Shown: positions 1-64,000 of the stretch, one piece after another
How positions within the stretch are numbered: position 1 is the first letter of the stretch
How the letters are laid out: every line of letters begins with the position of its first letter
DNA from: Candidatus Omnitrophota bacterium
GTDB taxonomy: Bacteria > Omnitrophota > Gorgyraeia > Ghiorseimicrobiales > Ghiorseimicrobiaceae
Assembly (NCBI GenBank): GCA_030681595.1
Contig: JAUXSB010000012.1
Location: 9,377-73,376 of the forward strand
Length of the DNA: 64,000 nucleotides
Reading direction: 5' to 3'
Position numbers and translations under genes: made by a program
The notes under the pieces: generated by a model
What the model was told of the DNA's origin: nothing
Databases searched by the model: none
The model's input: only the letters and a program-made list of their open reading frames with translations

Positions 1-3000
1 TGCCCCCAAGATAAACATATGGTTAGCGGTTATGTTTGTTTCCGCTACTGCTTGCGGCGTCTTAAAAGTAAACTGAATATCGCGCTGACCGGAAAAACCT
101 GCCCCGTCGCCTCTGAAATCTCTTAAGATGATGGCGCCGGCTAAATCATTTGCGCTATAATTACGGCCTCCGATGGAATATGTACCACCTCCGCCGAAAA
201 GCGAGTTAGTTATCGTGGCGCCGAAATTGTTCTTGCCAAAACCCGGGTTCACATCCAATCCGTTCGCCTCGTGGCTGAACAACGGCCTAAACCACCAATT
301 AACCCCGCCCTCTTCTCTTGGGTTTCTTGCCTCATAAAGCGCGGCACCCGCCTTGGTCATGCCTATGCCGGTGATTCCGCCTAAGTAATCCCCTAAACTA
401 TAACTATTTTTTATGCTCCCGTCGTGGAATTGCACTACTTTTTCCCCCTCTTGATTCTTCAAAATTCTCGTTCCGTTCAGGCCATCCTGTACAAATGTAT
501 ATCCTTCAGGTATAGGTGATAGATTATTATTTATAGAATATTTCATTGCCTGGTCAAAATTATCAAAAATCTTATCTTGATTATCAATTTTGAACTTACC
601 ATCTAAATAAGTAATCCCGTTTAATAATGCCGCGCTGCTGCCGGACAAATTCCCGTCAGCCTGCGGCATAATACTGTGATTCACAAGATCGGAAGCCTTG
701 GTATTTTGTAAGCTGCTGCTCCTTTGCGGGTAGAGCTTATTCATATTCTGCCAAGAACCTTTTAGATTATCCATCTGTTGTTTATCAAGCTTATCTTTAT
801 ACTTTGTTTCTAGCTCATCTACATCTTTAATCTTATCCATTTCGTCAAAAGGAAGATTGTAGCGTTGCGCAAGCGCATCAAGATATCCTTGCCTGTAATA
901 ATTTGGCTGCTGTATGTTATTTGCGCTTGAGCCTGAATAAGCCATATTGGTCTGAAGAGTATTAGTTTGTTCATAGCGTCCATTTTCAAACATAGGATTT
1001 TTAATCACGGGATTAAAAACTATGATTTTCTGATAACCCGGGCTGTTAAGATTACTAATTGTATAAATATTATTACTGCTATCCTGACGGTAACCCATTG
1101 CCGGCATGCCGAATATTTTATTGGCGTAATCGTATTTATACCCGGAAAACACATTGGAATTAATTGCTGCCTGCTGCAATAAATCCCTTGCGCCATAGTG
1201 TAAATTATCGCTTAAATACTCCATCATGGCCACGCCAAAGCCCTTAGCATGATTGGGGTCTTCTTCTGTCCCGGATGCGGCATTTTGGCCAATCATCGCT
1301 AAACCAGAAGTATAGTTATAACTTTCCCAGAGAGTAACGGGGTTTTTATCGAAATCCCTCTTCGTGTTTGCCCATGGGCTGCCAAAGCTCAAGGTATCAG
1401 TAATATATTTATCCCCGGCATCTCCCATGCTTACCAGTATCGACTGAAGGAACGAAGGATCTTTAGGTAACGAAATATCCGGAGATAATCCTTCAGTGAG
1501 TGTTGGGGAAATCTTACCTGCTCCGTAAAATGCCGCGCCTTGTATAAACGAACTAAGCATATAAGCAGTATAATTACGCCAGAAGGGATTCTCGTCTAAA
1601 TTCCACTTTTTGCCAATCGAGCTATGGCTCAACCAACTGCCTATACCGGCAGTAGCTAGAGACATTACCCCTTCAGTGACGCCTGTTTTAACCCCCTCCC
1701 ATAATATTTGCTTTTGAATATCTTTGTTCGTTACTTTATCAAACTCTATGTCGTATAAATCCTTAAAGGCATCAGTCTGGCCAATGGTCTTCCAATCTGC
1801 ATTCTTTGCCCCTGTATCTTGCGGGTTCTTTTTTAAATACTCGTCTCTTGCCCGTTCAAAGGTAATATTTGCCTTTGCCTTATCCTCTTGCTCATACGTA
1901 TTTAAACCCGCTGCCACACTATAGGCCGAACCGAAAATTGTGCCAAAGCCCATACCAACCATTGAAGAAAACGGCGAAGACTCGCTTATCCAGTTACGTT
2001 TCTTGGCATAATCCTCAATCATCCCGCCGGCAATTTTACTGACTAAATTAGGCATATTATCTACGATACCCGCCAGCCAAGCGTATTTTAGGGCACCCAT
2101 CTCTCCTGCTGCCTTATGTCCCTCCATAAGTTTTTTATATTCAGCGCTTTGCGGGTTCATATTTTTCGCCCTGTTCGCTATCGCTCCCTGCTTATTAAGC
2201 TTATATTGCTGATTACTCGGACTATCTAATAGGCCTTCCATAAGGCCTTGTGCGAACATACCGCCGACTTGCCCCAAGATATTTGATTGCCATTTACTGG
2301 TATCTTCCGGCACCCAGTTGTTCCTTCTGGCATAGTTATTAATTCCTTGCGTTACTAACCCGCTAGTAAAGCCTATGGCAAAACCCTTTCCTGTTCCGGC
2401 GTTTTTACCGCCTCCGGTATACATACTTAGGCCCATACCTAAAGCCGAGCCGAACATCTGATAGGTCTGCTGATGGCCTCCGGTAAGATATGCTAAACTA
2501 CCTGCCGCGCTTGCCAAATTACTGGAAATCATCCCACCGGCATAACCTACGGCAAGAGTACCGTAACCGCCAAAACTTGACATGAATGTTCCAGCTGCGA
2601 ACCCCCCCCGTGCATAGTTACCTAATCCGCCCATTACATAGGCCGATACAATCGAAATAGCAATATTCGTTCCTATCTTACCCCAATTCCAGTTATCTCT
2701 GCCTCCGTTGCGCTCGCGCGCTCCCAATACAGCCTTGGCTTCCTCTTCAGGAATTAAATTAAAGGCTACTGGTTTAAGATTGGAAGTAAGAATATATCCA
2801 CTAAAATTTTCTAAGAATTTTTCGCGAGGTAAGAAGGTATTGCCTTTATCATAAAAATAATAAACCTTCTCGTTATCTATTTTTGTAACCAAGACAAAAT
2901 GGCCATTTTGTTCGGGGTTCGGGGAAAGGTGCGCGATAAAAGGCGTAATTGAGTTCAGGGAGTCTATTGAGCTTATTGAATTGTTGAGTGATAATTTTGC

Positions 3001-3555
3001 CGGATAAAGCTCTAAACCGAAATATTCGGCGGTTTTATTTAAAGAGTATAAAGAATTTAAAATGGAAAAAGAATTTGTGGGACTAATATTACCCGATAGG
3101 GCATCAATCAGAATAAGCAGAGTGGACAATTCTTCTACCTTAACTTCTTTATTTTTAGCCAGTAACAAATTATATAAAACATAGGTGGAACAAGGCACAG
3201 TCTCGGTTTCTGGTTGCTTTAACCAAGAAACAAGGGATTTTATCTCATCTTTTGTCCATTTTTTGCCTTCCGGGATAGCTATCAATAGGCCGGGCTTTAA
3301 TTCAAGCTGACTTAATCTTTTATTGGCTAAGGGGGTAAGATACCGGGAAATACTCTCGGCAACCACTTTATTAAACAGCTCCGGGTAGGCAGTGATATTG
3401 GCGCCAATCTCAGCGGGCACAGAAACTCCTCCGTTTTGCCAGAGGATAGCCGGGTTATACTCTATAGCCCAGGCAACCTGCTCAGGCAAAAAAACAGCCA
3501 CTACTAAAAGCGCGATGGCCTTAACCCATTTGTGCCTACGCCAGTTGGTTAACAT
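1..3555 (-). CDS. Very large secreted protein, partial (runs off the window start, >1180 aa). N-terminal signal peptide, then a C39-like papain-fold cysteine peptidase domain, then a long Gly/Ala/Ser/Asn/Tyr-rich low-complexity region.
   Basis: Minus-strand ATG at 3555..3553 opens a frame with no stop through position 1 (spot-checked at several places). N-terminus MLTNWRRHKWVKAIALLVVAVFLPEQVAWA looks like a signal peptide. Candidate catalytic Cys in ETVPCSTYVLYNLL and His in NGHFVLVTKIDNEKVYYFYD resemble the C39/PF13529-like family. Downstream are many GG/GY/SS-rich repeats. Confidence 0.6.
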   Translation of the reverse strand, partial: MLTNWRRHKWVKAIALLVVAVFLPEQVAWAIEYNPAILWQNGGVSVPAEIGANITAYPELFNKVVAESISRYLTPLANKRLSQLELKPGLLIAIPEGKKWTKDEIKSLVSWLKQPETETVPCSTYVLYNLLLAKNKEVKVEELSTLLILIDALSGNISPTNSFSILNSLYSLNKTAEYFGLELYPAKLSLNNSISSIDSLNSITPFIAHLSPNPEQNGHFVLVTKIDNEKVYYFYDKGNTFLPREKFLENFSGYILTSNLKPVAFNLIPEEEAKAVLGARERNGGRDNWNWGKIGTNIAISIVSAYVMGGLGNYARGGFAAGTFMSSFGGYGTLAVGYAGGMISSNLASAAGSLAYLTGGHQQTYQMFGSALGMGLSMYTGGGKNAGTGKGFAIGFTSGLVTQGINNYARRNNWVPEDTSKWQSNILGQVGGMFAQGLMEGLLDSPSNQQYKLNKQGAIANRAKNMNPQSAEYKKLMEGHKAAGEMGALKYAWLAGIVDNMPNLVSKIAGGMIEDYAKKRNWISESSPFSSMVGMGFGTIFGSAYSVAAGLNTYEQEDKAKANITFERARDEYLKKNPQDTGAKNADWKTIGQTDAFKDLYDIEFDKVTNKDIQKQILWEGVKTGVTEGVMSLATAGIGSWLSHSSIGKKWNLDENPFWRNYTAYMLSSFIQGAAFYGAGKISPTLTEGLSPDISLPKDPSFLQSILVSMGDAGDKYITDTLSFGSPWANTKRDFDKNPVTLWESYNYTSGLAMIGQNAASGTEEDPNHAKGFGVAMMEYLSDNLHYGARDLLQQAAINSNVFSGYKYDYANKIFGMPAMGYRQDSSNNIYTISNLNSPGYQKIIVFNPVIKNPMFENGRYEQTNTLQTNMAYSGSSANNIQQPNYYRQGYLDALAQRYNLPFDEMDKIKDVDELETKYKDKLDKQQMDNLKGSWQNMNKLYPQRSSSLQNTKASDLVNHSIMPQADGNLSGSSAALLNGITYLDGKFKIDNQDKIFDNFDQAMKYSINNNLSPIPEGYTFVQDGLNGTRILKNQEGEKVVQFHDGSIKNSYSLGDYLGGITGIGMTKAGAALYEARNPREEGGVNWWFRPLFSHEANGLDVNPGFGKNNFGATITNSLFGGGGTYSIGGRNYSANDLAGAIILRDFRGDGAGFSGQRDIQFTFKTPQAVAETNITANHMFILGA

Positions 3556-3608
3556 ATTCTACGTTTGCTTGTTAAATTTTTTAACACATCATACGTTCGC
3601 CCACCTAA

Positions 3609-3647
3609 TAACTTTACATTTTAAGCAATGCTTGAAATGTAAAGTTA
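3609..3647. repeat. Solo copy of the 37-39 bp palindrome (stems AACTTTACATTT / AAATGTAAAGTT) that also flanks the Y1 transposase at 13617 and 14578.
   Basis: Read directly in the sequence. Near-perfect hairpin with a single central mismatch, lying in the gap between the giant gene and the Flp gene. Confidence 0.85.
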
Positions 3648-3676
3648 CGGCTACTCCTCCTTCCCTAGTTATTTTA

Positions 3677-3859
3677 TTACTGGACAACTGTCACCCCTGT
3701 CTCATATTGTTCGCCTGAGCCGAAAACATCCGCGCCTTGGCGAAGCTTGCCTTGCACGCTAAAAGAAAGATACCTAAACATTACCGTACATGCCGCAACC
3801 GTCGCGGCAATTAAAAGCGCGTATTCCATTATAGACATAGCACGCCTGTTATTTCTCAT
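3677..3859 (-). CDS. flp: Flp/Fap-family type IVb pilin (60 aa)
   Basis: MRNNRRAMSIMEYALLIAATVAACTV: a basic N-terminus, the EY motif and a hydrophobic helix typical of Flp prepilins. Confidence 0.6.
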   Translation of the reverse strand: MRNNRRAMSIMEYALLIAATVAACTVMFRYLSFSVQGKLRQGADVFGSGEQYETGVTVVQ

Positions 3860-4730
3860 AATAATTTACCCCAATAATTACGTAACCCTCTTTACTTGGA
3901 TCTTTGGTTACAGTAACCATACAGCTTTTATAATAGCCCTGAAAAGTTAAGCCTCTGTTTTCCGGATCTAAAAGGCCTTTGATATCTTTTAGCTTTGAAG
4001 AAAGTTTCTCCGGAAAGTCAGCAAAATTCATCTCATCCTTCAACTGCCAATTATAATATGGCATATTCTGGCGGTAGAAATCCAGTACCTCCTTACTATT
4101 AGCCTGCGCTGTATAAACTAACGTCGCCCTCTTTTTAGGATGTTCATTAATAACAGAATTAATCCTGACTGCCCCGCGATAGCGGGGAACTGAATCCAAG
4201 TCCTTGCCGGGGGTATCCTCTTTAAAAAGCTTACTTTCCATTAGATTATCCTTGCACCCTGCTTTAGATCCAGGGGTTATGCCTTCCGGATTATCTGCTT
4301 TAGATTTATCCGCTTTTTCTACGGCAGCCCTGGTATCTGGATAGAGCATCGATTCTTTTTCTCTTATAGTCTGGGTTACCATAATCGCCGCACCTTTCGC
4401 GGCATTCTGTATAGAGATAACGGCAACCTTATCTTTCCTGAAAAAACTCATTAGCCCATAGCCGGATTCGTTCTTAGACATAAGTTCTTCCCAGCCGGAA
4501 TTAACCATTTGAGTTTTATAAAAATCAAATACCTCGTCCGGCTGAGCATTGTTTTTATAAAGAGTAACCTCTGCGGGATGTGCATTTACTTGTAACTCTT
4601 GTTTTCTCTCTATAGTGCTGCCGGGTAAAACAGGGATACTTTCCCATGCCGCCGCCTCGCTAAAAGCACCCATGGCGATTAAACTGCAAACTATAAGTCC
4701 TAAACTATAAACCAATTTTTTCATTGTCAA
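3849..4730 (-). CDS. Secreted protein of unknown function (293 aa) containing an internal duplication
   Basis: Signal peptide MTMKKLVYSLGLIVCSLIAMGAFS. Two related segments (EVTLYKNNAQPDEVFDFYKTQMVNSGWEEL and ATLVYTAQANSKEVLDFYRQNMPYYNWQL). Located inside the pilus gene cluster. Confidence 0.6.
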   Translation of the reverse strand: MTMKKLVYSLGLIVCSLIAMGAFSEAAAWESIPVLPGSTIERKQELQVNAHPAEVTLYKNNAQPDEVFDFYKTQMVNSGWEELMSKNESGYGLMSFFRKDKVAVISIQNAAKGAAIMVTQTIREKESMLYPDTRAAVEKADKSKADNPEGITPGSKAGCKDNLMESKLFKEDTPGKDLDSVPRYRGAVRINSVINEHPKKRATLVYTAQANSKEVLDFYRQNMPYYNWQLKDEMNFADFPEKLSSKLKDIKGLLDPENRGLTFQGYYKSCMVTVTKDPSKEGYVIIGVNYYEK

Positions 4731-4741
4731 CTCTCATTTCT

Positions 4742-5791
4742 TTAATTAAGCCCTTGCGCGTCTGTACTAATTAACTGCGACTCATAAGTATCGCTAAAGC
4801 TCCCCACAGAACCTCCGTCAGTTATGGCGCGGGACACAGAACGGATGCCTCCCCCGGTATTTGGGTCTGTGTAGCGCATATTCCAAATTCCTAAATCTTT
4901 GCTTGGCTGGTCGCGGGTTACCTTAACCGTTATTTCAGGTGCGTATTCGGAGTTGAAATCCAGATCTGCCATAGCGACAACAGGACAAGGAAGATAGGAG
5001 AAAGCCGTAACCCAGTTCCCGCAAGCACATACACCTGTTAGGGTACACATATTGGCGAAGCACACAACAGCACAAGCCAAACACACTCCAACAGAAATAA
5101 CACAAGCCGGGGGAGGGGCAGCAACAACCCAATACCAATAAACTGGAACAAGGAGACCGGGTATCATCGGTATCATTGGCACATCAGGCGCATCTACGTC
5201 TATAGTTAGGGTATTTGTCCTTCCATCCGCAGCCTGCCAAGAATAAGGGCTAAGTGAACCGGCATCGCAATCTTCGTCTTCCAAACAAGTCTGAAGCGGG
5301 CTTTTTCTTTGCAAATATTGGGCATAGGTCTCGCCCCAGTTCCTTGCTTTACCTTCAGTTATGTTAGCGTTGCTAAAGGCCGACTTATACGCCTGATTCT
5401 CCGCCATCTCATAGCCGTCTTCCAATGTTTTTATCGCAGAAGCATAAAGCATTGCCTCTGCCGCGATAAAGGAAAGCCATAACACGTACATCATTGTAGG
5501 GTATGCACAAAGATACCAAGGAATAACGAGCATGGCGACTTGTGTTTCAACATATGATTCAGCCATCTGGGAATTGATATCCACAAGGGCGTTCAAGGTA
5601 TTATTATGTATGGTAGCGCCTGCTAATGCGCCGGCATCCGCGGCATTGCCGGTATTGGTCTTGGTTAAACCGACCTTGCCCAGATTTACCGCCACCATCA
5701 TCGCCATAATCAAGACCACGATTACGGCAATCATAAATGGCGTAACCTGCCCGCTTCTATAACGTAATCTTAATACTGCTGTGCCGCGCAT
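4742..5791 (-). CDS. TadG-like pilus assembly protein (349 aa) containing an unusual cluster of 11 Cys residues
   Basis: TadG-type N-terminus GQVTPFMIAVIVVLIMAMMVAVNLG. Cys-rich hydrophobic stretch ACVISVGVCLACAVVCFANMCTLTGVCACGNWVTAFSYLPCP. Confidence 0.6.
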   Translation of the reverse strand: MRGTAVLRLRYRSGQVTPFMIAVIVVLIMAMMVAVNLGKVGLTKTNTGNAADAGALAGATIHNNTLNALVDINSQMAESYVETQVAMLVIPWYLCAYPTMMYVLWLSFIAAEAMLYASAIKTLEDGYEMAENQAYKSAFSNANITEGKARNWGETYAQYLQRKSPLQTCLEDEDCDAGSLSPYSWQAADGRTNTLTIDVDAPDVPMIPMIPGLLVPVYWYWVVAAPPPACVISVGVCLACAVVCFANMCTLTGVCACGNWVTAFSYLPCPVVAMADLDFNSEYAPEITVKVTRDQPSKDLGIWNMRYTDPNTGGGIRSVSRAITDGGSVGSFSDTYESQLISTDAQGLN

Positions 5792-6618
5792 TTATCCCTC
5801 TCTGCCTGTGCCTGAAGAAGTAAATTTGTGGCATCTGCCCTTATCGCATTGCCTTTATCTCGTTCTAACTGAGCATCTATACGTTTCTGCAGGGCCTGCT
5901 GAAGTAATTGTTGTTCAAGTGCCCGATACTTAACTTCTTCATTCAGATAGTAATCCCGTTGGCCTATCCAGTAATCCCTTTGACTAGAATAACTAGAACA
6001 GTCGCAATAACCGCAACCATTCATACAAGTAGCGTATAAACTCGCCCAGTAATTGGCTTCACTATTTGCGTTGTTTGCCTCCGCTGCGTAATAATCTGCT
6101 TGTGCTCCATACACAGCTGCCTGTTGCTCTAATAGGTATGCGTCTAAATCTAACAGCGCCGCGTTATAATCATATTTGGCAGCATCTATGTTCATTTGGC
6201 TAACCTGCGCCTCCAAAGCTGTGGCGGCCGGGCAAGGATCAGCCGCTCCACCTCCTCCGTCGCCTCTGCCGCCCCCTGTGCCTGAGCCAGGAGTATAAGT
6301 TCCGGGTGAGGGGAAATTTTTTCCTTTTAACACCCAATCTTCATTTAACTGCCTGCGTGCGTATACCGGCCACTTCCCCGGAGCAGTATTACTTCCCGCG
6401 TCCAGCCGCGAAGCAACAAACGGGGGTTCCTTCTCCACAAGTTCATTGTTATACCAGACCCCGATACGCACTGCTCCAGCAATAAAGAAAATAAGCGCTA
6501 CTAAAGCAAGGGCCATTTCTAAAGTTACCTGCCCGCCAATGCTTTGTGGCGTGGCCTGCCCGCGCCTGCAGGTTGCTCTTTTGTAATCTAAATCTTTTAA
6601 CTTATAATTCATAACCAC
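5770..6618 (-). CDS. TadE-like pseudopilin (282 aa) with a Gly-rich segment and an Ala/Gln/Tyr-rich coiled-coil-like C-terminus
   Basis: TadE-like N-terminus GGQVTLEMALALVALIFFIAG, followed by GTGGGRGDGGGG and then repeated AA/QQ/YY motifs. Confidence 0.6.
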   Translation of the reverse strand: MVMNYKLKDLDYKRATCRRGQATPQSIGGQVTLEMALALVALIFFIAGAVRIGVWYNNELVEKEPPFVASRLDAGSNTAPGKWPVYARRQLNEDWVLKGKNFPSPGTYTPGSGTGGGRGDGGGGAADPCPAATALEAQVSQMNIDAAKYDYNAALLDLDAYLLEQQAAVYGAQADYYAAEANNANSEANYWASLYATCMNGCGYCDCSSYSSQRDYWIGQRDYYLNEEVKYRALEQQLLQQALQKRIDAQLERDKGNAIRADATNLLLQAQAERDKCAAQQY

Positions 6619-6624
6619 CCATTA

Positions 6625-7212
6625 TTAATGTAACGTTGCCCAGGTTCTTCCTTTGGTTATCGATGTACCTGCGGCTGACTGCCTGTATCTGCCATCCGTA
6701 TCTAATCCTTGGGTATAGGTAAAAACCGAGCCGTCTTCTGCTAAAAGCCGGGTAGTAATTGTATCTCCCAGCGTTGCTTGACGATTGGTACTGCTCTGGA
6801 CATTACTCTCTGTCTTTATGTCCGTAGAATTATAAGCCGTATTGGCATCTGTTTCTACATTCCATATTTTTTTATCATTAGGGATTGTGAACAGATCTTC
6901 ATTTATCTGATAGAAAGTGAATTCGTTCGGCTCGCCAAAAGACCAAAGCACGCTTGCGCTAGCACTTACGCTTTGCCTATTACCCTGCTTAAAACCGCCG
7001 AATAAATTGGGGCCCCTATAATTTTTAATAATCGTATAGCTCACACTTCCGTTGTTATCGTATGCCTTTTGTAGCGCCATACGGAATGCCTGCTGCTGTA
7101 GGGTCGTCTGCTCCGTCATATTATTGGCAAAAGAAATTAAAAGCCCTAAAGCAACCATAACCATAGAGCCGAATACCGCCAACTCTGTAGCCGCCTGCCC
7201 CTTTTTTTTCAT
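6625..7212 (-). CDS. TadE/TadF-like pseudopilin (195 aa)
   Basis: MKKKGQAATELAVFGSMVMVALGLLISF matches the TadE-like N-terminal domain. Confidence 0.65.
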   Translation of the reverse strand: MKKKGQAATELAVFGSMVMVALGLLISFANNMTEQTTLQQQAFRMALQKAYDNNGSVSYTIIKNYRGPNLFGGFKQGNRQSVSASASVLWSFGEPNEFTFYQINEDLFTIPNDKKIWNVETDANTAYNSTDIKTESNVQSSTNRQATLGDTITTRLLAEDGSVFTYTQGLDTDGRYRQSAAGTSITKGRTWATLH

Positions 7213-7258
7213 CTTATTTTTAAAATTCCTCTTTCACACCCCCGCGGTGTGAAGTTTT

Positions 7259-7624
7259 TTAATTTATATTGGTATCGGTAGTAGTCTCTGTAATAGGCAG
7301 CAGATCTGGAAACTGGTCATCGTTTATGGAATATTCTGTTGCCGTGCGCGTTTGCGTATCTGAAGCTGTCTTTGTCGTACTTCTGCCTGCTATGGTTTCA
7401 ACCTGCGGCGGCCTGATTATATTAACTACTGCGGTAGAGGCCGTTTCCATGTTGGCATACTCATACTGTGTCGGCCCGATAAAAGACTTAGTCATATCCC
7501 TTACCCGCCCCTGTATCCCCCTTTTAATATAAAAACTCATCGCTAGCAACGCCGCGGAAACTATGCTTAAGATAATCGCGTACTCTGCTAAACTTTGCGC
7601 TTTCCTTCTTGCGATAAACATCAT
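7259..7624 (-). CDS. flp: Long-form Flp-type pilin (121 aa) with a Ser/Thr-rich C-terminal tail
   Basis: QSLAEYAIILSIVSAALLAMSFYIKRGIQGRVRD, followed by a Thr/Ser-rich tail. Confidence 0.7.
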   Translation of the reverse strand: MMFIARRKAQSLAEYAIILSIVSAALLAMSFYIKRGIQGRVRDMTKSFIGPTQYEYANMETASTAVVNIIRPPQVETIAGRSTTKTASDTQTRTATEYSINDDQFPDLLPITETTTDTNIN

Positions 7625-7645
7625 CTTTACCCCCCGCGCGCCCTT

Positions 7646-7933
7646 TTAAGGAGCAACTACCGTTTCGCTAGTGGTACGAAACTTTGTATCGGTAGTGTTA
7701 GTTGTCGTTAAACCCGAGCTGGTGGTTTCGCTAATTTGTAAATTCTGCGTATTAGTCGTGCTTGACGAAGTGCTCCCAATGGCATACTTCGGGCCTATCC
7801 GTTCGCTATAGGCCCGAAGCCTGCCCATCATGCTGCGCTTTACGTAAATCTGCATCATCACTAAAGCGGCAACAATCGCCGCTAACAGCAGACTTACTTC
7901 CAGCATATTTTGTGCCCTGCGAATATTTTTCAT
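7646..7933 (-). CDS. flp: Long-form Flp-type pilin (95 aa) with a Ser/Thr-rich tail
   Basis: MKNIRRAQNMLEVSLLLAAIVAALVMMQIYVKRSMMGRLRAY, then STSSSTTNTQ... Confidence 0.7.
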   Translation of the reverse strand: MKNIRRAQNMLEVSLLLAAIVAALVMMQIYVKRSMMGRLRAYSERIGPKYAIGSTSSSTTNTQNLQISETTSSGLTTTNTTDTKFRTTSETVVAP

Positions 7934-7957
7934 ATCTCATATCCGCTTAAACAATTG

Positions 7958-8045
7958 GCCAGAAGGCCATGGTTTGGCTTTCCATATAGCCAAAGCCATA
8001 AGCCAGAAGGCCATGGTTTGGCCTCCTAATTGACCAAAGCCATTA
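7958..8045. repeat. Rep-A: two tandem 44-bp imperfect palindromic units (GCCAGAAGGCCATGGTTTGGC...GCCAAAGCCAT)
   Basis: Read directly. The same family occurs at 23730, 34333 and 34688, and inside the CDS at 12061-12112. Confidence 0.85.
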
Positions 8046-8049
8046 CTGG

Positions 8050-8403
8050 TTACCATGCGGTAGTCTTTAACACCTCACCTGATCCCCAAGCACCTAACGT
8101 TGTGTCGTCCGTCCTGATATTAGTCTCTGTTACTGTCACATTTGACCCCTGAACACCACTACCTCCGACCGAGTCACCGCTTGCCGATTCCAGAGACGAA
8201 CCGCCGCTCGAATAAGTAATTGTCCCGGAATAGGCCACTGGGTCAAACTGCTCTCCGATGTCATCGGCAGAAGACTTTATCCTGCCGCCAACGCCGCGTT
8301 TAAGATATATCTGCATCATTATAAGTGCGCCGACAATCGCCGCGATAACTAAGGCATATTCCAAAGTACTCTGACCTCTTAATCTTTTAAGCATTTTTTT
8401 CAC
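8050..8403 (-). CDS. flp: Long-form Flp-type pilin (117 aa)
   Basis: Canonical Flp motif MKKMLKRLRGQSTLEYALVIAAIVGALIMMQIYLKRGVGGR, then a Ser/Gly/Thr-rich tail. Confidence 0.75.
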   Translation of the reverse strand: MKKMLKRLRGQSTLEYALVIAAIVGALIMMQIYLKRGVGGRIKSSADDIGEQFDPVAYSGTITYSSGGSSLESASGDSVGGSGVQGSNVTVTETNIRTDDTTLGAWGSGEVLKTTAW

Positions 8404-8454
8404 CTCCTTAAAATTAAACTCTCTAATCCTTAAATCGTTTTTCCTTCTTGCTTT

Positions 8455-8814
8455 TTAGTCTGCTACGATTCCGGTATACACATCCGAGCTGCCTGCGTCT
8501 CTGCCTACGTTCGTAGAAAGAGCTGTATTCTGCCTGCCGCCCCTACCGGCAAACGTGCTGCCGCCGCTAGATGAACGCGAAGTCGTAACTGCGGAAACCT
8601 GGTTACGCAGATAATAGGGCTCATATTGTTCGGTAGTGCCTATCACGGCACCATCCGCATTCGTAGCCATATACCGCGTCGCGTCGTGATACCTTCCCTG
8701 CAACCCACGTTTAATATAAACCTGCATAGCAATAAGTGCGCCTATAACTATCGCGATTACTATCGCGTATTCTGCTGTTGACTGACCTTTGATTTTTCTG
8801 AACATTTTCTTCAC
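8455..8814 (-). CDS. flp: Long-form Flp-type pilin (119 aa)
   Basis: MKKMFRKIKGQSTAEYAIVIAIVIGALIAMQVYIKRGLQGR, then a Ser/Thr/Gly-rich tail. Confidence 0.75.
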   Translation of the reverse strand: MKKMFRKIKGQSTAEYAIVIAIVIGALIAMQVYIKRGLQGRYHDATRYMATNADGAVIGTTEQYEPYYLRNQVSAVTTSRSSSGGSTFAGRGGRQNTALSTNVGRDAGSSDVYTGIVAD

Positions 8815-8858
8815 CTCCCTTAATTTAGATATTCCTCTCTCGCATTATCTGATAGCGA

Positions 8859-9023
8859 TTAAAAGGTTACCCCGGCTGTCGCATTCGTTAGAGCACCAGC
8901 TGTAGCGGTCATGTTACTTTGTACCGCGGTATTGATAACCGTCTTTCCTATAACAATTGCCGCTATAATCGCTGTCAGGATAATCACGTACTCCAGCGTA
9001 CTCTGACCCTTTATCCTTCTCAT
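8859..9023 (-). CDS. flp: Short classic Flp pilin (54 aa), absent from the ORF track
   Basis: Hand translation: MRRIKGQSTLEYVIILTAIIAAIVIGKTVINTAVQSNMTATAGALTNATAGVTF. A GGGGTG ribosome-binding site lies 6-12 nt upstream. Confidence 0.7.
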   Translation of the reverse strand: MRRIKGQSTLEYVIILTAIIAAIVIGKTVINTAVQSNMTATAGALTNATAGVTF

Positions 9024-9054
9024 CTTCACTCACCCCCTTTCTTTTTTATTAAAT

Positions 9055-9225
9055 TTACTTGACGCTTACGCCCGGCTCAGGAGATTCATATATCTCATCC
9101 TGTACCTGTTTGAGCCGCGAGTTCATAGCCCGGTAAACATATGTAGACATAGCTATCAGCGCCGCTGACACTAGCGCCACAAGAACCGTATATTCTACTA
9201 TGCTCTGGGCTTTATTTTTTCTCAT
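9055..9225 (-). CDS. flp: Short Flp pilin (56 aa), absent from the ORF track
   Basis: Hand translation: MRKNKAQSIVEYTVLVALVSAALIAMSTYVYRAMNSRLKQVQDEIYESPEPGVSVK. An AAGGAG ribosome-binding site lies upstream. Confidence 0.7.
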   Translation of the reverse strand: MRKNKAQSIVEYTVLVALVSAALIAMSTYVYRAMNSRLKQVQDEIYESPEPGVSVK

Positions 9226-9368
9226 GACAAAAGACTCCTTACCGCGCTCTGGAAATGAGTTTCAAATATCGCGCGCGCAGCAGGGATAAACCCTACTGCC
9301 GCCGCTATTATAACCGTGAAAATAACCGCGTATTCTACTATTGTCTGAGCTCTTTTATAATTATTCAT
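9222..9368 (-). CDS. flp: Short Flp pilin (48 aa), absent from the ORF track
   Basis: Hand translation: MNNYKRAQTIVEYAVIFTVIIAAAVGFIPAARAIFETHFQSAVRSLLS. The start lies 1 nt after the tadC stop. Confidence 0.65.
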   Translation of the reverse strand: MNNYKRAQTIVEYAVIFTVIIAAAVGFIPAARAIFETHFQSAVRSLLS

Positions 9369-9369
9369 T

Positions 9370-10275
9370 TTACAACCCCATGCCTCCGCCGCTGCCGCGC
9401 AAGAACTGTAAAAGTACCGGGCCGCCTACAATAACCATAACCACCGGCAGGATAAACACCATCAAAGGGAATAACAGCTTTACCGGCGCCTTAAAGGCCA
9501 TTGCCTCGCCTCTCTGGAAACGCCGCACGCGCAATTCTTCCGCCTGTATTTCAAGCGCCTCGCCCATGGGAGAACCCATTTTATCCGCCTGAATAAGCGT
9601 CCGGACAAAAGAGGTTGTCTCCGGCAGGTTTACTCTCCATGACAGATTCTGCAATGACTGCTTGCGGCTCCTGCCTATCTGGCTTTCCCTCCACATCTCC
9701 GATAATTCATCACGCAGCGGGCAGGGCTTAAAATCCTTCATCACGCGGCTTACCGCCAGCATAAAATCCAGGCCGGCGTTAACGCACAAATGCAAGAGAT
9801 CGATAACATTAGGCAAATCCTTGATTATTTCATTCTGGCGTTTGGTAATTTTCTTTTTTAGCCACATATCCGGATAAAAAAAAGCCAGAAATCCGGCTAC
9901 AATAATAAAATTCGGCTTGGTAGAAAATATAATTGAACCGAATAATAGGGCGGATAAAACACAGAGCAATTTAAAAGAAACAAAATCGAGTAAAGTCATT
10001 ACTCCGCCGGCAGAAAGTAATGCCCTTTTTAGCGGTTCTTGTTTAATATAAGGCAATGCCTTTGCCGATATCGGTTCCATAAATCTCAGGGCCTTTTTAA
10101 GCAGATTACGCTGCTGCTTCTTTTTCTTGGCTACCTCAGCCGCTTCTTCCTCCGGCAGGCGCAAAAATAATTCCTCTTTTTGAGCAACAAGCTGCTGTAC
10201 TACTAAAAACACGCTCCCGAAAATCAACGCCATATATACGTAATGAAATACTGATGTGTCCACCTTACACCTCAA
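9370..10275 (-). CDS. tadC: TadC-like inner-membrane pilus assembly protein (T2SS-F domain)
   Basis: 301 aa with multiple transmembrane segments. C-terminal FKAPVKLLFPLMVFILPVVMVIVGGPVLL is typical of TadC/GspF-fold proteins. Confidence 0.75.
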   Translation of the reverse strand: MRCKVDTSVFHYVYMALIFGSVFLVVQQLVAQKEELFLRLPEEEAAEVAKKKKQQRNLLKKALRFMEPISAKALPYIKQEPLKRALLSAGGVMTLLDFVSFKLLCVLSALLFGSIIFSTKPNFIIVAGFLAFFYPDMWLKKKITKRQNEIIKDLPNVIDLLHLCVNAGLDFMLAVSRVMKDFKPCPLRDELSEMWRESQIGRSRKQSLQNLSWRVNLPETTSFVRTLIQADKMGSPMGEALEIQAEELRVRRFQRGEAMAFKAPVKLLFPLMVFILPVVMVIVGGPVLLQFLRGSGGGMGL

Positions 10276-11473
10276 TCTTGCTTAATTTAACGATTAAAAA
10301 TGCCCCTATAATCTCTGAGACCACAGAATAAACAATTAATCCCTGCCCTATTTTATCTTTAAGCATCATTTCAAAAAATTGTGGGTTAAATCCGGCGACC
10401 ATCATCGCAAAAGCTATAGGCAGGAATATCATGATAATGCCTTGTAATTTTGCCTGCGTACAGAGAGACTTAACCCTGCCGATAAGTTTATTTTTCTCGC
10501 GAATCGTAAAATTTAACTGCGAAAATGTGCGCGTTAAATCGCCGCCGGTTTCACGCGCTACTAATATCGCGGTAACCACTAAATCCAGTTCTTCAATTTT
10601 AAGCCTGTCCTTAAGATGCACAAAGGTTTCTTCCAGCGGAACACCCATGCGGTTCTCCCGTACCAGCAGGTTTAATTCCTGCGATATCGGCTGCGGCATC
10701 TCCAGTACCACTTCTTCGATTGACTGAATCAAGCTTAAGCCCGCCTTCAAAGAACTGGAAAGGATCATAAGCGCGTCGGTTAATTGCGCCCTGAACATAT
10801 TCCGGCGCCTTGCTTCTATCTGTTTAAGCGTAATCGCCGGCAAAACTGAAGCAATGCCTGCGCCAATAACCAAGCCTAATATAATATTGCGGCATATTAT
10901 TATAAATACCAACCCTAACACAACTACCGAGATAAGATACATATGAAAGAGGCGCTGAGATGGGATTTCAATAAAAATAGCGCTTAATCTATGCGACATT
11001 TTGTCTAACGCCGCCGATTTCGGAGCAGGGATTTTATTTAAATACTCACTATAAGCGTCTAAAAAGCTTAGTGCTGTTTTCTTGGTTTCAACCGTAGGCT
11101 CGGCCTCAACCTGAGGCTGAGACTGAGGAACGTTTTTGTTTTTGTTGTAGGCGTTTTTAATATTACTAAAAATTGTGTTTATGCCTTTGTAGATATTCTC
11201 CAGTATTACAAACTTTTTAGGGGCCTTAGCATCCTCTTCTTTTTGAGGAACGTTTTTGTTTTTGTTATAGGCGTTTTTAAGATTACTAAAAATTGTGTTT
11301 ATGCCTTTGGAGATATTCTCCAATATTACAGACTTTTTAGCGGCCTTAACAACCTCTTCTTTTTTAAGTACGGCTTCACCGGCAGCTGTGGGTAAAGACG
11401 CGGCCATTGGCGAAGCAGCTGGCTTCGTCATTTTAAATTTTTCAAGGCTTTTGAATAGCTTTATAAAACTCAT
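10265..11473 (-). CDS. tadB: TadB-like pilus assembly protein (T2SS-F domain) with an N-terminal extension made of a tandem 40-aa repeat
   Basis: The C-terminal ~300 aa are TadB-like (IPSQRLFHMYLISVVVLGLVFIIICRNI...). The N-terminal 100 aa hold two copies of ILENI(S/Y)KGINTIFSN(L/I)KNAYNKNKNVPQ. Confidence 0.7.
   Translation of the reverse strand: MSFIKLFKSLEKFKMTKPAASPMAASLPTAAGEAVLKKEEVVKAAKKSVILENISKGINTIFSNLKNAYNKNKNVPQKEEDAKAPKKFVILENIYKGINTIFSNIKNAYNKNKNVPQSQPQVEAEPTVETKKTALSFLDAYSEYLNKIPAPKSAALDKMSHRLSAIFIEIPSQRLFHMYLISVVVLGLVFIIICRNIILGLVIGAGIASVLPAITLKQIEARRRNMFRAQLTDALMILSSSLKAGLSLIQSIEEVVLEMPQPISQELNLLVRENRMGVPLEETFVHLKDRLKIEELDLVVTAILVARETGGDLTRTFSQLNFTIREKNKLIGRVKSLCTQAKLQGIIMIFLPIAFAMMVAGFNPQFFEMMLKDKIGQGLIVYSVVSEIIGAFLIVKLSKIEV
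11125..11364. repeat. Tandem 2 x 120-bp direct repeat inside the tadB coding region
   Basis: The two copies are about 95% identical and in-frame, so they encode the 40-aa protein repeat. Confidence 0.85.
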
Positions 11474-11765
11474 TTTAAATACTCCAAAAAAAAATCCGGA
11501 TTACTCAAAACCTGACTTTCATCGGCTTTCGGTAACCCGGTCAACAAAATCTAGAAATACACAAACAGCTTAAAAATCAGAAATTATCTGTAGCTGTTTC
11601 TGCGTTCCTAATTATTGACATCTATATTTTGTCCCGTGGCTTTGCTCACTCCGCCTAAAGCATCGGAGTTCGCCTTTATCGTTGCCGTGCTTCTAATTAC
11701 AATTAAAATATACCCTAAAATCTCCCCTTTGTCAATATATTTTTTTTAGGCTTTTGCAAACGTTT

Positions 11766-13346
11766 TCAGGCTTTTTTTACTTTTAAAATCAACCTTTTCC
11801 CTAAAAACATTAGGCTGCTTTCATTGATTCTTTCTGCGGCATAATACAGCGATTCCAGAGCCCCTTTATCCTGCTGATCAGCGTGAGGGGACAATTCAAG
11901 CGAAATTAAGTCTCGTTCCATACTCCTTTGGCCTGCCAATTCGTATAATACCCGCTTCAGCTGTAAAAAATCCCAAGATTGACATTCGCCAGGCAAATAA
12001 CGCTGTTTAACGTAAGTATTAAGATTATCCCTTGCTAAATTGAGTATTTTATCCAATTCATTAAGCCGGTAAGGCAACGGTTTGGCTTTCCATATAGCCA
12101 AAGCCATGATATTAATATAGTTATGATAAATAAATTGGGGCGGTTGGGAGAAACCATTAACTATATAGGCAAAGGAATCCCACGGTTTAAGCCAGCGCCT
12201 TAAATATAAGGCCGCCACATCCTCTTTTGATTTCTCCTGAGTAGCAAAATTGGTAGCGAGAAGCACCCCTTGCTTAACGCCAGGCCCTTCTTTTAACAGG
12301 ACGCATCTTAATTTAATCTCTTGTGAAACAATGAGTTGTGGAAAAATAACTTCTCCTTCTTGAACAGAATATTCCTTTGCGTTTATAGGCGCCGTTATTG
12401 CTTTAATCGGCGGGAAAAGCTTAATTCTCAGGCGCGCCTGCTGAGTGGGAAATAAACCAAAAATAAAATTTCTTTTTACGGCCGGAATATAAACAATCTT
12501 TTTCAACTCTTGCCCCAATCCATGAATCACCATGCGAGAAATGCTTTTTGATTCCGCTCCTTGACAGGAAAGGATAAAATTCGCTGTCTCCGGCCCTATA
12601 TTTTTAGCTAAAGAAAGTAAAATTATCGGCTGTTTAGCCTCTAAAATAGTATTTTTTATATAACTATCTGTAAAACAATGGCTTACGGATAAATTATCCG
12701 GGATATCAGCTGAAGGCCAAAGTGCTCTAAACTGGGGGTCAATATAAAAAATACTGCCGTCAATTAAGCCAAAATGTAAATTTTTTGCTAATTTAATCTC
12801 TAATTTTTCGGCTAATTTGGTTTTATCGCAGGACTGCATCCTTGCGTTTAAATCGTTTGCTAATTTGGCTAACGAGGCTGGATTAACTCTGCCACCAGTC
12901 ACCTCCCATAATCCTTGCTTATCGTAACTACTTAATTTATCGATAGTTAAATCAAATAATGGCAGATATAACAACGTGCGTAAGCCTGGGGCAATCTTAC
13001 CCATTTTTCGGCTTGGCTTTTCGCAAAATAAACCTTGGATTAATCTATCCACTAGGCCTAATTCGTTCTCCGCGGCAGCCAAAATAAATACCCCTGCACG
13101 GTCTAATATTATTTTATTATCTTTAAGAGTAAGATTTGTACCTTTCGGGCGGGATCGTGCTCTTCCTACTTTACTGCTTAAACCAGCTTGTTTTATAATC
13201 TCATTAACCCCTGATTTGGAAACATTAATTTTAAACTTTTTAAAAACAAGTTCGCTAATCTTACGGCAACTCAAAAATGAGGAAGCCTTCTTTTGTTCAA
13301 GAATAAAGCTTATAATTTTATCAGTAATTTTATATATTACGCCCAT
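11766..13346 (-). CDS. Putative DDE transposase (526 aa), tentatively of the IS4/IS1634 type
   Basis: N-terminal HTH-like region. YLRRW near the C-terminus resembles the Y-x2-R-x3-E-x6-K signature region of IS4-type transposases. Lies next to the RAYT element in an AT-rich insertion. Tentative. Confidence 0.35.
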   Translation of the reverse strand: MGVIYKITDKIISFILEQKKASSFLSCRKISELVFKKFKINVSKSGVNEIIKQAGLSSKVGRARSRPKGTNLTLKDNKIILDRAGVFILAAAENELGLVDRLIQGLFCEKPSRKMGKIAPGLRTLLYLPLFDLTIDKLSSYDKQGLWEVTGGRVNPASLAKLANDLNARMQSCDKTKLAEKLEIKLAKNLHFGLIDGSIFYIDPQFRALWPSADIPDNLSVSHCFTDSYIKNTILEAKQPIILLSLAKNIGPETANFILSCQGAESKSISRMVIHGLGQELKKIVYIPAVKRNFIFGLFPTQQARLRIKLFPPIKAITAPINAKEYSVQEGEVIFPQLIVSQEIKLRCVLLKEGPGVKQGVLLATNFATQEKSKEDVAALYLRRWLKPWDSFAYIVNGFSQPPQFIYHNYINIMALAIWKAKPLPYRLNELDKILNLARDNLNTYVKQRYLPGECQSWDFLQLKRVLYELAGQRSMERDLISLELSPHADQQDKGALESLYYAAERINESSLMFLGKRLILKVKKA

Positions 13347-13616
13347 TTTAGCTTATATATAAATGGCCAAACAGATTTTTCTATTAGATTGGACATTTAT
13401 ATATAGTAATTCCTTGAAAAACATGTTGTTATGCTAATAGATACATTAAATTTGGACATTGATTTAATCATTATAGTTGTATTTTAATTTATTATCTTAA
13501 TCTATCGCTTTAATTTTCACTGCCTCTTTCCTAAAATATACTATACGCGCATAGAGCAGCATATACCCCACATCTGTATATACCCCGCATGGAGAGCTCT
13601 TATATGTAAACCTGAT

Positions 13617-14614
13617 AACTTTACATTTTAAGCATTGCTTAAAATGTAAAGTTATTTTGTCAAATTAAAGGCCTTACTTATGGTAACGCGGGATTGACCT
13701 AAAATAGCTGCAATTTCACCTATTTTATAACCATTAGCTCTTAATTGCTTAATCAGAAACTCCCTTGCTTTGATATCCTGCGGCGATCTCAACCGTTGCT
13801 TCCCTTCCATCTTTTCCAAATAAGCTTCTATTTCTTTATCCGCTAACATGCCTTTTGAGGCCGCGATATCTCCTTCTTCTCCTATAACAATTCTTAACGA
13901 TTTAAGCAATTTAGCCCTAAAACTGACTAAATCAGCTTTCCCTCCTCTAGAAATATTTACTTCTACAGACAACATACTGCTTAATAAACGCTGGTAAATG
14001 CTCCTGGCGTTTTCTAAATCCGCGGCTAAAGGCCTTAAGAGGTATTCATATCTTACAAATGTTTCTTTATTCATATTATCCACATATAGATTTAACGACG
14101 ACCATCTGTAAGGTTTCTCTGCCCCGGCTAACCCGGCTTTATAGGGGTTAAGGTGAATGTAAATTGATGCTGCTAACGCATAGCTATCATCTAAACACAA
14201 GGATTGCCTGAATGCGCCGCAAAATACATGCCCTTTTCTGCTGTATTTTTTGTTAAAATATCTCGCGTAAGACTGGAACAAGTTCTGCATTGCCTTGGGT
14301 AAATTTACCTTATTTATCCTCAAAAGTAAATGCAGATGATTTGACATCAGGCACAAAGCAAATACATCTAATTCAAATTTCTTAGCGCAGTCTTTTAACT
14401 GGCCTAAAAAATATAGATAATCACTGTCTTCTAAGAATAAGGGCTCGCTGCCGCAGGAGTGTTGAGTCAGGTGGGAAATAGCGCCGGTAAAATTTAGTTT
14501 GTTCCTTGCTAAGAAAATACGATTTATTTTATTCTGCTCGGCCAAATCTATTATGTCCATTGTGCGCATTGTACAATAACTTTACATTTTAAGCAATGCT
14601 TAAAATGTAAAGTT
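13617..14614. mobile_element. IS200/RAYT-like unit: a Y1 HUH transposase gene flanked on both sides by identical 37-bp palindromes
   Basis: Palindromes at 13617-13653 (perfect AACTTTACATTTTAAGCA T TGCTTAAAATGTAAAGTT) and 14578-14614. They sit 8 bp from the transposase start and overlap its stop codon. Confidence 0.75.
13652..14569 (-). CDS. Y1 (HUH) tyrosine transposase, IS200/RAYT family, with a C-terminal HTH extension (305 aa)
   Basis: HuH motif SNHLHLLL. Conserved YFNKKYSRKGHVFCGAFRQS block comparable to the RAYT consensus GHLWQGRF(K/Y)S. C-terminal GYKIGEIAAILGQSRVTISKAF is HTH-like. Confidence 0.7.
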   Translation of the reverse strand: MRTMDIIDLAEQNKINRIFLARNKLNFTGAISHLTQHSCGSEPLFLEDSDYLYFLGQLKDCAKKFELDVFALCLMSNHLHLLLRINKVNLPKAMQNLFQSYARYFNKKYSRKGHVFCGAFRQSLCLDDSYALAASIYIHLNPYKAGLAGAEKPYRWSSLNLYVDNMNKETFVRYEYLLRPLAADLENARSIYQRLLSSMLSVEVNISRGGKADLVSFRAKLLKSLRIVIGEEGDIAASKGMLADKEIEAYLEKMEGKQRLRSPQDIKAREFLIKQLRANGYKIGEIAAILGQSRVTISKAFNLTK

Positions 14615-14960
14615 ATTTGATAATAGAGAGCTGACCGCCGATAGAAAGGGAGAATTTCTCGATTGTGCCCGCAGGTAATTCGACAGCGCATTTTGCGCCA
14701 AAGGCAGATAAAACAAACTTAAAAGGCGTAACATTGCTGCTTAATTTTAATATCCTATTCTGGCTATCCAAGAATATAATATCTATAGAAAAGCGCATAA
14801 AAAAGGTATGCAGGGAACTGGCAGGCTTAATTATTAAAGCGGTTGAGGCATCTAAGGAGTCGCGGAATAAAAGGCCCTTCATCCTGCTAAAAAAATTATC
14901 AGCGAATTCGGCATGTTCGGCAATTATTACTTTCGTATCCGGATTAATTATTTTATACAT
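14613..14960 (-). CDS. DUF192 family protein (about 115 aa counted from the internal Met)
   Basis: MYKIINPDTKVIIAEHAEFADNFFSRMKGLLFRD...FFMRFSIDIIFLD...AVELPAG matches the DUF192/COG1430 pattern. The ORF track extends it upstream into the cpaEF stop. Confidence 0.65.
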   Translation of the reverse strand: MYKIINPDTKVIIAEHAEFADNFFSRMKGLLFRDSLDASTALIIKPASSLHTFFMRFSIDIIFLDSQNRILKLSSNVTPFKFVLSAFGAKCAVELPAGTIEKFSLSIGGQLSIIK

Positions 14961-14970
14961 TGCGGGGTTT

Positions 14971-17154
14971 TTAAGCCTGGGGGGCCTTAAATATATCTTT
15001 GGAAATTTTAATACCGCGAACAAGCATGTTGTCATAAAAAGAAGGCACGTACCCTGTAGCCTGGAAATTGCCTATTACTCTGTGTTTTTCATCGGTTCCG
15101 GTCTGCTTAAAAACAAATATATCATGCATGCCTATATGGTTTTCATCAATCATACCGGTTACTTCACTTACAGCGAGTATCTTGCGGGTACCGTCGGAGA
15201 GACGGGCTGAATGAATAATCATTTCGATAGCGGAGGCAATCATTTCTCTGATTGCGCGTACAGGAAGCTCCGCGCCGCTCATCAGTATCATTGAGTCAAG
15301 GCGCGCCAAAACATCATGCGGGGAGTTAGCATGCAAAGTCGTCATTGAGCCGTCATGGCCGGTATTCATTGCCTGAAGCATGTCCAAGCTTTCTGCGCCG
15401 CGGCATTCGCCAATGATTATACGATCCGGCCTCATTCTCAGCGTATTGCGGAATAGATCCCTGATGGTGATAGCGCCCTTGCCTTCCACGTTAGGCGCGC
15501 GGGATTCAAGGCGCGCCCAATGGTCCTGGCTTAATTTGAGTTCCGCCGCATCCTCAATGGTAATAATGCGTTCATTCTCGGGAATAAATGATGACAGGAC
15601 ATTTAAAACTGTAGTCTTACCGGAACCTGTACCCCCGGAGACAATAATGTTCTTACGTATACTAACACAGGCCTCTATAAAATCGGCCATCGGCTCGGTA
15701 AGCGTGCCGAATTTTATCATATCCTGCACGGTAAGCCTTTCCCTGGCAAATTTCCTTATTGTCAACATCGGCCCGTCCAAAGACAAAGGCGGGATAATCG
15801 CATTTACACGCGAGCCATCTGACAAGCGCGCATCCACCATCGGCACAGACTCATCAATACGCCTGCCCAAGGGAGCGATAATCCTCTCAATAACCTGCCT
15901 GACCTGATCATTAGAAAGAAACTTCTTATCTGTCTTTACTATTTTCCCGGAACGCTCCACGTATATATCATCCTTATTATTCACCATAATATCGGTTATG
16001 GTGGCGTCTGCTAATAATTCCTCTAGTGGCCCTAACCCCAGCGTTTCATCCATCAGCTCCTTAATTAAACGCTCGCGTATCTCGGGAGAAGAAATAAACG
16101 CCCCTGCCTCCTTAGCCAATGTATTAGCGATCGCCTTTCCTGTCTTTATTCTTAACTCTTCTTTCTTGACAGGGTCTCTTAAGTCCACTTCCATCTTTTT
16201 TAAATCTAATTCGGTTATCAAGCGCTGGTGCACCCGGCGTTTTAAATCAAGGATATCGCCGCTGATTAGGTTTTTCGACGGGCCTAAAACTTCTTTTAAA
16301 CCGTGCTTATCTAAAAATATTGCCTGCGAAATGCTACCCAGTCCTTGTTTGGATAAATCGCTTAGCGTAACCGCGCTGGAAATATCTAAGTGCTCTAAGA
16401 AAATACCTTTCTCGTTGACTAAGGTTTCGCCCAGTTTTTTTATGGCGACACTCACTCTTGAAGCCGGGCTGTCTAATACTACCGGCATCCTCCTGTTTAA
16501 AGACATGCCTACTATTTTACCCTCGCTGGGAATACGGCAAATTATATCGCAGGGTAAGACTAACTTTACTTCTTGGTATGGCACTCCGCCCATGCTGTCT
16601 GCGCGGTTTAATACCGCCTTCATCATGATTAGGGGAAAATGCAAAGACTGGAGCACTTCCAAGGCCCATTTGGTCTGATATATCGATAATATATCCGGGC
16701 TGGTCAAGAGGATAACCAGATTGGCATAATTTAAAGCAGACACCAAGCTGTCCGTAAAAGTCCTGCCCGCGTCTGCGATTATATAATCATAATATGGTTT
16801 TAAATCGTTAAATATCTTCTTTACTAAAAAATCATCCACATAACCAACTTGTGCCGGCCTTAATACCGCCGGCAAAAAATCTACCCCTGACTCAGCGTGA
16901 TGGCTGATATAATTCTTTATATCCTGCTTATCCCTGTCTTCCTTCTTTAAAGACACCAGTTCCACCGCCGCAACCTTGGGATTTATACTGATAGAACGGT
17001 ACATATCTCCAACCGCCTCTAAGTCTAAATCTACCAAGGCTACCTTCTTTTTCCTGTCTTTAGCTAAAGAAACCGCTAAATTAACCGCCAGAAAGGTTTT
17101 GCCGGTGCCGCCCTTTGTACCGAAAACTATTATCGTCTTAGCTACGGAATCCAT
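14971..17154 (-). CDS. Single-polypeptide fusion of a CpaE/TadZ-like ParA-type ATPase (N-terminal half) and the CpaF/TadA secretion ATPase (C-terminal half); 727 aa
   Basis: N-terminus IIVFGTKGGTGKTFLAVNLA shows a deviant Walker A. C-terminus GGTGSGKTTVLNVL...RIIIGECRG is the TadA/VirB11-family signature. One continuous ORF. Confidence 0.8.
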   Translation of the reverse strand: MDSVAKTIIVFGTKGGTGKTFLAVNLAVSLAKDRKKKVALVDLDLEAVGDMYRSISINPKVAAVELVSLKKEDRDKQDIKNYISHHAESGVDFLPAVLRPAQVGYVDDFLVKKIFNDLKPYYDYIIADAGRTFTDSLVSALNYANLVILLTSPDILSIYQTKWALEVLQSLHFPLIMMKAVLNRADSMGGVPYQEVKLVLPCDIICRIPSEGKIVGMSLNRRMPVVLDSPASRVSVAIKKLGETLVNEKGIFLEHLDISSAVTLSDLSKQGLGSISQAIFLDKHGLKEVLGPSKNLISGDILDLKRRVHQRLITELDLKKMEVDLRDPVKKEELRIKTGKAIANTLAKEAGAFISSPEIRERLIKELMDETLGLGPLEELLADATITDIMVNNKDDIYVERSGKIVKTDKKFLSNDQVRQVIERIIAPLGRRIDESVPMVDARLSDGSRVNAIIPPLSLDGPMLTIRKFARERLTVQDMIKFGTLTEPMADFIEACVSIRKNIIVSGGTGSGKTTVLNVLSSFIPENERIITIEDAAELKLSQDHWARLESRAPNVEGKGAITIRDLFRNTLRMRPDRIIIGECRGAESLDMLQAMNTGHDGSMTTLHANSPHDVLARLDSMILMSGAELPVRAIREMIASAIEMIIHSARLSDGTRKILAVSEVTGMIDENHIGMHDIFVFKQTGTDEKHRVIGNFQATGYVPSFYDNMLVRGIKISKDIFKAPQA

Positions 17155-17194
17155 CTTCTATCTGAGCCCGCCTTATTAAATACCACGCTTAGGC

Positions 17195-18739
17195 CTAATT
17201 ATTTTTAAATTCTATGGGTACATCTATCCATATATCGGAAAGCCCGCTTGCCGCAGGAAGTGGTGGGAAAGGCGCTATTGATTTTACAATATTCACGGAC
17301 GCCTCGTCCAGAAGCTCGCTCCCTGAAGTTTTACCTACCAAAACATTTATCAGGCGGCCGTCGGAAAGTATATGCATGCTCAATAAAACTTCACCTTGCG
17401 CGTTATTCCTGCGCGCGATCTCGGGGTAAACGACGGCGGCGCCTATTTTTGCCTGAACACTCCGGATATAATTTAACAATGTTTTCGGAGACGACTGATT
17501 CAAGAGAGATACCTTATCTTTATCCAGGCGGCTAGCCACCGGCTGCGATATAATCCGCGGAGTCAAAGAAACAACGAGCTCTGTGTCGCCATGGGAAAAG
17601 TCCCGGGAACGAAACAATGCCCCCAATATAGGCAGCTCTCCTAGGCCTGCGACTTTACTAACATTAGTCTCATCCTTATTTTTAATTAACCCGGCAAGAA
17701 ATATTGTCTGGTTATCTCTTAAATACAGTTCTGTTTCTGCGCTCCTCGTGGCAAAAGCAGGAATGCTTATTCCCGCGGCAACAACAGCATTAGCCCTGTC
17801 TATTTCACTTACCTCGGTCTTTAGCAATGCCTGGATAAAGCCATTTGGCTTAACTATAGGCTTTATATTCAAAGAAATCCCGTATTTTTTATAAGTTACA
17901 TTGAGGGTGGTCCCTCCGCTGGAAACTGTAGCAGTCAATACCGGGACCTCGCCTCCAACCAGAAAAGTTGCTTCCTTGCCGCTTAGACAGACCAGCTTCG
18001 GCCTTGACAATATGCGGCCTTTGCCTTGGGTCATAATAAGATTAAGCTGGTAGCTGATAGCGCTTCTTTCCCATGTGCGGCTTAATTGAAAAACTTTATA
18101 TAGCTCGTTATCGGTCTCCGGATTTTTCTCTGTCCACTTAAGCCCCGCAGAAGACTTGTCGCCCAAAGCCGTAGTCCAGTCAAATCCCAAATCCTCTAGT
18201 GCGTTCTTGGATATTTCCATAATTTCCACGTCTATCTGAACCAGCTCGCTATACGGCTTAAGCTCCACCATATCTATTGTTTTTTCCTTAAAAACCCCGA
18301 GGATAGAATCTAATTTCTTTTTTTCATCCTCGGTATCCACAGTTCCTAAAAGTATGACTTTGTCTTCTTCGTTACTCAATTTTGAGTACACATCCGGGTA
18401 ACCTAATTCGGCGACTAATTTATCGATTCTTAACTTTACATCACTCAAGCCCTCCGAGACCACCCGGATAGAATACGCCTTTTGGCCGGACTTATCCCAA
18501 ATCACCAACGTAGTCCTACCGGCAGACTTGGCAGTAACCACAACCTCCTTCTCAGACACTTTGGTTACATCTGCCGCCTGCGGATTACTGATTGCCACGC
18601 GGTTAGGAATAAAAACAGGAATTACCTTCATCTGAGTGACTTCTAAAACCAACTCATTGGCGTCTTCCTGGGCAAAACACAACCCTACCATTGCTATCCC
18701 TATAATAATAAATATTGTCAGGATTATATTTTTTTTCAT
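17195..18739 (-). CDS. cpaC: CpaC/RcpA secretin carrying a C-terminal TonB-C-like domain (514 aa)
   Basis: Secretin core (LSRPKLVCLSGKEATFLVGGEVP, GLGELPILGALF). C-terminal VVYPEIARRNNAQGEVLLSMHILSDGRLINVLVGKTSGSELLDEASVNIVK matches the TonB C-terminal fold motif. Confidence 0.8.
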   Translation of the reverse strand: MKKNIILTIFIIIGIAMVGLCFAQEDANELVLEVTQMKVIPVFIPNRVAISNPQAADVTKVSEKEVVVTAKSAGRTTLVIWDKSGQKAYSIRVVSEGLSDVKLRIDKLVAELGYPDVYSKLSNEEDKVILLGTVDTEDEKKKLDSILGVFKEKTIDMVELKPYSELVQIDVEIMEISKNALEDLGFDWTTALGDKSSAGLKWTEKNPETDNELYKVFQLSRTWERSAISYQLNLIMTQGKGRILSRPKLVCLSGKEATFLVGGEVPVLTATVSSGGTTLNVTYKKYGISLNIKPIVKPNGFIQALLKTEVSEIDRANAVVAAGISIPAFATRSAETELYLRDNQTIFLAGLIKNKDETNVSKVAGLGELPILGALFRSRDFSHGDTELVVSLTPRIISQPVASRLDKDKVSLLNQSSPKTLLNYIRSVQAKIGAAVVYPEIARRNNAQGEVLLSMHILSDGRLINVLVGKTSGSELLDEASVNIVKSIAPFPPLPAASGLSDIWIDVPIEFKNN

Positions 18740-18742
18740 TTT

Positions 18743-19732
18743 TTATTTTTGTAACGGTATTACTTCCCGCTGGGTTCCGCGGTATATTTCTACTTCCGGA
18801 GGCGGAGGTAAAGCAGGCTCTTCATCCGTTTCTCCTTGGAACTGAACCCCTTGGGGCTGAATCCCTACCTGAATTCCAGCCGCTGCCTGGCCCTGCTTCT
18901 TCTTTGTCCGTTGTTGCGCCTCAATCTGCTGCTGCATCAGGCGGTGGGCCTCAGGGAATAAATGTATAAACAAAGTATCCCAGTTTGCGGGCTGGATTGC
19001 CGGGATATCTGAATCTGCCGGTGAGCGCAGGACAAACCGCAGCTTTCCCTGTTCCTGCACAAATGCAAGCATTGTCGCTTCCTGTAAAGAAAGAGCGACG
19101 GTAATCGTGTTAGCGCTGGCCCTCTCGCTTTCCGCCCGCCCTGTCTTATCCTTACCTGTAGCTGTAGGTCCTGTGCCTAAATCCACGCCTACCGCCAAAA
19201 CTAAAACTTTTTGGAATAGAGGGACAGTAGCATACTGGGTAACCTGCTTATCTTCTACCTGGGTGATCTGAGGAACTACGCCCAAAATATCCACATAATC
19301 GCCGGGCTTAATCATTCCTCCTACTGAAGAAATGCTGTCTACGGGGAGAGTGATCGCGCGCTTACCGGGCGGAGTCCGGTAGGCCAAAGAAGTAAACTCC
19401 TGAACATTAGAAGCAACCTTATTAAGCAGGATTTGTTCGCCTTTAGAAAAAGGAGCTAAGGAAAATTTTCCGACTATCCGGTCAAGGGAATTGGTGGCGC
19501 GGGGCTGAACGGATTTACCGGGTATCCTCTCGAGGCTAACCATCCGCTCCTCGATAACGACGCCCTTTTCAATTTCATCCCTTGCCACCACAACTTCTTC
19601 GGGCTTGCCTTCTTTTAAGATGCGCGCCCGCTCGGCAACTTCTTTCTCTCTCTGAGAAAGATAAGAATTACCGAATACCATCGCAACTAAACCTATAATT
19701 GCCGCGATAATGATAGGAAGTCTTTTCTGCAT
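18743..19732 (-). CDS. cpaB: CpaB/RcpC-like Flp pilus assembly protein (SAF domain)
   Basis: N-terminal transmembrane helix MQKRLPIIIAAIIGLVAMVF, a central SAF-like region and a Pro-rich tail. Confidence 0.7.
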   Translation of the reverse strand: MQKRLPIIIAAIIGLVAMVFGNSYLSQREKEVAERARILKEGKPEEVVVARDEIEKGVVIEERMVSLERIPGKSVQPRATNSLDRIVGKFSLAPFSKGEQILLNKVASNVQEFTSLAYRTPPGKRAITLPVDSISSVGGMIKPGDYVDILGVVPQITQVEDKQVTQYATVPLFQKVLVLAVGVDLGTGPTATGKDKTGRAESERASANTITVALSLQEATMLAFVQEQGKLRFVLRSPADSDIPAIQPANWDTLFIHLFPEAHRLMQQQIEAQQRTKKKQGQAAAGIQVGIQPQGVQFQGETDEEPALPPPPEVEIYRGTQREVIPLQK

Positions 19733-19735
19733 TAC

Positions 19736-20674
19736 CTATTTAATCTCGCTGGTTTGGATATCTATTTTCGCCTCCCGCATCAGCTTGCCGACTAAGGCAT
19801 CTATGGCTTCTTTTTGCTTATCCTGCTCCAGCTTTGCCTTAATATTATCCCAGAGTTCAGATAGAGGTTTTTCTTTACCGCCTTTTTTCTCTTCTACTTT
19901 GACGATATAATAATCATTGGCGTTGGGGTCTTTAAGTACCTGGCTGACTCCGCCTACATCCAAAGAATAAATCGCAATATCAAACTGGGGAAATTTTGTC
20001 CCCGGGATAATAAACCCTAAATCGCCGCCGTTAGATGCGCTTTTATCAACAGAATGTTTCTTGGCCGCTTCGCCAAAATCGGTTCCCTGTAAAACTTCAA
20101 TAAGCGCGGCCTTTGCCTGTGATTCGCTCTTAGTCATAATCATCCGCACACGCCTTTCTTCCGCCTCGCGCATTAAATTTTTATTGTTATTATAGTAACT
20201 CTCTATGTCGGTAGATGTTACTTTTATACTCTCCACTTCTTCCTTAATCAGGCTGGCGACTAACAGGCTCATATTAAATTCACCTACGGCTTTCTTTACA
20301 TCATCTTTTTTGTCTAAACCCTTATCCAGCGCCTCCTGATAAAGCAGCCTCTGCCTGACTAAATCATTTTTTAACAGCTCTATCTTTTGCTCGGTCGTCT
20401 CTATCTTTTTTATGCCGATATCTTCCTCGGGATACATTTCTTTTAAGTCATCAATTTGCTTATTATAATTTTTAACATAGCTGTCTAATTCCTCGAGGCT
20501 GATTACCATATCGTTAACCTTAGCAATAATCTTGCCTTCGGGGACAAAATATTCTCTTTTTTTAGAAGACGCCTGATTTTTATTTAATAATTTATTGATG
20601 CTATCGCAACCGGTAACCAAAAAAACTGCCGCGATTATTACCCCTAAGATTTTAACTGCGTCCTTCTTGTGCAT
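19736..20674 (-). CDS. PrsA/SurA-like parvulin peptidyl-prolyl isomerase; lipoprotein
   Basis: Lipobox LVTGC. Parvulin domain GDLGFIIPGTKFPQFDIAIYSLDVGGVS. A strong AAAGGAGGG ribosome-binding site precedes the Met at 20674; the ORF track starts at an upstream ATG (20722). Confidence 0.75.
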   Translation of the reverse strand: MHKKDAVKILGVIIAAVFLVTGCDSINKLLNKNQASSKKREYFVPEGKIIAKVNDMVISLEELDSYVKNYNKQIDDLKEMYPEEDIGIKKIETTEQKIELLKNDLVRQRLLYQEALDKGLDKKDDVKKAVGEFNMSLLVASLIKEEVESIKVTSTDIESYYNNNKNLMREAEERRVRMIMTKSESQAKAALIEVLQGTDFGEAAKKHSVDKSASNGGDLGFIIPGTKFPQFDIAIYSLDVGGVSQVLKDPNANDYYIVKVEEKKGGKEKPLSELWDNIKAKLEQDKQKEAIDALVGKLMREAKIDIQTSEIK

Positions 20675-20754
20675 CTTTCCCTCCTTTATGTTATATTTAC
20701 CCTTCTTATTCTTGTAACACAAAATATATTATAAATCAAGTAAATTTTGAAAAG

Positions 20755-20829
20755 TAGCCCCAACCGGATTTGAACCGGTGTTTAAAGGCTGAGAACCTTC
20801 CGTCCTAGACCAGGCTAGACCATGGGGCC
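20755..20829 (-). tRNA. tRNA-Glu (anticodon CUC)
   Basis: Cloverleaf folded by hand: acceptor GGCCCCA/TGGGGCT, anticodon loop TTCTCAG, T-loop TTCAAAT. Confidence 0.6.
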
Positions 20830-21010
20830 ATACATAAAATTAGAAAGTAAAAATGAAAAACTGTGTTTAATATAATAGCATAATTCTTATCCGGGTCAAT
20901 AAATTTAATTGACCGCACCGGCGGTTGTGATATTATGGTAACAGAAATATATCGCCGCTAAAAACAGGATTAACAATATTTAGGTTATCTTTCGGCTTTT
21001 ATTACAAGTT

Positions 21011-22210
21011 ATGGCTATTTTGGTAGGAATAGGGTTAAGCAAGAACAGGGATTCTTATCTTGCGGGAAAAGAAGCGGCGCATTCAGCCAAACAAAAAATA
21101 GATTCAAAAAATATTTCTCTTGCCTTTGTTTTTGCTACCACGCACTTTAAGCTGGAGCAATTATTGGCGGGGATAAAAGAAGTATTAGGCAACACCCCTG
21201 TTGTCGGTTCAAGCGGCGTGGGCATAATTACACCTTCAGGCATAGATTCAACCGCAGCTACGGTAATGCTGATAAGCTCCACAAAAGTAAAATTTGCTAT
21301 AGCCAAAGAAACCGATTTAGATAAAAAAGACCTGCGTATCGCCGGACAGAAATTAGCCAAGGCGGCTTTACAAAATCTCGGCGCCGCCCAGCGTGAAGTT
21401 TTTATCCTATTTCTTGACGGATTAATCAAAAACGGCTCAAGCCTCATCTCCGGGATAAAAGAAACTCTCGGTATAAGCTTCCCTCTGATAGGCGGCTCAT
21501 CCGGAGACGATTTAAAATTCACCAAAACCTACCAGTTCTTCCGGGATGAATGCCTGACCAATAGCGCGGTAGCAACGCTTATAGGCGGAGACGCAACTGT
21601 CAGAATAGGCATACGGCACGGCTGGAAACCACTGGGAAAACCCCGGACCGTTACAAGCTCAGCAGGCAATATTATTAAAACTATAGACGATAAACCTGCG
21701 CTAAGCCTCTACGAAGAATATTTCGGTAAAAATAACCCTGACATCAGAAGCGGCAAGCTTATGCACATTTCTGTCCGTTACCCGCTGGGGATATACCTAG
21801 AAGGCGAAGAAGAATATCTTTTACGCAACGCTCTTTGGTCGGATAAAGACGGCTCTTTAATCTGCCAAGGCGATGTCCCGCAGGGGGCAACGCTTAAATT
21901 AATGATGGGCACTAAAGAATCCGCCTTAAAAGCCGCGGCTTTGGCCGCGGAAACGATTAAAGAAATGTCAAAGAAGCACCAACCGCTTAAATTCGCCCTG
22001 ATATTCGATTCCTTCTCCCGCAACAGGCTCTTAGGCAGAAATGCCCAAGACGAGATCGAATTAGTTAAAAATATTTTGGGCAATGACATTCCTTTTATAG
22101 GTTTTTATAGCTATGGGGAACAGGCGCCGTTAAGTTCTTTGGACTACCGGGGGCAGGCGCATTTTCATAATGAATCCATCGCTATTTTAGGGGTAGGAGA
22201 ACAGCAATGA
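21011..22210 (+). CDS. FIST-domain sensory protein (399 aa)
   Basis: FIST_N-like VFATTHFKLEQLLAGIKEVLGNTPVVGSSGVGIITP plus a FIST_C-like half. Translationally coupled to the downstream histidine kinase. Confidence 0.6.
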   Translation: MAILVGIGLSKNRDSYLAGKEAAHSAKQKIDSKNISLAFVFATTHFKLEQLLAGIKEVLGNTPVVGSSGVGIITPSGIDSTAATVMLISSTKVKFAIAKETDLDKKDLRIAGQKLAKAALQNLGAAQREVFILFLDGLIKNGSSLISGIKETLGISFPLIGGSSGDDLKFTKTYQFFRDECLTNSAVATLIGGDATVRIGIRHGWKPLGKPRTVTSSAGNIIKTIDDKPALSLYEEYFGKNNPDIRSGKLMHISVRYPLGIYLEGEEEYLLRNALWSDKDGSLICQGDVPQGATLKLMMGTKESALKAAALAAETIKEMSKKHQPLKFALIFDSFSRNRLLGRNAQDEIELVKNILGNDIPFIGFYSYGEQAPLSSLDYRGQAHFHNESIAILGVGEQQ

Positions 22211-23724
22211 TGAATATAAATACCGACTTCATCTTTAACCTTCTCGGCTTATCTGCTTTTATCGCCGCATTCTCTTTGGGATTTGTACTGATGCTTAAGA
22301 TGGAGGAAATTAAAAGGCTGAAATTAGTCCTCGATAAGCTTAAGAAATCTTTTGACGAATTAGACGATCAGGCAAAATTAATTGTCAAAACTGACCTTGA
22401 GCTGAATAAAACCCAGGAAGAGTTGGATAAAAAAATTTCCGGCTTATACACGCTTCAGCGGCTTTCGCGCGCCATCAGCACCACCTTAGATGAAAACCAG
22501 CTATTTGAACGCATCGAAGAATCTCTGATTATAGAATTAGGGTTTGAAAAAGCCTTGGCATTTTCATTTGAGAAAACAGAGAACGGCGCTTTAGGGCTAG
22601 TGACAAAAATGCAGGCCGGATACTCCGCTGAAGAGGTAGAAAAAGCAAGGACCAGCCTGGAGAAAGAAGATATCCTTAGCGCAATCCTTAAGAAGAACGC
22701 CCCCTTCTCTTCGCTTACCGCGGCGTCGGGAAAATTAAAGCATGCTATGGAAACCATAAAAAGCGCCTGTTTATTAAACTCCTTTATCAGCTCTCCTGTC
22801 TCATCCAAAGACGGCCCTTACGGTTTAATTATCATGGGTAATGAATCCGCTCTTTCTGTGCTTACCGAGGGAGACGAAGAGATAGTAAGCATCCTGGCAA
22901 CCCAGCTCGGCCAATCTATAGAAAACGCCAAGCTTTTTGAACAGACCTTCCGTTCGCATCAGGAACTGGAACGCCGCGTTACGGAAAGAACCAAAGAATT
23001 AACGGCGGCGCTGGAAGAAATTAAACAAACCAGTAAACGTAAGTCGGAATTTGTCTCGGCAGTATCGCATGAATTAAGAACCCCCCTTACTTCGATTAAA
23101 GGATACGCCTCAATTCTTGCTACCGGAAAATTAGGCGAAATACCTCCGGCGGTAAAAGAAAGAATAGAAAAAATCCACCTGCATTCCAATGAGCTTACCA
23201 ATTTAATCAATAATATGCTGGATATCTCGCGTATTGAATCCGGCAGAGTTGAAATGAAGCTTTTGCCGCAGAGTTTAACGGAGATTACCGCAAAAATAGT
23301 TGATCTGCTTACGCCACAGATGAAAGAAAAACAGATCCAATGCACAACGCGCCTGCCTAAAGTTTTAAAGACGGCGTTAATAGATACGACTCAGATTGAA
23401 CGGGTGTTTATCAATTTAATCAGCAACGCCATAAAATATTCGCCCGAGGGCGCAAAAATAACTGTCTCGGCAGAAGAAACCGCCGACAATTTTATCCGCG
23501 TCGATGTAGCGGATACGGGTTACGGCATACCGCAGGCAGATTTGGGGAAAATATTTCAGGAATTCTACCGCGTGGATACGGCAATTACCAAAGGGATTAA
23601 AGGCACGGGCTTAGGCTTAAGTTTAGTAAAATATATTATAGAAGCGCATAAAGGTACAATCTGGGTAAACAGCAAAGAGAATTCCGGCAGCACATTTAGT
23701 TTTACTCTGCCTATAGCAGCCTAA
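22207..23724 (+). CDS. Sensor histidine kinase (TM, GAF-like, HisKA, HATPase_c)
   Basis: H-box FVSAVSHELRTPLTSIKGY. N/G-boxes INLISNAIKYSP and GTGLGLSLV. Confidence 0.85.
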   Translation: MMNINTDFIFNLLGLSAFIAAFSLGFVLMLKMEEIKRLKLVLDKLKKSFDELDDQAKLIVKTDLELNKTQEELDKKISGLYTLQRLSRAISTTLDENQLFERIEESLIIELGFEKALAFSFEKTENGALGLVTKMQAGYSAEEVEKARTSLEKEDILSAILKKNAPFSSLTAASGKLKHAMETIKSACLLNSFISSPVSSKDGPYGLIIMGNESALSVLTEGDEEIVSILATQLGQSIENAKLFEQTFRSHQELERRVTERTKELTAALEEIKQTSKRKSEFVSAVSHELRTPLTSIKGYASILATGKLGEIPPAVKERIEKIHLHSNELTNLINNMLDISRIESGRVEMKLLPQSLTEITAKIVDLLTPQMKEKQIQCTTRLPKVLKTALIDTTQIERVFINLISNAIKYSPEGAKITVSAEETADNFIRVDVADTGYGIPQADLGKIFQEFYRVDTAITKGIKGTGLGLSLVKYIIEAHKGTIWVNSKENSGSTFSFTLPIAA

Positions 23725-23729
23725 ACTAT

Positions 23730-23815
23730 CAAGCCAGAGGGCAGTGGTTTGGCGCGCAATTTGCCAAAGCCACAAGCCAGAGGGCAGTGGTTTGGCGCGC
23801 AATTTGCCAAAGCCA
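23730..23815. repeat. Rep-A: two identical tandem 43-bp units (CAAGCCAGAGGGCAGTGGTTTGGCGCGCAATTTGCCAAAGCCA)
   Basis: Read directly, between the kinase and the response-regulator gene. Confidence 0.85.
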
Positions 23816-23832
23816 CAAAGAAAGGTTAAATC

Positions 23833-24774
23833 ATGCGTAAAGTTAGGATGTTAATCGTAGACGATGACCCGGATATCCGGGATGTGCTAAATATCACTCT
23901 TTCGGCGGAAGGCTACGAAGTAATTGAGGCCTCCGACGGAGAAGAGGCATTGAAACTAGTTAATGAAAAATCTCCCAATATGGTAATTTTAGATTACATG
24001 ATGCCTAAAATAGACGGCAGGGAAGTCTGCCGGCGGATAAAAAGTGATATTCTGCTGGCGCATTTGCCGGTACTTATGCTCACCGGAAAGGGCGAAGTCG
24101 CGGATAAAGTCGGCGGCATTGAAGCCGGCGCTGATGACTACGTAGTAAAACCTTTTGAGCCGCAGGAACTGCTTGCCCGTATAAAGATGATCCTACGCCG
24201 CACAGAACGCGACTTAGAGGCAAACCCCTTAACCCGGCTTCCAGGAAACATTGCCATACTTAACGAATTGCAGGCGCGCATAGATTCGGGGGCATATTTC
24301 GCCGTCTGCTATATTGATCTGGATAAATTCAAATCCTATAATGACAAATACGGCTTTGAACACGGCGATAGCGTGATTAAAGAAACTGCGCGTATCCTTA
24401 TCAAGACAGTCAAAGGATTCGGAGAAAAACTTGACTTTGTCGGGCATATCGGCGGCGACGACTTCGTTGTTATCACAACTTGCGAAAATTGCGAAAAAAT
24501 TTCACAAAAAATCATTGACGATTTTAATACTTCCCTGCCGAAATTTTATACCGACAAGGACCGCCATGCCGGATTTATTATCGCGCCTAACCGTCAAGGC
24601 GTAACCCAAAAAATTCCGCTTCTTTCCCTATCTATCGGGATTGTTACCAACCAGAACCAAAAAATCACCCATGTCGCCCAGGTTGGCGAGATCGGAGCCG
24701 AACTAAAATCCTACGCCAAGAGCTTAGACGGCTCCAAATACGTAAAAGATAAACGTCAACCCAAACAAGCCTAA
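23833..24774 (+). CDS. Response regulator: REC domain plus a GGDEF-family domain with the variant motif GGDDF
   Basis: REC: MLIVDDDPDIRD...MPKIDG...VLMLTGKGE. GGDEF-like: LTRLPGNIAILNELQ...LDKFKSYNDKYGFEHGD...HIGGDDFVV. Confidence 0.75.
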   Translation: MRKVRMLIVDDDPDIRDVLNITLSAEGYEVIEASDGEEALKLVNEKSPNMVILDYMMPKIDGREVCRRIKSDILLAHLPVLMLTGKGEVADKVGGIEAGADDYVVKPFEPQELLARIKMILRRTERDLEANPLTRLPGNIAILNELQARIDSGAYFAVCYIDLDKFKSYNDKYGFEHGDSVIKETARILIKTVKGFGEKLDFVGHIGGDDFVVITTCENCEKISQKIIDDFNTSLPKFYTDKDRHAGFIIAPNRQGVTQKIPLLSLSIGIVTNQNQKITHVAQVGEIGAELKSYAKSLDGSKYVKDKRQPKQA

Positions 24775-24784
24775 AAAGCATAGC

Positions 24785-27616
24785 TTAGTTAAATATTTCT
24801 TTTAAGGTTTCTACCGCGGTGGGTACGATGCCAAGTTTTGGCTTCTCTATTGTCCCTGTAAGTTTTACGGTGGTGAACTGATTTACTTTGCCTATTGCCG
24901 AGGATAAAATCTGCATTAAACTTGAAGAATCGCGCGCTACTTCCGGGTTAAATTCCGACTTGATGATATAATCAAGATTACCCCGGAAGTCCATCTTGCC
25001 GTAACAAAAAAGGTTTACCTGCCGGCTTTTCAATACTGCCTCGTCGCTAAATATGCCGCCGTCTTCAATTGTTAAATCCGCCTCGGCCTCGCCAAATACA
25101 ATTTTCTCAAATGAAGGGATAAACAAAAACTGCCCCAATTTTTTAAACGGCGCAAATTCCCAAAGGTCGCCCTCTTTTACCGAAATAAGGCCCTTGCCAA
25201 GAAAGCTCTTTGTGTTAAACCCGTAGCCCTTTAAATTTAAGCTTACGCTTAATAATCCCGAAATGTCCTTATCTTTTAACTCCGTATCCAATTTTAATTT
25301 GGCAAGGTCCACATTCCCCGCTTCAAACTTAAGGTTAAATTCCGGATCAGGATATGCCAAATCTGCCTCTGCAATTAAATCAATTTTACCGCCATAGGCG
25401 GCTGAAGTAAGCCTGAGTTCCGATACGCGCCTGTTTTTCTGCGCCATATTCAGCTTGAAGTTTTCAAATCTAAGCTGTTGTTTGCCCATTATATAAACGG
25501 TAATAGCCTCGGATTCCAAAGCCGCATTTAAAACCATAGCCTTTGGGTCATTCAATTTTCCTCCGGCGGATAAATTTATATCACAGAAGCCATTAAAATT
25601 CACTTTATCCAATACGGCTAAATATCCGGGAAAATAGTCGGAAAATATTTTCTTGAGGTCTTGCAAAGAAAACTTAATATCGGCATCAATATCCACCTGC
25701 GGGGTAACTTCAGAAAGGACAGCACTACCGGAGGCATCAAACTCCGAATTCAGGTATTTGCCTTCGAACTCTTTTATTGTTAAAGTATGGCCCATAAGCT
25801 TCCCGGAGGCTTTTATTTTTAATTCATCCGATGCTAAATCAAGCCTTATATTGGGAGAGGCAAAATCCGAAATCCCTCCGGAAGAATTATATTTTATCTT
25901 TTTAAATTCTGCCGTAACAGCCTTCCACTCAACAGTATTATTATCAAAGTTCACCTTTCCGGATATGGCGCTGATTTCATCTTTTATTTCAGGCAAGGAT
26001 AACTTATTATCCTTTAGTGCTACCTCCCCTTTTATTTTTAAAGTTTCAGGCGCAAAAACGTCCATATTTACCGCTAAGGCTAAAGCGGCATTGCCTTGCG
26101 GCGCAACCGTCAATTTGGTAAGTTTATTCTTTATTAAAAAGCCATTAATTTTTTCAAGTGCGACACTTTCTGAATTTATCCTGGCTGTTAATTGCGGGGC
26201 ATTGAAATTAGACAGGCTGCCAGCGATGACAAAACCTCCTCCTAAAACCGTTGCCTTAAGATTAGCTGTTTCGATTTTATCTTTAGAAAAAGTAAGTATG
26301 CCGGATATGGCGCTGACTGCCTCATTGTTGAAATCCAATAAACTCACTTTATCATTATTTAACACGGCCTGGCCTTCTATGCGCAAGCTTTTCGCATCTT
26401 TAACCCGCATATCTATATTTAAATCAAACTTAAGCGGCCCTGCTGCGCTAAGCGGCAATTTAATAATTTTATTCTCTGCTAATAAGGCCTCTAATTTTTC
26501 CAAGAGGACACTTTCTGTCGCGATTCTTAAGTTTATGCGCGGGTCGCTAAAATCATAAATTGTGCCGCTTAGGTTAAATAAAGAACCTAGGGTATTGGCT
26601 TTAAAATCAAACAGCTCCGCTTTGTCCGCGGCAAAAGAAATCCTCCCCGAGAGGCCTTCTGCCTGCTTAATATAAGGCAGGCCGAACAAACTTATTTTAT
26701 CAAACACTAAGTTGCCGGAATAATCCGGAAACGTTTTTGCCTTAATATCGTAAGAGGCTGTACCGCTGATAGTTGCGCTTCCGAATATGCCAAGCCCATC
26801 TTTTTCTGCGGCTAAATCGCTTAAGCCTGCCTTAAACGAGGCCTTAAGCAGTTCGCCTTTAAATATTAAATCGCCGTCTAATTTTTGGAGAACGCCTTTT
26901 TTAAGGCTAAAAGGGATATCTTTATAATATGCCGCAATACCGGTTAAATTTAAATTCTCTAACTTTACTGCTACGGAGCTTAGGCGTTTTTTGCTTAAAT
27001 CAAAATCGCCCTTTAACTCTAAAATGATAGGCGATTTATCAGGATTTATTAAGTTTGCCGAGAGGGAATATTTTACGCTTTTGGGCAGAGAAAATGACAA
27101 GGCTATATTTAACAAGACGCTTTGGGAATAATTAGGTTTGACTGCCTCGTCGGAAAAATTAATTCTGGCGTTTTTAATATTTATTCTGTAAATAAGAAAT
27201 GAAAAGCCTCTAGTGGTTTCTCCTTCCTTTTGTTTTAAAAAAGGGATGTTTAAAGCCTTATCGGCAAGCCTATTAAGATTCACTTCGGGCGAGTAAATGT
27301 TTACGAATGGGATGACAATTTGTTTCTGCTTTATCAATGGTAAAATCAACCAGCCGATAGAAATCTCGCTGACTTTTAAGAATGGCGGCTCTGCCTCCGG
27401 AGCATCTGCGGCTATAGTCAAACCCTCTAAAACCACGCCTTTTAGGATATTAAGTTTCACTGAACCAAGGGTAACCTTGCGGCCGGTGCTTGCCTCAATA
27501 CTCTCGATAATCATAGCCTTTGCCTTGATCGGAAGGTATATTTTAGCTAAATATACCGCGGATACGGCAATAATCAAAACCAAGATAACAAAAACCGCCA
27601 AAATTTTCTTTACCAT
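24785..27616 (-). CDS. AsmA/TamB-family large membrane-anchored protein (about 943 aa)
   Basis: N-terminal transmembrane anchor, long beta-rich repetitive body, TamB/DUF490-like C-terminus. The ORF track starts at 27661; a Met at 27616 is the more likely start. Confidence 0.55.
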   Translation of the reverse strand: MVKKILAVFVILVLIIAVSAVYLAKIYLPIKAKAMIIESIEASTGRKVTLGSVKLNILKGVVLEGLTIAADAPEAEPPFLKVSEISIGWLILPLIKQKQIVIPFVNIYSPEVNLNRLADKALNIPFLKQKEGETTRGFSFLIYRINIKNARINFSDEAVKPNYSQSVLLNIALSFSLPKSVKYSLSANLINPDKSPIILELKGDFDLSKKRLSSVAVKLENLNLTGIAAYYKDIPFSLKKGVLQKLDGDLIFKGELLKASFKAGLSDLAAEKDGLGIFGSATISGTASYDIKAKTFPDYSGNLVFDKISLFGLPYIKQAEGLSGRISFAADKAELFDFKANTLGSLFNLSGTIYDFSDPRINLRIATESVLLEKLEALLAENKIIKLPLSAAGPLKFDLNIDMRVKDAKSLRIEGQAVLNNDKVSLLDFNNEAVSAISGILTFSKDKIETANLKATVLGGGFVIAGSLSNFNAPQLTARINSESVALEKINGFLIKNKLTKLTVAPQGNAALALAVNMDVFAPETLKIKGEVALKDNKLSLPEIKDEISAISGKVNFDNNTVEWKAVTAEFKKIKYNSSGGISDFASPNIRLDLASDELKIKASGKLMGHTLTIKEFEGKYLNSEFDASGSAVLSEVTPQVDIDADIKFSLQDLKKIFSDYFPGYLAVLDKVNFNGFCDINLSAGGKLNDPKAMVLNAALESEAITVYIMGKQQLRFENFKLNMAQKNRRVSELRLTSAAYGGKIDLIAEADLAYPDPEFNLKFEAGNVDLAKLKLDTELKDKDISGLLSVSLNLKGYGFNTKSFLGKGLISVKEGDLWEFAPFKKLGQFLFIPSFEKIVFGEAEADLTIEDGGIFSDEAVLKSRQVNLFCYGKMDFRGNLDYIIKSEFNPEVARDSSSLMQILSSAIGKVNQFTTVKLTGTIEKPKLGIVPTAVETLKEIFN

Positions 27617-27711
27617 ATGTTGTTTATTATACAGCAGGCATAATGCCCATTCAATAGACAAATTTATTTTCGCATGCTATAATTACAGTCTAATGAATTT
27701 GTGCTGGGCGT

Positions 27712-27816
27712 GCCCCGTTAGAAATTTCTGCCGGAATTGGTAGTTTAAGATACAAGGTGGTATTTTTAATAAGGCGCGCATAATATAAAGCCGTGTTTGA
27801 AATTTCTAACGGGGCG
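27712..27816. repeat. Rep-C element: about 105 bp bounded by inverted repeats CCCCGTTAGAAATTTC / GAAATTTCTAACGGGG; the right arm overlaps the 5' end of tRNA-Pro
   Basis: Read directly. The same terminal inverted repeats bound elements at 36829, 38281 and 57784. Confidence 0.75.
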
Positions 27817-27884
27817 TGGCTCAGTTTGGCTAGAGCGTCTGCTTTGGGAGCAGAAGGTCACAGGTTCAAGTCCTGTCGCCCCGA
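27810..27884 (+). tRNA. tRNA-Pro (anticodon UGG), followed by an encoded CCA
   Basis: Hand fold: acceptor CGGGGCG/CGCCCCG, anticodon loop TTTGGGA, T-loop TTCAAGT. Confidence 0.8.
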
Positions 27885-27902
27885 CCAAATTAAAAAATAT
27901 TT

Positions 27903-27976
27903 GTCCCTGTAGCTCAGTTGGAGAGAGCATTTGCCTTCTAAGCAAATGGCCGCGTGTTCGAATCACGCCAGGGACG
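27903..27976 (+). tRNA. tRNA-Arg (anticodon UCU)
   Basis: Hand fold: acceptor GTCCCTG/CAGGGAC, anticodon loop CTTCTAA, T-loop TTCGAAT. Confidence 0.8.
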
Positions 27977-28147
27977 ATAGCTGTTGTGTTGGCCGAATCC
28001 CTTCCTGCAGGCAGGGATTCGGCCCGGGCGCGTTAAGTAAAATCTGCCAACTGGCGTTTTCCCGCTAACGGGATCCCACTGTTGCGGGAAGAATTTTGGT
28101 AATGTCGCAAATACTTTTGCGGCGTAAATATCACGCGAGGCTAAAAA

Positions 28148-29287
28148 ATGAAAATCCTAAAAAAAATTTTTCTGATATTCATCGCGGCCTTTATTGTAAT
28201 CTTCTGCGTTGGATGTGTTTTTGTTTCTATCTTTGCCAAAAATATTATCAAGGCCGAGATAGAAAAACAGCTTAAAACCGAGGCTAGTGTCCGCTCTGTA
28301 TGGCTAAGCCCGCCTCTTTCGTTAAACATTGGGGGTTTTACTTTAGGCGATTTAGCAGAAATAGAAAAAATCAGCGTTACCCCAAGCTTTATCGGGCTTC
28401 TTTCCGGAAAAATCGTCTTAAACAATATTGCGCTCATCCGTCCACAGATTAACTTAGAAAGAAAAACCGACGGTACTTTCAATCTCCCACAATTACCTCG
28501 GGGCGGGGAAAATCCGGTAATTATCACCGGGTTTTTTATAAAAGATGGTGCGGTTTCGGTGACGGATAAAAAAGTGTCAGATGAGCCGTTTTCTTTTACC
28601 ATAAAGGATATCAATATTAAGGTTGAAAAAGGCAGCCCTCTCCCTTACCCACTTACCATAAAATACGCCTTAAGCGCTCTCTTGCCGGCTAGAACCGGGC
28701 TAAAAGAAGGAAAGGTTAGCGGCGCGGGGTTAATCGACTGGACGCATAAAAATATGCAGGGAGATTTTAAAATTTCCGATATTGACGTATTATTGTTTAA
28801 GCCGTATCTCGGCGATATTGTTTCGTCAGTAATACCGCCTGAGGCCGCGCAGGCGAATTTTAACGCGGATTTATCCGCGAAAAATAACGACTTATTGATA
28901 AAATGTAATTTTAAAGCAACGCCATTGACCGCGCTAAAAGAAGCCGCAGAAGCAGACCAACTGAAAGGAATTGAAGGAGCAGTGATAATGCTAGGTCTCG
29001 GCCTGGTAAAAAATAACCAAAATGAAGTCAACCTGGAGTTTGATATAAAAACCAAGCTGGATAATCCGCGTTTTGATAAAATCACCCTTAAGGGCAGCGT
29101 ATTCCAGAATATTTTACAAAACGCGCTTGAAAATCCTGAAAAAGTAACGGATACCGTTAAAAGTATCGGCGAGCAGATTAAAGAGCAAGTCAAAAAAATA
29201 GACGAGGGAGATATTCAACAGTTCAAAGAAAAAGGCAAAGAATTAGAAAAGACATTCAAGGCGATTTTTAAAAACAGTGAGGAATAA
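28148..29287 (+). CDS. Membrane-anchored protein of unknown function (379 aa); AsmA-N-like
   Basis: N-terminal transmembrane helix, then a beta-rich body. Weak resemblance to the N-terminal region of the AsmA family. Confidence 0.4.
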   Translation: MKILKKIFLIFIAAFIVIFCVGCVFVSIFAKNIIKAEIEKQLKTEASVRSVWLSPPLSLNIGGFTLGDLAEIEKISVTPSFIGLLSGKIVLNNIALIRPQINLERKTDGTFNLPQLPRGGENPVIITGFFIKDGAVSVTDKKVSDEPFSFTIKDINIKVEKGSPLPYPLTIKYALSALLPARTGLKEGKVSGAGLIDWTHKNMQGDFKISDIDVLLFKPYLGDIVSSVIPPEAAQANFNADLSAKNNDLLIKCNFKATPLTALKEAAEADQLKGIEGAVIMLGLGLVKNNQNEVNLEFDIKTKLDNPRFDKITLKGSVFQNILQNALENPEKVTDTVKSIGEQIKEQVKKIDEGDIQQFKEKGKELEKTFKAIFKNSEE

Positions 29288-29337
29288 TTTTTTCTTGCCA
29301 CTGTGAACTGTTCGCTGTAAACTGTAAACTTATACAT

Positions 29338-29412
29338 GGTGGCTATGGTGTAATGGCAGCACTGGGGACTGTGGTTCCCTTAGAGCGGGTTCAAATCCCG
29401 TTAGCCACCCCA
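29338..29412 (+). tRNA. tRNA-His (anticodon GUG) with an encoded G-1 and CCA
   Basis: G-1 pairs with C73. Acceptor GTGGCTA/TAGCCAC, anticodon loop CTGTGGT. Confidence 0.8.
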
Positions 29413-29449
29413 GCAAATTCTCTCTCCTAGCTAAATGAGAACGGCCAAA

Positions 29450-29489
29450 AGTCCTGATTGAGTTGAAATCAATCAGGACTTTTTCTTTG
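29450..29489 (+). terminator. Rho-independent terminator downstream of tRNA-His
   Basis: 12-bp stem AGTCCTGATTGA / TCAATCAGGACT followed by TTTTTCTTT. Confidence 0.75.
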
Positions 29490-29646
29490 TATTGCTGACT
29501 TGCGCATAAGTAGTTGCGGCCTTATTGTAAATTCGTTGCAGGCGTGAAATTGGAGAGTATAATAACATATCATAATGATAGAGTCTTGGGATGCTTATTG
29601 AGAAACGTAAAACCAATGGAACGGTCCCCCTTTTTCGTCTAAAAAA

Positions 29647-31044
29647 ATGTTTAGAATAGGCTTTCTTCAATGTCAGATTGTCAAGGAATTGCCTCATATG
29701 AATATGCCTCTTTTTGTTGATGATATAAAGGCTCTTGGGTGTAGTTTTGAGTGCATTTGCGCGGCCCGCAATAAATTAAGGGATTTAATCAAATACATAA
29801 AGAAAAGGCGATTTGATTTGATCGCAGTAGATTATACTTTTCCGGTATTGTTCCTTAACGAATTAAAAAAGTTATTTCCCAAAAGTAAATTTGTTATAGG
29901 AGGAAACGGATTTTTGGATACCTTTTTAAAGAGTGCAATAGATTTTGCTGTAATTGGAGCGGGGAGGGAAAGCTTTTTAAAATTAGCGGAAGCCTTAAAA
30001 AATAAAAATGATGTATCTGGAATCCCCAATTTGTTTTTTAGAATAAAGAAAAACAATAGAACGATTATAGATTACTCCGGCAAAAATGTGAATTTTGATT
30101 TAAAGAGGGAACTATTCCCGTATAGGCCATTTCTTAAATGGAAATACATCGGGTTTACAAGAAAGGACAAGGTCGTTGATCCACCCGCAATTATTGCAGA
30201 ATTCGGGTGTGCCTACCGATCTAGAAAATTAAATCATAGTTATGATAATCTCTCCGAAATAGTATTGAGCAGGAATACATTTTCAGCGAAAGCAAGGAAG
30301 AGAATTATGGATTTATTTAAGGAGCGCCTGCGCGGGGGGTGCAGTTTTTGTACGTGTCCCGGCAGGCATGTTTTTTTGCCCGTTAAAGAGACGGTTGCCT
30401 GTTTGATAGAGCAGGCCAAATTTTTGCAAAAAACATATGGATTTAAAAGTTTTGTGATCGGAAGCGAGAATCCGTTTAGATTTATTGAGCAACTGATTCA
30501 CAAAATAGTGAAAGAAAATATTAACCTAGAGATATTGGCTATACGCAGCAGGGTGGATTGGGTTAACAAAAACAAAAGAACATTGCTTAAAGTAGTAGGT
30601 TTAGCTAAAAAAAATAATTTTGCGATTAGCCTGCAACAATTAGGATTTGAGAGTTTTATTCAAAGCGATCTTGATGCGTATAATAAAGGATATAAGATAA
30701 TTGAAAATTTTAAGGCGGTGGAATTAATACGTAAACTTAAAAGTACTGCGCCGAGAAATTTTCAAGATGGGGGGCATGGTTTCATTGGTATTAACCCTTG
30801 GATAACGCTACGGGATTTGGAAAAGTATTGTGCATCGGCGAAACATATGCAATTCCTATTTGACTTATATCATTTCGGCAATGGTTTGGTTTTATACGAT
30901 AGCTGTCTGCCTATTTATCAGAAATTAAAAAAAGATGGGCTATTGATTAAGCATAAAACCGATTTAGACCGTTGGAGATTTAAAGATAAAAATATATTGC
31001 GCTTTATTAACGATTTTCATAACGAGTTTGGTGATAAAAGATAG
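29647..31044 (+). CDS. Hypothetical protein with a B12-binding-like N-terminal region and a non-canonical Cys triad (CSFCTC)
   Basis: Rossmann-like DLIAVDYTFPVLFLN...FVIGGNGF. GGCSFCTCPG does not match the radical SAM CX3CX2C motif. The start may be the Met at 29698. Confidence 0.35.
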   Translation: MFRIGFLQCQIVKELPHMNMPLFVDDIKALGCSFECICAARNKLRDLIKYIKKRRFDLIAVDYTFPVLFLNELKKLFPKSKFVIGGNGFLDTFLKSAIDFAVIGAGRESFLKLAEALKNKNDVSGIPNLFFRIKKNNRTIIDYSGKNVNFDLKRELFPYRPFLKWKYIGFTRKDKVVDPPAIIAEFGCAYRSRKLNHSYDNLSEIVLSRNTFSAKARKRIMDLFKERLRGGCSFCTCPGRHVFLPVKETVACLIEQAKFLQKTYGFKSFVIGSENPFRFIEQLIHKIVKENINLEILAIRSRVDWVNKNKRTLLKVVGLAKKNNFAISLQQLGFESFIQSDLDAYNKGYKIIENFKAVELIRKLKSTAPRNFQDGGHGFIGINPWITLRDLEKYCASAKHMQFLFDLYHFGNGLVLYDSCLPIYQKLKKDGLLIKHKTDLDRWRFKDKNILRFINDFHNEFGDKR

Positions 31045-31067
31045 ATAAAAAATTTTATAGACATGAG

Positions 31068-32378
31068 TTATAACAAACTAATCCCGGCCCCCTTGCGCAC
31101 ATTTCGAGGATGCATGGCTTTATAAGCCTTTGCAACCGTAATAATATCGCGCCGCTTCATCTGCTCCGTCACAAAATCAGTTCCTGGCGAAAGGTACAAC
31201 GGCCGGCGCTTTTTTAAAAGACGTATCCCGTAGCGAAGAGGAGCATCAGCAATATCAGTGCCAAAAAAAAGGTGGAGCTGCTGGCCGGCGGAATTCCCCA
31301 TGATCTTTATCCCCAGCCGTTTTAAGAAATCCAGCGTTTTAAAACAAGACTCCGTATTCTGTCCAGGCAAACCATAGAGCGTAAAAACCTCAGGCTCTAT
31401 CCCCACCTCACGTGTAAGCTTTACAATTTTCTCGAAACTATCCAGATCAATGGGTTTACGTAAAGTTTTATTAACGCAAGGATCGGCTGACTCAAGTCCA
31501 TAGGCGATATATCTAACGCCTGCCTTTGCCATGATCGCTAATAGTGGCCGGTCGATAAGGTCCGCGCGAGTCTCGCACCATATCTCAACTTTCCAGCGCC
31601 TTTTGATAATGCCGCGCATGATCGAGGCAACTCGTTTTTTGTCAAAAGTAAACGAGGGATCTGCAAAGAAAAATCTCCTGATGCGCGACTCGACACAGAT
31701 AGACATATCAGCAAGTACTCGCCGGGGAGAATGCATCCGGATGCGTCGTTCATACGCGCGGGGAGTATAGCAGAAAGCGCAGTTAAAACAGCAGCCTCGG
31801 GAAGTCAGAATCACTGCCGCTTCATGCTGGCGCAAATCAAATACGTTAAAGGCATACGGTGAAGGAAGAGAATCAAGATCACTCACGAGTGGCGCAGGTA
31901 AAGTTTCGATCACCGTATCACGCCGCATAAAAACAATGCCCTTAATACGGGCGGGATCGGAATTGGCAATTATACAACGCACTAACGCAGGCAATACAAA
32001 TTCAGCCTCTCTGCGTATAATAATATCAACCTCGCGCATCTGCCGCAGAGCTTCTTTAGGCATGAAGCCCGCCTGAGGGCCACCAAAAACCACTACGATC
32101 GCGGGATTAATCATCTTCACAAGCCGCGCCAACTGCAGCGCAAGTTTTATATTAGCTTGATACACGGAAAAACCAACGATCAGCGGCTTGTAGGTAATTA
32201 CAAAATTCGCAACTTCCTGTCCGGTACGTTTGGTAATCTGATTAACCTCGGCAACCACCGCTTCAATATCATGCGCCTTAAGACTAGCGGCAATGTAACC
32301 AAGGGAAACAGGAAAAAAGTCTCCGCCGGAAGGCGCAAGGGTGTACAACAATACTCTAGGTTTCATGAAACGCTTCAC
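31068..32378 (-). CDS. B12-binding radical SAM protein (436 aa)
   Basis: N-terminal cobalamin-binding-like domain. Canonical radical SAM motif LTSRGCCFNCAFCYTP (C-x3-C-x2-C). Confidence 0.75.
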   Translation of the reverse strand: MKRFMKPRVLLYTLAPSGGDFFPVSLGYIAASLKAHDIEAVVAEVNQITKRTGQEVANFVITYKPLIVGFSVYQANIKLALQLARLVKMINPAIVVVFGGPQAGFMPKEALRQMREVDIIIRREAEFVLPALVRCIIANSDPARIKGIVFMRRDTVIETLPAPLVSDLDSLPSPYAFNVFDLRQHEAAVILTSRGCCFNCAFCYTPRAYERRIRMHSPRRVLADMSICVESRIRRFFFADPSFTFDKKRVASIMRGIIKRRWKVEIWCETRADLIDRPLLAIMAKAGVRYIAYGLESADPCVNKTLRKPIDLDSFEKIVKLTREVGIEPEVFTLYGLPGQNTESCFKTLDFLKRLGIKIMGNSAGQQLHLFFGTDIADAPLRYGIRLLKKRRPLYLSPGTDFVTEQMKRRDIITVAKAYKAMHPRNVRKGAGISLL

Positions 32379-32424
32379 GCCTGACAGTCCCTTAAGAGAA
32401 TAGGCTAATTTTTCGAAAAAATTT

Positions 32425-34314
32425 CTATTCTGATAATTCCTCTAAATACTCCCATCGCTCGTATGCCTTTTCAAGTTCATTTGACAAAAATTCTAACCTA
32501 GCCTTGGTTTTTGCGATTTCCGCGGAATCTTTCTGGTAAAAATTAAAATCAGCCAAAAGAGCGTATATCTCTTTCTGTTCAGCTTCTATTTTCTCAATTA
32601 GCGACGTAAAGTTATCGAGTTCGCGTTGCTCGCCAGACGTAAGCTTTCGCGCGACTATAGAAATTTTGGGCCGAATAATTTCTTTTACAGGTTTTGCTTT
32701 TACAAGCGCTGGCGTCACAGGTTTTCGCTGGCTTAACCAATCATCATAACCGCCGGTATATTCATTGATCAAGCCGTCTCCTTCAAGGACCATGGTCGAG
32801 GTCACCACATTATTAAGAAAAACCCGGTCATGACTGACCAAAAGAAGCGTGCCGGGATACTCAAGCAGTAATTCTTCCAATAGCTCAAGGGTCTCAATAT
32901 CCAGATCATTGGTAGGCTCATCCATTACTAAAACATTCGAAGGCTTGGAAAAAAGCCGCGCAAGAAAAAGGCGGTTACGTTCCCCGCCCGACAGAACCTT
33001 TGCCGGTGTGCGCGCCCTGTCAGGAGTAAAAAGAAAATCCTGCAAATATCCGATTATATGTTTGGGCTTACCATTAATCAGAATAGTTTCGGATTCTCCG
33101 TTAACATTCTCGGCAACGGTTTTGTCTTCCTCCAATTGTTCGCGAAGCTGGTCATAATAAGCGATCGCAAGATTCGTCCCCATGCTTACCTTGCCTCTAA
33201 GAGGCGCAAGTGTACCCAACAAGAGACGCAACAATGTCGTCTTGCCGCTGCCGTTAGGCCCGATCACACCGATTTTGTCACCACGCATTATTTGAGTGGT
33301 TAAATCCCTGACCAAACATTTTTCTCCATACCCAAAACCAAGTTGTGAGATCTTAATAACCCGATGGCCCGAAGGGTCAACTTTCTGTGTGCGCATACGA
33401 ACCTGGCCGATCGCCTTGCGCTCGGCCTTCTTTTCTTCTCTCAAGCGCTCCAGCGCCTTAACACGGCCTTCGCTACGGCACCGCCGGGCCTTGACACCTT
33501 TACGGATCCAAATCTCTTCTTGGGCTAACTTTTTATCAAAATGATCCCCGCGCGCGTCCTCGATATCGAGCGCTGCAAGTTTGCGCTCAAGGAATGTCTT
33601 ATAATCACATGACCAGCTAAATATTTTTCCGCGGTCAAGTTCAAGGATTCTCGTAGCTATTCGAGTCATAAACATCCTGTCATGTGTAACAAAAAAAACA
33701 GTACCGGGGTAATTAAACAAAAATCCTTCAAGCCAGAGCATTGAGTCAATATCCAAATGGTTTGTCGGCTCATCCAGCAGTAAAACCTCCGGCTTAAGCA
33801 CCAGCGCCCTGGCCAAAAGCGCCCTGCGTTTTTGGCCGCCGGATAACCGGGCAAAATCACTGTCCGGATCAAGTTTCATCTTTGTAATAACCTCTTCGAC
33901 CTGATTATTCACATCCCAGCTATCGGTATGATTAAGCTTGTCTTGCAACACATCAAGCTGTCTTAATAATTCCGGAGACTGTTGCGTTTGCAGACGATGA
34001 GTAAGATGATGATGCTGGCTTAATAGTTCGGCGCGTAACCCAAGTCCCGAGAGAACTATATCAAAAACAGTTCCCGTAATATCGACGGGTACTTCCTGCG
34101 GCAGGCGGGCAACCTGAATTCCTTTTTGCACAATAACTTTGCCGCCGTCAACCTGCTGCTGGCCGCTCATCACCTTCATTAAGGTCGTTTTTCCCGCGCC
34201 ATTACGGCCCAAGAGAGCGATCCGTTCCGCAGGCTCCAACTGCAAGTTTAAGCAATCGAAAATAAGCGGCCCGCTAAACGCAAGATTAATTTCCTGTAAA
34301 CTGATTAACGCCAT
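32425..34314 (-). CDS. ABC-F family ATPase (two ABC domains, no transmembrane domain; Uup/YheS-like)
   Basis: Two Walker A motifs (GRNGAGKTT, GPNGSGKTT) and two ABC signature motifs (LSGGQKRR, LSGGERNR). A coiled-coil C-terminus. Confidence 0.85.
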   Translation of the reverse strand: MALISLQEINLAFSGPLIFDCLNLQLEPAERIALLGRNGAGKTTLMKVMSGQQQVDGGKVIVQKGIQVARLPQEVPVDITGTVFDIVLSGLGLRAELLSQHHHLTHRLQTQQSPELLRQLDVLQDKLNHTDSWDVNNQVEEVITKMKLDPDSDFARLSGGQKRRALLARALVLKPEVLLLDEPTNHLDIDSMLWLEGFLFNYPGTVFFVTHDRMFMTRIATRILELDRGKIFSWSCDYKTFLERKLAALDIEDARGDHFDKKLAQEEIWIRKGVKARRCRSEGRVKALERLREEKKAERKAIGQVRMRTQKVDPSGHRVIKISQLGFGYGEKCLVRDLTTQIMRGDKIGVIGPNGSGKTTLLRLLLGTLAPLRGKVSMGTNLAIAYYDQLREQLEEDKTVAENVNGESETILINGKPKHIIGYLQDFLFTPDRARTPAKVLSGGERNRLFLARLFSKPSNVLVMDEPTNDLDIETLELLEELLLEYPGTLLLVSHDRVFLNNVVTSTMVLEGDGLINEYTGGYDDWLSQRKPVTPALVKAKPVKEIIRPKISIVARKLTSGEQRELDNFTSLIEKIEAEQKEIYALLADFNFYQKDSAEIAKTKARLEFLSNELEKAYERWEYLEELSE

Positions 34315-34332
34315 TTTGTAACAAACCTTTTT

Positions 34333-34421
34333 ATGGCTTTGGCTATATTGAAAGCCAAACCACTGCCCTCTGGCTTATGGCTTTGGCTATATTGAAAGCC
34401 AAACCATTGCCTTACCGGCTT
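34333..34421. repeat. Rep-A: two tandem units in the opposite orientation (ATGGCTTTGGCTATATTGAAAGCCAAACCA...)
   Basis: Read directly. Unit b is a 46/49 match to the reverse complement of 12061-12112, which lies inside the putative transposase CDS. Confidence 0.85.
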
Positions 34422-34687
34422 ATTGTTATAAGGGATTAAGAAAAGCAGATCATATGGAAAGATTGCCGTGCTAAAATTTTCATTATGTGTATCATTATAC
34501 CTTAAATTATGGTTTTTGTATAGGATTGAATGTCATGGCGAATTGACTCACATTAAATCTAACCCGAAATATTTTATACGGGTATCGTTGACTAATAATA
34601 AATAACTTGCAGAAAGCGGTTGTTTGAAGTAAAATCTTTAATTACGTGGTACCCGCGGTATCATAAGCGGGATTAACACCCAAACCT

Positions 34688-34772
34688 ATGGCTTTGGCTA
34701 TATTGAAAGCCAAACCACTGCCCTCTGGCTTGTGGCTTTGGCTAAAGGAAGCCAAACCATGGCCTTCTGGCC
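34688..34772. repeat. Rep-A: two to three further tandem units
   Basis: Read directly; the units partly alternate between the two orientations of the family. Confidence 0.8.
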
Positions 34773-34814
34773 TATCGGATGGTTTGGTGTAAGCTCGTGC
34801 TTAAGGAGAATATT

Positions 34815-34970
34815 ATGGCTAGAGATAATTATTCATTTAAAAAGCATCAGAAAGAATTGGACAGGAAAAAAAAGACAGAGGCAAAGAAACAAAAAAAACT
34901 GGAGAAAAAAGCGATGGAGGCCACGCCTGAGTCTGGGCAGATCCCCAATGACCAGGCCGCCTTAGAATAA
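34815..34970 (+). CDS. Small, highly basic Lys/Glu-rich protein (51 aa)
   Basis: A strong AAGGAG ribosome-binding site 7 nt before the ATG. MARDNYSFKKHQKELDRKKKTEAKKQKKLEKK... Confidence 0.5.
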   Translation: MARDNYSFKKHQKELDRKKKTEAKKQKKLEKKAMEATPESGQIPNDQAALE

Positions 34971-35094
34971 AGAAATACTTACAATCTTTTTTAAAAGCCC
35001 TATAATCATAACTTAATGCTAAATTTTTAGCGGAGATAACACCTGGCGCTAATCGGAATTGCGCCGGTGTTGTGTCTGTACACAAGGAGGAAAC

Positions 35095-35259
35095 ATGGGA
35101 TATCAGGGTGGTGGTGGTGGATTCGGCGGGCCACGGGAGATGCACAAGGCTGTTTGCTCGGAGTGCAAGAAAGAGTGCGAAGTCCCGTTTAAACCAAGAG
35201 ATGATCGTCCGATATACTGCAAGGATTGTTATTCAAAGCGCAAGAACGAAGGCCGTTAA
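35095..35259 (+). CDS. Small zinc-ribbon protein (54 aa) with a Gly-rich N-terminus and a CxxC...CxxC motif
   Basis: AAGGAGG ribosome-binding site. MGYQGGGGGFGGPREMHKAVCSECKKECEVPFKPRDDRPIYCKDCYSKRK. Confidence 0.55.
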   Translation: MGYQGGGGGFGGPREMHKAVCSECKKECEVPFKPRDDRPIYCKDCYSKRKNEGR

Positions 35260-35511
35260 ATAGCTATCAATTGCTTCAAATGCAAGCAGAAGAATGCTTG
35301 TTGCGATTTTGGGGTATGGGTCGATAGAGGCTATGCGCTATTCACAAAGTCGACTATGATTTGAAGCCGGCTCGCTGTAAAGAATTCCCGGACAAAAACG
35401 GGAAATTGTCGCCGTTTGAGGACGTATTATGTATACTAGTTAAATCAATCCTTCGACTTCGCTCAGGATTGATGGTGAGCGCAGTCGAACCATCAAAAAG
35501 AAAGACGCATA

Positions 35512-36600
35512 TTGATGAATAGTGAATTCAGGAATTTAGATATCGGGGATTTGAGGATCGAGATCCCTATTATTCAGGGTGGTATGGGCGTACGGGTTTC
35601 CTCATTCGGCCTGGCTTCGGCAGTATCCAATGAGGGCGGGCTGGGTGTTATAGCCGCCGTAGGCCTTGGTGAAGAAGGAAATGTGGTGGGCAGTGACTAC
35701 GTCGTGCGCTCACGCAGCGCTCTTGTAGACGCAATCAGAAAGACGCGCGCGCTGACCAATAAGCCTTTCGGGGTCAATATTATGTGTGCGCTTACAAATT
35801 ATGAAGATCTGGTAGATGCCGCACAGGAAGAGTCGGTAGATGTGATAATTTCAGGTGCCGGGCTTCCGCTTAAACTGCCTTTTTTAGTTAAGAATAAAGA
35901 GACCAAACTCGTACCAATTGTATCTTCCGCCAGGGCAACCAAATTAATCTGTAGTGTTTGGCAGAGAAGATATAATCGTCTGCCTGATGCCATAGTGGTG
36001 GAAGGCCCTTTAGCCGGCGGCCACTTGGGGTACAGCATGGAAGAGCTGGGTGATAAGAAAAATGTTTACCTTGATAAAATCCTAAGTGAGGTATTGTTAG
36101 TTGTTAAAGACTTTGAAAGTCCCGCGCACAAAATCCCGGTAGTTGCCGCAGGAGGAATTTTTGACGGCGAAGATATTGCCAGGGTTATACGTTTAGGGGC
36201 TGGCGGCGTGCAAATGGCTACCAGATTTGTCTGCACTTATGAGTGTGACGCGGCCGATAACTATAAAAAAACGTATTTATCGGCCAAAGAAGAAGATATT
36301 GTGATTATCCAAAGCCCGGTAGGAATGCCGGGAAGGGTTATCATTAACGAATTTGTCAAAGGGATACTAAGGGGCGAGCGTGTTGATTTCGGTTGTGCAT
36401 ATAAATGTTTGTCTACCTGTGACCCTCTAAAGGTTAATTATTGTATTGCAAAGGCGTTGTTTAATGCCGCGCGCGGGCAGATGGATAAAGGATTTGCTAT
36501 GTGCGGCAGCAATGCCTATCGCATCAATAAGATTGTTTCGGTAAAAGAGCTTTTCCTTGAGCTTGTGGAAAGAGCGCGTCTCTCATTAAAAAGGCTATGA
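35512..36600 (+). CDS. NAD(P)H-dependent flavin oxidoreductase of the nitronate monooxygenase / FabK enoyl-ACP reductase II family
   Basis: IPIIQGGMGVRVSSFGLASAVSNEGGLGVIA, and a TIM-barrel FMN-binding pattern. Confidence 0.75.
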   Translation: MMNSEFRNLDIGDLRIEIPIIQGGMGVRVSSFGLASAVSNEGGLGVIAAVGLGEEGNVVGSDYVVRSRSALVDAIRKTRALTNKPFGVNIMCALTNYEDLVDAAQEESVDVIISGAGLPLKLPFLVKNKETKLVPIVSSARATKLICSVWQRRYNRLPDAIVVEGPLAGGHLGYSMEELGDKKNVYLDKILSEVLLVVKDFESPAHKIPVVAAGGIFDGEDIARVIRLGAGGVQMATRFVCTYECDAADNYKKTYLSAKEEDIVIIQSPVGMPGRVIINEFVKGILRGERVDFGCAYKCLSTCDPLKVNYCIAKALFNAARGQMDKGFAMCGSNAYRINKIVSVKELFLELVERARLSLKRL

Positions 36601-36713
36601 CCTCGTCGAAGGCCTGAAGAGGAACATCGGCGAATGCCGATGCGGAGGAAAAAAATCCCCTCACCCGCCCCATATTATAGTCCGTATCAAAAAATAGAAA
36701 ATCCAAATTTTAG

Positions 36714-36742
36714 TTGACATTTTAAGAAAAGGTAGTATACTT
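36714..36742 (+). promoter_or_regulatory. Sigma70-like promoter: TTGACA, a 17-bp spacer, then TATACT
   Basis: Read directly. Lies about 180 nt upstream of cspA. Confidence 0.5.
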
Positions 36743-36774
36743 ATTTACGTAGTAAATAAAGATTAGAAATCGGA

Positions 36775-36816
36775 AACCGTAAGGGAAAGAAGACTAACCT
36801 TTACGGTTTTTTGTTC
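36775..36816 (+). terminator. Intrinsic-terminator-like hairpin plus T-run about 30 nt downstream of the promoter; possible attenuator or short leader RNA
   Basis: Stem AACCGTAAGG / CCTTTACGGTT followed by TTTTTTGTT. Confidence 0.45.
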
Positions 36817-36828
36817 GGCCATTATTTA

Positions 36829-36883
36829 CCCCGTTAGCAATATCAATGTCTAGCAGGTAATGACGGCGAAGATTTCTAACGGG
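36829..36883. repeat. Rep-C element, short form (CCCCGTTAGCAATAT...GATTTCTAACGGG)
   Basis: Read directly, in the cspA leader. Confidence 0.65.
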
Positions 36884-36919
36884 ATTTACTATAATTCTTC
36901 TGGAAGGAGGTAGTAAGTA

Positions 36920-37120
36920 ATGGCAAAAGGAACAGTAAAATGGTTCAGCAATCAGAAAGGTTATGGATTCATCACCCCTGAAAACGGTAAAGATGTATTT
37001 GTGCATCATACCGCAATTCAGGGTGACGGCTATAAGTCTTTAGAGGAAGGCCAACAAGTCGAGTTTGAAATCGAAAAAGGCCCTAAAGGCGAACAAGCTA
37101 CAAACGTAGTAAAATTATAA
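36920..37120 (+). CDS. cspA: Cold-shock protein, CspA family
   Basis: [34 protein letters not shown] contains the RNP1/RNP2 motifs. A strong GGAAGGAGG ribosome-binding site precedes it. Confidence 0.95.
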
Positions 37121-37134
37121 CCTAAAGCAAATAC

Positions 37135-37173
37135 AAGGCCCGGTGTCGAAGTGACACCGGGCCTTTACTTTTT
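37135..37173. terminator. Bidirectional rho-independent terminator between cspA and the convergent mazG-like gene
   Basis: GGCCCGGTGTC GAAG TGACACCGGGCC stem with T-runs on both strands. Confidence 0.8.
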
Positions 37174-37190
37174 CTACCCAGATTTTGCCC

Positions 37191-37583
37191 CTAATCCCCC
37201 TTCTTAATCTTCTCCTTCGCTTTAATTTTATTCCAGTTACGAATGATTTCGCGCGAGGATTTTACTTTAGTATTGCCGAAAACATGCGGATGCCGACGCT
37301 TTAACTTCTCTATCAGTTCCGTTATTACATCCTCGCTGTCAAATTTATTTTCTTTTGCGGCAATCTGTGAATGGAACATGACCTGAAGTAAAATATCCCC
37401 CAATTCTTCCTGCATATGAGAAAGATTGCCGCTTCTAACCGCCGCAACAAATTCCCCTGTTTCTTCTTTTAAATATTTTAAAAGCGACTTATGCGTCTGC
37501 TTCTTATCCCAAAGGCATCCCTTTGGCCCATGCAGAACCTCAAAGATTTTCTTCAACTCTATAAACTTTGTTTTTTCTTTCAT
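37191..37583 (-). CDS. MazG-like nucleoside triphosphate pyrophosphohydrolase
   Basis: LKEETGEFVAAV...EELGDILLQVMFHSQIA...RRHPHVFG. Confidence 0.8.
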   Translation of the reverse strand: MKEKTKFIELKKIFEVLHGPKGCLWDKKQTHKSLLKYLKEETGEFVAAVRSGNLSHMQEELGDILLQVMFHSQIAAKENKFDSEDVITELIEKLKRRHPHVFGNTKVKSSREIIRNWNKIKAKEKIKKGD

Positions 37584-38276
37584 TTAAATAGAGGCCCTCT
37601 CTAGCGGGGACGATTTTAACGCCGGCAAGATAACCACGAATTCTCCGCGGGGATGGCGCTTAGTAAAATGCTCAATTAAGGCGCCTGCCTTATCTTTTTT
37701 GATTTCCTCAAATTTTTTGGTGGCTTCGCGCACACAAAGCACCTCTCTTTCGCCGAAAACTTCCCGGATGTCCGCTAATAATTTTAACAGGCGATACGGC
37801 GATTCATAAAACACAATAGTGCGGTTTTCTCCGGCCAATTCCCTAAGGCGCGCCAGCCTTGCCTGGCCCTTATTGGACAAAAATCCTTCAAAGATGAATT
37901 TTTCTCCGGGGCAGCCGGAAAGCGCAAGCGCGTTAATCAAAGCGCATGGCCCGGGGATAGCAGTAATAGAGATGTTATTTTCCTGCGCCAGCTTGATAAT
38001 ATTATATCCCGGATCGCTTATTCCGGGGGTCCCGGCATCGGAAACCAAAGCAACATCCTTACCTTCTTTTAAAAGGCCAAGCAGGTATTGGCCCTTGGTG
38101 ATTTTATTGTATTCAAAATAGCTGGTAAGCGGCGTAGAAATCTGGTAGTGGCTGGTTAAAATTTTGCTATGGCGCGTATCTTCACAGGCGATTAAATCCA
38201 CGCTTTTTAAAACTTCTAGCGCGCGCAGAGTTATATCTTTGAGATTACCGATAGGCGTAGAAACAATATATAACAT
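37584..38276 (-). CDS. rsmI: 16S rRNA (cytidine1402-2'-O)-methyltransferase RsmI
   Basis: MLYIVSTPIGNLKDITLRALEVLKSVDLIACEDTRHS. Confidence 0.9.
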   Translation of the reverse strand: MLYIVSTPIGNLKDITLRALEVLKSVDLIACEDTRHSKILTSHYQISTPLTSYFEYNKITKGQYLLGLLKEGKDVALVSDAGTPGISDPGYNIIKLAQENNISITAIPGPCALINALALSGCPGEKFIFEGFLSNKGQARLARLRELAGENRTIVFYESPYRLLKLLADIREVFGEREVLCVREATKKFEEIKKDKAGALIEHFTKRHPRGEFVVILPALKSSPLERASI

Positions 38277-38280
38277 TTAC

Positions 38281-38402
38281 CCCGTTAGAGATAGCCCCGA
38301 AGCTTCGGGGCGTCTGTTCTTTACAAATCTCACTGATAAAAATGTGCTTCCATAATTACCAAACCCCGCCTGCTCTAGAAATAGATGTTATCTCTAACGG
38401 GG
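38281..38402. repeat. Rep-C element (122 bp; CCCGTTAGAGATA...TATCTCTAACGGGG) with an internal 18-bp perfect palindrome GCCCCGAAGCTTCGGGGC
   Basis: Read directly, in the gap between rsmI and glmS. Confidence 0.75.
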
Positions 38403-38403
38403 T

Positions 38404-40242
38404 TTATTCTACAGTAACGGACTTGGCTAAATTGCGCGGCTGGTCCACGTCGCATCCGCGCTTGACAGAAATATCATAGGCAAGCAGCTGCATAGGAAGC
38501 ACGGTTATTAATGGAGAAAATAATTCATCTACCTGCGGGATATAAATAACTTCCCGGGTGAGTTCTTTTATTTTTTCATCGCCTTCGCTGGCGATAGCAA
38601 TAATTTTCCCGCGCCGTGAGTGTATTTCCTGAATATTGGAAATCATCTTCTCGTAAACCTTGGAGTGGGGTGCTACACAGACAACCGCGCGGTATTCATC
38701 AATTAAGGCAATGGGGCCGTGTTTCATCTCGCCTGCGGCATAACCTTCGGCCGGGATATAAGAAATTTCTTTAAGCTTAAGTGCTCCTTCCAGCGCGGAA
38801 GGAAAATTAATATGCCTGCCCAAAAATAAAAATGAACCGAAATGGTGATGCCGCTGAGCGATAGCCGTGATTTCTTTTTGATTCTTTAATATTTTTTCTT
38901 GCAGGCGCGGTATTGTCTTTAATGTATTTATCAGGCCTATTTTGGTATTTGTGTCCAATGTTTTTCTTATATCCGCTATATATATCGCCAGGAGATATAA
39001 AACGCTTAATTGCGCCGTATAAGCCTTGGTCGAGGCAACGCCAATCTCCGGGCCGGCATTGGTATATATAACCCCGTCGGCTTCGCGAGTCAGGCTTGAG
39101 CCTAAAACATTGCAAACCGCCAAAATCTTCGCCTCTTTTTTCTTTGCCTCTCTTACTGCCGCCAACGTATCGGCGGTCTCGCCTGACTGGCTGATGGCAA
39201 TAATCAAAGTATCTTTATCCACTAAAGGATTGCGGTACCTAAATTCACTTGATAAATCTACGCTTACGGAAATTTTGCATAGCTCTTCCAGGATGTATTT
39301 ACCGCAGAGGCCGGCATGATAAGCAGTGCCACAGGCAACCACGGTAATATTTTTTACCGCGAAGATTTCTTCGCGGGAAATCTTTAACTGATCAAAAAAT
39401 ACTTCCGGCCGGTCTTTTAAAATCCTCTGATTAAGCATATTTTCTAAAACTGCCGGCTGTTCATTTATTTCCTTAAGCATAAAGTGCGTAAATCCGCCTT
39501 TCTGCGCTTGAGAAACATCCCAGCTTACAGTTACGGGGCTCATTTTTACAGGTACTCCGGAAAAAGAGGTTATCTCAATTTTATCCTTGCTTAAGACTGC
39601 CATTTCATTTTCTTCCAGGAAAATCACTTCTTTAGTCGCATCCAGCAGTGCCGGAACATCGCTAGCCAAAAAATTTTCATCCTTGCCTACGCCGACGATC
39701 AAAGGGCTCCCGCACCTAACACCAATGAGCTTATCCGGCTCACGCCTAGAAATAACCCCGATAGCAAAAGAACCCTCTAATTTAGAAATTGCCTGCCTAA
39801 CCGCATTTTCTAAAGAGCAATCCTTATAGAATTTTTCAATGAGATGAACGATTACTTCGGTATCTGTTTGGCTGATAAATTTATGCTTCTCTTTGATTAG
39901 CTGGGCTTTCAGCACGGCGTAGTTTTCGATGATGCCGTTATGCACAATAGCAATTTCATTTTTGCAATCTAGATGCGGGTGGGCGTTTACCTGGTTGGGC
40001 TCTCCGTGCGTACTCCAGCGTGTGTGAGAAATGCCGAGATTTCCTGAAAGCGGTTTTTTCTTTAAAAGAGCTTCTAACACCCTGACTTTACCCGGCAGCT
40101 TCCTGATAGACAAGGAATTCTTGACAGGCAAATAAGTAACCATTCCGGCGGAATCGTAACCGCGGTATTCAAGGCGCTTAAGGCCATTTAGAAGAATGGG
40201 CTGGGCGAGCTTGTCTCCGATATATCCGACTATTCCACACAT
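38404..40242 (-). CDS. glmS: Glutamine--fructose-6-phosphate aminotransferase
   Basis: MCGIVGYIG N-terminal nucleophile, two SIS domains, C-terminal ...KSVTVE. Confidence 0.95.
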   Translation of the reverse strand: MCGIVGYIGDKLAQPILLNGLKRLEYRGYDSAGMVTYLPVKNSLSIRKLPGKVRVLEALLKKKPLSGNLGISHTRWSTHGEPNQVNAHPHLDCKNEIAIVHNGIIENYAVLKAQLIKEKHKFISQTDTEVIVHLIEKFYKDCSLENAVRQAISKLEGSFAIGVISRREPDKLIGVRCGSPLIVGVGKDENFLASDVPALLDATKEVIFLEENEMAVLSKDKIEITSFSGVPVKMSPVTVSWDVSQAQKGGFTHFMLKEINEQPAVLENMLNQRILKDRPEVFFDQLKISREEIFAVKNITVVACGTAYHAGLCGKYILEELCKISVSVDLSSEFRYRNPLVDKDTLIIAISQSGETADTLAAVREAKKKEAKILAVCNVLGSSLTREADGVIYTNAGPEIGVASTKAYTAQLSVLYLLAIYIADIRKTLDTNTKIGLINTLKTIPRLQEKILKNQKEITAIAQRHHHFGSFLFLGRHINFPSALEGALKLKEISYIPAEGYAAGEMKHGPIALIDEYRAVVCVAPHSKVYEKMISNIQEIHSRRGKIIAIASEGDEKIKELTREVIYIPQVDELFSPLITVLPMQLLAYDISVKRGCDVDQPRNLAKSVTVE

Positions 40243-40288
40243 GGTTAGCGTATGGCGTATAGCGTATAGCGCATAGAAAAAATAAACG

Positions 40289-40846
40289 CTACCGGCTAGG
40301 CGCTACCAACTTCTCCTTTAATGTTTGGGCCGTATCTTTATCTAGCAATACCTCGACAATTTTTAAAGCGAATGCAAGCGCTGTGCCCGGTCCGCGGCTG
40401 GTAATTATATTCCCATCCCGCACAACTTCCTCTTGAGTAAATTTGATCTCTCTTGAAAAAAGTTTTTCCATGCCGGGAAAACAGGTTGCTTTCTTGCCCT
40501 TTAAGACCCCCGCCGGCTCAAGCACCAATGCGGGAGCGGCACAGATCGCGCCAATAATCTTACCGGACTTAAACATCTTATTGATTAAACTTGCCACCTT
40601 GGGCGACTTAGCTAAATTTTCTGCTCCGGGAGAACCGCCCGGTAAAATCAAAGCGCTTGTTTCTTCCTTAAGCTCATCCAGTAAAATATCGGTGCTGACT
40701 TTAATCCCGTGCGAGCCGCGGGTTTCTCTATTGCTTAAACCGGCAACAATTACTTCTATTTGCGCCCGACGTAAAATATCTATTGCGGTTATCGCCTCTA
40801 TTTCCTCAAACCCATCGGCTAATATAATCAGTGCTTTTTTTACCAT
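40289..40846 (-). CDS. DJ-1/PfpI family protein
   Basis: ALIILADGFEEIEA...GAICAAPALVL: conserved nucleophile-elbow Cys. Confidence 0.85.
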   Translation of the reverse strand: MVKKALIILADGFEEIEAITAIDILRRAQIEVIVAGLSNRETRGSHGIKVSTDILLDELKEETSALILPGGSPGAENLAKSPKVASLINKMFKSGKIIGAICAAPALVLEPAGVLKGKKATCFPGMEKLFSREIKFTQEEVVRDGNIITSRGPGTALAFALKIVEVLLDKDTAQTLKEKLVAPSR

Positions 40847-40865
40847 AGCGCCTATCCTTTAGATA

Positions 40866-40890
40866 TGCGTAATAATTTGGTGCGCAGGGT
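40866..40890. repeat. Direct-repeat copy of the tRNA-Leu 3' end (AATTTGGTGCGCAGGGTGGGAG), about 206 bp from the gene; att-site-like remnant
   Basis: The first 26 nt are identical to 41071-41096, after which the sequences diverge. The downstream stretch does not fold into a tRNA. Confidence 0.7.
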
Positions 40891-41081
40891 GGGAGATGAA
40901 CTCATCATAGGGGCTTAATGCCCCTCTGATGTCGCTCGCTAAGCTCGCTCCTGTCACCCCGCAGCGAATCAGGTGAGCGATTCTTGAAGGGAACATCATC
41001 TTTTCCCTTCAAACAACTCTTTTGTTCAACTCCACGCTCTCGCGGAATAAAGTAACCTTCTAAGCTAAACTTATAATTTGG

Positions 41082-41164
41082 TGCGCAGGGTGGGAGTTGA
41101 ACCCACACAGCCTTGCGGCCAATAGCCCCTCAAACTATCGTGTCTGCCATTTCACCACCTGCGC
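41082..41164 (-). tRNA. tRNA-Leu (anticodon GAG) with a long variable arm
   Basis: Hand fold: acceptor GCGCAGG/CCTGCGC, anticodon loop TTGAGGG, variable-arm stem GCC/GGC, T-loop TTCAACT. An encoded CCA follows. Confidence 0.8.
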
Positions 41165-41234
41165 AAGATCATTCTAACCGCTATATTTTACCATATCAGC
41201 CTAATATGGCAAGCAGCTTAAGATTAAACAACGC

Positions 41235-43163
41235 CTATTTTAGCTGCGCTTTTATTTGTTTAATCTCGACCCTGACTTCAATAATCCTTTTGTCTATTGC
41301 TTGAAGGCGAAGCGTATATTCTTTAAGCGTTTCTTCCTCGCGCATAATGCGCGGGCTAGATAAAGCACGCGCTTTGGCATAGCGCTCAAGCTTAAGCCCC
41401 TCCTCTTCCTGCTGCAATTTTTTTATTTTACTGCGTAATAAGCTCGTATCGATGCGCGGCTTCGATTCTTCTCTGGCCTCCGGCTTTTCTTTTTTCTGTT
41501 CAGTCTTAATTTCCGTACCCTTCTTATGATAAGCCGCTAGCTGAAGCCTCTTTTCTTCTCCTTGCCCCTTCTCAAGCTCTTGCTTCTTTTCCAAATAATA
41601 ATCAAAATTCCCGGGATATTCGCGGATACGTCCGTCTTTTACCTCAAAAACAGTATTTGCCACGGAGCGGACAAAATAAATATCATGGCTGATAAAAACA
41701 ATCGTTCCGGCATAATCATTCAGCGCCTTAACCAAGGCATCAACCGCATCCACATCTAAATGCGTGGTGGGTTCGTCCAAAAGCAAAAAATTAGGTGGAT
41801 TGATTAAAAGCTTAGCGAGAATCAACCGGCTTTTTTCGCCCCCGGAAAGCACTTTCACCGGCTTTTCCACGTCGTCTCCGCTAAATAAAAAAGCCCCCAG
41901 AATAGTTCTTATCGTCTCCTCCGCCGTATATCCGGGCGCAGCACTATACGCCTCCCTTAAAACTGTATTTTCCGGATTTAACACATCCATGCGCGTCTGG
42001 GAAAAATAACCAATTTCTACGTTGTGGCCGACAACACGCTCGCCGCAGTCAATATCAACCACGCCGGCTAAAATCTTTAATAAGGTAGACTTACCCGCTC
42101 CGTTTTCGCCTGCCAATACTGCTTTTTGCCCCTGCGATACCTCGAAATCCAAATCTTTATAAACGCAAATATCGCCGTATGATTTAGAAGCCCTACCTAA
42201 TTTAATTACCCTCTGGCCGCTTCTTCGTGGTTGAGGAAAATGAAAATCACGGATGCTGCTGCGCGTATCCGGCGGCAGGATAACCATTTCCTCTTCCATC
42301 CTTTCTAAAGCCGTACGCTTAGACCTTACCGCTGCGGCTTTATTCGGCTGGGCATGAAAACGGCTGATAAATACTTCCAGCTGCTTGCGTTTCTTTTCCT
42401 GTTCCTTAAACTGCCTGAGCAAATAAGTATACTGCTCATCTTTTACCTGCCGGAAATGTTCGTAATTGCCGCGGATTTTGGCAATCGCCGCATTTTCTAA
42501 AATAAGCGTATAATTAGTGACTTCGGTTAAAAATGCCTTGTCATGAGAGATCATGATGAATGTACCGGGAAATTCCGCCAAATAATCTTTAAGCCAAAGA
42601 GCGGCATTTAAGTCCAGGTAATTCGTCGGCTCATCCAAAAGTAAAAGGTCATAGTGATGCGTAAGCAGCTTGGCCAATAAAACACGCATCTGCCATCCGC
42701 CGCTTAACTGTGTGATAGGGCGGGCAAAATCCCTTTCCTTAAAACCAAGGCCCATCAATACTTTTTTTGCTTTGTGCTCTAATTCAAAGTAGCCGCGCGT
42801 TTCCAGCTCGTGCAATACTTCGCCATAGCGGGATGAGGCAGCCTCATTTTTATCTTCCATTTCCTGTTTTTCCTTTTTAAGCTGCCTTATCTTCTCATCG
42901 CCCTCAACCACCTCTGTCAACACTAAATGTTCGGATTTAAAACCTGCTTCCTGCGCAAGGTATCCGATATTTGTGTTTTTATTTACCCGGATTGCTCCCT
43001 TGGAAGGTTCAATTTGCCCTAAAATTAAAGCAAAGAGTGTGGTTTTCCCGGAGCCGTTCGGCCCGATAAGCCCTACTTTTTCTCCTTTATTTATACTCAA
43101 GGAAACATTTTCAAAAAGGGCTTTCTCTCCGTAATTTTTAAAAAGGTTTGCTATGGTAATCAT
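41235..43163 (-). CDS. ABC-F family ATPase (second paralog) with a Lys/Glu-rich C-terminal coiled coil
   Basis: Two Walker A motifs (GPNGSGKTT, GENGAGKST) and signature motifs (LSGGWQMR, LSGGEKSR). Confidence 0.85.
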   Translation of the reverse strand: MITIANLFKNYGEKALFENVSLSINKGEKVGLIGPNGSGKTTLFALILGQIEPSKGAIRVNKNTNIGYLAQEAGFKSEHLVLTEVVEGDEKIRQLKKEKQEMEDKNEAASSRYGEVLHELETRGYFELEHKAKKVLMGLGFKERDFARPITQLSGGWQMRVLLAKLLTHHYDLLLLDEPTNYLDLNAALWLKDYLAEFPGTFIMISHDKAFLTEVTNYTLILENAAIAKIRGNYEHFRQVKDEQYTYLLRQFKEQEKKRKQLEVFISRFHAQPNKAAAVRSKRTALERMEEEMVILPPDTRSSIRDFHFPQPRRSGQRVIKLGRASKSYGDICVYKDLDFEVSQGQKAVLAGENGAGKSTLLKILAGVVDIDCGERVVGHNVEIGYFSQTRMDVLNPENTVLREAYSAAPGYTAEETIRTILGAFLFSGDDVEKPVKVLSGGEKSRLILAKLLINPPNFLLLDEPTTHLDVDAVDALVKALNDYAGTIVFISHDIYFVRSVANTVFEVKDGRIREYPGNFDYYLEKKQELEKGQGEEKRLQLAAYHKKGTEIKTEQKKEKPEAREESKPRIDTSLLRSKIKKLQQEEEGLKLERYAKARALSSPRIMREEETLKEYTLRLQAIDKRIIEVRVEIKQIKAQLK

Positions 43164-43248
43164 GGGATAAACTTATTCTATTTTTGATTACATCCTAATA
43201 AAAACCCCCCTTCCCGCTACCTCGAGAAAAGGGCTTAAAGCAATTTGG

Positions 43249-43319
43249 CTGCCCCCCATGGATTCGAACCATGATAGCAAGATCCAGAATCTTGAGGCCT
43301 ACCATTAGCCGAGAGGGCA
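43249..43319 (-). tRNA. tRNA-Gln (anticodon CUG) with U1-A72; followed by an encoded CCA
   Basis: Hand fold: anticodon stem CAAGA/TCTTG, loop TTCTGGA, T-loop TTCGAAT. Confidence 0.8.
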
Positions 43320-43423
43320 AAAATTAATGTTGTAGTTTTTTACCGTCCATTGCCTGACGGCTTGAAAATTATGCAGGAATTTTACGCACGCAGCAAGATA
43401 GATTCACCGCAATCAGAGGGAGA

Positions 43424-44932
43424 TTACCACCAGTTTTCTCTCATCCATCTGTCTGCGCGGCTTAAGGCACTGTCGTCGGGCTGCCCCCTTACGCAGTTTA
43501 CTATTGCCATCGCATCTTCTCCCATACCTTTTATTGTAGCGCAACCGGAAAAAAATCCCGCGCTACAGATTAACAGCGAAAGCCACAGTAAACACTTAAA
43601 CCCTGCCTGCCCGGCATTCTTCCATAATTCTTTAGCCATGGTCAGCCTTTCTCTTGTCTTTTCTTTACCCAATATTGCGATGGTTTCAAACAACCCCGGC
43701 CCGATGGTTTTTCCGGATAGAGCAATCCTTACCGGATGCACGAGCTCACCTACCTTTATGCCTAATTCATTAACCAATCCGCGAAACTCTTCCTCAATGG
43801 CCGCGTGGTTAAAATCCGTGATTTTCTCAAAACGTTCTATCAAAAAGCCAAATTCTTTAGATAAATTACGCTCCAACAGTTTTTTCCTGGTTTCTTCTTC
43901 AAATTTTACTTCCCCTAAAAATATAAAATCCGACCAACTGACAAAATCCTCCAGGGTAGAGATACGCCCCTGAAATAATTTTACCACAGCCGATATTTCT
44001 TCTCTATTAAAATTTTCTTTTTTGATATAGCCTGCTTCTATTAAACGAGGAATTAAAAGCTCTACCAAGTAAACGGAATCTGCTTTTTTAATATACTGAG
44101 AATTAAGCCAATTTAATTTATCCATATCAAAAATAGCGGCAGTCTTATTGATATTTTTAATCTCAAATTTTTTAATTATTTCTTCTATGTTTACCACTTC
44201 CTGATTTCCTCCGGGCGACCAGCCTAAGAGCAAAAAATAGTTTGTCAGCGCCTCCGGCAAATAGCCCATTTTGCGGTAGTCACTAATTGCGGTAGCCCCC
44301 GTCCTTTTAGAAAGCCGGCCCCCGTCTTTTCCTAAAATTAACGGCAGGTGCGCAAAAAAAGGCACCTTGAACCCTAATGCCGCATATAATACCGTCTGTT
44401 TAGGAGTATTGGAGATATGGTCGTCTCCGCGTAAAACATGGGTTATGCCCAGCAAAGCATCGTCCACCACACAAGCGAAATTGTAAGTCGGGCTTTTATC
44501 TTCTTTGATCAAAACCTGATCTTTAATCAGTTCGGAGTCAAATTCAATTTCCCCGCGGATAATGTCGTTTATCTTTATTTTCTGCGGTTCCACCTTAAAA
44601 ATTAATGCGCCGTTTTCCGCCGTATAGGCCTTGCCTTCTTTAAGGAGCTTTTCGGCATATTGACGGTAAATATCGAAACGCTGGCTTTGGTAATAAAGCT
44701 CATCCCAATTCATCTTAAGCCATGCCAGACTGTCTAAAATTTCATCAAGATATTCTTTTTTGGAGCGTTCCAAATCCGTATCTTCAATGCGCAGGATAAA
44801 TTTTCCCCGCGCATGCTTAGCATACAGCCAGTTAAATAAGGCCGTGCGCGCCCCGCCTATATGTAAAAACCCCGTCGGACTAGGAGCAAATCTTACCTTT
44901 ACATTACTTTCCATAAGCCATCCCTCTCTCAA
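43424..44932 (-). CDS. gltX: Glutamyl-tRNA synthetase with an unusual C-terminal extension of about 60 aa
   Basis: VKVRFAPSPTGFLHIGGARTALFNWLYAKH (HIGH motif) and the KMSKS region. The extra tail ...GFKCLLWLSLLICSAGFFSGCATIKG resembles a lipoprotein signal peptide. Confidence 0.9.
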   Translation of the reverse strand: MREGWLMESNVKVRFAPSPTGFLHIGGARTALFNWLYAKHARGKFILRIEDTDLERSKKEYLDEILDSLAWLKMNWDELYYQSQRFDIYRQYAEKLLKEGKAYTAENGALIFKVEPQKIKINDIIRGEIEFDSELIKDQVLIKEDKSPTYNFACVVDDALLGITHVLRGDDHISNTPKQTVLYAALGFKVPFFAHLPLILGKDGGRLSKRTGATAISDYRKMGYLPEALTNYFLLLGWSPGGNQEVVNIEEIIKKFEIKNINKTAAIFDMDKLNWLNSQYIKKADSVYLVELLIPRLIEAGYIKKENFNREEISAVVKLFQGRISTLEDFVSWSDFIFLGEVKFEEETRKKLLERNLSKEFGFLIERFEKITDFNHAAIEEEFRGLVNELGIKVGELVHPVRIALSGKTIGPGLFETIAILGKEKTRERLTMAKELWKNAGQAGFKCLLWLSLLICSAGFFSGCATIKGMGEDAMAIVNCVRGQPDDSALSRADRWMRENWW

Positions 44933-45440
44933 ATGCTTTTTTATTGACTGCGATTATCTCCCGGCTTAAGCCTTCCAGCATCTTAGCTAAAACTACATCT
45001 GTCTGTTTAGCGGAGGCGATTTTCTTATATCCCAAGTATGCCCCGAGGGCTACAGTGTTAGCGCATTTCACATTACCTGTTTCTTGCGCAATAGCGGTAA
45101 AAGGGATTTCGCTTACCTGAAGGTCGTTTCTTTTTGGTTTTATATTTATCAGCGATTTATTCAAAAATAAAGCACCGCCTTTTTTAAGGCGTCCTTCAAA
45201 TTTAACCAATGACGGCGCATTCATTACTATCAAGGCGTCTACCTTGTCTATCAACGGAGAATAAATTTCTTCATCCGAAATAATTACCATGCAATGGGCG
45301 GTACCACCTCTTACCTCCGCACCGTAAGCCGGCAGATAGGTGGTAAACCTACCTGCCTCAACGGCAAGATTAGATAAAAACTTGCTCATAACCATAATTC
45401 CCTGTCCGCCGGATCCGGCAATAATAATTTTCTCAGTCAT
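44904..45440 (-). CDS. 2-oxoacid:ferredoxin oxidoreductase, gamma subunit
   Basis: MTEKIIIAGSGGQGIMVMSKFL... Confidence 0.85.
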   Translation of the reverse strand: MTEKIIIAGSGGQGIMVMSKFLSNLAVEAGRFTTYLPAYGAEVRGGTAHCMVIISDEEIYSPLIDKVDALIVMNAPSLVKFEGRLKKGGALFLNKSLINIKPKRNDLQVSEIPFTAIAQETGNVKCANTVALGAYLGYKKIASAKQTDVVLAKMLEGLSREIIAVNKKAFERGMAYGK

Positions 45441-45485
45441 TTAAATGAGCGCGTAATCCCGGAGCTTCGGGATTATTTGCGCGAA

Positions 45486-46214
45486 TTACTTTATTTTCCC
45501 CAACGGAAACTCTTTTGTCATTTCTTCTCTCACCCACTTAACCGCGGCTGTGGGCTTCATCCCTAAATACGTCGGACAGGCAGATAAAATTTCCACCAAA
45601 GAAAAACCTTTACCTTCTATCTGATTGATAAAGGCCTGTTTTATCGCTCTTTTTGCCGCTAAAACCTTTACCGGGGAATCAGTGCTTACGCGCTCAACAT
45701 AATAAACTCCGCTAAGCTGAGCCAGTAATTCGCTGATTTTCAAAGGATATCCTGCCGATTTAGCATCCCGCCCAAATGGAGTAGTGGCGGTTTTTTGGTT
45801 TAAAAGTGTCGTCGGCGCCATCTGGCCGCCAGTCATGCCGTAGACCGCGTTATTAATAAATACGGTGGTTAAATTCTCGCCTCTGTTTGCCGCGTGTATT
45901 GTCTCGGCACACCCGATAGCCACTAAGTCTCCGTCGCCCTGATAAGTAAAAACGATTGCTTCAGGCCGGACCCTTTTTATGCCGGTTGCCACTGCCAAAG
46001 CCCTTCCGTGTGCCGCCTCACAGCAGTCAAAATCCCAATAATCATAAGCAATCACCGCGCACCCTATAGGGGCTACGCCTATAATTCTCTCCCGAATATC
46101 CAGCTCATCGACAACCTCAGAAATAAGCCGGTGCGCTATGCCGTGGCCGCAACCCGAGCAATAATGCGTGGGAATATCGCGTAATGATTTAGGACGGCCG
46201 AATATTTTATCCAT
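45486..46214 (-). CDS. 2-oxoacid:ferredoxin oxidoreductase, beta (TPP-binding) subunit
   Basis: HYCSGCGHGIAHRL...GDGDLVAIG. Confidence 0.85.
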   Translation of the reverse strand: MDKIFGRPKSLRDIPTHYCSGCGHGIAHRLISEVVDELDIRERIIGVAPIGCAVIAYDYWDFDCCEAAHGRALAVATGIKRVRPEAIVFTYQGDGDLVAIGCAETIHAANRGENLTTVFINNAVYGMTGGQMAPTTLLNQKTATTPFGRDAKSAGYPLKISELLAQLSGVYYVERVSTDSPVKVLAAKRAIKQAFINQIEGKGFSLVEILSACPTYLGMKPTAAVKWVREEMTKEFPLGKIK

Positions 46215-46290
46215 CTAAAGTTATAAATTATGAATTATAAATGAGAAGTTGTTTTAAAAACTTATAACTTATCACTTATAACTTCTAGCC
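46211..46290. repeat. Rep-D gene-junction element, copy 1 (contains AAGTTATAA/TTATAACTT inverted repeats); overlaps the last 7 codons and stop of the alpha-subunit gene and abuts the beta-subunit start
   Basis: Aligned by eye with the copies at 47655 and 50021. Confidence 0.7.
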
Positions 46291-47452
46291 TTTTTATAAT
46301 CTCTTCTTCCGTTGGTACCCCTCCGCCGGCACGGCCGAGAAATTCTACCTTTGCCTTCCCATTAACCGCTAATCTTACATCTTCCACCATCTGGCCATAA
46401 GACATTTCAACTACTAAGAAATATTTCACTCTGCCTAATCTGTGTTTTAAAATCTGTGTAATCTGTGTTTCGGGAAATGGCCAAAGCGTGATCGGCCGAA
46501 TTAATCCGACTTTTATATTTTTTGCCTTTAGGGTTTTAATCGCTCCTTTGGCAATACGCGCCATTATGCCGTAAGCAACAATAATTATCTCTGCCTCATC
46601 GATACCAACACTTTCACACCTCTGTTCATCCGCTAAAATCTGCTTATATTTTCCCTGCAAGTGCTGATTAAGTTTTTCCGTATCTCCTAGGCACATCCGA
46701 AACGAAGCAACAAGATTAGGCAATCTATCCTTACAGCCAGTCACCGCCCATTTTTTTTCAGAAGTCAGACAACAGATGCCAGATAACAGATTTTTTCTGT
46801 CTTCTGGTATGACAATTGGCTCCATCATCTGACCTGACATCCCGTCGGATAAAATCATTACCGGATTACGGTATTTATCAGCTAAATCAAAGGCAAACAT
46901 GGTCAAATCAAACGCCTCCTGCGCGCTAGATGGCGCAAGCACAATATTATGATAATCGCCGTGTCCGCCGCCTTTTACCGCTTGAAAATAATCTGACTGC
47001 GCCGGCCAGATATTGCCTAATCCCGGGCCCGCACGCATAACATTTACAATTACAGCGGGCAGTTCCGCTCCGGCAATATAAGAAATACCTTCCTGTTTAA
47101 GGCTGATACCCGGGCTTGACGAGGAAGTCATTGCGCGCGCGCCCGCGGCAGAGGCTCCCATTACCATGCTTATCGCGGCCAACTCCGATTCTGACTGGAT
47201 AAATACCCCGCCTATACCAGGCATTCTTTTTGCCATATATGCCGGTATTTCATTCTGCGGCGTAATGGGGTATCCCGCATAAAAACGGCACCCTGCCTGT
47301 ACTGCCGCCTCGGCAATTGCTTCATTACCTGAAATTAATATCTTCTGGTTTCTGGTTTTCCCGAATGCAGTTACTTTGTAAGATGATCTTCGGGATCCTG
47401 ATGTTTCTCTGTGTAGTATTTCTACTTTTGGGACTAGTTTCTGGTTTCTCAT
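46262..47452 (-). CDS. 2-oxoacid:ferredoxin oxidoreductase, alpha subunit
   Basis: GNEAIAEAAVQAGCRFYAGYPITPQNEI. The C-terminal EVISDKL is encoded by the Rep-D element. Confidence 0.85.
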   Translation of the reverse strand: MRNQKLVPKVEILHRETSGSRRSSYKVTAFGKTRNQKILISGNEAIAEAAVQAGCRFYAGYPITPQNEIPAYMAKRMPGIGGVFIQSESELAAISMVMGASAAGARAMTSSSSPGISLKQEGISYIAGAELPAVIVNVMRAGPGLGNIWPAQSDYFQAVKGGGHGDYHNIVLAPSSAQEAFDLTMFAFDLADKYRNPVMILSDGMSGQMMEPIVIPEDRKNLLSGICCLTSEKKWAVTGCKDRLPNLVASFRMCLGDTEKLNQHLQGKYKQILADEQRCESVGIDEAEIIIVAYGIMARIAKGAIKTLKAKNIKVGLIRPITLWPFPETQITQILKHRLGRVKYFLVVEMSYGQMVEDVRLAVNGKAKVEFLGRAGGGVPTEEEIIKRLEVISDKL

Positions 47453-47649
47453 TTATACACTTCTATTGCCGCATCCGGGCAAATAATAGCGCAAAATTTA
47501 CACCCGCTGCAATCGCCTCCTAAAAATACAACGGGCTGTATTCCTTTTTTATTCAGGTTTTTATCCGGCCTTATCTGCCCCTTAGGGCAATAAAGGATAC
47601 AAAGCTGGCAGCCCTTGCAACGCTCTTTGTCTATGGTTATTTTAGGCAT
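47449..47649 (-). CDS. 2-oxoacid:ferredoxin oxidoreductase, delta subunit (ferredoxin with two 4Fe-4S clusters)
   Basis: CKGCQLCILYCP and CSGCKFCAIICP. Confidence 0.85.
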   Translation of the reverse strand: MPKITIDKERCKGCQLCILYCPKGQIRPDKNLNKKGIQPVVFLGGDCSGCKFCAIICPDAAIEVYK

Positions 47650-47654
47650 ATTCT

Positions 47655-47740
47655 TTCGCTACATTCAGGAGTTATAAATTAGAAGTGATAAGTTATAATT
47701 TTACTTCTCACTTATAACTTGTAACTCATAACTTCTCTTG
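47655..47740. repeat. Rep-D gene-junction element, copy 2; overlaps the dxs C-terminus (REVMSYKL and the stop) and abuts the delta-subunit start
   Basis: Aligned by eye. Confidence 0.7.
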
Positions 47741-49601
47741 CCGTATTAGCTATTCCCTCTTTGTCCAAACCGTATTTCGCTAAAATATCACGCCTTTTGC
47801 CCTGTTTAATAAACTCGCAGGGCAAGCCGATTTGTTTGATATATGTTTTGTTATTTAAAATTTCTTTTACCGCCGAGCCAAAGCCGCCTTCGGCTATACC
47901 TTCTTCAATAACGATTATTTTACCGAACCTCAAAGCGACATCCCGCAATAATTCTTTATCAAGAGGCTTTGCAAAACGCGCATTGACCACCTCAACATTA
48001 ATATCTTCTTTGCTTAAAATCTCCGCTGCTTCCAGGGCCGGATACACCATGCTGCCCAAAGCGATGATAGCCAAATCCTTTCCGCGTCTTAATACCTCTG
48101 CTCTACCCAATTCTATATTTCTGGTTTCTGGCCTGTGCCCGACAGGGTACAACTGGTTTCTGGCAACTGGCACTCTATCCTTGGGATACCTAATAGCGGT
48201 TGGCCCATTATGATTAAACGCAAACTCAAGCATTGCCTCAAATTCCTCGCCGTCTTTAGGCGCTAAAATTACCAAATCAGGAATTGTACGTAAATAACTG
48301 ATGTCAAAAATCCCCTGGTGGGTTGCTCCGTCTTCCCCAACGATGCCGGCGCGGTCAACAGCAAAAACTACAGGCAGATTTTGCAGGGAAACCTCTTCCA
48401 TGATTTGATCATAGGAGCGCTGTAAAAATGTTGAATATATAGCGACGACTGGCCTGAAAGCTCCTTGGGCAAGCCCTGCGGCAAACCCTACGGCGTGCTC
48501 TTCGGCAATCCCCACATCAAAAAATCTCTCCGGATAAAGGCTGGCAAATTTATCTAACCCTGTGCCCTGCGGCATAGCCGCGCTGATCGCCACAATTTTT
48601 TTATTGCGGCCGGCCAACTCTGCTATTTTTTTACTAAATATCTCCGTATAAGCTATCCCCTCTTGCGGCTTAACCGGCGCTCCCGTCGCCAAATCAAATT
48701 TACCGGTACCGTGAAAATTTTCCGGGTTGTCTTCAGCGGGCTTATAGCCTTTGCCCTTTTTTGTCACCACATGCAAAAGTATCGGCCCTTTAAAAACAAG
48801 CAGGTGTTTTAAAGTATTCACCAACAACTCTACATTATGTCCATCGATAGGGCCGAAGTACCTGAATCCCATCTCTTCAAATAAAATCCCGGGAACAAGA
48901 ATGTTTTTTAACCCTTCCTCGAATTTCTTGGCTAACCCCAAGAGCCGCTTGCCGCGTGGGACTCTTTTGGCCACAAAATCCTGTAAAGCATCGCGGAAAC
49001 GGTTGTATATAGGCAACGAAATTATTTTATTCAGGTAATTACTTAATGCCCCTACCGAAGGAGCAATGCTCATCTCATTTGTATTAAACACGACCAGCAA
49101 ATCTTTCTGCAGGTGGCCGGTGTTATTCAGCGCCTCAAGGCACATCCCTCCGGTTAAAGAGCCGTCTCCGATAACCGCAACAACTTTCTGCTTCTTTTCT
49201 GTTTTTGATAAATCCTGCGCGCAGGCAATGCCTAATGCTAAAGATAAAGCGGTTGAGGCGTGGCCAGTAGTAAAAACATCATAGCCGGATTCTGTCCGGG
49301 AAGGAAAACCTGAAACACCGCCTGCCTGCCTTAAGGTAGAAAAATTTTTTGCCCTGCCGGTAAGAATTTTATGCGCATAGGCTTGATGGCCGACATCCCA
49401 GATCAAAATGTCTTCCGGCGTATTCAGGCAGTAATGCAGGCTTACCGCCAGCTCTACTGCCCCTAAACTTGAAGCTAAATGCCCGCCGGTATTAGAAACC
49501 GTCTCTAGGATTAATTTCCTAATTTCGGCGCACAAAGGCGTAAGCGCAGCGATAGAAAGCGTTTTTAATTCTTTCGGGTTGTTTACTTTCTCAAGCAACA
49601 T
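47712..49601 (-). CDS. dxs: 1-deoxy-D-xylulose-5-phosphate synthase
   Basis: TGGHLASSLGAVELAVSLHY, the GDG TPP-binding motif, and a transketolase-like C-terminus. Confidence 0.95.
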   Translation of the reverse strand: MLLEKVNNPKELKTLSIAALTPLCAEIRKLILETVSNTGGHLASSLGAVELAVSLHYCLNTPEDILIWDVGHQAYAHKILTGRAKNFSTLRQAGGVSGFPSRTESGYDVFTTGHASTALSLALGIACAQDLSKTEKKQKVVAVIGDGSLTGGMCLEALNNTGHLQKDLLVVFNTNEMSIAPSVGALSNYLNKIISLPIYNRFRDALQDFVAKRVPRGKRLLGLAKKFEEGLKNILVPGILFEEMGFRYFGPIDGHNVELLVNTLKHLLVFKGPILLHVVTKKGKGYKPAEDNPENFHGTGKFDLATGAPVKPQEGIAYTEIFSKKIAELAGRNKKIVAISAAMPQGTGLDKFASLYPERFFDVGIAEEHAVGFAAGLAQGAFRPVVAIYSTFLQRSYDQIMEEVSLQNLPVVFAVDRAGIVGEDGATHQGIFDISYLRTIPDLVILAPKDGEEFEAMLEFAFNHNGPTAIRYPKDRVPVARNQLYPVGHRPETRNIELGRAEVLRRGKDLAIIALGSMVYPALEAAEILSKEDINVEVVNARFAKPLDKELLRDVALRFGKIIVIEEGIAEGGFGSAVKEILNNKTYIKQIGLPCEFIKQGKRRDILAKYGLDKEGIANTAREVMSYKL

Positions 49602-49885
49602 TATTTCGCATCCTTATCCAGCTCCACATCTTCAAATTCTTTGGCCTCAAACTGTGCTTGCCCGACTTCAGTGTGGCGGGTATTACCCAAAGAATTATCT
49701 TTCTTCATTAAAACCTCTACTTTGCGCTTGGCTGTCTCCAGCGTCTTAGAACAGATTAAAGAAAGCTTGATGCCTTCCTCATAGCGCTTTACCGCTTCTT
49801 CCAAAGTTAATTTTCCGCTTTCAAGCTCCGCGACTATCTTTTCTAAACGCTTTAGCGCATCCTCAAATTTTATGCTTTCCGCCAT
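49601..49885 (-). CDS. xseB: Exodeoxyribonuclease VII small subunit
   Basis: FEDALKRLEKIVAELESGKLTLEEAVKRYEEGIKLSLIC. Confidence 0.85.
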   Translation of the reverse strand: MAESIKFEDALKRLEKIVAELESGKLTLEEAVKRYEEGIKLSLICSKTLETAKRKVEVLMKKDNSLGNTRHTEVGQAQFEAKEFEDVELDKDAK

Positions 49886-50020
49886 TTTATCTCCTACTTA
49901 TAAAAATTTTCGTCTGCCCAGCCTGCGTCACATCTCGCAGGCGCGCTAAACAGCGCTCCTTATTCGTCGCGCCAGCGCCCTCAAATTTTATGCTTTCCGC
50001 CATTTCCCCTCCCTTTAGCC

Positions 50021-50100
50021 GGGAATTATAAATTAGAAATTATAAGTTGTGAATTTTACTTAAGTTATAACTCATAACTCCCAACTTATAACTTAATTTT
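50021..50100. repeat. Rep-D gene-junction element, copy 3, immediately 3' of the xseA stop
   Basis: Aligned by eye. Confidence 0.7.
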
Positions 50101-51397
50101 CTATTATACTCTCTACCGTGCTAACAAACTCACCCCTAGCTAATCTTGTCCTTACCTGCTCGCCCACCCGTAACTCGCCTGTATCTTTTATCACTGCCCC
50201 ATCTATCTTTGTAGAAAGGCTATAGCCCCGCGATAGAATTGCCAGCGGATTAAGCGCGTTCAGACGAAAGGTATAGGCGCGCGTTTTCTCCTGATTAGTT
50301 ATCAAAATATGGCTGATTTTTACGCTCAATATTTTTTCCGCGTGTTCTATTTGCTTTAACTTTTCTAAAACGATGGCGCGCGGGCTTAAAAGACGGATTC
50401 TGTTCTCTAAATTTTTAAACTTATGCCGGTTAATCTCCTGAAAATGCTTAAACTCTGAATGTAGATTTCCTTTTTCTTCGTCAAGTTTCTGCTGACAGTC
50501 TTCTAATTTTGACTCAAGATAATTACGGATAAAATTTAAATTATTTCTTATTTCGGAAACTATTTCTTCTTTATGTTTAACCACTATCTCGGCAGCAGCC
50601 GAAGGTGTCGCGGCGCGTAAGTCTGCGGTAAAGTCAGAAATCGTGTAATCCACTTCGTGCCCGACTGCCGAAATCACGGGAATTTTTGAGCTATAAATCG
50701 CGCGGGCAACTATTTCTTCATTAAAAGCCCAGAGGTCTTCAATGGAGCCTCCGCCGCGGCCGACAATTAAAACATCGACCCGCCCTCCGGCATCCCTATA
50801 TTCATTAAAATCATTTATTGCGTCTCTGATTTCTTCTTTAGCGCCTTCTCCTTGCACTTTAACCGGCCGGATTAAGACAGAAACAAACGGGGCTCTTCTT
50901 TTTAGAACCGTGAGAATATCTCTTAACGCCGCCCCCTGCGCTGAAGTGACTATCCCGATATTTAAAGGAAAAGCGGGGATTGGCTTTTTATGTCTTTCGT
51001 CAAAAAGCCCTTCTTTAAATAATTTTTCTTTTAGCTGCTCAAAGGCAAGCTGTAATTGGCCCAGCCCTTTAGGCTCAACTCGCTGCACGTATAGCTGATA
51101 TTGGCCTTGCGGGCCGTATACGCTTATCCTGCCAAAAGTTATGATACTTAAACCGTCTTTAAGGTTAAATTTTACTGATTTATTTGCATTATAAAAAAAG
51201 GCGCATTTCAACTGCGCATTGGCATCTTTTAAAGTAAAATAAATATGCCCGGCGCTGGATTTGGAAAAATTGGAAATCTCGCCCTCTACCCAGGCCTCGG
51301 CGAAATTATTTTCCAAAATTATTTTTATGTCGTAAGTAAGCTCGCTTACACTGAGGATTTTGCGTTTTTCAAATAAATCTTCTTTTAAAACAGGCAT
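50093..51397 (-). CDS. xseA: Exodeoxyribonuclease VII large subunit
   Basis: N-terminal OB fold SVSELTYDIKIILE...GEISNFSKSSAGHIYFTLKD, and a catalytic core. Confidence 0.9.
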   Translation of the reverse strand: MPVLKEDLFEKRKILSVSELTYDIKIILENNFAEAWVEGEISNFSKSSAGHIYFTLKDANAQLKCAFFYNANKSVKFNLKDGLSIITFGRISVYGPQGQYQLYVQRVEPKGLGQLQLAFEQLKEKLFKEGLFDERHKKPIPAFPLNIGIVTSAQGAALRDILTVLKRRAPFVSVLIRPVKVQGEGAKEEIRDAINDFNEYRDAGGRVDVLIVGRGGGSIEDLWAFNEEIVARAIYSSKIPVISAVGHEVDYTISDFTADLRAATPSAAAEIVVKHKEEIVSEIRNNLNFIRNYLESKLEDCQQKLDEEKGNLHSEFKHFQEINRHKFKNLENRIRLLSPRAIVLEKLKQIEHAEKILSVKISHILITNQEKTRAYTFRLNALNPLAILSRGYSLSTKIDGAVIKDTGELRVGEQVRTRLARGEFVSTVESIIEN

Positions 51398-52176
51398 TCT
51401 TTTATTCTTTTGATTGTCTTTGCCTTACCGGTATGATCGTCTATTTCCACAGCAACGCCCTGTAACTCCACGCCCGCGCTTGCCACTTCAAAACGCGTGG
51501 GCATACCGGTTAAAAATTTCTCAATCACCTGTTCTTTACGCCTGCCGATAACCGAATCGCACGGCCCGGCCATCCCTACGTCGCTAATATAAGCTGTCCC
51601 GCCGGGTAAAATCTTTTCATCCGCGGTCTGCACATGAGTATGGGTCCCTGCCACCAAAGAAACTTCACCATCTAAGAAAAACCCCAAGGCAATTTTCTCG
51701 CTTGTGGCCTCGGCATGGATATCAACAATGATTATACGGGTTTCCTTTCTGATTTTTTCCACCACTTCCTGCGCTGTGCGGAATGGGCAATCTATCGGGT
51801 GCATAAAAACCCTGCCTTGAAGGTTGAGCACGCCTATTTTTACGCCCTTTTTCTCGATAACACAATGGCCCTTTCCCAATGCCCGCGGAGATAAATTCGC
51901 CGGCCGCAATAGATAGGGATGGTCAATAATAGAAATTACTTCTTGGCGTTTAAAAATATGGTCGCCGCTAGTCAAAACATCAATACCGCAACCAAATAAT
52001 TCTTCGGCACATTTAGGATTAATCCCTGAACCACCGGCAACGTTCTCGGCGTTAGCCACCGTCAAATCTATTTTCTCCCGCTCAATGAGCTTAGGCAGAA
52101 GCGCTTTCACCGCTTCCCTGCCGGGCTTACCTACAATGTCACCGATGAATAGAATATTCATATTAAATGAGTGCAC
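51385..52176 (-). CDS. YmdB-like metallophosphoesterase (TIGR00282 family)
   Basis: ILFIGDIVGKPGR...ANAENVAGGSGI...DVLTSGDHIF. Sits downstream of rny, as in Bacillus. Confidence 0.85.
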   Translation of the reverse strand: MHSFNMNILFIGDIVGKPGREAVKALLPKLIEREKIDLTVANAENVAGGSGINPKCAEELFGCGIDVLTSGDHIFKRQEVISIIDHPYLLRPANLSPRALGKGHCVIEKKGVKIGVLNLQGRVFMHPIDCPFRTAQEVVEKIRKETRIIIVDIHAEATSEKIALGFFLDGEVSLVAGTHTHVQTADEKILPGGTAYISDVGMAGPCDSVIGRRKEQVIEKFLTGMPTRFEVASAGVELQGVAVEIDDHTGKAKTIKRIKECLF

Positions 52177-52328
52177 AATTTACGTCACTCTAGGAACTCC
52201 GTAAATTATTTGCACGAATTTAACCCCACACCCAGTTGCTTCGTAGTATCTCTTCGTAGTAGCTGGGTGTGGGGTAAGTTCAGCCAACAAACTTATGTCC
52301 GCTTACGCTCCATAAGTTTGGGCTTCAC

Positions 52329-53891
52329 TTACTTAGCGTAATCAATCGCGCGCATTTCCCGGATAACTGTAATCTTAACCTGCCCGGGATACTCCATTTC
52401 CTCTTCTATCTTTTTACGCAGGTCGTGGGCTAAATTTACGGCGTCATTATCCGAGAGTTTATCCGGCTGTACGATCACCCTTACTTCCCTGCCTGCTTGT
52501 ATAGCATAGGCCTTATCTACGCCTTTAAATAATGTCGCTATGGACTCTAATTTTTCCAGCCGCTTAACGTAAATCTCAAGTGTCTCACGCCGCGCTCCCG
52601 GCCGGGAAGCGCTGATGGCATCAGCAGCGATAGCCAATACCGCATAAGGGCTTTTTATTTCTGCTTCTTCGTGGTGCGCCTCAACCGCATCTGCTACTTC
52701 CTGGGACTCCCCGTATTTTCTTATCAGGCTTGCTCCGATTTTGGCATGCGTTCCTTCGGCCTGCTGAGTTAAAGCTTTACCTATATCATGCAAAAGCCCG
52801 ATACGGCGCGCTAATTTAAAATCCAGCCCTATTTCTGTAGCCATAAGCCCCATTAAAAAAGACGCTTCCTTGGAATGCTGCAGGGCATTCTGCCCATAGC
52901 TTGTCCGGTATTTCAAACGCCCCAGCAATTTAACCAATTCCGGATGCAGATTATGCGCATCCACGTCGAATGCGGCACGCTCTCCCTCCTCACGGATTTT
53001 TTCTTCCATTTGACGCTTTACCTTTTCTACCACCTCTTCAATTCTTCCCGGATGAATACGCCCATCGGAAATCAAACTCTCCAAGGCGATTCTGGCAATC
53101 TCGCGCCGGACGGGATCAAAACCGGAAAGCGTAACCGCCTCGGGAGTATCGTCAATAATTACATCTATTCCGGTTGCCATCTCTAAAGCCCGGATATTCC
53201 TTCCTTCCCTGCCGATAATGCGGCCCTTCATTTCATCAGAAGGAAGGTTTACCACCGACACAGTAGACTCCACTGTATGCTCTACCGCGCATCTTTGTAT
53301 AGCCGAAGTAACTACTTCCTGAGCTCTTTTTTCTGCCGACTGTTTAATCTCCTCGTCCATTTTTTTAATTAAAACGGCTTTTTCATTGGTCAGCTCCTGC
53401 TCTACGCGCATCAGAAGAAGGTTTTTTGCCTCTTCCTGTGAAAGCGAAGAAATTTTCTGTAACCTGTCTTTTTCTTCAAGCAGTAACGCCGAGAGCTCTT
53501 TATCTTTATGCTTTAAATTTTCTTCGTACCTACGCGCATTTTCCGAGCGCGCCTCAAGGTCTTTTTCTTTCCTTTCCAGCAATTCAAGGCGCCTGTCTAT
53601 ATTTGACTCCTTCTGCTCTAGGCGCCTCTCTAATACTGTCAACTCTTCCCGTTTGTCCTTATTTTCTTTATCAAAATCCTGCCGTAATTTATAAAGCGTA
53701 TCCTTGGCCTCTAAATCTATTTCACGCTTGCGGTTTTCCGCTTCTTTTTGCGCTAGCTCAATAATCTGCTTGGCAGTGAATTTTGCCGAATCTATTTTTT
53801 TCTCGTATAGAAATTTCCTTAAAGCAAACCCAAAAAAAACAAACCCTGTACCTAAAAACAAAAATAAAATTATGCTCAAGCCTATATTCAT
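52329..53891 (-). CDS. rny: Ribonuclease Y (transmembrane, coiled coil, KH and HD domains)
   Basis: KH: GRIIGREGRNIRALE. HD: LLHDIGKA... Confidence 0.9.
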   Translation of the reverse strand: MNIGLSIILFLFLGTGFVFFGFALRKFLYEKKIDSAKFTAKQIIELAQKEAENRKREIDLEAKDTLYKLRQDFDKENKDKREELTVLERRLEQKESNIDRRLELLERKEKDLEARSENARRYEENLKHKDKELSALLLEEKDRLQKISSLSQEEAKNLLLMRVEQELTNEKAVLIKKMDEEIKQSAEKRAQEVVTSAIQRCAVEHTVESTVSVVNLPSDEMKGRIIGREGRNIRALEMATGIDVIIDDTPEAVTLSGFDPVRREIARIALESLISDGRIHPGRIEEVVEKVKRQMEEKIREEGERAAFDVDAHNLHPELVKLLGRLKYRTSYGQNALQHSKEASFLMGLMATEIGLDFKLARRIGLLHDIGKALTQQAEGTHAKIGASLIRKYGESQEVADAVEAHHEEAEIKSPYAVLAIAADAISASRPGARRETLEIYVKRLEKLESIATLFKGVDKAYAIQAGREVRVIVQPDKLSDNDAVNLAHDLRKKIEEEMEYPGQVKITVIREMRAIDYAK

Positions 53892-54032
53892 TGCTTATAC
53901 CCCCACATTATTTCCGTAACTCGTAATGCGTAACTTGCCTACCTGCCTGTCGGCAGACAGGTAAAGCATAATTCAAAAACATAAATACAAAATTACTAGT
54001 TACGGGTTACTGACTTACTAGTTGCTAGATTA

Positions 54033-54608
54033 TTAGGCGCTGATTACTTGTTCAACCGGATAATCATGCGGGCTTTGCGGCAGGTCTTCGACGATTTGGC
54101 ATTTAAAGGCAAGGCCGACTGTACGGGTTTTTTCTCTTTTAGTCTCAAGAAGTCTGTCGTAATAGCCCTTACCGCGGCCCAGGCGTTTTCCGCCAGAGCT
54201 AAAGGCTACCCCCGGAACCACTATTAAATCTATTTTCTCTATGGAAACGGGCCTGAGATACTCGGCCTTTGGTTGTTTTATGCCGTAAGGGCCGATTTCC
54301 AATTCCGAGTCAACTCCTGAAACCAAAGATATGGCCATCTTGCGATTATTGTCTTTAAGTCTCGGTACTGCGACCTTCTTGCCTAATTTAATTGCCTCTT
54401 TTATCATATTTAAAGTGTCTACCTCGAAGCCACATGATATATAAAACATTATTACTTGCGCCTGTTTAAAAGCAGAAAGGCTAAAAAGCTTCTTTCGTAT
54501 CTTTCTGCTTCTTTCTGTTCTCTCTTCCTCCTTTTGTGTTTTTAACTTAAGTAGCATTTTGCGGCGTAGCTCTTGTTTTGCCTGTACTAACTTCTGGTCG
54601 TTACCCAT
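54033..54608 (-). CDS. 5-formyltetrahydrofolate cyclo-ligase
   Basis: VAVPRL...GVAFSSGGKRLGRGKGYYDRLL. Confidence 0.8.
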   Translation of the reverse strand: MGNDQKLVQAKQELRRKMLLKLKTQKEEERTERSRKIRKKLFSLSAFKQAQVIMFYISCGFEVDTLNMIKEAIKLGKKVAVPRLKDNNRKMAISLVSGVDSELEIGPYGIKQPKAEYLRPVSIEKIDLIVVPGVAFSSGGKRLGRGKGYYDRLLETKREKTRTVGLAFKCQIVEDLPQSPHDYPVEQVISA

Positions 54609-56165
54609 CTAATAATGCTCGTCATGTTCATGCACATCCGGCTTTGGCGCAAATGCGCTGGGATCCTTACCGATTTTTTTATAATAATCGGCTAAGGCCG
54701 CCCTCAGTGCCTGCTCGGCTAAAACCGAACAATGCATTTTTATCGGCGGAAGCCCTCCCAGCGCCTCCGCAACGGCCCTATTGGAAATCGTAAGGGCCTC
54801 TTCTATAGACTTACCTTTGACTAAATCCGTAACCATGGAACTGGTGGCAACTGCCGCGCCACAGCCAAAGGTTTTAAATTTAACATCTATTATTATACCA
54901 TCTTTTATCTTTATGTACAATTTCATTACGTCGCCGCAGTTATGCAAAGTTACGGCATTAGACACATAGGAATGCGCGCCTTCTACTTCTAAATTATAAA
55001 CTAACCCGTCATATTTAAGGGGGGTTATTTTCCTGATAGTCGTATAATAAAAGTTATCATCCACCCAAGATTTATGCCTAATTTGCTGGTTTTCCCTTAT
55101 CTTCAAATCTAACCCCATAATTTTTATTATTTTTTCTAAAGAATTATCTTCTTGAATATAAAACAAGAAGCTCTTTTTATGGATTCCGTAAGCCTTGCCT
55201 TGAGAAAAATTGCTTATAATCTTCTGCCTTAATAAGAGCAGCCTTAATTGATAGGCAAGATTCCGGGATATAGTCACATACTTTGCCCGCTGACGTTTTA
55301 AATCTATACATCCGTCGCCTCTGAACATGCCGCATAATAAAGCCTTTTGTTTCCCCAACGGCAACTCCAGCATCCATTGAGGCAGATGCTTATTTATCGC
55401 GCCTTTACCGAATTGAGCCTCAAAAAATCTTGCCAAGCGCGCTGAATAAAACGGCAAATCTAGCGCTGTGCCGCGCCTATTGTGCATCAACTTGCCCGGC
55501 GTAACATTAAAAACTTTCTTCATAAGCGCTAATACATCATCTATATAGGATTTTTCCTTTGAATTAAATACAAACCCTATCGTTCCTTTGCAATCATCTG
55601 TGCGCACATACCCCTCAGCTATGTAATAACCTACGAGGCGGCAGAAATTATTATTTATTTTTATCTCTTCGGGCAATGCCCTGCTTTTAAAATCCCATTT
55701 TGGTATATCTATCCCAAATTTAATATTCTTTTGGTCGTTATCCTGACGAGGAATGGGGTACAAAATTATATCGCCCTTTCTTAATTCTTCCGCCGCGTAC
55801 CAATCAGGAGTTTGCCCCGTATGCAGCTTAAATTTATCCCGCCTGCCTGCCTTTAAAGCCAAAATCTTATGCTCCGGAGTCAGCTCTGAAATACCAAGAT
55901 TGTTCACGGTAAAACGATAAATTTCTCCTTTGTACGGCCGACTGTGAATAATCTCAATCTCATGGTACTTCCCGTCGTGCCCCAAAACCCGCCTACCCTT
56001 TAAAAGGCTGCTAATTTCTTCTACATTTGGATTGGTAAAAATCAGGGTGTCAGGAGTGACACATATCGGATTACCCACGGTCCCTACGCCATCGGCATCT
56101 GGGATTTCGCCCACGTTATGCGGGTTCTGGAAATGCTGCATTACTTTTTCGCTATATTGCTCCAT
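54609..56165 (-). CDS. iscU: IscU/NifU-type Fe-S cluster scaffold protein interrupted by a 375-aa intein
   Basis: Exteins MEQYSEKVMQHFQNPHNVGE...GNPI and CGDVMKLYIKIKDGIIIDVKFKTFGCGAAVATSSMVTDLVKGKS...MHCSVLAEQAL align colinearly with canonical IscU (GAPACGDVMKL...). Confidence 0.85.
   Translation of the reverse strand: MEQYSEKVMQHFQNPHNVGEIPDADGVGTVGNPICVTPDTLIFTNPNVEEISSLLKGRRVLGHDGKYHEIEIIHSRPYKGEIYRFTVNNLGISELTPEHKILALKAGRRDKFKLHTGQTPDWYAAEELRKGDIILYPIPRQDNDQKNIKFGIDIPKWDFKSRALPEEIKINNNFCRLVGYYIAEGYVRTDDCKGTIGFVFNSKEKSYIDDVLALMKKVFNVTPGKLMHNRRGTALDLPFYSARLARFFEAQFGKGAINKHLPQWMLELPLGKQKALLCGMFRGDGCIDLKRQRAKYVTISRNLAYQLRLLLLRQKIISNFSQGKAYGIHKKSFLFYIQEDNSLEKIIKIMGLDLKIRENQQIRHKSWVDDNFYYTTIRKITPLKYDGLVYNLEVEGAHSYVSNAVTLHNCGDVMKLYIKIKDGIIIDVKFKTFGCGAAVATSSMVTDLVKGKSIEEALTISNRAVAEALGGLPPIKMHCSVLAEQALRAALADYYKKIGKDPSAFAPKPDVHEHDEHY
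54939..56063 (-). other. Intein (375 aa) with a LAGLIDADG homing-endonuclease domain, inserted immediately before the conserved cluster-ligand Cys of IscU
   Basis: Starts with Cys (CVTPDTLIF). Block B TPEHKILAL. LAGLIDADG-like motifs LVGYYIAEGY and LLCGMFRGDGCI. Ends VEGAHSYVSNAVTLHN followed by a +1 Cys. Confidence 0.8.
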
Positions 56166-56387
56166 TTTCCTCTTCCTCCAAACTATACAATATAGATTAT
56201 AAGACTATTTTAGTATAATATGCTGATGTTTCAAGAGTTTTTTCAAGTAAAATTTTCCGGCTGGCGTTTAAATTTTGCTTGATGCCCCGCCACAAAGCGT
56301 TGGCGGGCAGGCTGCAAATGCTTTTGCGGCGCAAAGATTAAATGATCTGTTAACGAATAAAAACCCATATTTAAGGCTTGCTCCTCT

Positions 56388-57737
56388 TTAGGCTCCCCCC
56401 AGTTTCTCCAGCCTCTCTTTTATTATTTTCTCATAGCCTAAACCTATCGGCTGGTAATATTTTTTCTTTTTAGAGAGATACTCCTGTTTCACAAAATGCC
56501 CGGGGTAATCGTGAGCATACTTATAATCTTTGCCTCTGCCTAATTTTTCCGCTGATTTATATGAAGCATCCTTTAAATGATCCGGCACTTCTTGGGTGCG
56601 CTCGCGTTCTACGTCATTATATGCCGCCTCTATGGCAACATAGCTTGCGTTAGATTTTGGAGCGCTTGCCACATAAATTGCCGCCTGCGCTAAAGGGATA
56701 CGCGCCTCGGGCATCCCGATAAATTCACAGACCTGATAAGCGGCATTAGCCAAAACCAGCGCTTGCGGGTCGGCATTGCCCACATCTTCGGCAGCACAAA
56801 TACAGATTCTGCGCGCGATAAAACGGGGGTCTTCTCCGGCGTAAAGCATCTTTGCCAACCAGTAAACTGCCGCGTCTGGGTCAGAGCCGCGCATGGACTT
56901 AATAAATACCGATACCGTATCATAATGAGCATCGCCCTTTTTATCGTATAGAACCGCTTTTCTCTGTACCGATTCCTCTATGGCTTTTAAAGTGATGTTT
57001 ATTTTCTTATCGGGCCCTTCTTCACAGGTAGCGGCGGCGATCTCTAGGGCGTTAAGTGCGCGCCTGGCATCGCCTCCGCATATTTTAGCTAAAAAGCTTG
57101 CCGCGTCCTCGCCCATAACCGCTTTCATGCTTCCCAGGCCGCGCTCACTATCTGTCAATGCGCGCAGGATAATCTTTTTTAAGCCTGTTTCCTCTAGCGG
57201 CTTTAATTCAAAAACCAAGGAACGCGAAACTAAAGGCGGGATAATATAAAAGAACGGATTCTCTATTGTTGCGCCGATTAAAATAACATTGCCTTCTTCA
57301 ACATCTTCCAGTAATACATCCTGCTGGGCCTTATTAAAACGGTGTGCCTCATCAATAAAAAGTATGGTTTTAGTTTTGGTGTCTCTTTTACGCAGCTTTG
57401 CCTTAAAGATTGCCTTGCGCAGCTCATCGACATTGGAACTTACCGCATTAATGTGCTCAAAATAAGACCGGGTAATCTTGCTGATGCAATAGGCAAGGCT
57501 GGTTTTGCCGCATCCGGCAGGGCCGTAAAAAATAAGTGATGATAATTTGTCTGCTTCAATGGCGCGGCGAAGAAGTTTTCCTTTGGCTAAAATATGCTCC
57601 TGGCCGGCAAAGTCTTCTAGCGTTTCAGGCCGCATCCGTACGGCAAGAGGCAAATCTTTATTATCGACTGAAACGGGCTCTTTTTGGAATAAATCTATTT
57701 TCTCTTTATCGGCGTTTTCCATAACCATCCCCGCCAC
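56388..57737 (-). CDS. rarA: Replication-associated recombination protein A (RarA/MgsA AAA+ ATPase)
   Basis: [15 protein letters not shown] Walker A, AAA+ lid, MgsA C-terminal domain. Confidence 0.9.
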
Positions 57738-57783
57738 AATGTATCGGCGGATTTTTTCGCGCCTATAGCTTATGTGCTTAAAA

Positions 57784-57903
57784 CCCCGTTAGCGATAAGC
57801 CGCCGCAGGCGGCTGTCTCTCTGGCTGCAGGTTGATTTTTAGCTATCGCTTCCATAAGAAACAATTAGCTTTTAACTCGCTACATCCGTCATCTCTAACG
57901 GGG
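57784..57903. repeat. Rep-C element (120 bp; CCCCGTTAGCGATA...ATCTCTAACGGGG) with an internal palindrome AGCCGCCGCAGGCGGCT
   Basis: Read directly, upstream of rarA. Confidence 0.75.
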
Positions 57904-58144
57904 TAAAAAAAATCCCCGCTTATGCCGTTGCTGCCGTGATAAACCTGAACCCATTCTCCAGGTGGGCGCCTTTTTAAGCCGCCCTCGGGCGGCGCATATA
58001 ACAGCGCCCTTAAAAATTGTGTTGGTTCAACTTTTTCACGGTGCAGACGAACACTGCAGGGAATCTTATCTTCTATAAAAAAGTATAGCACAGAAAAAAT
58101 AAAAATCAATACTCTTCGCGCTATGCCCGGATTTAAAAACTGCC

Positions 58145-58675
58145 TTATTCATCCGTAAAACTGAACACCTTGCCATCAAGCAATAACATTTTAATGGCGG
58201 CATTGCCAGATTTATCGATAGATACTTTCACGCCAAGATTTTTCCCCCGCGCACTTTCTATCCTTTTTCCCTTTCCTTCAGGCACGAAATAACTTTCAAT
58301 GCCGTATTCTACATTTAAAATCCCGCCATTAATATTTTTTACTATCCCGCGGATAAATAAAGCTTCGTTTTTCGGGCGGCTGCTATAAATCATCTGCGGA
58401 ATTGCGTATTCAGTTTTTGTATCAAGGGATACATAGACCCTGTCTTTAACGCCGAAACCTACGCGATCCGCTAAAATATTATCCAAATTGAGTGTGCTGA
58501 TATCATAGGTTAAAATAACATAGTCTCCCCTAAATAAATCCCTTGGGTCAACCGGTGCTGTTTTTAATAAAACCTCCCTGCCTGTTCGAAGCGTAAATTC
58601 TTTTACGGATATGAAGCCGAAAATTATGATTAGCCAAAAGACCCCTATGATAAAAAATGAATTTTTCTTTACCAT
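58145..58675 (-). CDS. GDYXXLXY-domain protein
   Basis: N-terminal transmembrane helix, then ...DPRDLFRGDYVILTYDIS. Confidence 0.7.
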   Translation of the reverse strand: MVKKNSFFIIGVFWLIIIFGFISVKEFTLRTGREVLLKTAPVDPRDLFRGDYVILTYDISTLNLDNILADRVGFGVKDRVYVSLDTKTEYAIPQMIYSSRPKNEALFIRGIVKNINGGILNVEYGIESYFVPEGKGKRIESARGKNLGVKVSIDKSGNAAIKMLLLDGKVFSFTDE

Positions 58676-58676
58676 A

Positions 58677-59861
58677 TTAAACCCTAAATCTTTCCTTTAA
58701 TTGCCTGCGCTTTTTCTCAAAGGCGATTCCGCCCAATATAAGAATAAGCCCGCCGGACATAAAGAAAACCGATCTGGGAAGCAAATTCCAGAAAAAATCA
58801 AAATATCGCACGATAATAAGCGACGCAAGATAAGACATCCCGATATTTATTAGTTTTATGTCTTCTCTTTGATAGCCTACAAGAATGAGAATAAAGATAA
58901 CGCCTGCCAAGATAAGATTAAATAATATGGTAAAGAAATTCGAAGGCGGCCGAGAAAAGAAAAATATTATGGCTGTTATCAACAGGCCTATGCTGATAGA
59001 GCCTTCGAGGATCGCCGTATCTGAATTAGCAGGATTAAAAATGAGATTAACGACTGCAAAGATTACAGAAAGAAATGAAAAAATAATTAGTCCCGCCATA
59101 AATTGTTCGGATATTTGCGTAATCGACCTGATATTAAAGCCTTCCTGATGCCCGGAAAAAAATCTGAACGTAAGAAGGAATAGCGTAAGAGTAACTACTT
59201 TAATGCCGGCAATTCTATATGTGCGGGCGACTGCTTTTAAATCACCCGAGATATAATGTAACCCGCCTGCGCCAAAAAGTAAGATGCCCGTAATCAAATA
59301 CAAAACAGGCAAATAAAAAATGTCGCCAAACGATTTCTCAAAACCTACGTTTCTGCAAACAAATAATCCTACCCAGAGATAAAATAAAAACGCTGACAGT
59401 CCCGCGATAGGCAAAGACTTAAGTGCATACACCAAGGGGATAATCCCTATCAACCAGATTAAAACCAGCGTATGGCTATTGGCATTAATATTATACATCT
59501 GCGCAATCAGGAATATGGTCGCGCCAAATAAAAGCGCGCCCAAAAATAATAAAGCGGCTCCTGCTTTTGGCAAATTTTCTTTTTGATACCTAAAAATATA
59601 CCCTAAGTAATGAGATACAAAGGTAGAGCCTAAAAGAAGCAAGATCTTTATAACGCGCGGGATTACCACCCAATTAGAAGCAACGAATAAAATAGCTCCT
59701 ATGCCCAGAAGCAACGCTCCGATAGTCGAAATCGTGGTAATTAATTTATTGGATATTTGCTCTTCTTTATACTGGATGGTATCGGAAAGCATCTTTTTGG
59801 CTTGTTCTTGAGTAATGGTTCCGTCGCGTAACCAACTTTCAATCTGCTCTTTGCCTACCAT
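58677..59861 (-). CDS. Polytopic membrane protein (DUF2157-like), the usual partner of GDYXXLXY proteins
   Basis: About 10 transmembrane helices. The stop lies 2 nt before the GDYXXLXY gene start. Confidence 0.55.
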   Translation of the reverse strand: MVGKEQIESWLRDGTITQEQAKKMLSDTIQYKEEQISNKLITTISTIGALLLGIGAILFVASNWVVIPRVIKILLLLGSTFVSHYLGYIFRYQKENLPKAGAALLFLGALLFGATIFLIAQMYNINANSHTLVLIWLIGIIPLVYALKSLPIAGLSAFLFYLWVGLFVCRNVGFEKSFGDIFYLPVLYLITGILLFGAGGLHYISGDLKAVARTYRIAGIKVVTLTLFLLTFRFFSGHQEGFNIRSITQISEQFMAGLIIFSFLSVIFAVVNLIFNPANSDTAILEGSISIGLLITAIIFFFSRPPSNFFTILFNLILAGVIFILILVGYQREDIKLINIGMSYLASLIIVRYFDFFWNLLPRSVFFMSGGLILILGGIAFEKKRRQLKERFRV

Positions 59862-59892
59862 AATTTGACCTCCGGCTCTTTGGAAATCCAGA

Positions 59893-61997
59893 TCAACGTA
59901 TTTTTATTCCTAGCCTCTCTACCAGATTATCCAAAATCTGCTTATGTAAAACATCCACTTCCTCATCTTTTAAGGTACGTTCGGACGAAATATATTCCAG
60001 TGAAATCAAAAGATTCTTAACGCCTTCTGCTACCTGCTTGCCGCAGTATTCTTCAAGCAGGCTTACTTCCGAAACTGCCCCCCCGGCAGAGGCTAAAGCT
60101 ATTTCGCGAACGTCGCTAAATGGTGTATCTTTTTTTATAACTAAACTAATATCCCTCCTTATCGAAGGATACTGCGAATAAGGCTTAAAGGCTTTGATAG
60201 CGCTAAAACGCCGTGCAACTCCCTGCAGAGAAACCTGCGCAATAAATATATTCTTCTGTTTTATGTCGTAATTTTCTAATATAGCGGCATCCACTTCTCC
60301 GATTAAGCCTATTTTTTCCGCGTCAAGCATAATAGCAAAAGAAACTCCTTGTTTGAATAAAGGAGACTCCTCGGCAATAAATCTGTATCCATCTATCCCT
60401 AACTTTGAAAACATCTGCTCCAGACAGCCTTTTAAATCAAAAAAACCAGCCTCGCGCCTGCCCGGGCTCTGCCAATCTAAATCTAACTTGCCGTGCATGG
60501 CTAAACCCAAGGCTAAACTCTCCGAAGGGCAACTATTATTTTTAGCGCCGAATACCCTGCCTAATTCAAAAATTCTGATACGGCTATTTTTACGGTTAAG
60601 GTTATAGGCTGTGCTAGCCAATAGAGAGGAGAAAAGATCCGGCCTTAAAATTTCTTGATCTTTACTTAAGGGGTTTTCTATTTCTACCGGCTGGATTAAC
60701 CCTTCGGCCCTGTTCTTCCTAAGCGCATCGCGTGAAGCTAAACTATAATTAATCACTTCGCTAAAACCCGAGGCAGTCAAAATATTTTTAATTTCCCGTG
60801 TTAATCGGGCGTCTACGCTATGCCCTGCCAAATGTTTCAATTTTAACGCCTCGATAATCCGCGGCTGGATATACGGCAATGTGCTTGGGGTTTTATCGTA
60901 TCCGTAAACGCGGGCGACTTCCTCGATTAAATCTTCTTCAATGCTTACATCTTGGCGGAAAGAAGGGACGTAAACAGCTGCAAGCTGCAAGCTGCAAGCT
61001 GCAAGCTTAAAACCTAAGGCGGAAAGGATTTGTTTAATTTTTGCTGCAGATAGAGCTATGCCGAGTATTCGCTCGCATTTTTCTATAGATAGTTTTATTT
61101 TTTTCTTCTTAAGCCTTGGCTTTTTAATGCCTTGCGTCTGACAAGAAATAATTTCTCCGCCGCATAATTCTGTGATTAATTCAACTGCTCTTTGCGTGGC
61201 AATACCTACGCCTTCAGTGTCAACTTTGCGCTCAAATCGATAAGATGAATCACTAGAAATTCCCAGCGCTCTTACGCCGCGGCGCACCACTAACGGGTCA
61301 AACTGCGCGCTTTCTAAAAGGATGTTTTTAGTCTCTTCGCTTACTTCTGTGTTTTTGCCGCCGGTAATACCGGCAACTGCTATCGGCTTATTGGCATCGG
61401 CTATAACTAAAATATTTTCATTTAATACCTTCTTTAATCCATCTATTGTAACAATCTCTTCGCCTTTTTTCGCCCTTCTTATAATTATCTCCGGCTTGCA
61501 GCTTGTAAGCTTATCCAAATCAAACGCATGCAGAGGCTGTCCTGTTTCATATAAAATATAATTCGTGATATCCACGACATTATTTATCGGACGCAGGCCG
61601 ACTGCCCGAAGCCGCTTTTGCATCCATTCCGGGGAAGGCGTAACTTTTACGCCCTCAATTATAGTTGCCGTGTATAGCGGGCAATCTTTCCTGTTCTCAA
61701 TTTGAACAGAGAACAGCTTCAGGCCGCAGGCTTCAGGCCGCAGGCTTTTTTTTGCTTGGGGCTTGGGGCTTGCAGCTTGCAGCTTTTTGCCCGTAATCGC
61801 TGCTACCTCTCTGGCAATACCTATTACGTTCAACCAATCCGGCCGGTTTGAAGTAATCTCGACTTCAAATACAAAATCCCCGTCCTTCGGCTCAATGGCT
61901 TTTACTTCTAAGCCAGCCATAGTCAACTTCTCTGCCAGCGCTTGCGGCGATAGTTTAATCTCTACAAAATCCTTTAGCCAATTGTAAGTTGTTTTCA

Positions 61998-61998
<1 letters not shown>
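59893..61998 (-). CDS. pheT: Phenylalanine--tRNA ligase beta subunit; contains in-frame heptanucleotide tandem repeats
   Basis: MKTTYNWLKDFVEIKLSPQALAEKLTMAGLEVKAIE. (GCTGCAA)x4 at 60975-61006; 14-mer x2 and 7-mer x2 repeats at 61715-61790. Confidence 0.9.
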
Positions 61999-63119
<1,121 letters not shown>

Positions 63120-63573
63120 AGCAAAACCCCTGCTAAATAAATTACTAAATTTTGTTTATATTTTGGCCAGGCGCGCTCTTTTAATTCTCCTGATTTTATT
63201 TTGACTATCTCTTCAGCGTGAATATCTAAATCTCCGCCATGAATAAGGCAGGCGCGGTTAAACCCGCCCTTTACTTTTAACCAGTCTCCTGTAGCGGCAT
63301 AGCTTCCGGAAAAATTTATCATATTTAAAAAATCTCTCGCTGCCCATACACCGATTGCGTTTTCCCCGTCATTAACATTTACCCAGCCGTAATCTCCGCG
63401 CCGCATTACTTCACCGACTGCCTCGCCTTCATATTCAACAACCTTCCCGTCATATTGCTTAGCGTTCTCAATCAGCTCTTTGCTGGAGATAGGCTCAGCA
63501 AAACAAGAGGGATAAGGGATAAGGGATAAGCTAATAACATAAAAAACAATAAACCCGTAACCCTTAACCCTCA

Positions 63574-64000
63574 TTACCATTTCCCCTTCACCGCCGCCAC
63601 AAAAAATCCTAAAAGCACAAAGATAGACATAAATTCTAATCTTCCCGCCCACATTTGTAATATATAAGTAACTTTTAAAGCTGCGGGCATGCCGATGTTA
63701 GTAATCCCGCAGGAAAGCCCCACATTTGCCCCTGCAGAGGTCGATTCAAAAAGTGCGTACAAAAATGTATTGCCGTAAAACATCCCCACAATAGCGCCCG
63801 CCCAATATAAAAATAAATAAATAAGAGTAATTATCAACGCTGGCCTCACCTGTGAATCTTGCAAGAATATATTCTGAATATGGTGGAACTTCTGCACTAT
63901 TATGGCTTTTTCCGGCAATATAATACGCTTGATATCCTGCACCAACGCCTTAAAAATAATGCCGAGGCGTAACATTTTTATCCCGCCTGTTGTAGAACAA
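63574..64000 (-). CDS. TrkH/KtrB-family cation transporter, C-terminal part (the gene continues beyond the window end)
   Basis: FESTSAGANVGLSCGITNIG is the TrkH selectivity/pore-loop-like motif. The frame stays open upstream of the ORF-track Met through position 64000. Confidence 0.6.
   Translation of the reverse strand, partial: CSTTGGIKMLRLGIIFKALVQDIKRIILPEKAIIVQKFHHIQNIFLQDSQVRPALIITLIYLFLYWAGAIVGMFYGNTFLYALFESTSAGANVGLSCGITNIGMPAALKVTYILQMWAGRLEFMSIFVLLGFFVAAVKGKW

Follow-up and report, generated by a model that had tools for sequence, protein, structure and literature searches.

The window, that is, the whole 64,000-nt stretch of DNA that was analysed, carries at its left end, on the minus strand, what is very probably the 5' end of an Omnitrophota "giant" or "very long" protein gene. 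The full explanation favoured here, in which this identity is joined to the mechanism proposed below, is considered probable. The Omnitrophota comprise ultra-small bacteria that have not been cultured and probably live as predators or parasites; their huge genes are thought to encode an attachment/attack apparatus. The locus bears on the export and maturation of such polypeptides and adds no new class. It represents a compact and clean example, in which the leader is short, the start codon is unambiguous and there is only one cysteine, and it offers a testable idea, i.e., that the conserved N-terminal protease may cut a conserved double-glycine-type site located right after itself. The features are the following:

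1-3555, minus strand: start of the giant gene (1,185 of at least 4,310 codons; stop-free frame)
3466-3555, minus strand: predicted Sec signal peptide, aa 1-30, read from the sequence, with cleavage after A28-W29-A30
2770-3264, minus strand: C39-family papain-like cysteine peptidase domain, about aa 98-262 (Pfam, AF2, Foldseek, conservation)
3190-3192, 2899-2901 and 2848-2850, minus strand: catalytic codons of Cys122, His219 and Asp236, respectively (conservation and LahT150 alignment)
2719-2754, minus strand: conserved double-glycine-leader-like motif IPEEEAKAVLGA, aa 268-279, with a putative cleavage site after G278-A279
1066-2703, minus strand: Gly/Ala-rich, weakly hydrophobic module, predicted to be all-helical, aa 285-830, ending in LHYGA (aa 785-789)
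1-1065, minus strand: start of the non-repetitive, Cys-free, lineage-specific body, aa 831-1185, running more than 3,100 aa past the window
3609-3647, no strand: 39-nt palindrome with 19-nt arms, a REP-type copy between the last Flp-like gene and the giant gene
3677-20722, minus strand: upstream Tad/T2SS-like locus (Pfam and NCBIfam scans, ORF translations, gene table of contig L001)

From position 3555 to position 1 there is a single open frame of 1,185 codons, stop-free up to the window edge. With an in-frame stop two codons before it, the ATG at 3555 is the earliest start available. This part of the gene matches with 100% identity both the Logan contig L001, in which the frame extends to 2,568 aa, and P0015, corresponding to NCBI MDP1853265.1 (4,310 aa, on a 74,658-bp contig), a protein of a Candidatus Omnitrophota MAG automatically annotated as "C39 domain-containing protein, partial". 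The value of 4,310 aa (12.9 kb) is a lower bound, the gene being cut by the contig end, and no copy longer than this was found in public data. The giant ORF, which an earlier sequence-only reading had supposed to continue past the window edge, was in this way traced to 2,568 and then to at least 4,310 aa, still partial and with no internal stop or frameshift over 4,310 codons. At most about the first quarter of this very long envelope protein, from an uncultured member of Omnitrophota, is encoded within the window. Five of the seven GTDB loci with a C39-led gene are named Omnitrophota, and C39-initiated frames are still open after 3,400-3,680 aa in six of seven; the 30 named database homologues all belong to Omnitrophota/Omnitrophica, with the only exception of one Dehalococcoidales-labelled MAG.

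West-Roberts et al. (10.1101/2023.11.21.568195) describe, for the giant genes of Omnitrophota, N-terminal C39 domains near signal peptides and an upstream locus comprising gspD/E/F, rcpC, a Rotamase_2 PPIase and small genes with class-III signals, and 10.64898/2026.06.07.730766 lists a 24-protein PF03412 architecture cluster among the long proteins of the phylum. The published class also includes downstream PilZ genes and internal enzyme, SecA and dockerin domains, and its type example, "Archaeovorin", is a 39,678-aa protein of Velamenicoccus archaeovorus LiM (10.1101/2023.11.21.568195, PMC10066038, 10.64898/2026.06.07.730766); the length criteria given there are an ORF of more than 20 kb (PMC10066038), more than 90 kb (10.1101/2023.11.21.568195) and at least 10,000 aa (in a plot of 10.64898/2026.06.07.730766). 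The sequence under study combines an Omnitrophota genome, a C39 domain placed after a predicted signal peptide, and a T2SS/Tad-like locus on its upstream side. The latter contains a SurA-like PPIase, RcpC/CpaB, a secretin, a ParA-T2SSE fusion, DUF192 and a RAYT insertion, together with two T2SSF genes, about nine Flp-like small genes, TadE/G-like genes and an AF_1845-like gene; its Rotamase_2 PPIase, RcpC, secretin, GspE, GspF and class-III-signal genes lie in the published order between 3.7 and 20.7 kb, on the same strand. Since the layout of signal peptide, C39 domain and Tad locus had been described before for the phylum, the feature is real but largely known, and the novelty implied by the sequence-only reading has to be given up, the N-terminal C39 domain and the upstream Tad/T2SS-like locus being described in both 10.1101/2023.11.21.568195 and 10.64898/2026.06.07.730766.

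Signal peptide and topology were called by eye and by Kyte-Doolittle hydropathy only. The N-terminus shows, by eye, a basic n-region (RRHKWVK), an 11-residue hydrophobic core (AIALLVVAVFL) and a helix breaker (P24), the core being the strongest hydrophobic segment (KD 2.08). A28-W29-A30 is consistent with the -3/-1 rule, and an equivalent A/S/V-x-A pattern is kept in the homologues; the signal peptide proposed earlier is thus borne out, as a prediction, by its Sec-type features. Both the peptides that had been quoted for the candidate catalytic residues, TVPCSTYVLYNLL (Cys122) and NGHFVLVTKIDNEKVYYFYD (His219), are present in the ORF. The closest Pfam family is Peptidase_C39, PF03412 (E = 7.5e-10, 39.2 bits versus a cut-off of 22), and not PF13529 as previously assigned; the match, also precomputed on most homologues, is limited to aa 168-258, the half with His219, and the half with Cys122 is supported by the fold plus a weak profile alignment. 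In the AF2 model the pLDDT is 85-95 across aa 55-280, and the best Foldseek matches in the PDB were PCAT1 (6v9z, 7n87), ComA PEP (3k8u, 5xe8) and the NMR structure of PCAT1 PEP, with TM by target of 0.65-0.75 (0.75 for ComA PEP); E was from 1e-4 to 3e-3 for 6v9z, 7n87, 3k8u and 5xe8 and for a further match, the papain-like toxin 9l5u. The alignment of the family profile with the double-glycine protease LahT150 (6mpz; E 0.0027) places C122, H219 and D236 on the catalytic residues, weakly on the Cys side. C122 and H219 are invariant in 15/15 relatives, which are divergent (30-50% identity), and position 236 is D or E in all 15 aligned sequences. Homology to the peptidase fold is therefore present, with PF03412 above threshold, a fold match and both residues invariant: this is a true C39 domain of papain fold, with an intact Cys122/His219/Asp236 set. 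Cys122 is also the sole cysteine in 4,310 aa (0.02%, compared with 1.04% across 32 other ORFs in the window). Homologues show a similar Cys depletion, and all those covering the domain start keep its equivalent, a pattern that speaks for export and for an active thiol.

The protease is directly followed by a conserved double-glycine-like motif, whose recognition is an addition of this analysis; in their accessible portions, 10.1101/2023.11.21.568195, PMC10066038 and 10.64898/2026.06.07.730766 mention neither this motif nor the single cysteine. The pattern is E-x3-[VI]-x-G-A, here I268-x3-E272-x3-V276-x-G278-A279 (EAKAVLGA = aa 272-279), and positions -4 and -12 are hydrophobic, a trait of double-glycine leaders. 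In the homologue alignment G278 and A279 show no variation, and the conservation of E272 is 90% or higher; the motif occurs in 22 of 24 sequences, loci L007 and L008 having GG and GR, respectively, at that position. It is preceded by a variable-length linker and followed by unalignable, completely divergent sequence, with two alternative types of downstream module starting right after it, and the AF2 confidence (pLDDT 80-87 for aa 261-280) then falls to about 35. On the basis of this pattern, the motif might tentatively be regarded as a self-cleavage site.

The mechanism that we propose is the following. The N-terminal 30 residues would act as a Sec signal peptide, and therefore the peptidase domain would work outside the cytoplasm. 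The exported C39 domain would be catalytically active, its likeliest substrate being the conserved double-glycine-type motif located 20-27 residues past its own end. A cut after A279 would detach the protease module from the remaining polypeptide, and this cleavage might represent a maturation or release step of an envelope or surface protein for attachment to, or attack on, other cells, a role proposed in the literature for Omnitrophota. The self-cleavage step is considered somewhat less likely than not. In its most specific form, in which signal peptide, exported C39 domain and Gly-Ala/Gly-Gly motif would constitute a self-cleaving maturation module handing very long polypeptides to the adjacent Tad/T2SS-like secretin system, to be displayed on the surface or released, the proposal is speculative and, as such, improbable; if true, the Omnitrophota giant proteins would make up a new class of cargo depending on the Tad system, with a double-glycine protease acting in cis outside the cytoplasm.

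The exported domain might also act in trans, on envelope/pilus or host/prey proteins, or at many internal sites, both possibilities being raised by West-Roberts et al. (10.1101/2023.11.21.568195); the catalytic residues are intact, and the structurally similar papain-like C39-type domain of 9l5u is a toxin. However, the post-protease motif is present in a single copy and the body is not enriched in double-glycine-type motifs, which are no commoner there than expected by chance (2 observed versus 1.5 expected; 1 versus 0.39 for the strict form). Moreover, the neighbouring small genes carry class-III (Flp-type) [KR][GA]Q[ST]xxEY leaders, not GG leaders, and no conserved short motif other than the one right after the domain occurs in its vicinity. 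Cutting in trans or at multiple sites is thus regarded as rather unlikely.

A different kind of reading concerns the body of the protein, which the sequence-only reading had described as about 900 aa of repetitive, low-complexity, Gly/Ser/Asn/Tyr-rich sequence. Residues 286-1185 contain 12% G, 8.6% A, 8.3% N, 7.9% S and 5.1% Y, the Shannon entropy per 60-aa block is 3.7-4.05 bits, with the exception of aa 301-360 (3.21 bits), and the strongly Gly-rich stretch is limited to about aa 290-410. Self-BLAST of the 2,568-aa version (E<=10) returned the identity match alone, and Tandem Repeats Finder gave no tandem repeats above score 52; the description as a repetitive body is not sustained, with no internal repeats at the DNA or protein level. 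The module at aa 285-830 contains hydrophobic segments at aa 294-312 and 533-551, its AF2 confidence is low (mean pLDDT 48.9) and its leave-one-out HMM similarity is weak; in 10 of 14 database homologues, as well as here, FSGY is followed about 380-535 aa later by an [LM]HYxA[VIR] motif. The sole collinear body homologue found is P0016 (41% identity from aa 994), and a word-indexed search with aa 1186-2568 retrieved no other. The later part of the 4,310-aa protein comprises a hydrophobic cluster, TPR repeats and a coiled coil; C39 and TPR were the only domains detected in the 4,310 aa, with no glycosyl-transferase/hydrolase, SecA-DEAD, dockerin or TSP3 domain. The body is fast-evolving, non-repetitive and without cysteines beyond the catalytic one.

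The idea that the gene encodes a fibrous, low-complexity adhesin, an S-layer protein or a pilus-associated fibre with a protease head fits the large size of the product, its export signal, its moderate content of Gly, Asn and Ser and the location of the gene after those for pilins, as well as the adhesive role proposed in the literature for the Omnitrophota giant proteins. Nevertheless, it is very unlikely: repeats are lacking, the entropy comes close to the values of normal globular proteins, the domain scans gave no adhesin, S-layer or pilin match, and the later hydrophobic cluster, TPR repeats and coiled coil do not depict a simple fibre. In particular, the S-layer or pilus-subunit reading is not supported, because the N-terminus is Sec-type and lacks the class-III/Flp-type (G/xxxxEY) prepilin leader, and no S-layer or Tad-component domain is present (no Tad, TadE, Flp or T2SS family match for the giant protein in the Pfam/NCBIfam scans). 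As for the self-processing that formed part of the same idea, it is plausible in view of the candidate site after the protease, whereas the fibrous body is not retained.

Less probable still is a non-catalytic C39-like domain that, in the style of HlyB, would assist the secretion of the giant polypeptide by binding or chaperoning it while unfolded. Protease-inactive C39-like domains are known in the type I secretion of very large proteins (cited in 10.1101/2023.11.21.568195), and the canonical oxyanion Gln is not obviously conserved, Q being at -8 here and absent in the PCGSKAL subfamily; on the other hand, Cys122 and His219 are invariant across 15 divergent sequences, the catalytic cysteine is the only one kept in an otherwise Cys-free protein, HlyB-type domains are without Cys, and no ABC transporter is fused or adjacent.

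Returning to the preferred reading, which associates the giant gene with the Tad/T2SS-like locus, the last Flp-like gene (3677-3859, minus strand) lies directly upstream of the giant gene and on the same strand, as had been recognized earlier, with the palindrome between them. The palindrome, which as an RNA hairpin has a folding energy of -27.8 kcal/mol (z -3.5), is not solitary as formerly described: identical 13-mer palindrome arms occur at 13616-13654 and 14577-14615, where two further copies flank a Y1/RAYT-like transposase ORF. It is a REP copy of the RAYT transposase inside the Tad locus, an assignment added by this analysis. The co-occurrence with Tad loci in relatives, which had been suggested as a check, was found in 10/10 loci with usable upstream sequence, where the giant gene is preceded by TadB/C-like or TadE/G-like genes; T2SSF pairs and/or TadE/G-like genes are located within 10 kb upstream, on the same strand, in L001 (the window), L002, L003, L004, L005, L008, L009, L011, L012 and L013. 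The linkage between the giant gene and Tad genes is beyond chance. That they are mere neighbours, as might be supposed from the REP hairpin and the spacer of about 120 nt, or from the Fic, OprB and Y1 transposase genes separating the T2SSF genes from the C39 gene in L012, is hardly credible, given the same downstream, same-strand position in 10/10 loci despite 30-50% protein identity and a rearranged internal Tad order, and the independent report of this arrangement in 10.1101/2023.11.21.568195 and 10.64898/2026.06.07.730766.

Some known protease systems can be compared with this architecture. MARTX toxins are repeat-rich and harbor an internal C80 cysteine protease domain activated by a host cofactor; by analogy, the giant protein would likewise be a secreted protein of several thousand residues with its own cysteine protease for self-processing, but protease family and position differ, and no homology was detected. 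In Pseudomonas, LapG is a periplasmic cysteine protease (BTLCP/C93) separate from its substrate LapA, an RTX adhesin rich in repeats that a type I system exports. The likeness, which is one of analogy only, is that a giant surface protein is there, and would be here, controlled by a periplasmic cysteine protease cutting at a small-residue dipeptide near its N-terminus, with c-di-GMP signalling genes nearby in both; unlike LapG, the protease here is a C39 one built into the putative substrate, and the neighbouring machine is Tad/T2SS-like. The HlyB-type C39-like domain (CLD) shares a C39 fold tied to the secretion of a very large protein, but it has no catalytic Cys and is part of the transporter, whereas here Cys and His are invariant and the domain is in the cargo.

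PCAT1, ComA and LahT (MEROPS C39, PF03412) are alike in fold (TM 0.65-0.75), in the aligned Cys/His/Asp positions and in a candidate substrate motif of the Gly-Gly/Gly-Ala type with E at -8 and hydrophobic residues at -4/-12. The canonical C39 domains of ABC exporters are cytoplasmic, whereas that of the giant protein is predicted to be extracytoplasmic because a Sec signal peptide precedes it. No ABC transporter is joined to this domain (neither the 4,310 aa nor the genes nearby contain ABC_membrane or ABC_tran), its Cys-His spacing is about 97 residues versus about 80, and its candidate substrate motif is C-terminal in the same chain rather than in a separate small peptide.

The closest correspondence is with the Omnitrophota giant proteins themselves. 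The published set exceeds 30,000 aa, whereas the known part here, cut by the contig end, is 4,310 aa, within which the typical enzyme, SecA and dockerin domains are absent; phylum, signal peptide followed by C39, secretion/pilus locus immediately upstream, poorly conserved and mostly unannotatable body, and GGDEF signalling genes nearby are all shared. The locus is a further giant-type gene of Omnitrophota with a known layout, to which the motif after the C39 domain and the REP assignment are added.

The giant gene, a C39-led ORF on the reverse strand (window positions 3555 to 1), is a single frame of 1,185 codons with an ATG start and no stop before the window edge. The start is unambiguous, since the frame is closed by a stop two codons before the ATG, and the remaining two frames of the region contain many stops. 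The giant ORF claimed by the sequence-only reading was thus recovered, and the peptides that it cited were found in the ORF, at Cys122 and His219 (residue numbers are those of the giant protein). The window gene 4742-5791, used as a lead, gave a Logan contig (L001) with 100% identity to the window across 8 kb, in which the giant frame reaches 2,568 aa and is open there too. An exhaustive HMMER search of representative proteins, using aa 287-1185 as the query, returned a 100% identical protein of 4,310 aa, referred to as P0015 (NCBI MDP1853265.1, encoded on a 74,658-bp contig). The giant protein is already auto-annotated in NCBI, as a C39 domain-containing protein of Candidatus Omnitrophota, and its record is partial, so that 4,310 aa represents a lower bound for its length. 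Besides P0015 and P0016, a collinear relative from Omnitrophota (41% identity, starting at aa 994), no match was found in this search; aa 1186-2568 had no match in a word-indexed search of a 5.8-billion-protein index.

The N-terminus of the giant protein (MLTNWRRHKWVKAIALLVVAVFLPEQVAWA/IEYNP, where the slash marks the predicted cut) consists of a basic n-region, a hydrophobic core of 11 residues, a proline and an A-x-A site, and the small-x-small pattern at the predicted cleavage site is conserved among the homologues. These features point to a cleavable Sec signal peptide, in agreement with what had been read from the sequence.

The C39-like cysteine peptidase proposed to follow it found support in Pfam, structure prediction and a family profile. 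The Pfam family PF03412 matches with 39.2 bits (threshold 22), the match being limited to the His-containing half of the domain. An alignment of 15 sequences gave an AlphaFold model with high confidence from aa 55 to aa 280 (pLDDT 85-95). In a Foldseek search of the PDB this model matched best the peptidase domains of PCAT1 and ComA (for ComA, the TM normalised by target is 0.75) and a papain-like toxin. The family profile of 15 sequences matched LahT150, a C39 double-glycine protease (PDB 6mpz), with an E-value of 0.0027, and in this profile Cys122, His219 and Asp236 align with the LahT150 catalytic residues. LahT150 was reached by this profile only: a 5-sequence profile had no match among the PDB sequences, a phmmer search of aa 1-300 against them gave chance Hsp90 matches only (E-value 0.25), and the NCBIfam scan of the giant protein returned no family. 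Cys122 and His219 are invariant in all 15 sequences, whose mutual identity is only 30-50%. Moreover, Cys122 is the sole cysteine among 4,310 residues (the Cys content of the other ORFs of the window is 1.04%); the homologues are likewise Cys-poor, and all those covering the start of the domain keep the equivalent of Cys122. This pattern fits an exported protein with a functional single thiol, and a single conserved cysteine in a Cys-depleted protein argues against the domain being C39-like and non-catalytic.

The C39 domain ends with FSGYxL, followed by a linker of variable length and by a G-A pair (G278-A279), which is present in 15/15 aligned sequences; E272, at position -8, is nearly invariant and hydrophobic residues occupy positions -4 and -12 (IPEEEAKAVLGA). 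The motif is kept in 22 of the 24 sequences listed, with G-G in one genome and G-R in another. Double-glycine leader peptides are the natural substrates of C39 enzymes, and the G-A motif shows their pattern. Right after it the sequences become unalignable and two different module types start at that point; in the AlphaFold model the motif segment is confident and confidence is lost beyond it. Taken together, these data suggest G278-A279 as a candidate site at which the protease would cut its own chain, and the self-processing exported protein tied to the pilus locus, which the sequence-only reading had put forward, is plausible. The possibility that the motif recurs along the body and cuts the protein into pieces was rejected, as its count is not above chance.

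The body had also been described as low-complexity and repetitive, a description that proved wrong. Blocks of 60 residues have an entropy of 3.7-4.05 bits (with the only exception of aa 301-360, 3.21 bits), the self-BLAST of the 2,568-aa version at E<=10 returned the identity hit alone, and Tandem Repeats Finder disclosed nothing of note. The composition of aa 286-1185 is Gly 12%, Ala 8.6%, Asn 8.3%, Ser 7.9% and Tyr 5.1%. The only Pfam matches in the 4,310 aa are C39, at aa 168-258, and TPR repeats, at about aa 3,696-3,754. Readings of the protein as a fibre, as an S-layer or as a pilus subunit are unsupported. In most homologues about 450-530 residues rich in Gly and Ala come after the protease and end in an [LM]HYxA[VIR] motif, which in the giant protein takes the form LHYGAR (the LHYGA core being aa 785-789). 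The similarity of the giant protein's region to the homologues' copies is weak, at 10 bits and with a strong bias in composition. The region is probably helical and may be associated with a membrane. For this Gly-rich module, modelled as aa 280-830 from an alignment of 11 sequences, AlphaFold gave an all-helical structure; its mean pLDDT of 48.9 did not warrant a fold search, and nothing was drawn from it. Besides the signal peptide, the hydropathy scan revealed two weak segments (aa 294-312, aa 533-551) and a cluster of hydrophobic segments at aa 3,028-3,484. This cluster, which lies beyond the window, is Gly-rich and is followed by the TPR repeats and then by a long tail rich in Lys, Glu and Leu, probably a coiled coil; the final 500 residues of P0015 have this composition. 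The arrangement of aa 3028-4310 suggests that membrane association recurs in this part of the protein and that its end is a scaffold in the cytoplasm or periplasm.

The giant gene is preceded on its strand by a complete Tad/T2SS-like locus with the following genes:

19736-20722, reverse strand, SurA-like PPIase (Rotamase_2)
18743-19732, reverse strand, RcpC/CpaB
17195-18739, reverse strand, secretin with a C-terminal TonB_C domain
14971-17154, reverse strand, ParA-like/T2SSE fusion ATPase
14613-15035, reverse strand, DUF192
9370-11473, reverse strand, two T2SSF genes
3677-9368, reverse strand, about nine small Flp-like genes with [KR][GA]Q[ST]xxEY leaders
4742-6618, reverse strand, TadE/G-like genes
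3849-4730, reverse strand, AF_1845-like gene

The traffic ATPase (727 aa) joins a ParA/MinD-like (TadZ/CpaE-like) domain and T2SSE in one protein, as it does in the related locus L011. Midway through the locus, an ORF of 526 aa (11766-13346, reverse strand) has no Pfam or NCBIfam match; in L011 an unannotated 514-aa gene occupies the equivalent position, after DUF192. The Flp-like genes are in tandem, encode 48-195 aa and have a hydrophobic helix after the leader ([KR][GA]/Q[ST]xxEY); a pilin or pseudopilin set of about nine is unusually large. Of the larger ORFs from 3.6 to 20.7 kb, none matched a prepilin peptidase (A24) family. The C39 domain was rejected as a stand-in for this enzyme, since cleavage of the class-III pilin leaders takes place on the cytoplasmic side, and the C39 domain follows a Sec signal.

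The palindrome preceding the giant gene, previously taken as solo, is one of three copies of a 39-nt palindrome in the window (3609-3647, 13616-13654 and 14577-14615). The latter two tightly bracket, within the Tad locus, an IS200/Y1-type transposase ORF (13652-14569, reverse strand), which matches Pfam Y1_Tnp (4.3e-9) and, under its cut-off, the NCBIfam REP-associated tyrosine transposase (1e-13). The arrangement resembles a RAYT accompanied by its REP sequences, with one further REP copy dispersed. In the related locus L012 a Y1_Tnp gene is located immediately upstream of the C39 gene.

The co-occurrence of the giant gene with Tad loci was checked in the related loci having usable upstream sequence (L002, L003, L004, L005, L008, L009, L011, L012 and L013): in all of them T2SSF and/or TadE/G-like genes precede the C39-led ORF on its own strand. 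The GTDB loci were found by scanning genome contigs with the 5-sequence alignment, and in six out of seven the C39-led frame is open past 3,400-3,680 aa. Some "short" homologues of 900-1,800 aa looked complete. In one of them, P0004 (1,396 aa), the stop is due to a 22-bp tandem duplication (metagenome contig L011, 14150-14260; TACCTACAAAGGTAAATCTCCG twice), which splits the orthologous giant ORF after aa 1,396. In a GTDB genome 99.8% identical to L011 (L006), the duplication is absent and the frame continues past 3,605 aa; hence, a "short" C39 protein in a database can be a giant-gene fragment produced by a frameshift, or an artefact of assembly.

Divergent from the Tad locus, genes for a FIST-domain protein, a histidine kinase and a GGDEF-containing response regulator (21011-24774, forward strand) form a c-di-GMP signalling module adjoining the pilus and giant-gene cluster. 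A NifU/IscU-like scaffold gene (54609-56165, reverse strand; Pfam NifU_N, Intein_splicing and LAGLIDADG_3) appears, on its domain matches, to be interrupted by an intein bearing a LAGLIDADG homing-endonuclease domain. Rfam also identified the following genes:

57909-58065, reverse strand, 6S RNA gene
20755-20829, 27810-27976, 29339-29409, 41082-41164 and 43249-43319, six tRNA genes

The remaining genes of the window are ordinary chromosomal housekeeping ones (GlmS, GltX, PFOR subunits, Dxs, XseA, RNase Y and PheT).

Omnitrophota giant genes have already been described, so the novelty implied by the sequence-only reading did not stand. Seymour et al. (PMC10066038) connected giant ORFs and Tad complexes with a lifestyle of predation or parasitism, and a 2026 preprint (10.64898/2026.06.07.730766) reports, within Omnitrophota long proteins, a PF03412 architecture cluster of 24 proteins, and pilus or secretion genes flanking 13/14 giants. 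West-Roberts et al. (bioRxiv 10.1101/2023.11.21.568195) describe, for Omnitrophota giant genes, N-terminal C39 domains close to signal peptides and, upstream, a secretion system with gspD, gspE, gspF, rcpC, a Rotamase_2 peptidyl-prolyl isomerase and numerous small genes with class-III signal peptides; they propose the giant protein or other substrates as possible targets of cleavage by the C39 domain. No mention of the post-protease motif or of the single-cysteine feature was found in the available portions of these giant-protein papers. The window matches gene for gene the layout published by West-Roberts et al., and the giant gene is thus a further member of the class that they described.

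Follow-up and report, generated by a model that had tools for sequence, protein, structure and literature searches.

The 2.85 kb flagged within the Tad pilus locus of this Omnitrophota genome is best explained, with good confidence in the explanation as a whole, as two independent units situated at the boundary of two Tad transcription units. One is a palindrome-flanked HUH cassette of RAYT-like type and the other is a transposase-like pilus-locus gene that is vertically inherited across the phylum, and the two are unrelated to each other. The first-pass annotation had read them together as a single mobile-element insertion splitting the Tad locus, a reading overturned by gene order: homologues of the second gene, which encodes a 526-aa protein, adjoin DUF192/CpaEF in 62 of 64 informative Omnitrophota Tad loci, in either orientation. 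As a point of annotation, the 305-aa and 526-aa genes found here should not be called a locus-inactivating insertion.

Gene order and inheritance in the Tad locus

The window, that is the whole 64-kb stretch of DNA that was analysed, carries all of its Tad genes on the minus strand, and on this point gene order and strand bear out the earlier annotation. Genes for the secretin (17195-18739) and a CpaE-CpaF fusion (14971-17154) are followed, in the direction of transcription, by DUF192 (14613-15035, with its stop codon at 14613-14615), the 305-aa Y1/HUH ORF (13652-14569), the 526-aa ORF (11766-13346), tadB (10265-11473) and tadC (9370-10275). Both the Y1 gene and the 526-aa gene are present as single copies in the window, and both have a GC content of 0.38 compared with a window mean of 0.432 (sd 0.028, 1.5-kb windows). 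The block had been described as AT-rich, and it does lie about 5 points under the mean; the departure is modest, however, with DUF192 (GC 0.382) and a rotamase gene (0.394) being equally AT-rich.

A composite element, made up of the Y1 gene and a DDE transposase gene and inserted into an ancestral, contiguous cpaF-DUF192-tadB operon, would accommodate both the lowered GC content of the block and the transposase ancestry of its two proteins. The low GC content is nevertheless shared by DUF192, and synteny data have already refuted the proposal, to which scarcely any probability can now be attached. In very divergent Omnitrophota the 526-aa homologues sit between DUF192 and the pilin/platform genes whether the Y1 gene is present or absent. 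The arrangement in which DUF192 is directly followed by tadB, which the insertion reading had expected of relatives, was unseen among the informative loci. Moreover, the palindromes described below enclose the Y1 gene only. Terminal inverted repeats bounding the 526-aa gene were found in none of 58 loci, where inverted matches between the 300 nt on either side reach 8-12 nt at best and are for the most part AT-rich, with a few REP motifs among them. The 526-aa family, which is unannotated and comprises 931 clusters at 50% identity, also co-diverges with CpaEF (Mantel r 0.67, a value reached by 0 of 2000 permutations). Rather than an insertion, the 526-aa gene is a core component of the Tad locus in Omnitrophota and has been inherited vertically. 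Both orientations of the 526-aa cassette occur, and a programmed invertible segment was considered as well; this possibility was rejected because flanking inverted repeats were not found.

The sole variable occupant of the junction is the cassette of about 1 kb that consists of the Y1 gene plus its palindromes. The DUF192/526-aa junction is a frequent site of RAYT/REP elements, and a Y1 gene of one of two differing types, long or short, is located there in 26 of the 64 loci. The long and short genes differ in both orientation and repeat family, and they are unlikely to be simple orthologues, as long-form paralogues situated elsewhere are 41% identical to the window protein compared with about 30% for the short forms.

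The Y1 gene and its palindromes

The segment from 13615 to 14616 is a REPtron-like cassette. To our knowledge, no RAYT/REP system has so far been described in the phylum Omnitrophota, and the one encountered here is unusual in combining an HTH-bearing enzyme with perfect palindromes. The 305-aa protein, in which the motifs HLHLLL and GHVFCGAFRQS had been noticed earlier, was correctly recognized as a Y1/HUH enzyme, scoring 37 bits against the Pfam Y1_Tnp model (cut-off 23). Its HUH motif (H78-L-H80) and catalytic tyrosine (Y137, within SIYIHLNP) are intact, a conserved serine (S135) lies beside the tyrosine, and the C-terminus carries an HTH domain. Scores for the more specific NCBIfam models fall under their cut-offs, at 51.4 bits for the RAYT equivalog REP_Tyr_transpos (NF047646, cut-off 80) and 13.7 bits for IS200-type TnpA (NF033573, cut-off 55). 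When the family profile was compared with the PDB, the best match was 4ER8, the E. coli TnpA_REP, with the HUH and Tyr (YxxxNP, Y115 region) motifs aligned. Among 52 homologues H78, H80 and Y137 are invariant or nearly so, which implies that the DNA-cleaving chemistry has been retained; homologues also carry precomputed matches to HTH_23, HTH_7 and HTH_38.

The Y1 gene is bracketed by two 41-nt perfect palindromes with an architecture of 20 + 1 + 20 nt. The copy at 14576-14616 has A as its centre base. At one end it reaches into the DUF192 stop codon, and at the other it stops 6 nt short of the Y1 ATG; this start codon is therefore abutted by a hairpin, and no ribosome-binding site is visible. 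The copy at 13615-13655 has T at its centre and overlaps the Y1 stop codon (13652-13654). The earlier description of two identical 37-bp palindromes was right in that the repeats are real and flank the gene, and needs correction as to their length and their centre base. Since the difference is confined to the unpaired centre base, each palindrome is the exact reverse complement of the other, and the flanking copies can also be read as exact 42-nt terminal inverted repeats. They are the longest palindromes in the whole 64 kb, and as single-stranded DNA they fold into hairpins of -17 to -18 kcal/mol (z about -8.3). An Rfam search of positions 11000-15200 returned nothing beyond chance matches of the palindromes to miRNA precursors.

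The 37-nt core of the palindrome occurs three times in the window and not once in shuffled sequence. One of the three copies, at 3610-3646, stands alone in intergenic DNA and contains 1 mismatch. It precedes by 55 nt the start of a large gene, which continues past the left edge of the window and encodes at least 1184 aa, including a Peptidase_C39 domain. A corresponding copy in the related locus L001 precedes a gene of 23,052 aa by 51 nt. A near-identical palindrome flanks the orthologous Y1 gene in a related CG11 genome, where at least 10 palindrome sites were located on at least 6 contigs, in short gaps between co-directional genes and often overlapping stop codons. Differences between species within the stem are compensatory (AAGCA/TGCTT, AGTCA/TGACT, ATGCA/TGCAT), and conservation of the flanks stops beyond TAAC...GTTA. 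The palindrome-flanked layout recurs in L001, L018, L019 and L021; a second palindrome family, defined from L019, was not found in the other loci compared.

Several of these features are shared with the E. coli TnpA_REP/RAYT REPtron (4ER8). In common are the Y1 HUH core, the tyrosine in a YxxxNP helix and the W-x-S motif, the flanking of the gene by cognate hairpins, with further copies of the same hairpin in intergenic DNA (one solitary copy in these 64 kb, at least 10 sites in the CG11 genome), and the use of different hairpin families by different paralogues. In contrast to E. coli TnpA_REP, the window protein carries some 150 additional aa at its C-terminus, ending in the HTH. Canonical REPs are imperfect palindromes with a 5′ GT[AG]G foot, whereas the repeat here is a perfect 20-bp palindrome that lacks the foot, and its copy number looks low when compared with E. 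coli REPs (tens, not hundreds). A Y1 core joined to a C-terminal HTH is also a feature of TnpA_Y1 subclass 2.1, or TIRYT (with HTH_23, HTH_28 or DnaA_C-like domains), and the conserved serine next to the catalytic tyrosine, together with the possibility of reading the flanks as terminal inverted repeats, adds to this likeness. Subclass 2.1, the HTH-bearing TnpA_Y1, has been reported to be without REP-like sequences (Quentin et al. 2018, PMC6006769), and the TIRYT repeat consensus is GGGG[AT][CG]A[CG] (PMC6006769). The flanks found here differ from those of subclass 2.1/TIRYT in being hairpin palindromes, which occur singly at scattered sites as well, and they differ from those of IS200/IS605 elements, with their distinct left-end and right-end hairpins, in that the same palindrome is present at both ends.

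The cassette would thus encode a nuclease-ligase for single-stranded DNA, a Y1/HUH enzyme that belongs to the TnpA_REP (RAYT) lineage and has gained an HTH at its C-terminus, and the cognate 41-nt hairpin palindrome lies on either side of the gene. If it works as E. coli TnpA_REP does, this enzyme would recognize the folded single-stranded hairpin, nick it and rejoin it, so that solitary palindromes would be spread into short intergenic gaps while the Y1 gene itself stays in place.

An alternative is that palindrome, Y1 gene and palindrome form an autonomous IS200-like or TIRYT-like element that moves as a whole, with the solitary palindromes as its footprints or miniature derivatives. The exact 42-nt terminal inverted repeats are compatible with such an element, and Y1-HTH paralogues do occur in unrelated operons (purD-purE; glycosyltransferase genes), co-directional with their neighbours and each tightly bracketed, in the same layout, by its own, different palindromes. 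These paralogues are nonetheless only about 41% identical within a genome, and hence are not recent copies. The cassette of the Tad locus is common to the window, L018 and L001, where it keeps its site and orientation despite protein identities of 40-54%, and the score against the IS200 equivalog falls well short of its cut-off. Short Y1 cassettes have been gained or lost between the near-identical loci L031 and L054, as might be expected of a mobile element; this indel is bounded by REPs, however, and fits REP-REP recombination better than transposition. Movement of the whole unit is accordingly rated as improbable.

Even less probable is that the palindromes are immobile, serving either as operators for the HTH of a Y1-HTH regulator or as mRNA-stabilising or attenuating hairpins maintained by selection. 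A perfect 20-bp dyad would suit a dimeric HTH protein, copies lie inside operons over stop codons, the giant gene is preceded by a copy at a distance of about 50 nt in two genomes, and a hairpin abuts the Y1 start codon, where no ribosome-binding site is visible. Against a purely regulatory role stand the near-invariance of the catalytic HUH and Tyr residues, the scattering of palindromes among functionally unrelated genes, and the pairing of one palindrome family with each paralogue, as seen with RAYT-REP pairs. The REPtron-like reading is the one retained for the cassette.

Ancestry of the 526-aa protein

The 526-aa protein possesses an N-terminal winged HTH of transposase type (HTH_33, E 1e-3) and a large domain that includes the motif Y381-L-R-R-W385. 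Both features had been noted in the first-pass annotation, and both are present; the IS4-like character that it added corresponds to weak signals, and of the two transposase homologies that it proposed, that of the 305-aa protein holds firmly and that of the 526-aa protein weakly, the latter having no Pfam DDE match in the window. HTH_33 matches 40 of 46 family members and an IS630 model matches the HTH region in 43 of the 46. The NCBIfam IS4_1 model matches weakly in 7 of the 46 members, in the same segment (best E 5e-5), and scores 12.3 bits on the window protein, under its cut-off of 115; DDE_Tnp_1_4 matches 1 member of the 46. An AlphaFold model (pLDDT 89.9) was searched with Foldseek, and the five best PDB matches were all Tn5 transposase or Tn5 inhibitor, with an E value of 8e-4 but a TM of only 0.18-0.20. 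Comparison by hhalign with a Tn5-family profile was co-linear over the same segment at a non-significant E value of 0.25, and the hhalign comparison with the Tn5 sequence was not significant. Nothing was recovered by PDB sequence searches with either the 526-aa protein or the family profile, by Pfam for the core of the family, or by a BFVD fold search.

Three acidic columns are conserved in the family and constitute a candidate DDE triad: D203 (100%), column 250 (85%, D/E) and column 390 (97%, E/D). The window protein has Ile, and so no acidic residue, at column 250 and Asp at column 390, and it also deviates in a conserved DFSRKIE motif. Columns 250 and 390 are separated by 140 residues; in Tn5, D188 and E326 are 138 residues apart. 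The order of parts is likewise held in common with Tn5/IS50 of the IS4 family, consisting of an N-terminal DNA-binding domain, a core with a beta-rich insertion, and a Y-x2-R-W helix followed by EE, and the IS4_1 model matches the corresponding segment of the 526-aa protein. On the other hand, sequence similarity to Tn5/IS50 is not significant, and the D1-D2 spacing is much shorter than in Tn5 (47 versus 91 residues). The 526-aa gene differs from Tn5/IS4 insertion sequences in lacking terminal inverted repeats, and from insertion sequences in general in being a one-copy gene with a fixed chromosomal place that diverges together with its neighbours.

It could be argued that the family has no transposase ancestry at all and that it represents an HTH regulator or an assembly factor, specific to the lineage and of novel fold, the Tn5/IS4 signals being due to chance. 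The low TM, the hhalign E value against the Tn5-family profile and the failure of the core to find matches in the PDB profile search and Pfam are in keeping with this. However, three independent methods converge on one segment, comprising the last beta-strands and the Y-x2-R-W helix (Tn5 222-324, IS4_1 profile positions 248-288), the five best fold matches all belong to Tn5, transposase HTH models match 40-43 of the 46 members, and the 140-residue spacing is close to that of Tn5. A new fold is on this evidence unlikely, though clearly less so than either alternative considered for the cassette. The similarity of the core to Tn5/IS4 transposases is weak but consistent, and the 526-aa gene is probably an exapted IS4/Tn5-type transposase that now most likely acts as a sequence-specific DNA-binding protein. 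It would add a likely bacterial case of transposase exaptation. A broader proposal in two parts is offered tentatively, as a possibility to be judged jointly: that the 526-aa family stems from a transposase of IS4/Tn5 type, which was captured when Omnitrophota were at an early stage of their evolution, that it now serves the Tad and giant-protein locus as a DNA-binding factor dedicated to it and subject to autoregulation, and may still be catalytically competent, and that the Y1-HTH proteins are the first HTH-bearing (subclass-2.1-like) TnpA_Y1 that own dispersed perfect-palindrome REPs.

Control regions beside the 526-aa gene

In the uncultured Omnitrophota it is chiefly Tad pili and giant proteins that point, at the genome level, to a host-dependent or predatory lifestyle (PMC10066038). 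The Tad locus contains a fixed control region, consisting of the uncharacterised, transposase-like HTH gene with boxes that resemble operators, a further conserved box, a strong promoter and a c-di-GMP riboswitch, and these elements provide concrete handles on how pilus expression is switched in this phylum. The 526-aa gene lies directly beside the c-di-GMP riboswitch promoter and, if the proposal made above is true, its product serves a locus for the Tad pilus and giant protein (attachment/predation).

The promoter region of the 526-aa gene (13386-13460, minus strand) includes two direct AATGTCCAA(T/A)(C/T)T boxes, at 13449-13460 and 13386-13397. The heptamer ATGTCCA precedes the 526-aa gene in 49 of 50 loci. 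Its usual positions are -84 and -19 from the ATG, on either side of a TTGACA-N17-TATACT promoter, and the motif is almost exclusive to this promoter. The ATGTCCAATCT box was also considered as the mark of a locus-wide regulon; this was rejected because, with the exception of one pair ahead of the L007 giant gene, the box is restricted to the promoter of the 526-aa gene itself. The 526-aa protein probably autoregulates through the two ATGTCCAATCT boxes that bracket its promoter and, more speculatively, may act on the adjacent promoter. Conserved candidate sites around the gene comprise the ATGTCCAATCT boxes and a GAAAACGYTTTC box.

On the other side of the gene, a GAAAACGTTTGC box (11756-11767, minus strand) overlaps the 526-aa stop codon and lies 30 nt upstream of the next -35 hexamer. 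With the consensus AAANCGNTTKC it was recognized in 28 of 36 loci, and its distance from that hexamer is invariably 30-31 nt. The hexamer belongs to the sigma-70-type promoter of the tadB-tadC-pilin operon (11707-11735, minus strand), a near-consensus TTGACA-17-TATATT with 11 of 12 matches, and an equivalent promoter was recognized in 35 of the 36 related loci. It is followed on the same strand by a c-di-GMP-I-class riboswitch aptamer (11527-11683), which shares with c-di-GMP-I (GEMM-I, RF01051) the aptamer consensus GGCAA...GCAAAGCCACGGGAC...CCGGGUUACCGAA and, as in many bacteria, a location upstream of pilus genes and ahead of a terminator. The window aptamer departs from RF01051 in carrying an insertion of about 90 nt in its second hairpin, and its score of 30.2 bits (E 2.3e-5 in a 341-nt search) does not reach the gathering scores (35 and 59). 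In 13 related loci RF01051 exceeds the gathering score at the orthologous position.

The tadB-tadC and pilin genes would accordingly be driven by their own promoter through the riboswitch, with the 526-aa gene having a separate promoter. An operon with its own promoter and a c-di-GMP-I leader is unlikely to be subject to polarity from upstream genes, and the polar effect on Flp pilus expression that had been envisaged is therefore not expected. A terminator-like hairpin followed by a U9 run (11486-11540, minus strand; -22.9 kcal/mol, z -3.6) lies just before the tadB ribosome-binding site, and its 5′ arm (11530-11540) shares nucleotides with the aptamer's 3′ strand. This overlap of aptamer strand and terminator stem suggests that the riboswitch is, as a prediction, an ON switch at high c-di-GMP.

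The 526-aa gene within the Tad locus

The window belongs to a Candidatus Omnitrophota genome. All its Tad genes lie on the minus strand, as the first-pass annotation had it, and are transcribed in the order rotamase, RcpC, secretin-TonB_C, CpaE-CpaF, DUF192, the 305-aa ORF, the 526-aa ORF, tadB, tadC and pilin-like genes. The CpaE(TadZ)-CpaF(TadA) fusion ATPase gene (CpaEF) occupies 14971-17154 (minus) and the secretin with its C-terminal TonB_C domain 17195-18739 (minus); both fusions are kept in every related locus examined. At 14961-15035 the DUF192 ORF (140 aa) has a 65-nt overlap with the end of CpaEF; DUF192 homologues are 113-117 aa long, so translation probably begins at an internal Met, at about 14960. 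The 5′ part of tadB carries a tandem 120-nt duplication (11124-11363, 93% identical) so that 40 aa of the N-terminal extension occur twice. The 305-aa/526-aa block had been described as AT-rich, which holds only modestly: its GC is 0.38, the window's 0.432, and DUF192 has an equally low value.

The 526-aa protein is NCBI entry Q8L26_03630 (100% identical), and its homologues at 24-40% identity are without Pfam annotation. An exhaustive profile search puts the family at 931 clusters (50% identity), and for 510 of these E is ≤1e-30. The first-pass annotation had taken the 305-aa and 526-aa genes for a single Y1 plus DDE mobile element that splits the pilus locus. In every context first examined, DUF192 and the pilin genes flank a 526-aa homologue; the related loci L001, L004, L008 and L018 also have a Y1 gene, which L006 and L007 lack. 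The locus sample numbered 86, 80 of them from a metagenome scan, and 64 contain a DUF192 gene; in 62 of these 64 the family gene lies no more than 1.3 kb from DUF192, with or without a Y1 gene. Both genes have the same direction in 51 loci, and in 13 the family gene alone is flipped, the riboswitch-led operon there lying divergently upstream of it. Pairwise identities of the family gene correlate with those of CpaEF (Mantel r 0.67 over 37 loci; none of 2000 permutations attained this value), and no terminal inverted repeats were found around the family gene in 58 loci. Synteny, co-divergence with CpaEF and the absence of terminal repeats thus contradict the composite insertion on the annotation's own terms: that reading is wrong, and the 526-aa gene is not an insertion.

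The transposase-like character noticed earlier in the 526-aa protein is right in kind. Among 46 family members, 40-43 have an N-terminal HTH that fits transposase HTH models, and the NCBIfam model IS4_1 matches 7 of the 46 (best E 5e-5); the matches examined (the window protein and its homologue P0007) cover the same segment, up to and including Y-x2-R-W. Profile-profile alignment with the Tn5 family is co-linear over the same segment and not significant (E 0.25). The AlphaFold model, built with 106 sequences, is confident (pLDDT 89.9, pTM 0.81), and Tn5 transposase or Tn5 inhibitor fills all five top ranks of its fold comparison with the PDB (E 8e-4, probability 0.89), with a global TM-score of only about 0.2. 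Three alignment columns are candidates for catalytic residues: D203 (100%), column 250 (85% D/E; Ile in the window's protein) and column 390 (97% E/D). Taken together, a transposase ancestry of the family is fairly probable.

The Y1 gene and its palindromes

The 305-aa ORF (13652-14569, minus) encodes a Y1/HUH protein, as had been proposed, with a Pfam Y1_Tnp score of 37 bits (cut-off 23); its best NCBIfam model, the REP-associated tyrosine transposase, scores 51 bits, below the cut-off of 80. Among solved structures, the closest relative by a profile built from 52 family members is E. coli TnpA_REP (4ER8), with the HUH motif aligned on LPEHMHC and SIY137IHLNP on DY115IYINP; H80, Y137 and N141 are invariant among the 52. 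The C-terminal third is an HTH, which matches HTH_7 and HTH_38 weakly in the window's protein; homologues have precomputed HTH_23, HTH_7 and HTH_38 matches. Y1 proteins with C-terminal HTH tails have been classed as subclass 2.1 (TIRYT), near which no REPs (dispersed hairpin repeats) were reported (PMC6006769).

The gene is flanked on both sides by perfect palindromes, which had been given as identical and 37 bp long; they measure 41 nt and differ solely in the unpaired central base, so that reverse-complementing one gives the other. The copy at 14576-14616 shares bases with the DUF192 stop codon and stops 6 nt short of the Y1 start codon, and the one at 13615-13655 overlaps the Y1 stop codon. 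They are the longest palindromes of the window, fold as single-stranded DNA at -17 to -18 kcal/mol, and had no matches in shuffled sequence. A third copy (3610-3646) is solitary and precedes the start of a very large gene (2-3555; at least 1184 aa, Peptidase_C39 domain, running off the left edge) by about 50 nt, an arrangement also seen in L001 (19906-19942), where the large gene codes for 23,052 aa.

A single scan of species-representative genomes located the palindrome in Omnitrophota only, with 7 of 9 stretches from CG11 (PCWA01). The CG11 Y1 orthologue (50% identical) has the equivalent position in its Tad locus, with the same palindrome on both flanks. With every copy counted, CG11 has at least 10 sites; nearly all of them fall in intergenic gaps, a few dozen bases long, whose flanking genes run in one direction, and at several sites the palindrome overlaps a stop codon. 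Between species the stems vary by paired changes (AAGCA/TGCTT, AGTCA/TGACT, ATGCA/TGCAT), so that selection acts on the dyad itself. A second CG11 Y1-HTH paralogue (41% identical), between purD and purE, is similarly bracketed by a different palindrome, and a third bracketed example lies between glycosyltransferase genes. Y1-HTH genes and palindromes fit the REPtron pattern, that is, one enzyme gene per hairpin family, hairpins flanking the gene and solitary hairpins elsewhere; the enzyme would act in the manner of E. coli TnpA_REP. Many public short-read contigs with Y1-HTH genes (P0159, P0161, P0164-P0166 and others) are about 930-980 bp long, the spacing between the flanking palindromes, which points to assembly breaks at the repeats.

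Y1 cassettes at the DUF192 junction

The junction between DUF192 and the 526-aa family gene behaves as a landing pad for Y1/REP cassettes, a Y1 gene being present there in 26 of 64 loci. The long HTH form occurs in three (the window, L018 and L001), co-directional with DUF192, and a short form (about 160 aa), flanked by repeats of GGGACGTC/GGGACACC type, in 23, always convergent with DUF192. The near-identical loci L031 and L054 (CpaEF 96% identical) differ by a short Y1 (RAYT) cassette of about 790 nt bounded by GGGACACC-type REPs; L031 5030-6003 and L054 5830-6003 represent the filled and the empty site, and one REP pair remains at the latter. REP pairs of GGGACGTC/GGGACACC type are also present at the junction in some Y1-less loci.

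Control DNA around the 526-aa gene

Across Omnitrophota a promoter, c-di-GMP-I riboswitch and terminator adjoin the family gene (window 11486-11735, minus; L001 11624-11770; L006 12019-12151; L026 7775-7907; others). The downstream TTGACA-N16-18-TATATT promoter is present in 35 of 36 loci and is near-consensus before the window's tadB-tadC (TTGACA-17-TATATT, 11735-11707, minus). The riboswitch forms the transcribed leader of the tadB-tadC/pilin operon and exceeds the Rfam gathering score in 13 related loci; the window's aptamer (11527-11683, minus), with an insertion of about 90 nt, scores 30.2 bits, below that threshold. It is followed by a terminator hairpin with a U9 run, whose 5′ arm overlaps the aptamer's 3′ strand, and c-di-GMP binding would block termination. 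With its own promoter and riboswitch leader, tadB-tadC is therefore independent of read-through from DUF192, and the polarity on the pilus operon suggested earlier is unlikely. In L095 a second, high-scoring c-di-GMP-I riboswitch (75 bits; 2945-3029, minus) is encoded on the strand opposite to the family gene, about 350 nt upstream of that gene; the 3.3 kb upstream covered contains neither DUF192 nor CpaEF.

In 28 of 36 loci the -35 hexamer of the riboswitch promoter is preceded, at a distance of exactly 30-31 nt, by a GAAAACGYTTTC box (window 11756-11767). This box is a GAAAACG(C/T)TTTC dyad, often in contact with the 526-aa gene's stop codon, and a candidate site for binding a regulator. The heptamer ATGTCCA precedes the family gene in 49 of 50 loci, usually in the form of a direct pair of AAAATGTCCAATCTGG boxes. 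The first stands just before a TTGACA hexamer, and the second falls in the interval from the -10 element to the ribosome-binding site (window 13449-13460 and 13386-13397). The motif is almost exclusive to the family gene's own promoter, and the paired boxes look like a candidate autoregulatory operator. Outside that promoter such boxes were found only in the gap between tadC and the giant gene in L007 (20015-20076 and 20444-20527), where two of them, of ATGTCCA type and high-scoring, occur together with a c-di-GMP-I-GGC riboswitch.

What the first reader, a model, noticed from the sequence alone, without database searches (positions are those of the whole stretch)
54939..56063. LAGLIDADG intein inserted at the cluster-ligand cysteine of an IscU/NifU Fe-S scaffold
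- The 518-aa ORF is a canonical IscU of about 143 aa split by a 375-aa insertion.
- The N-extein ends ...VGNPI and the C-extein begins CGDVMKL. Together they recreate the universally conserved GAPACGDVMKL motif.
- The insert begins with Cys, carries a TxxH block B and two LAGLIDADG-like motifs (LVGYYIAEGY, LLCGMFRGDGCI), and ends ...VTLHN followed by a +1 Cys. That is the full set of class-1 intein splicing signatures.
- The +1 nucleophile is itself the Fe-S cluster-ligating cysteine, so scaffold function strictly depends on splicing.
- This is a potentially redox- or metal-sensitive conditional protein-splicing switch, in an insertion site that is not among the commonly cited intein hosts.
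Basis: partly seen in the sequence, partly recalled or inferred. Interest (0 to 1): 0.75.

Follow-up and report, generated by a model that had tools for sequence, protein, structure and literature searches.

The report
Mobile intein splitting an iron-sulfur scaffold
The gene for a small protein on which iron-sulfur clusters are built (IscU/NifU) is interrupted, exactly in front of one of its cluster-binding cysteines, by a real self-splicing, self-spreading protein element (an intein); this is a new host site for a well-known kind of element and a good test case for regulated protein splicing.

Summary
Window 54609-56165 (- strand) is one continuous 518-aa ORF: 34-aa N-extein, 375-aa intein (54939-56063), 109-aa C-extein.

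- **Host.** The spliced exteins align without gaps to solved IscU/NifU scaffolds. The +1 Cys falls on the first cluster-ligand cysteine.
- **Intein.** It has Cys1, TPEH (block B), two LAGLIDADG motifs with their acidic residues, and His-Asn/Cys+1. All are kept in 120-121 of 121 homologues that share as little as 52% identity with the query. The AlphaFold model (pLDDT 93) matches endonuclease-bearing inteins such as TliVMA, PI-SceI and PI-PkoII.
- **Distribution.** The same site is occupied in Omnitrophota, CPR bacteria, Elusimicrobia, Planctomycetia and several archaeal phyla.
- **Mobility.** An intein-free orthologue (89-91% extein identity) sits in a largely syntenic locus. In one pair of Omnitrophota genomes the intein's synonymous divergence (0.10) is 3-14 times lower than that of its flanks, which indicates recent transfer.

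Best reading: a splicing-competent, mobile, selfish class-1 intein at a host site I found described in no paper. The redox or metal "switch" idea is plausible by analogy with the M. tuberculosis SufB intein, but it is untested and nothing specific in the sequence supports it. Verdict: new member of a known kind, moderate interest.

The parts
54609..56165 (-). Precursor gene: intein-containing nifU/iscU, 518 codons plus TAG stop
   Evidence: One continuous ORF. Pfam finds NifU_N split in two stretches, plus Intein_splicing and LAGLIDADG_3. All 120 homologues listed have the same architecture.
56064..56165 (-). N-extein, aa 1-34 (MEQYSEKVMQHFQNPHNVGEIPDADGVGTVGNPI)
   Evidence: Matches NifU_N profile positions 1-28 and residues 2-32 of IscU 4eb5. 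G31, N32 and P33 are invariant in 121 sequences.
54939..56063 (-). Intein, 375 aa (precursor aa 35-409), class-1 signature
   Evidence: AlphaFold model pLDDT 93.3. Best Foldseek PDB match is the TliVMA intein 7qsu, E 1.4e-22, TM 0.73.
55704..56063 (-). N-terminal splicing (Hint) region, intein about 1-120, starting with the Cys1 codon at 56063-56061
   Evidence: Cys1 in 120 of 121 sequences. NCBIfam intein_Nterm matches 35-102 at 20.7 bits, below its 24.5-bit cut-off. Beta-strand-rich in the model.
55869..55880 (-). Block B, T-P-E-H (intein 62-65)
   Evidence: Thr62 and His65 invariant in 121 of 121 sequences and in all 75 inteins of the wider clade.
55074..55667 (-). LAGLIDADG homing-endonuclease domain, intein about 133-330
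   Evidence: Pfam LAGLIDADG_3, E 2e-13. Profile match to PI-PkoII 2cw7 over 133-305. Structural matches to I-DmoI and I-SceI. dN/dS 0.26.
55608..55637 (-). LAGLIDADG motif 1, LVGYYIAEGY (catalytic Glu150 in intein numbering)
   Evidence: Gly145 121 of 121, Glu150 120 of 121, Gly151 121 of 121.
55305..55340 (-). LAGLIDADG motif 2, LLCGMFRGDGCI (catalytic Asp250)
   Evidence: Gly249 121 of 121, Asp250 120 of 121, Gly251 121 of 121.
54939..55073 (-). C-terminal splicing region (blocks F and G): VYNLEVEGAHSYVSNAVTLHN. Asn is at block F position 4; it ends in His374-Asn375 (54944-54939)
   Evidence: His374 and Asn375 121 of 121; Asn357 121 of 121. NCBIfam intein_Cterm above its cut-off.
54936..54938 (-). 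+1 Cys codon (TGC). It is both the C-extein nucleophile and the first cluster-ligand cysteine of the scaffold (precursor C410, spliced C35)
   Evidence: Cys 121 of 121. Aligns with Cys33 of 4eb5 chain C, equivalent to E. coli IscU Cys37 (PMC2854127).
54612..54938 (-). C-extein, aa 410-518. It carries D412, C435, H478, C479 and the LPPIK motif
   Evidence: NifU_N profile 29-125. Ungapped alignment to 4eb5 and 7c8m. Residue positions.
56175..56234 (-). Likely expression signals: promoter-like TTGAAA-16-TAAAAT (56234-56207) and GGAGG ribosome-binding site (56179-56175)
   Evidence: Consensus scan; the number of sites is not above the shuffle expectation, so this is weak. RBS read from the sequence.
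54033..54608 (-). Downstream 5-formyltetrahydrofolate cyclo-ligase gene. Its ATG directly follows the nifU stop, so the two are probably co-transcribed
   Evidence: Pfam 5-FTHF_cyc-lig, E 5.6e-52. Same gene order in the intein-free and intein-containing orthologous loci.

Best explanation
This is a genuine class-1 intein carrying an intact LAGLIDADG homing endonuclease. It is inserted in the nifU/iscU gene of a Candidatus Omnitrophota bacterium, between Ile34 and the first cluster-ligand cysteine.

**How it most likely works**
1. The gene is translated as a 518-aa precursor.
2. Cys1 makes the N-S acyl shift, helped by block B Thr62/His65.
3. The +1 Cys attacks the thioester (trans-thioesterification).
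4. Asn375 cyclises, helped by His374, and releases the intein.
5. An S-N shift leaves a normal peptide bond. The product is a 143-aa IscU with the motif VGNPI-CGDVMKL, whose Cys35, Asp37, Cys60, His103 and Cys104 can then build a [2Fe-2S] cluster.
6. The free intein acts as a site-specific DNA endonuclease. It cuts intein-free nifU alleles at ...AAYCCNATH|TGYGGNGAY..., and repair copies the intein in (homing).

**What is shown**
- The element's architecture.
- Conservation of all catalytic residues.
- The fold.
- The exact reconstitution of IscU on removal of the insert.
- The patchy distribution of the intein.
- The much younger synonymous age of the intein relative to its flanks in one genome pair.

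**What is inferred**
- That splicing and DNA cleavage actually occur.
- That the precursor is inactive as a scaffold.

The element is best seen as selfish. It persists because it sits in a site the host cannot change.
For: - **Frame and domains.** One continuous ORF, with split NifU_N plus Intein_splicing and LAGLIDADG_3 and intein_Cterm above its cut-off.
- **Host reconstitution.** The spliced extein gives an ungapped E 1e-53 match to IscU 4eb5, with all ligand residues in register.
- **Catalytic residues.** In 121 homologues sharing as little as 52% identity with the query: Cys1 120/121; Thr62, His65, His374, Asn375 and Cys+1 121/121; Glu150 and Asp250 120/121.
- **Fold.** Model pLDDT 93.3. 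The top PDB matches are all endonuclease-bearing inteins, and the endonuclease domain also matches I-DmoI and I-SceI. The profile matches PI-PkoII at E 2.4e-16.
- **Selection.** Purifying selection acts on the intein, endonuclease included (dN/dS 0.24-0.26).
- **Empty site.** The intein-free orthologue P0121 has 89-91% extein identity. It lies in the same nifU-MTHFS-rny-ymdB-xseA-xseB-dxs order, with rarA also upstream. The intein-containing P0002 has the same downstream order.
- **Patchiness.** At least 21 presence/absence changes on a 258-tip extein tree.
- **Breadth.** The same site is occupied in many bacterial and archaeal phyla and in at least 10 distinct 50%-identity clusters.
- **Recent transfer.** For L007 versus L008, intein dS is 0.10. 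N-extein is 1.38, C-extein 0.30 and neighbouring genes 0.46-1.05 (Fisher p 8e-23 against neighbours).
Against: - No experiment: neither splicing nor DNA cleavage has been seen for any member.
- Block F position 4 is Asn instead of the usual Asp. That it is usually Asp is from my memory of the Mtu RecA intein, where Asp422 helps coordinate the steps. Asn is invariant in this clade, so it is evidently tolerated, but the kinetics could be unusual.
- Intein and extein distances are well correlated across loci (Spearman 0.73). Much of the history is therefore co-divergence rather than frequent transfer.
- The clear transfer signal comes from a single genome pair, not from the window's own lineage.
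- The extein tree rests on 124 columns and neighbour-joining, so the count of 21 changes is rough.
Confidence: 0.82

Rival explanations
1. It is the same intein, but retained or co-opted as a conditional switch. Under oxidising conditions Cys1 and Cys+1 form a disulfide. Alternatively Zn2+, Fe2+ or a nascent cluster is bound by Cys1, Cys+1 and the other IscU ligands. Either way splicing stalls, and production of the oxygen-labile scaffold is gated after translation in these mostly anaerobic organisms.
For: - Both nucleophiles are cysteines and are invariant.
- The M. tuberculosis SufB intein, also in an Fe-S assembly protein, is blocked by a Cys1-Cys+1 disulfide under oxidative stress. The DnaB intein 1 is reversibly blocked by H2O2 and by zinc (review PMC8529194; PMC7360933 listed).
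- IscU itself binds zinc through these ligands (PMC4243993 title and abstract).
- The nearest intein clades also sit at redox or metal cysteines: TrxR CAT|C, PorB WCPG|CGD and a NuoI-like CxxCxxC|xxxCP motif.
Against: - There is no conserved extra cysteine in the intein: C141 38/121, C158 87/121, C244 100/121, C252 19/121.
- The endonuclease active site is intact, intein-free orthologues are common, and recent transfer is seen. These are the marks of a selfish element in a homing cycle, not of a fixed regulatory module.
- Cys1/Cys+1 redox sensitivity in vitro would be a generic property of the chemistry and not proof of function.
Confidence: 0.14
2. It is a dead insertion. The intein no longer splices, the nifU gene is in effect inactivated, and the organism relies on another Fe-S assembly system.
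For: Only part of the genome is visible. No cysteine desulfurase or second scaffold lies within the 64-kb window, so dispensability cannot be excluded directly.
Against: - All splicing residues are intact here and across 121 homologues.
- The exteins are under very strong purifying selection (C-extein dN/dS 0.014; mean pairwise identity 0.73-0.77). That would not hold for an inactivated gene.
- In seven related loci the intein-containing nifU lies directly after a gene with cysteine-desulfurase sequence motifs; three of these were confirmed as class-V aminotransferases by Pfam.
Confidence: 0.03
3. It is an assembly or annotation artefact: two genes, or a chimeric contig, joined into one frame.
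For: The source is a metagenome-assembled genome. The NCBI gene call for the identical protein starts at an internal GTG (P0001, 489 aa).
Against: The same architecture, with intein lengths of 371-377 aa, recurs in more than 120 independent protein clusters from many assemblies and sources and in 25 species-representative genomes. The junctions are exact to the residue.
Confidence: 0.01

Closest known systems
Mycobacterium tuberculosis SufB intein (Fe-S cluster assembly, SUF system)
   Same: - A class-1 intein with Cys1 and Cys+1.
- It interrupts an essential Fe-S cluster biogenesis protein.
- The host protein needs splicing to work.
- It has known sensitivity to oxidative stress through a Cys1-Cys+1 disulfide (PMC8529194).
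   Different: - The host is SufB of the SUF complex, not the IscU/NifU scaffold.
- As far as I know, its insertion point is not a cluster-ligand cysteine.
- It is known from actinobacteria, whereas this one is spread over uncultivated anaerobic bacteria and archaea.
- No detectable close sequence relationship was seen: no SufB hit appeared among the relatives.
Endonuclease-bearing archaeal and yeast inteins with solved structures: TliVMA (7qsu/7qss), PI-SceI (1vde), PI-PkoII (2cw7), PI-PfuI (1dq3)
   Same: The same two-part architecture: a Hint splicing domain split by a LAGLIDADG endonuclease. Foldseek E 1e-22 to 3e-15, TM up to 0.73. Profile match to PI-PkoII at E 2.4e-16.
   Different: - Only 10-20% sequence identity.
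- The hosts are V-ATPase, DNA polymerase and ribonucleotide reductase.
- This intein is compact at 375 aa, and the block F position usually held by Asp is Asn.
IscU/NifU-type scaffolds with solved structures: A. fulgidus IscU (4eb5), Methanothrix NifU-domain protein (7c8m), E. coli IscU (2l4x/3lvl)
   Same: The spliced extein matches at E 1e-53 to 5e-41, ungapped to 4eb5 and 7c8m. It keeps three Cys, Asp and His in register and an LPPIK motif.
   Different: None of the solved or characterised scaffolds carries an intein. In the window the gene is not next to a cysteine desulfurase, whereas it is in seven related loci.
Sister inteins found here in other hosts: 2-oxoacid:ferredoxin oxidoreductase beta, thioredoxin reductase, NuoI-like ferredoxin, TIGR00375 protein
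   Same: - 29-39% identity to the NifU inteins.
- The same length class.
- Cys1 and Cys+1.
- Asn at block F position 4.
- Intact LAGLIDADG residues.
- The PorB site shares the |CGD C-extein start.
   Different: Different host genes and homing sites. The NifU-site inteins are closer to each other (39-53%) than to any other group.

Membership tests
Class-1 intein (Hint-fold protein-splicing element) | In-frame insertion whose removal restores a conserved host protein without gap or overlap | tested here: met
   The spliced extein aligns without gaps to IscU 4eb5 (E 1e-53) across the junction NPI-CGD. The intein-free orthologue P0121 reads GNPICGDVMKL.
Class-1 intein (Hint-fold protein-splicing element) | Nucleophile (Cys/Ser) at intein position 1 | tested here: met
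   Cys1, 120 of 121 homologues.
Class-1 intein (Hint-fold protein-splicing element) | Block B Thr-x-x-His | tested here: met
   TPEH at intein 62-65. Thr and His are 121 of 121.
Class-1 intein (Hint-fold protein-splicing element) | C-terminal His-Asn followed by Cys/Ser/Thr at +1 | tested here: met
   His374, Asn375 and Cys+1 are all 121 of 121. NCBIfam intein_Cterm scores 28.3 bits against a 15.6-bit cut-off.
Class-1 intein (Hint-fold protein-splicing element) | Hint fold | tested here: met
   Pfam Intein_splicing scores 42.7 bits against a 35.8-bit cut-off. The AlphaFold model (pLDDT 93.3) matches solved inteins with TM up to 0.73. This rests on a predicted structure, not a solved one.
Class-1 intein (Hint-fold protein-splicing element) | Block F position 4 Asp (common but not universal) | tested here: not met
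   Asn357 in 121 of 121 sequences, and in 74 of 75 inteins of the wider clade. That this column corresponds to Mtu RecA Asp422 rests on my own recollection of that sequence.
Class-1 intein (Hint-fold protein-splicing element) | Autocatalytic protein splicing | not testable with these tools
   This needs expression and SDS-PAGE or mass spectrometry.
Class-3 intein | Trp-Cys-Thr triplet with Cys at block F position 4 and no position-1 nucleophile | tested here: not met
   Cys1 is present and block F position 4 is Asn.
LAGLIDADG homing endonuclease (two-motif, monomeric) | Two LAGLIDADG helices, each ending in a catalytic acidic residue | tested here: met
   LVGYYIAEGY (Glu150, 120/121) and LLCGMFRGDGCI (Asp250, 120/121). 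Pfam LAGLIDADG_3, E 2e-13, in 2 stretches.
LAGLIDADG homing endonuclease (two-motif, monomeric) | alpha-beta-beta-alpha-beta-beta-alpha fold, repeated twice | tested here: met
   The model's secondary structure over residues 138-315. Foldseek matches to I-DmoI, I-SceI and I-Tsp061I at E about 1e-7.
LAGLIDADG homing endonuclease (two-motif, monomeric) | Site-specific cleavage of the intein-free allele, and homing | tested here: inconclusive
   Cleavage is not testable here. The evidence is indirect: empty orthologous sites exist, at least 21 gain/loss events, and intein dS of 0.10 against 0.30-1.38 in the flanks in one genome pair.
IscU/NifU N-terminal-domain Fe-S scaffold (Pfam NifU_N; NCBIfam TIGR03419 NifU_clost) | Profile match above the curated cut-off | tested here: met
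   Pfam NifU_N scores 151 bits against a 22-bit cut-off. For the precursor, TIGR03419 scores 187.3 bits against 187.9, just under because the match is split. Intein-free orthologues are named NifU by NCBI.
IscU/NifU N-terminal-domain Fe-S scaffold (Pfam NifU_N; NCBIfam TIGR03419 NifU_clost) | Three conserved Cys plus the Asp and His of the cluster site | tested here: met
   Spliced C35, D37, C60, H103 and C104 are in register with 4eb5. The roles of E. coli Cys37, Cys63, Cys106 and Asp39 are described in PMC2854127.
IscU/NifU N-terminal-domain Fe-S scaffold (Pfam NifU_N; NCBIfam TIGR03419 NifU_clost) | Partner cysteine desulfurase encoded alongside | tested here: not met
   None lies in the 64-kb window. 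A gene with cysteine-desulfurase sequence motifs lies directly upstream in L005, L009, L010, L012, L014, L015 and L020. L009, L012 and L015 were confirmed as class-V aminotransferases by Pfam. Adjacency is typical, not obligatory.
Conditional (redox- or metal-gated) protein splicing, as in Mtu SufB or Msm DnaBi1 | Both splice-junction nucleophiles are Cys and so able to form a disulfide or bind metal | tested here: met
   Cys1 and Cys+1. This is necessary but not sufficient.
Conditional (redox- or metal-gated) protein splicing, as in Mtu SufB or Msm DnaBi1 | Splicing shown to respond reversibly to oxidants or metals | not testable with these tools
   This needs in vitro splicing assays.

The most novel reading that the evidence does not exclude
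The IscU intein is more than a passenger. Its two nucleophiles are Cys1 and the scaffold's own ligand cysteine. Oxygen, zinc, iron or a nascent cluster could therefore arrest splicing, making production of mature scaffold a post-translational sensor of redox or metal status in anaerobes.

More broadly, this whole intein clade has Asn at block F position 4 and Cys1/Cys+1. It sits at the cysteines of IscU, PorB/KorB (a natural C-P-G-C1 arrangement), thioredoxin reductase CxxC and NuoI-type ferredoxin motifs. It may be a lineage specialised in redox or metal cysteine sites, moving between them through shared half-sites such as |TGYGGNGAY.
Probability: 0.15. Interest if true: 0.7.

Novelty: new member of a known kind. 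Interest (0 to 1): 0.45.

Why it matters
Inteins are best known in replication and repair proteins. The M. tuberculosis SufB intein is the textbook case of one that links protein splicing to Fe-S metabolism and stress.

An intein placed exactly at a cluster-ligand cysteine of the central IscU/NifU scaffold adds a second, simpler system: a 143-aa host in which one thiol serves both as the splicing nucleophile and later as a metal ligand. That makes "does cofactor chemistry feed back on splicing?" directly testable.

The family is abundant in Omnitrophota, CPR bacteria and several archaeal phyla. It also shows a clean signature of recent transfer. It is therefore useful as a marker of gene flow among uncultivated anaerobes, and as a source of new compact Cys/Cys inteins and meganucleases.

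In practice, gene callers truncate these genes or name them without noting the intein. This can distort pathway inference for Fe-S biogenesis in metagenome-assembled genomes.

Tried and rejected
- **Frameshift or two genes.** Rejected. There is a single ORF, and the architecture recurs in more than 120 clusters.
- **Second scaffold, second intein or cysteine desulfurase in the window.** tblastn with the intein and the extein finds only the locus itself. Pfam on 20 ORFs and a motif scan found no desulfurase. Whether the genome has a back-up system stays open.
- **Foreign base composition.** The intein has GC 0.40, the exteins 0.47 and the window 0.43. The difference is too small to argue for anything.
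- **Viral vector.** A scan of IMG/VR with the intein profile gave only one 21%-identity relative. There is no support for phage carriage.
- **Extra conserved regulatory cysteine in the intein.** None is invariant.
- **Literature.** Searches combined intein with IscU, NifU, Omnitrophica, iron-sulfur scaffold, or CPR/DPANN. I also searched the text of the Novikova 2016 survey. No description of this insertion turned up. That paper's supplements are not held, and the SufB intein paper itself is not held. The library lacks most subscription journals and InBase, so absence is not proof.
- **Class-3 intein or a non-splicing Hint domain.** Rejected on residues.
- **Pure vertical inheritance.** Rejected by the dS contrast. 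However, the intein-extein distance correlation of 0.73 shows that transfers are not frequent.
Full report
**1. The observation**

The region holds a single uninterrupted ORF, 54609..56165 on the - strand. It is 518 aa with an ATG start, preceded by GGAGG at 56179-56175.

- N-extein: aa 1-34 (56165-56064).
- Intein: aa 35-409 (56063-54939; 375 aa).
- +1 Cys codon TGC: 54938-54936.
- C-extein: aa 410-518.

All quoted motifs are there: VGNPI|CVTPDT, TPEH, LVGYYIAEGY, LLCGMFRGDGCI and VTLHN|CGDVMKL.

Profile searches put this far beyond chance:
- Pfam NifU_N, E 2.3e-44, in two stretches.
- Pfam LAGLIDADG_3, E 2e-13.
- Pfam Intein_splicing, 42.7 bits against a 35.8-bit cut-off.
- NCBIfam intein_Cterm above its cut-off.
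- NCBIfam TIGR03419 (NifU_clost), 187.3 bits for the split precursor against a cut-off of 187.9.

**2. The host protein**

With the insert removed, the 143-aa product aligns without a single gap to solved scaffolds:
- A. fulgidus IscU 4eb5 chain C, E 1e-53.
- Methanothrix NifU-domain protein 7c8m, E 7e-48.
- E. coli and human IscU/ISCU, E about 1e-41.

The junction NPI-CGDVM lies over NPV-CGDLM of 4eb5. The +1 Cys (spliced C35, precursor C410) falls on chain Cys33. D37, C60, H103 and C104 are also in register.

In E. coli numbering this is Cys37. It is one of the three conserved cysteines, surface-exposed, and proposed as the first sulfur acceptor from IscS. Asp39 lies between the three cysteines (PMC2854127).

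That the precursor cannot act as a scaffold is a reasonable inference, because a 375-aa domain is inserted at the IscS-facing loop. It is not shown.

**3. The insert**

A search of 5.8 billion proteins returned 734 hits. The best 120 are all NifU proteins with the same insert, at 52-100% identity to the query. Intein lengths are 371-377 aa.

Conservation in the 121-sequence alignment:

| Residue | Kept in |
|---|---|
| Cys1 | 120/121 |
| Thr62, His65 (block B) | 121/121 |
| Glu150, Asp250 (the two LAGLIDADG acidic residues) | 120/121 each |
| His374, Asn375, Cys+1 | 121/121 |

The residue that aligns with the usual block F Asp is Asn357 in all 121 sequences. It is also Asn in 74 of 75 inteins of the wider clade. 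That this position is normally Asp is from my own memory of the Mtu RecA intein.

An AlphaFold model built on 61 sequences has mean pLDDT 93.3. Its best PDB matches are all endonuclease-bearing inteins:
- TliVMA 7qsu, E 1.4e-22, TM 0.73.
- PI-SceI.
- PI-PkoII.
- PhoVMA.
- PI-PfuI.
- Next come free LAGLIDADG enzymes (I-DmoI, I-SceI).

The sequence profile matches PI-PkoII at E 2.4e-16. The insert is therefore a class-1 intein with a LAGLIDADG endonuclease. The class-3 pattern is excluded.

**4. Surroundings and organism**

The identical protein is annotated in an NCBI Candidatus Omnitrophota MAG as "iron-sulfur cluster assembly scaffold protein". That annotation starts at the internal GTG of Val30 (489 aa, starting MGNPIC...), which cuts off the N-extein.

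The neighbours are housekeeping genes:
- Upstream: pheS, pheT, DUF2157, GDYXXLXY and rarA.
- Downstream: 5-formyl-THF cyclo-ligase, whose ATG directly follows the nifU stop, then rny, ymdB, xseA and dxs.

No cysteine desulfurase, second scaffold or second intein lies in the window.

In seven related loci a gene with cysteine-desulfurase sequence motifs lies directly upstream of the intein-containing nifU. Pfam confirmed three of them (L009, L012, L015) as class-V aminotransferases. This looks like the simple two-gene nifS-nifU arrangement.

**5. Distribution**

A scan of one genome per species (GTDB) with an intein-only profile found 179 relatives. Among the best 80, 25 have the intein in NifU at exactly this site.

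- Bacteria: Omnitrophota, Nealsonbacteria, Gribaldobacteria, Elusimicrobia, WOR-1, Planctomycetia and one MAG labelled Gammaproteobacteria.
- Archaea: Bathyarchaeia, Thermoplasmatota, Nitrososphaerota, Altiarchaeota, Nanoarchaeia and MAGs labelled only "archaeon".

The archaeal exteins are of the archaeal type (CGDLMTIYIKV, as in 4eb5), so this is not a binning error.

An exhaustive HMMER search of 1.84 billion cluster representatives gave 7749 relatives of the intein at E <= 1e-3, and 274 at E <= 1e-30. At least ten of the best hits are distinct NifU/IscU clusters with the intein at this site. They include classical GSPA|CGDVM IscU types.

**6. Is it mobile?**

Three lines of evidence bear on this.

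*(a) Empty sites.*
- Searching with the spliced extein returns 120 intein-free NifU proteins at 73-89% identity, many from Omnitrophota.
- The closest is P0121 (141 aa, 89-91% identity). It lies in the same nifU-MTHFS-rny-ymdB-xseA-xseB-dxs order, with rarA also upstream.
- The intein-containing P0002 has the same downstream order.
- The empty site reads GGAAATCCCATA|TGCGGGGACGTAATG.

*(b) Patchiness.* On a neighbour-joining tree of 258 exteins, intein presence changes at least 21 times, against about 86 for shuffled labels. Presence is clustered but repeatedly gained or lost. The tree is rough, resting on 124 columns.

*(c) Age contrast.* This compares two Omnitrophota genomes, L007 and L008.

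| Region | Synonymous divergence (dS) |
|---|---|
| Intein | 0.10 (22 synonymous differences over 235 sites) |
| N-extein | 1.38 |
| C-extein | 0.30 |
| Upstream genes | 0.80-1.05 |
| Downstream genes | 0.46-0.56 |

- Nucleotide identity is 93-100% inside the intein and mostly 79-89% in the flanking genes, apart from a few conserved stretches. It declines gradually on the C-extein side.
- Fisher p is 8e-23 against neighbouring genes and 9e-7 against the exteins.
- The intein is thus much younger than its chromosomal surroundings in this pair. That is what homing with co-conversion of flanks predicts.
- dN/dS is 0.24 for the intein as a whole and 0.26 for the endonuclease part, so the endonuclease is under purifying selection.

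Across phyla, intein and extein distances correlate (Spearman 0.73), with a few mismatches. For example, the nearest intein to that of Thermoplasmatota, and to that of Nealsonbacteria, comes from Omnitrophota or a close relative, although their nearest exteins are archaeal. The history is thus mostly long residence with occasional transfer.

No relative was found on viral contigs.

**7. Mechanism**

The best-supported reading is the standard class-1 pathway followed by homing, as laid out in the best explanation.

- Shown: the architecture, the conserved catalytic residues, the predicted fold, exact reconstitution of IscU, the patchy distribution, and recent transfer in one genome pair.
- Inferred: that splicing and DNA cleavage occur, and that the precursor is inactive as a scaffold.

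*The conditional-switch idea.* Cys1/Cys+1 inteins are known to be arrested by disulfide formation (Mtu SufB) and by zinc or peroxide (Msm DnaB intein 1) (PMC8529194). In vitro sensitivity here is therefore quite likely.

Nothing in the sequences points to an evolved sensor, however:
- No further cysteine is invariant.
- The endonuclease is intact.
- Intein-free orthologues are common.
- The element still moves.

I put an adaptive switch at about 0.15.

**8. Relatives in other hosts (seen in passing)**

The next-closest inteins (29-39% identity) all have Cys1 and Cys+1 and sit at cysteines of redox or metal motifs:
- 2-oxoacid:ferredoxin oxidoreductase beta subunit, at WCPG|CGDF.
- Thioredoxin reductase, at CAT|CDG.
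- A NuoI/FpoI-like ferredoxin, before the third Cys of a CxxCxxCxxxCP motif.
- TIGR00375-family proteins, at PAH|CWTPWF.

The NifU and PorB sites share the C-extein start CGD.

**9. Comparison with what is known, and novelty**

The element is an ordinary kind of thing: a class-1 LAGLIDADG intein. The host and site appear to be undescribed.
- Full-text searches linking inteins with IscU, NifU, Omnitrophica, iron-sulfur scaffolds or CPR/DPANN found nothing relevant.
- The main text of the 2016 intein survey does not mention them.
- Among the NCBIfam models that matched, several are dedicated intein-containing models (Tes, GyrA, RtcB, RecA), but none is for NifU.
- Source annotations name these proteins NifU or scaffold without noting the intein.

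There are two caveats. The paper library lacks most subscription journals and InBase. And the domain combination is visible in precomputed Pfam annotations, so it is "known to databases".

The closest functional analogue is the Mtu SufB intein. It shares the pathway theme and the Cys/Cys chemistry but differs in host protein, insertion site and taxa.

**10. Verdict**

- Novelty: new member of a known kind.
- Interest 0.45. It would not surprise an intein specialist in principle. It is, however, a clean, widespread and experimentally attractive case, with direct evidence of recent mobility.

Noticed in passing
window 56078-56165 (aa 1-29 of the ORF); protein P0001: The NCBI gene call for the identical protein is 489 aa and starts MGNPIC..., at the internal GTG of Val30. 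The true N-extein is therefore cut off, and the product name does not mention the intein. No dedicated NCBIfam model for intein-containing NifU appeared among the matches.
   Followed up: partly
L022-L029, L032, L039 (match at about 6001-7100 in most); representatives P0245, P0261, P0263: Sister inteins (about 36% identity) split the beta subunit of 2-oxoacid:ferredoxin oxidoreductase at WCPG|CGDF. The native junction thus reads C-P-G-Cys1, resembling the engineered CPGC 'redox trap' that I recall from the intein literature. In L022, L026 and L027 a NifU/SufU-like gene lies about 3-3.5 kb upstream.
   Followed up: partly
L051 (6001-7185); representatives P0280, P0301, P0313, P0326, P0354, P0355, P0363, P0380: Related inteins sit inside the redox-active CxxC motif of thioredoxin reductase (CAT|CDG), so the +1 Cys is the second active-site cysteine. 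The host of L051 was confirmed as TIGR01292 above its cut-off.
   Followed up: partly
L036, L037, L040, L043, L045, L047, L049, L056, L064, L066 (Bathyarchaeota soil MAGs): A related intein interrupts a small NuoI/FpoI-like 2x[4Fe-4S] ferredoxin subunit, before the third Cys of a CxxCxxCxxxCP motif (RCCFCHF|CTDYCP). These ten inteins average 73% pairwise identity.
   Followed up: partly
L033 and about 30 further loci (DPANN archaea, CPR bacteria); L071, L075: The largest related group splits TIGR00375-family proteins at PAH|CWTPWF. I believe these are PHP-domain, EndoQ-like proteins, but that is from memory. L071 and L075 carry what looks like a second long insertion further downstream in the same gene.
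   Followed up: no
L024 (6001-7098 and 7192-8265): This oxidoreductase beta-subunit gene contains two inteins about 30 codons apart. The second is 26% identical to the query intein.
   Followed up: no
proteins P0243 (3308 aa), P0247 (3003 aa), P0292 (4920 aa), P0246, P0249: These very long proteins have 6-9 separate stretches matching this intein, and so may carry many inteins. Their hosts were not identified.
   Followed up: no
intein position 357 (window 55093-55095) and the same column in 75 related inteins: The block F position usually held by Asp is Asn throughout this clade (121 of 121 NifU inteins; 74 of 75 across five host families). Its effect on splicing chemistry is unknown.
   Followed up: partly
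L081 1791-4892 and L083 1754-4855, compared with window 56166-56387: In the intein-free orthologous locus a 1033-aa EF-G-like GTPase gene (923 aa in L082) lies between rarA and nifU. The window has only a 222-nt spacer there. At 1033 aa the gene is long for an EF-G and may itself carry an insertion.
   Followed up: no
window 44904-47452 (- strand): The window has its own 2-oxoacid:ferredoxin oxidoreductase genes. The alpha subunit (46262-47452) was confirmed by Pfam. The adjacent 243-aa ORF (45486-46214), by position the probable beta subunit though not profile-checked, is intein-free and reads YCSGCGHG at the position where the sister inteins insert.
   Followed up: partly
L070 (2536-3540), Chloroflexi MAG: This is an apparently decayed copy of the oxidoreductase-site intein. 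The match stops at intein residue 345 and the frame runs into unrelated sequence. It may be an intein in the process of being lost.
   Followed up: no
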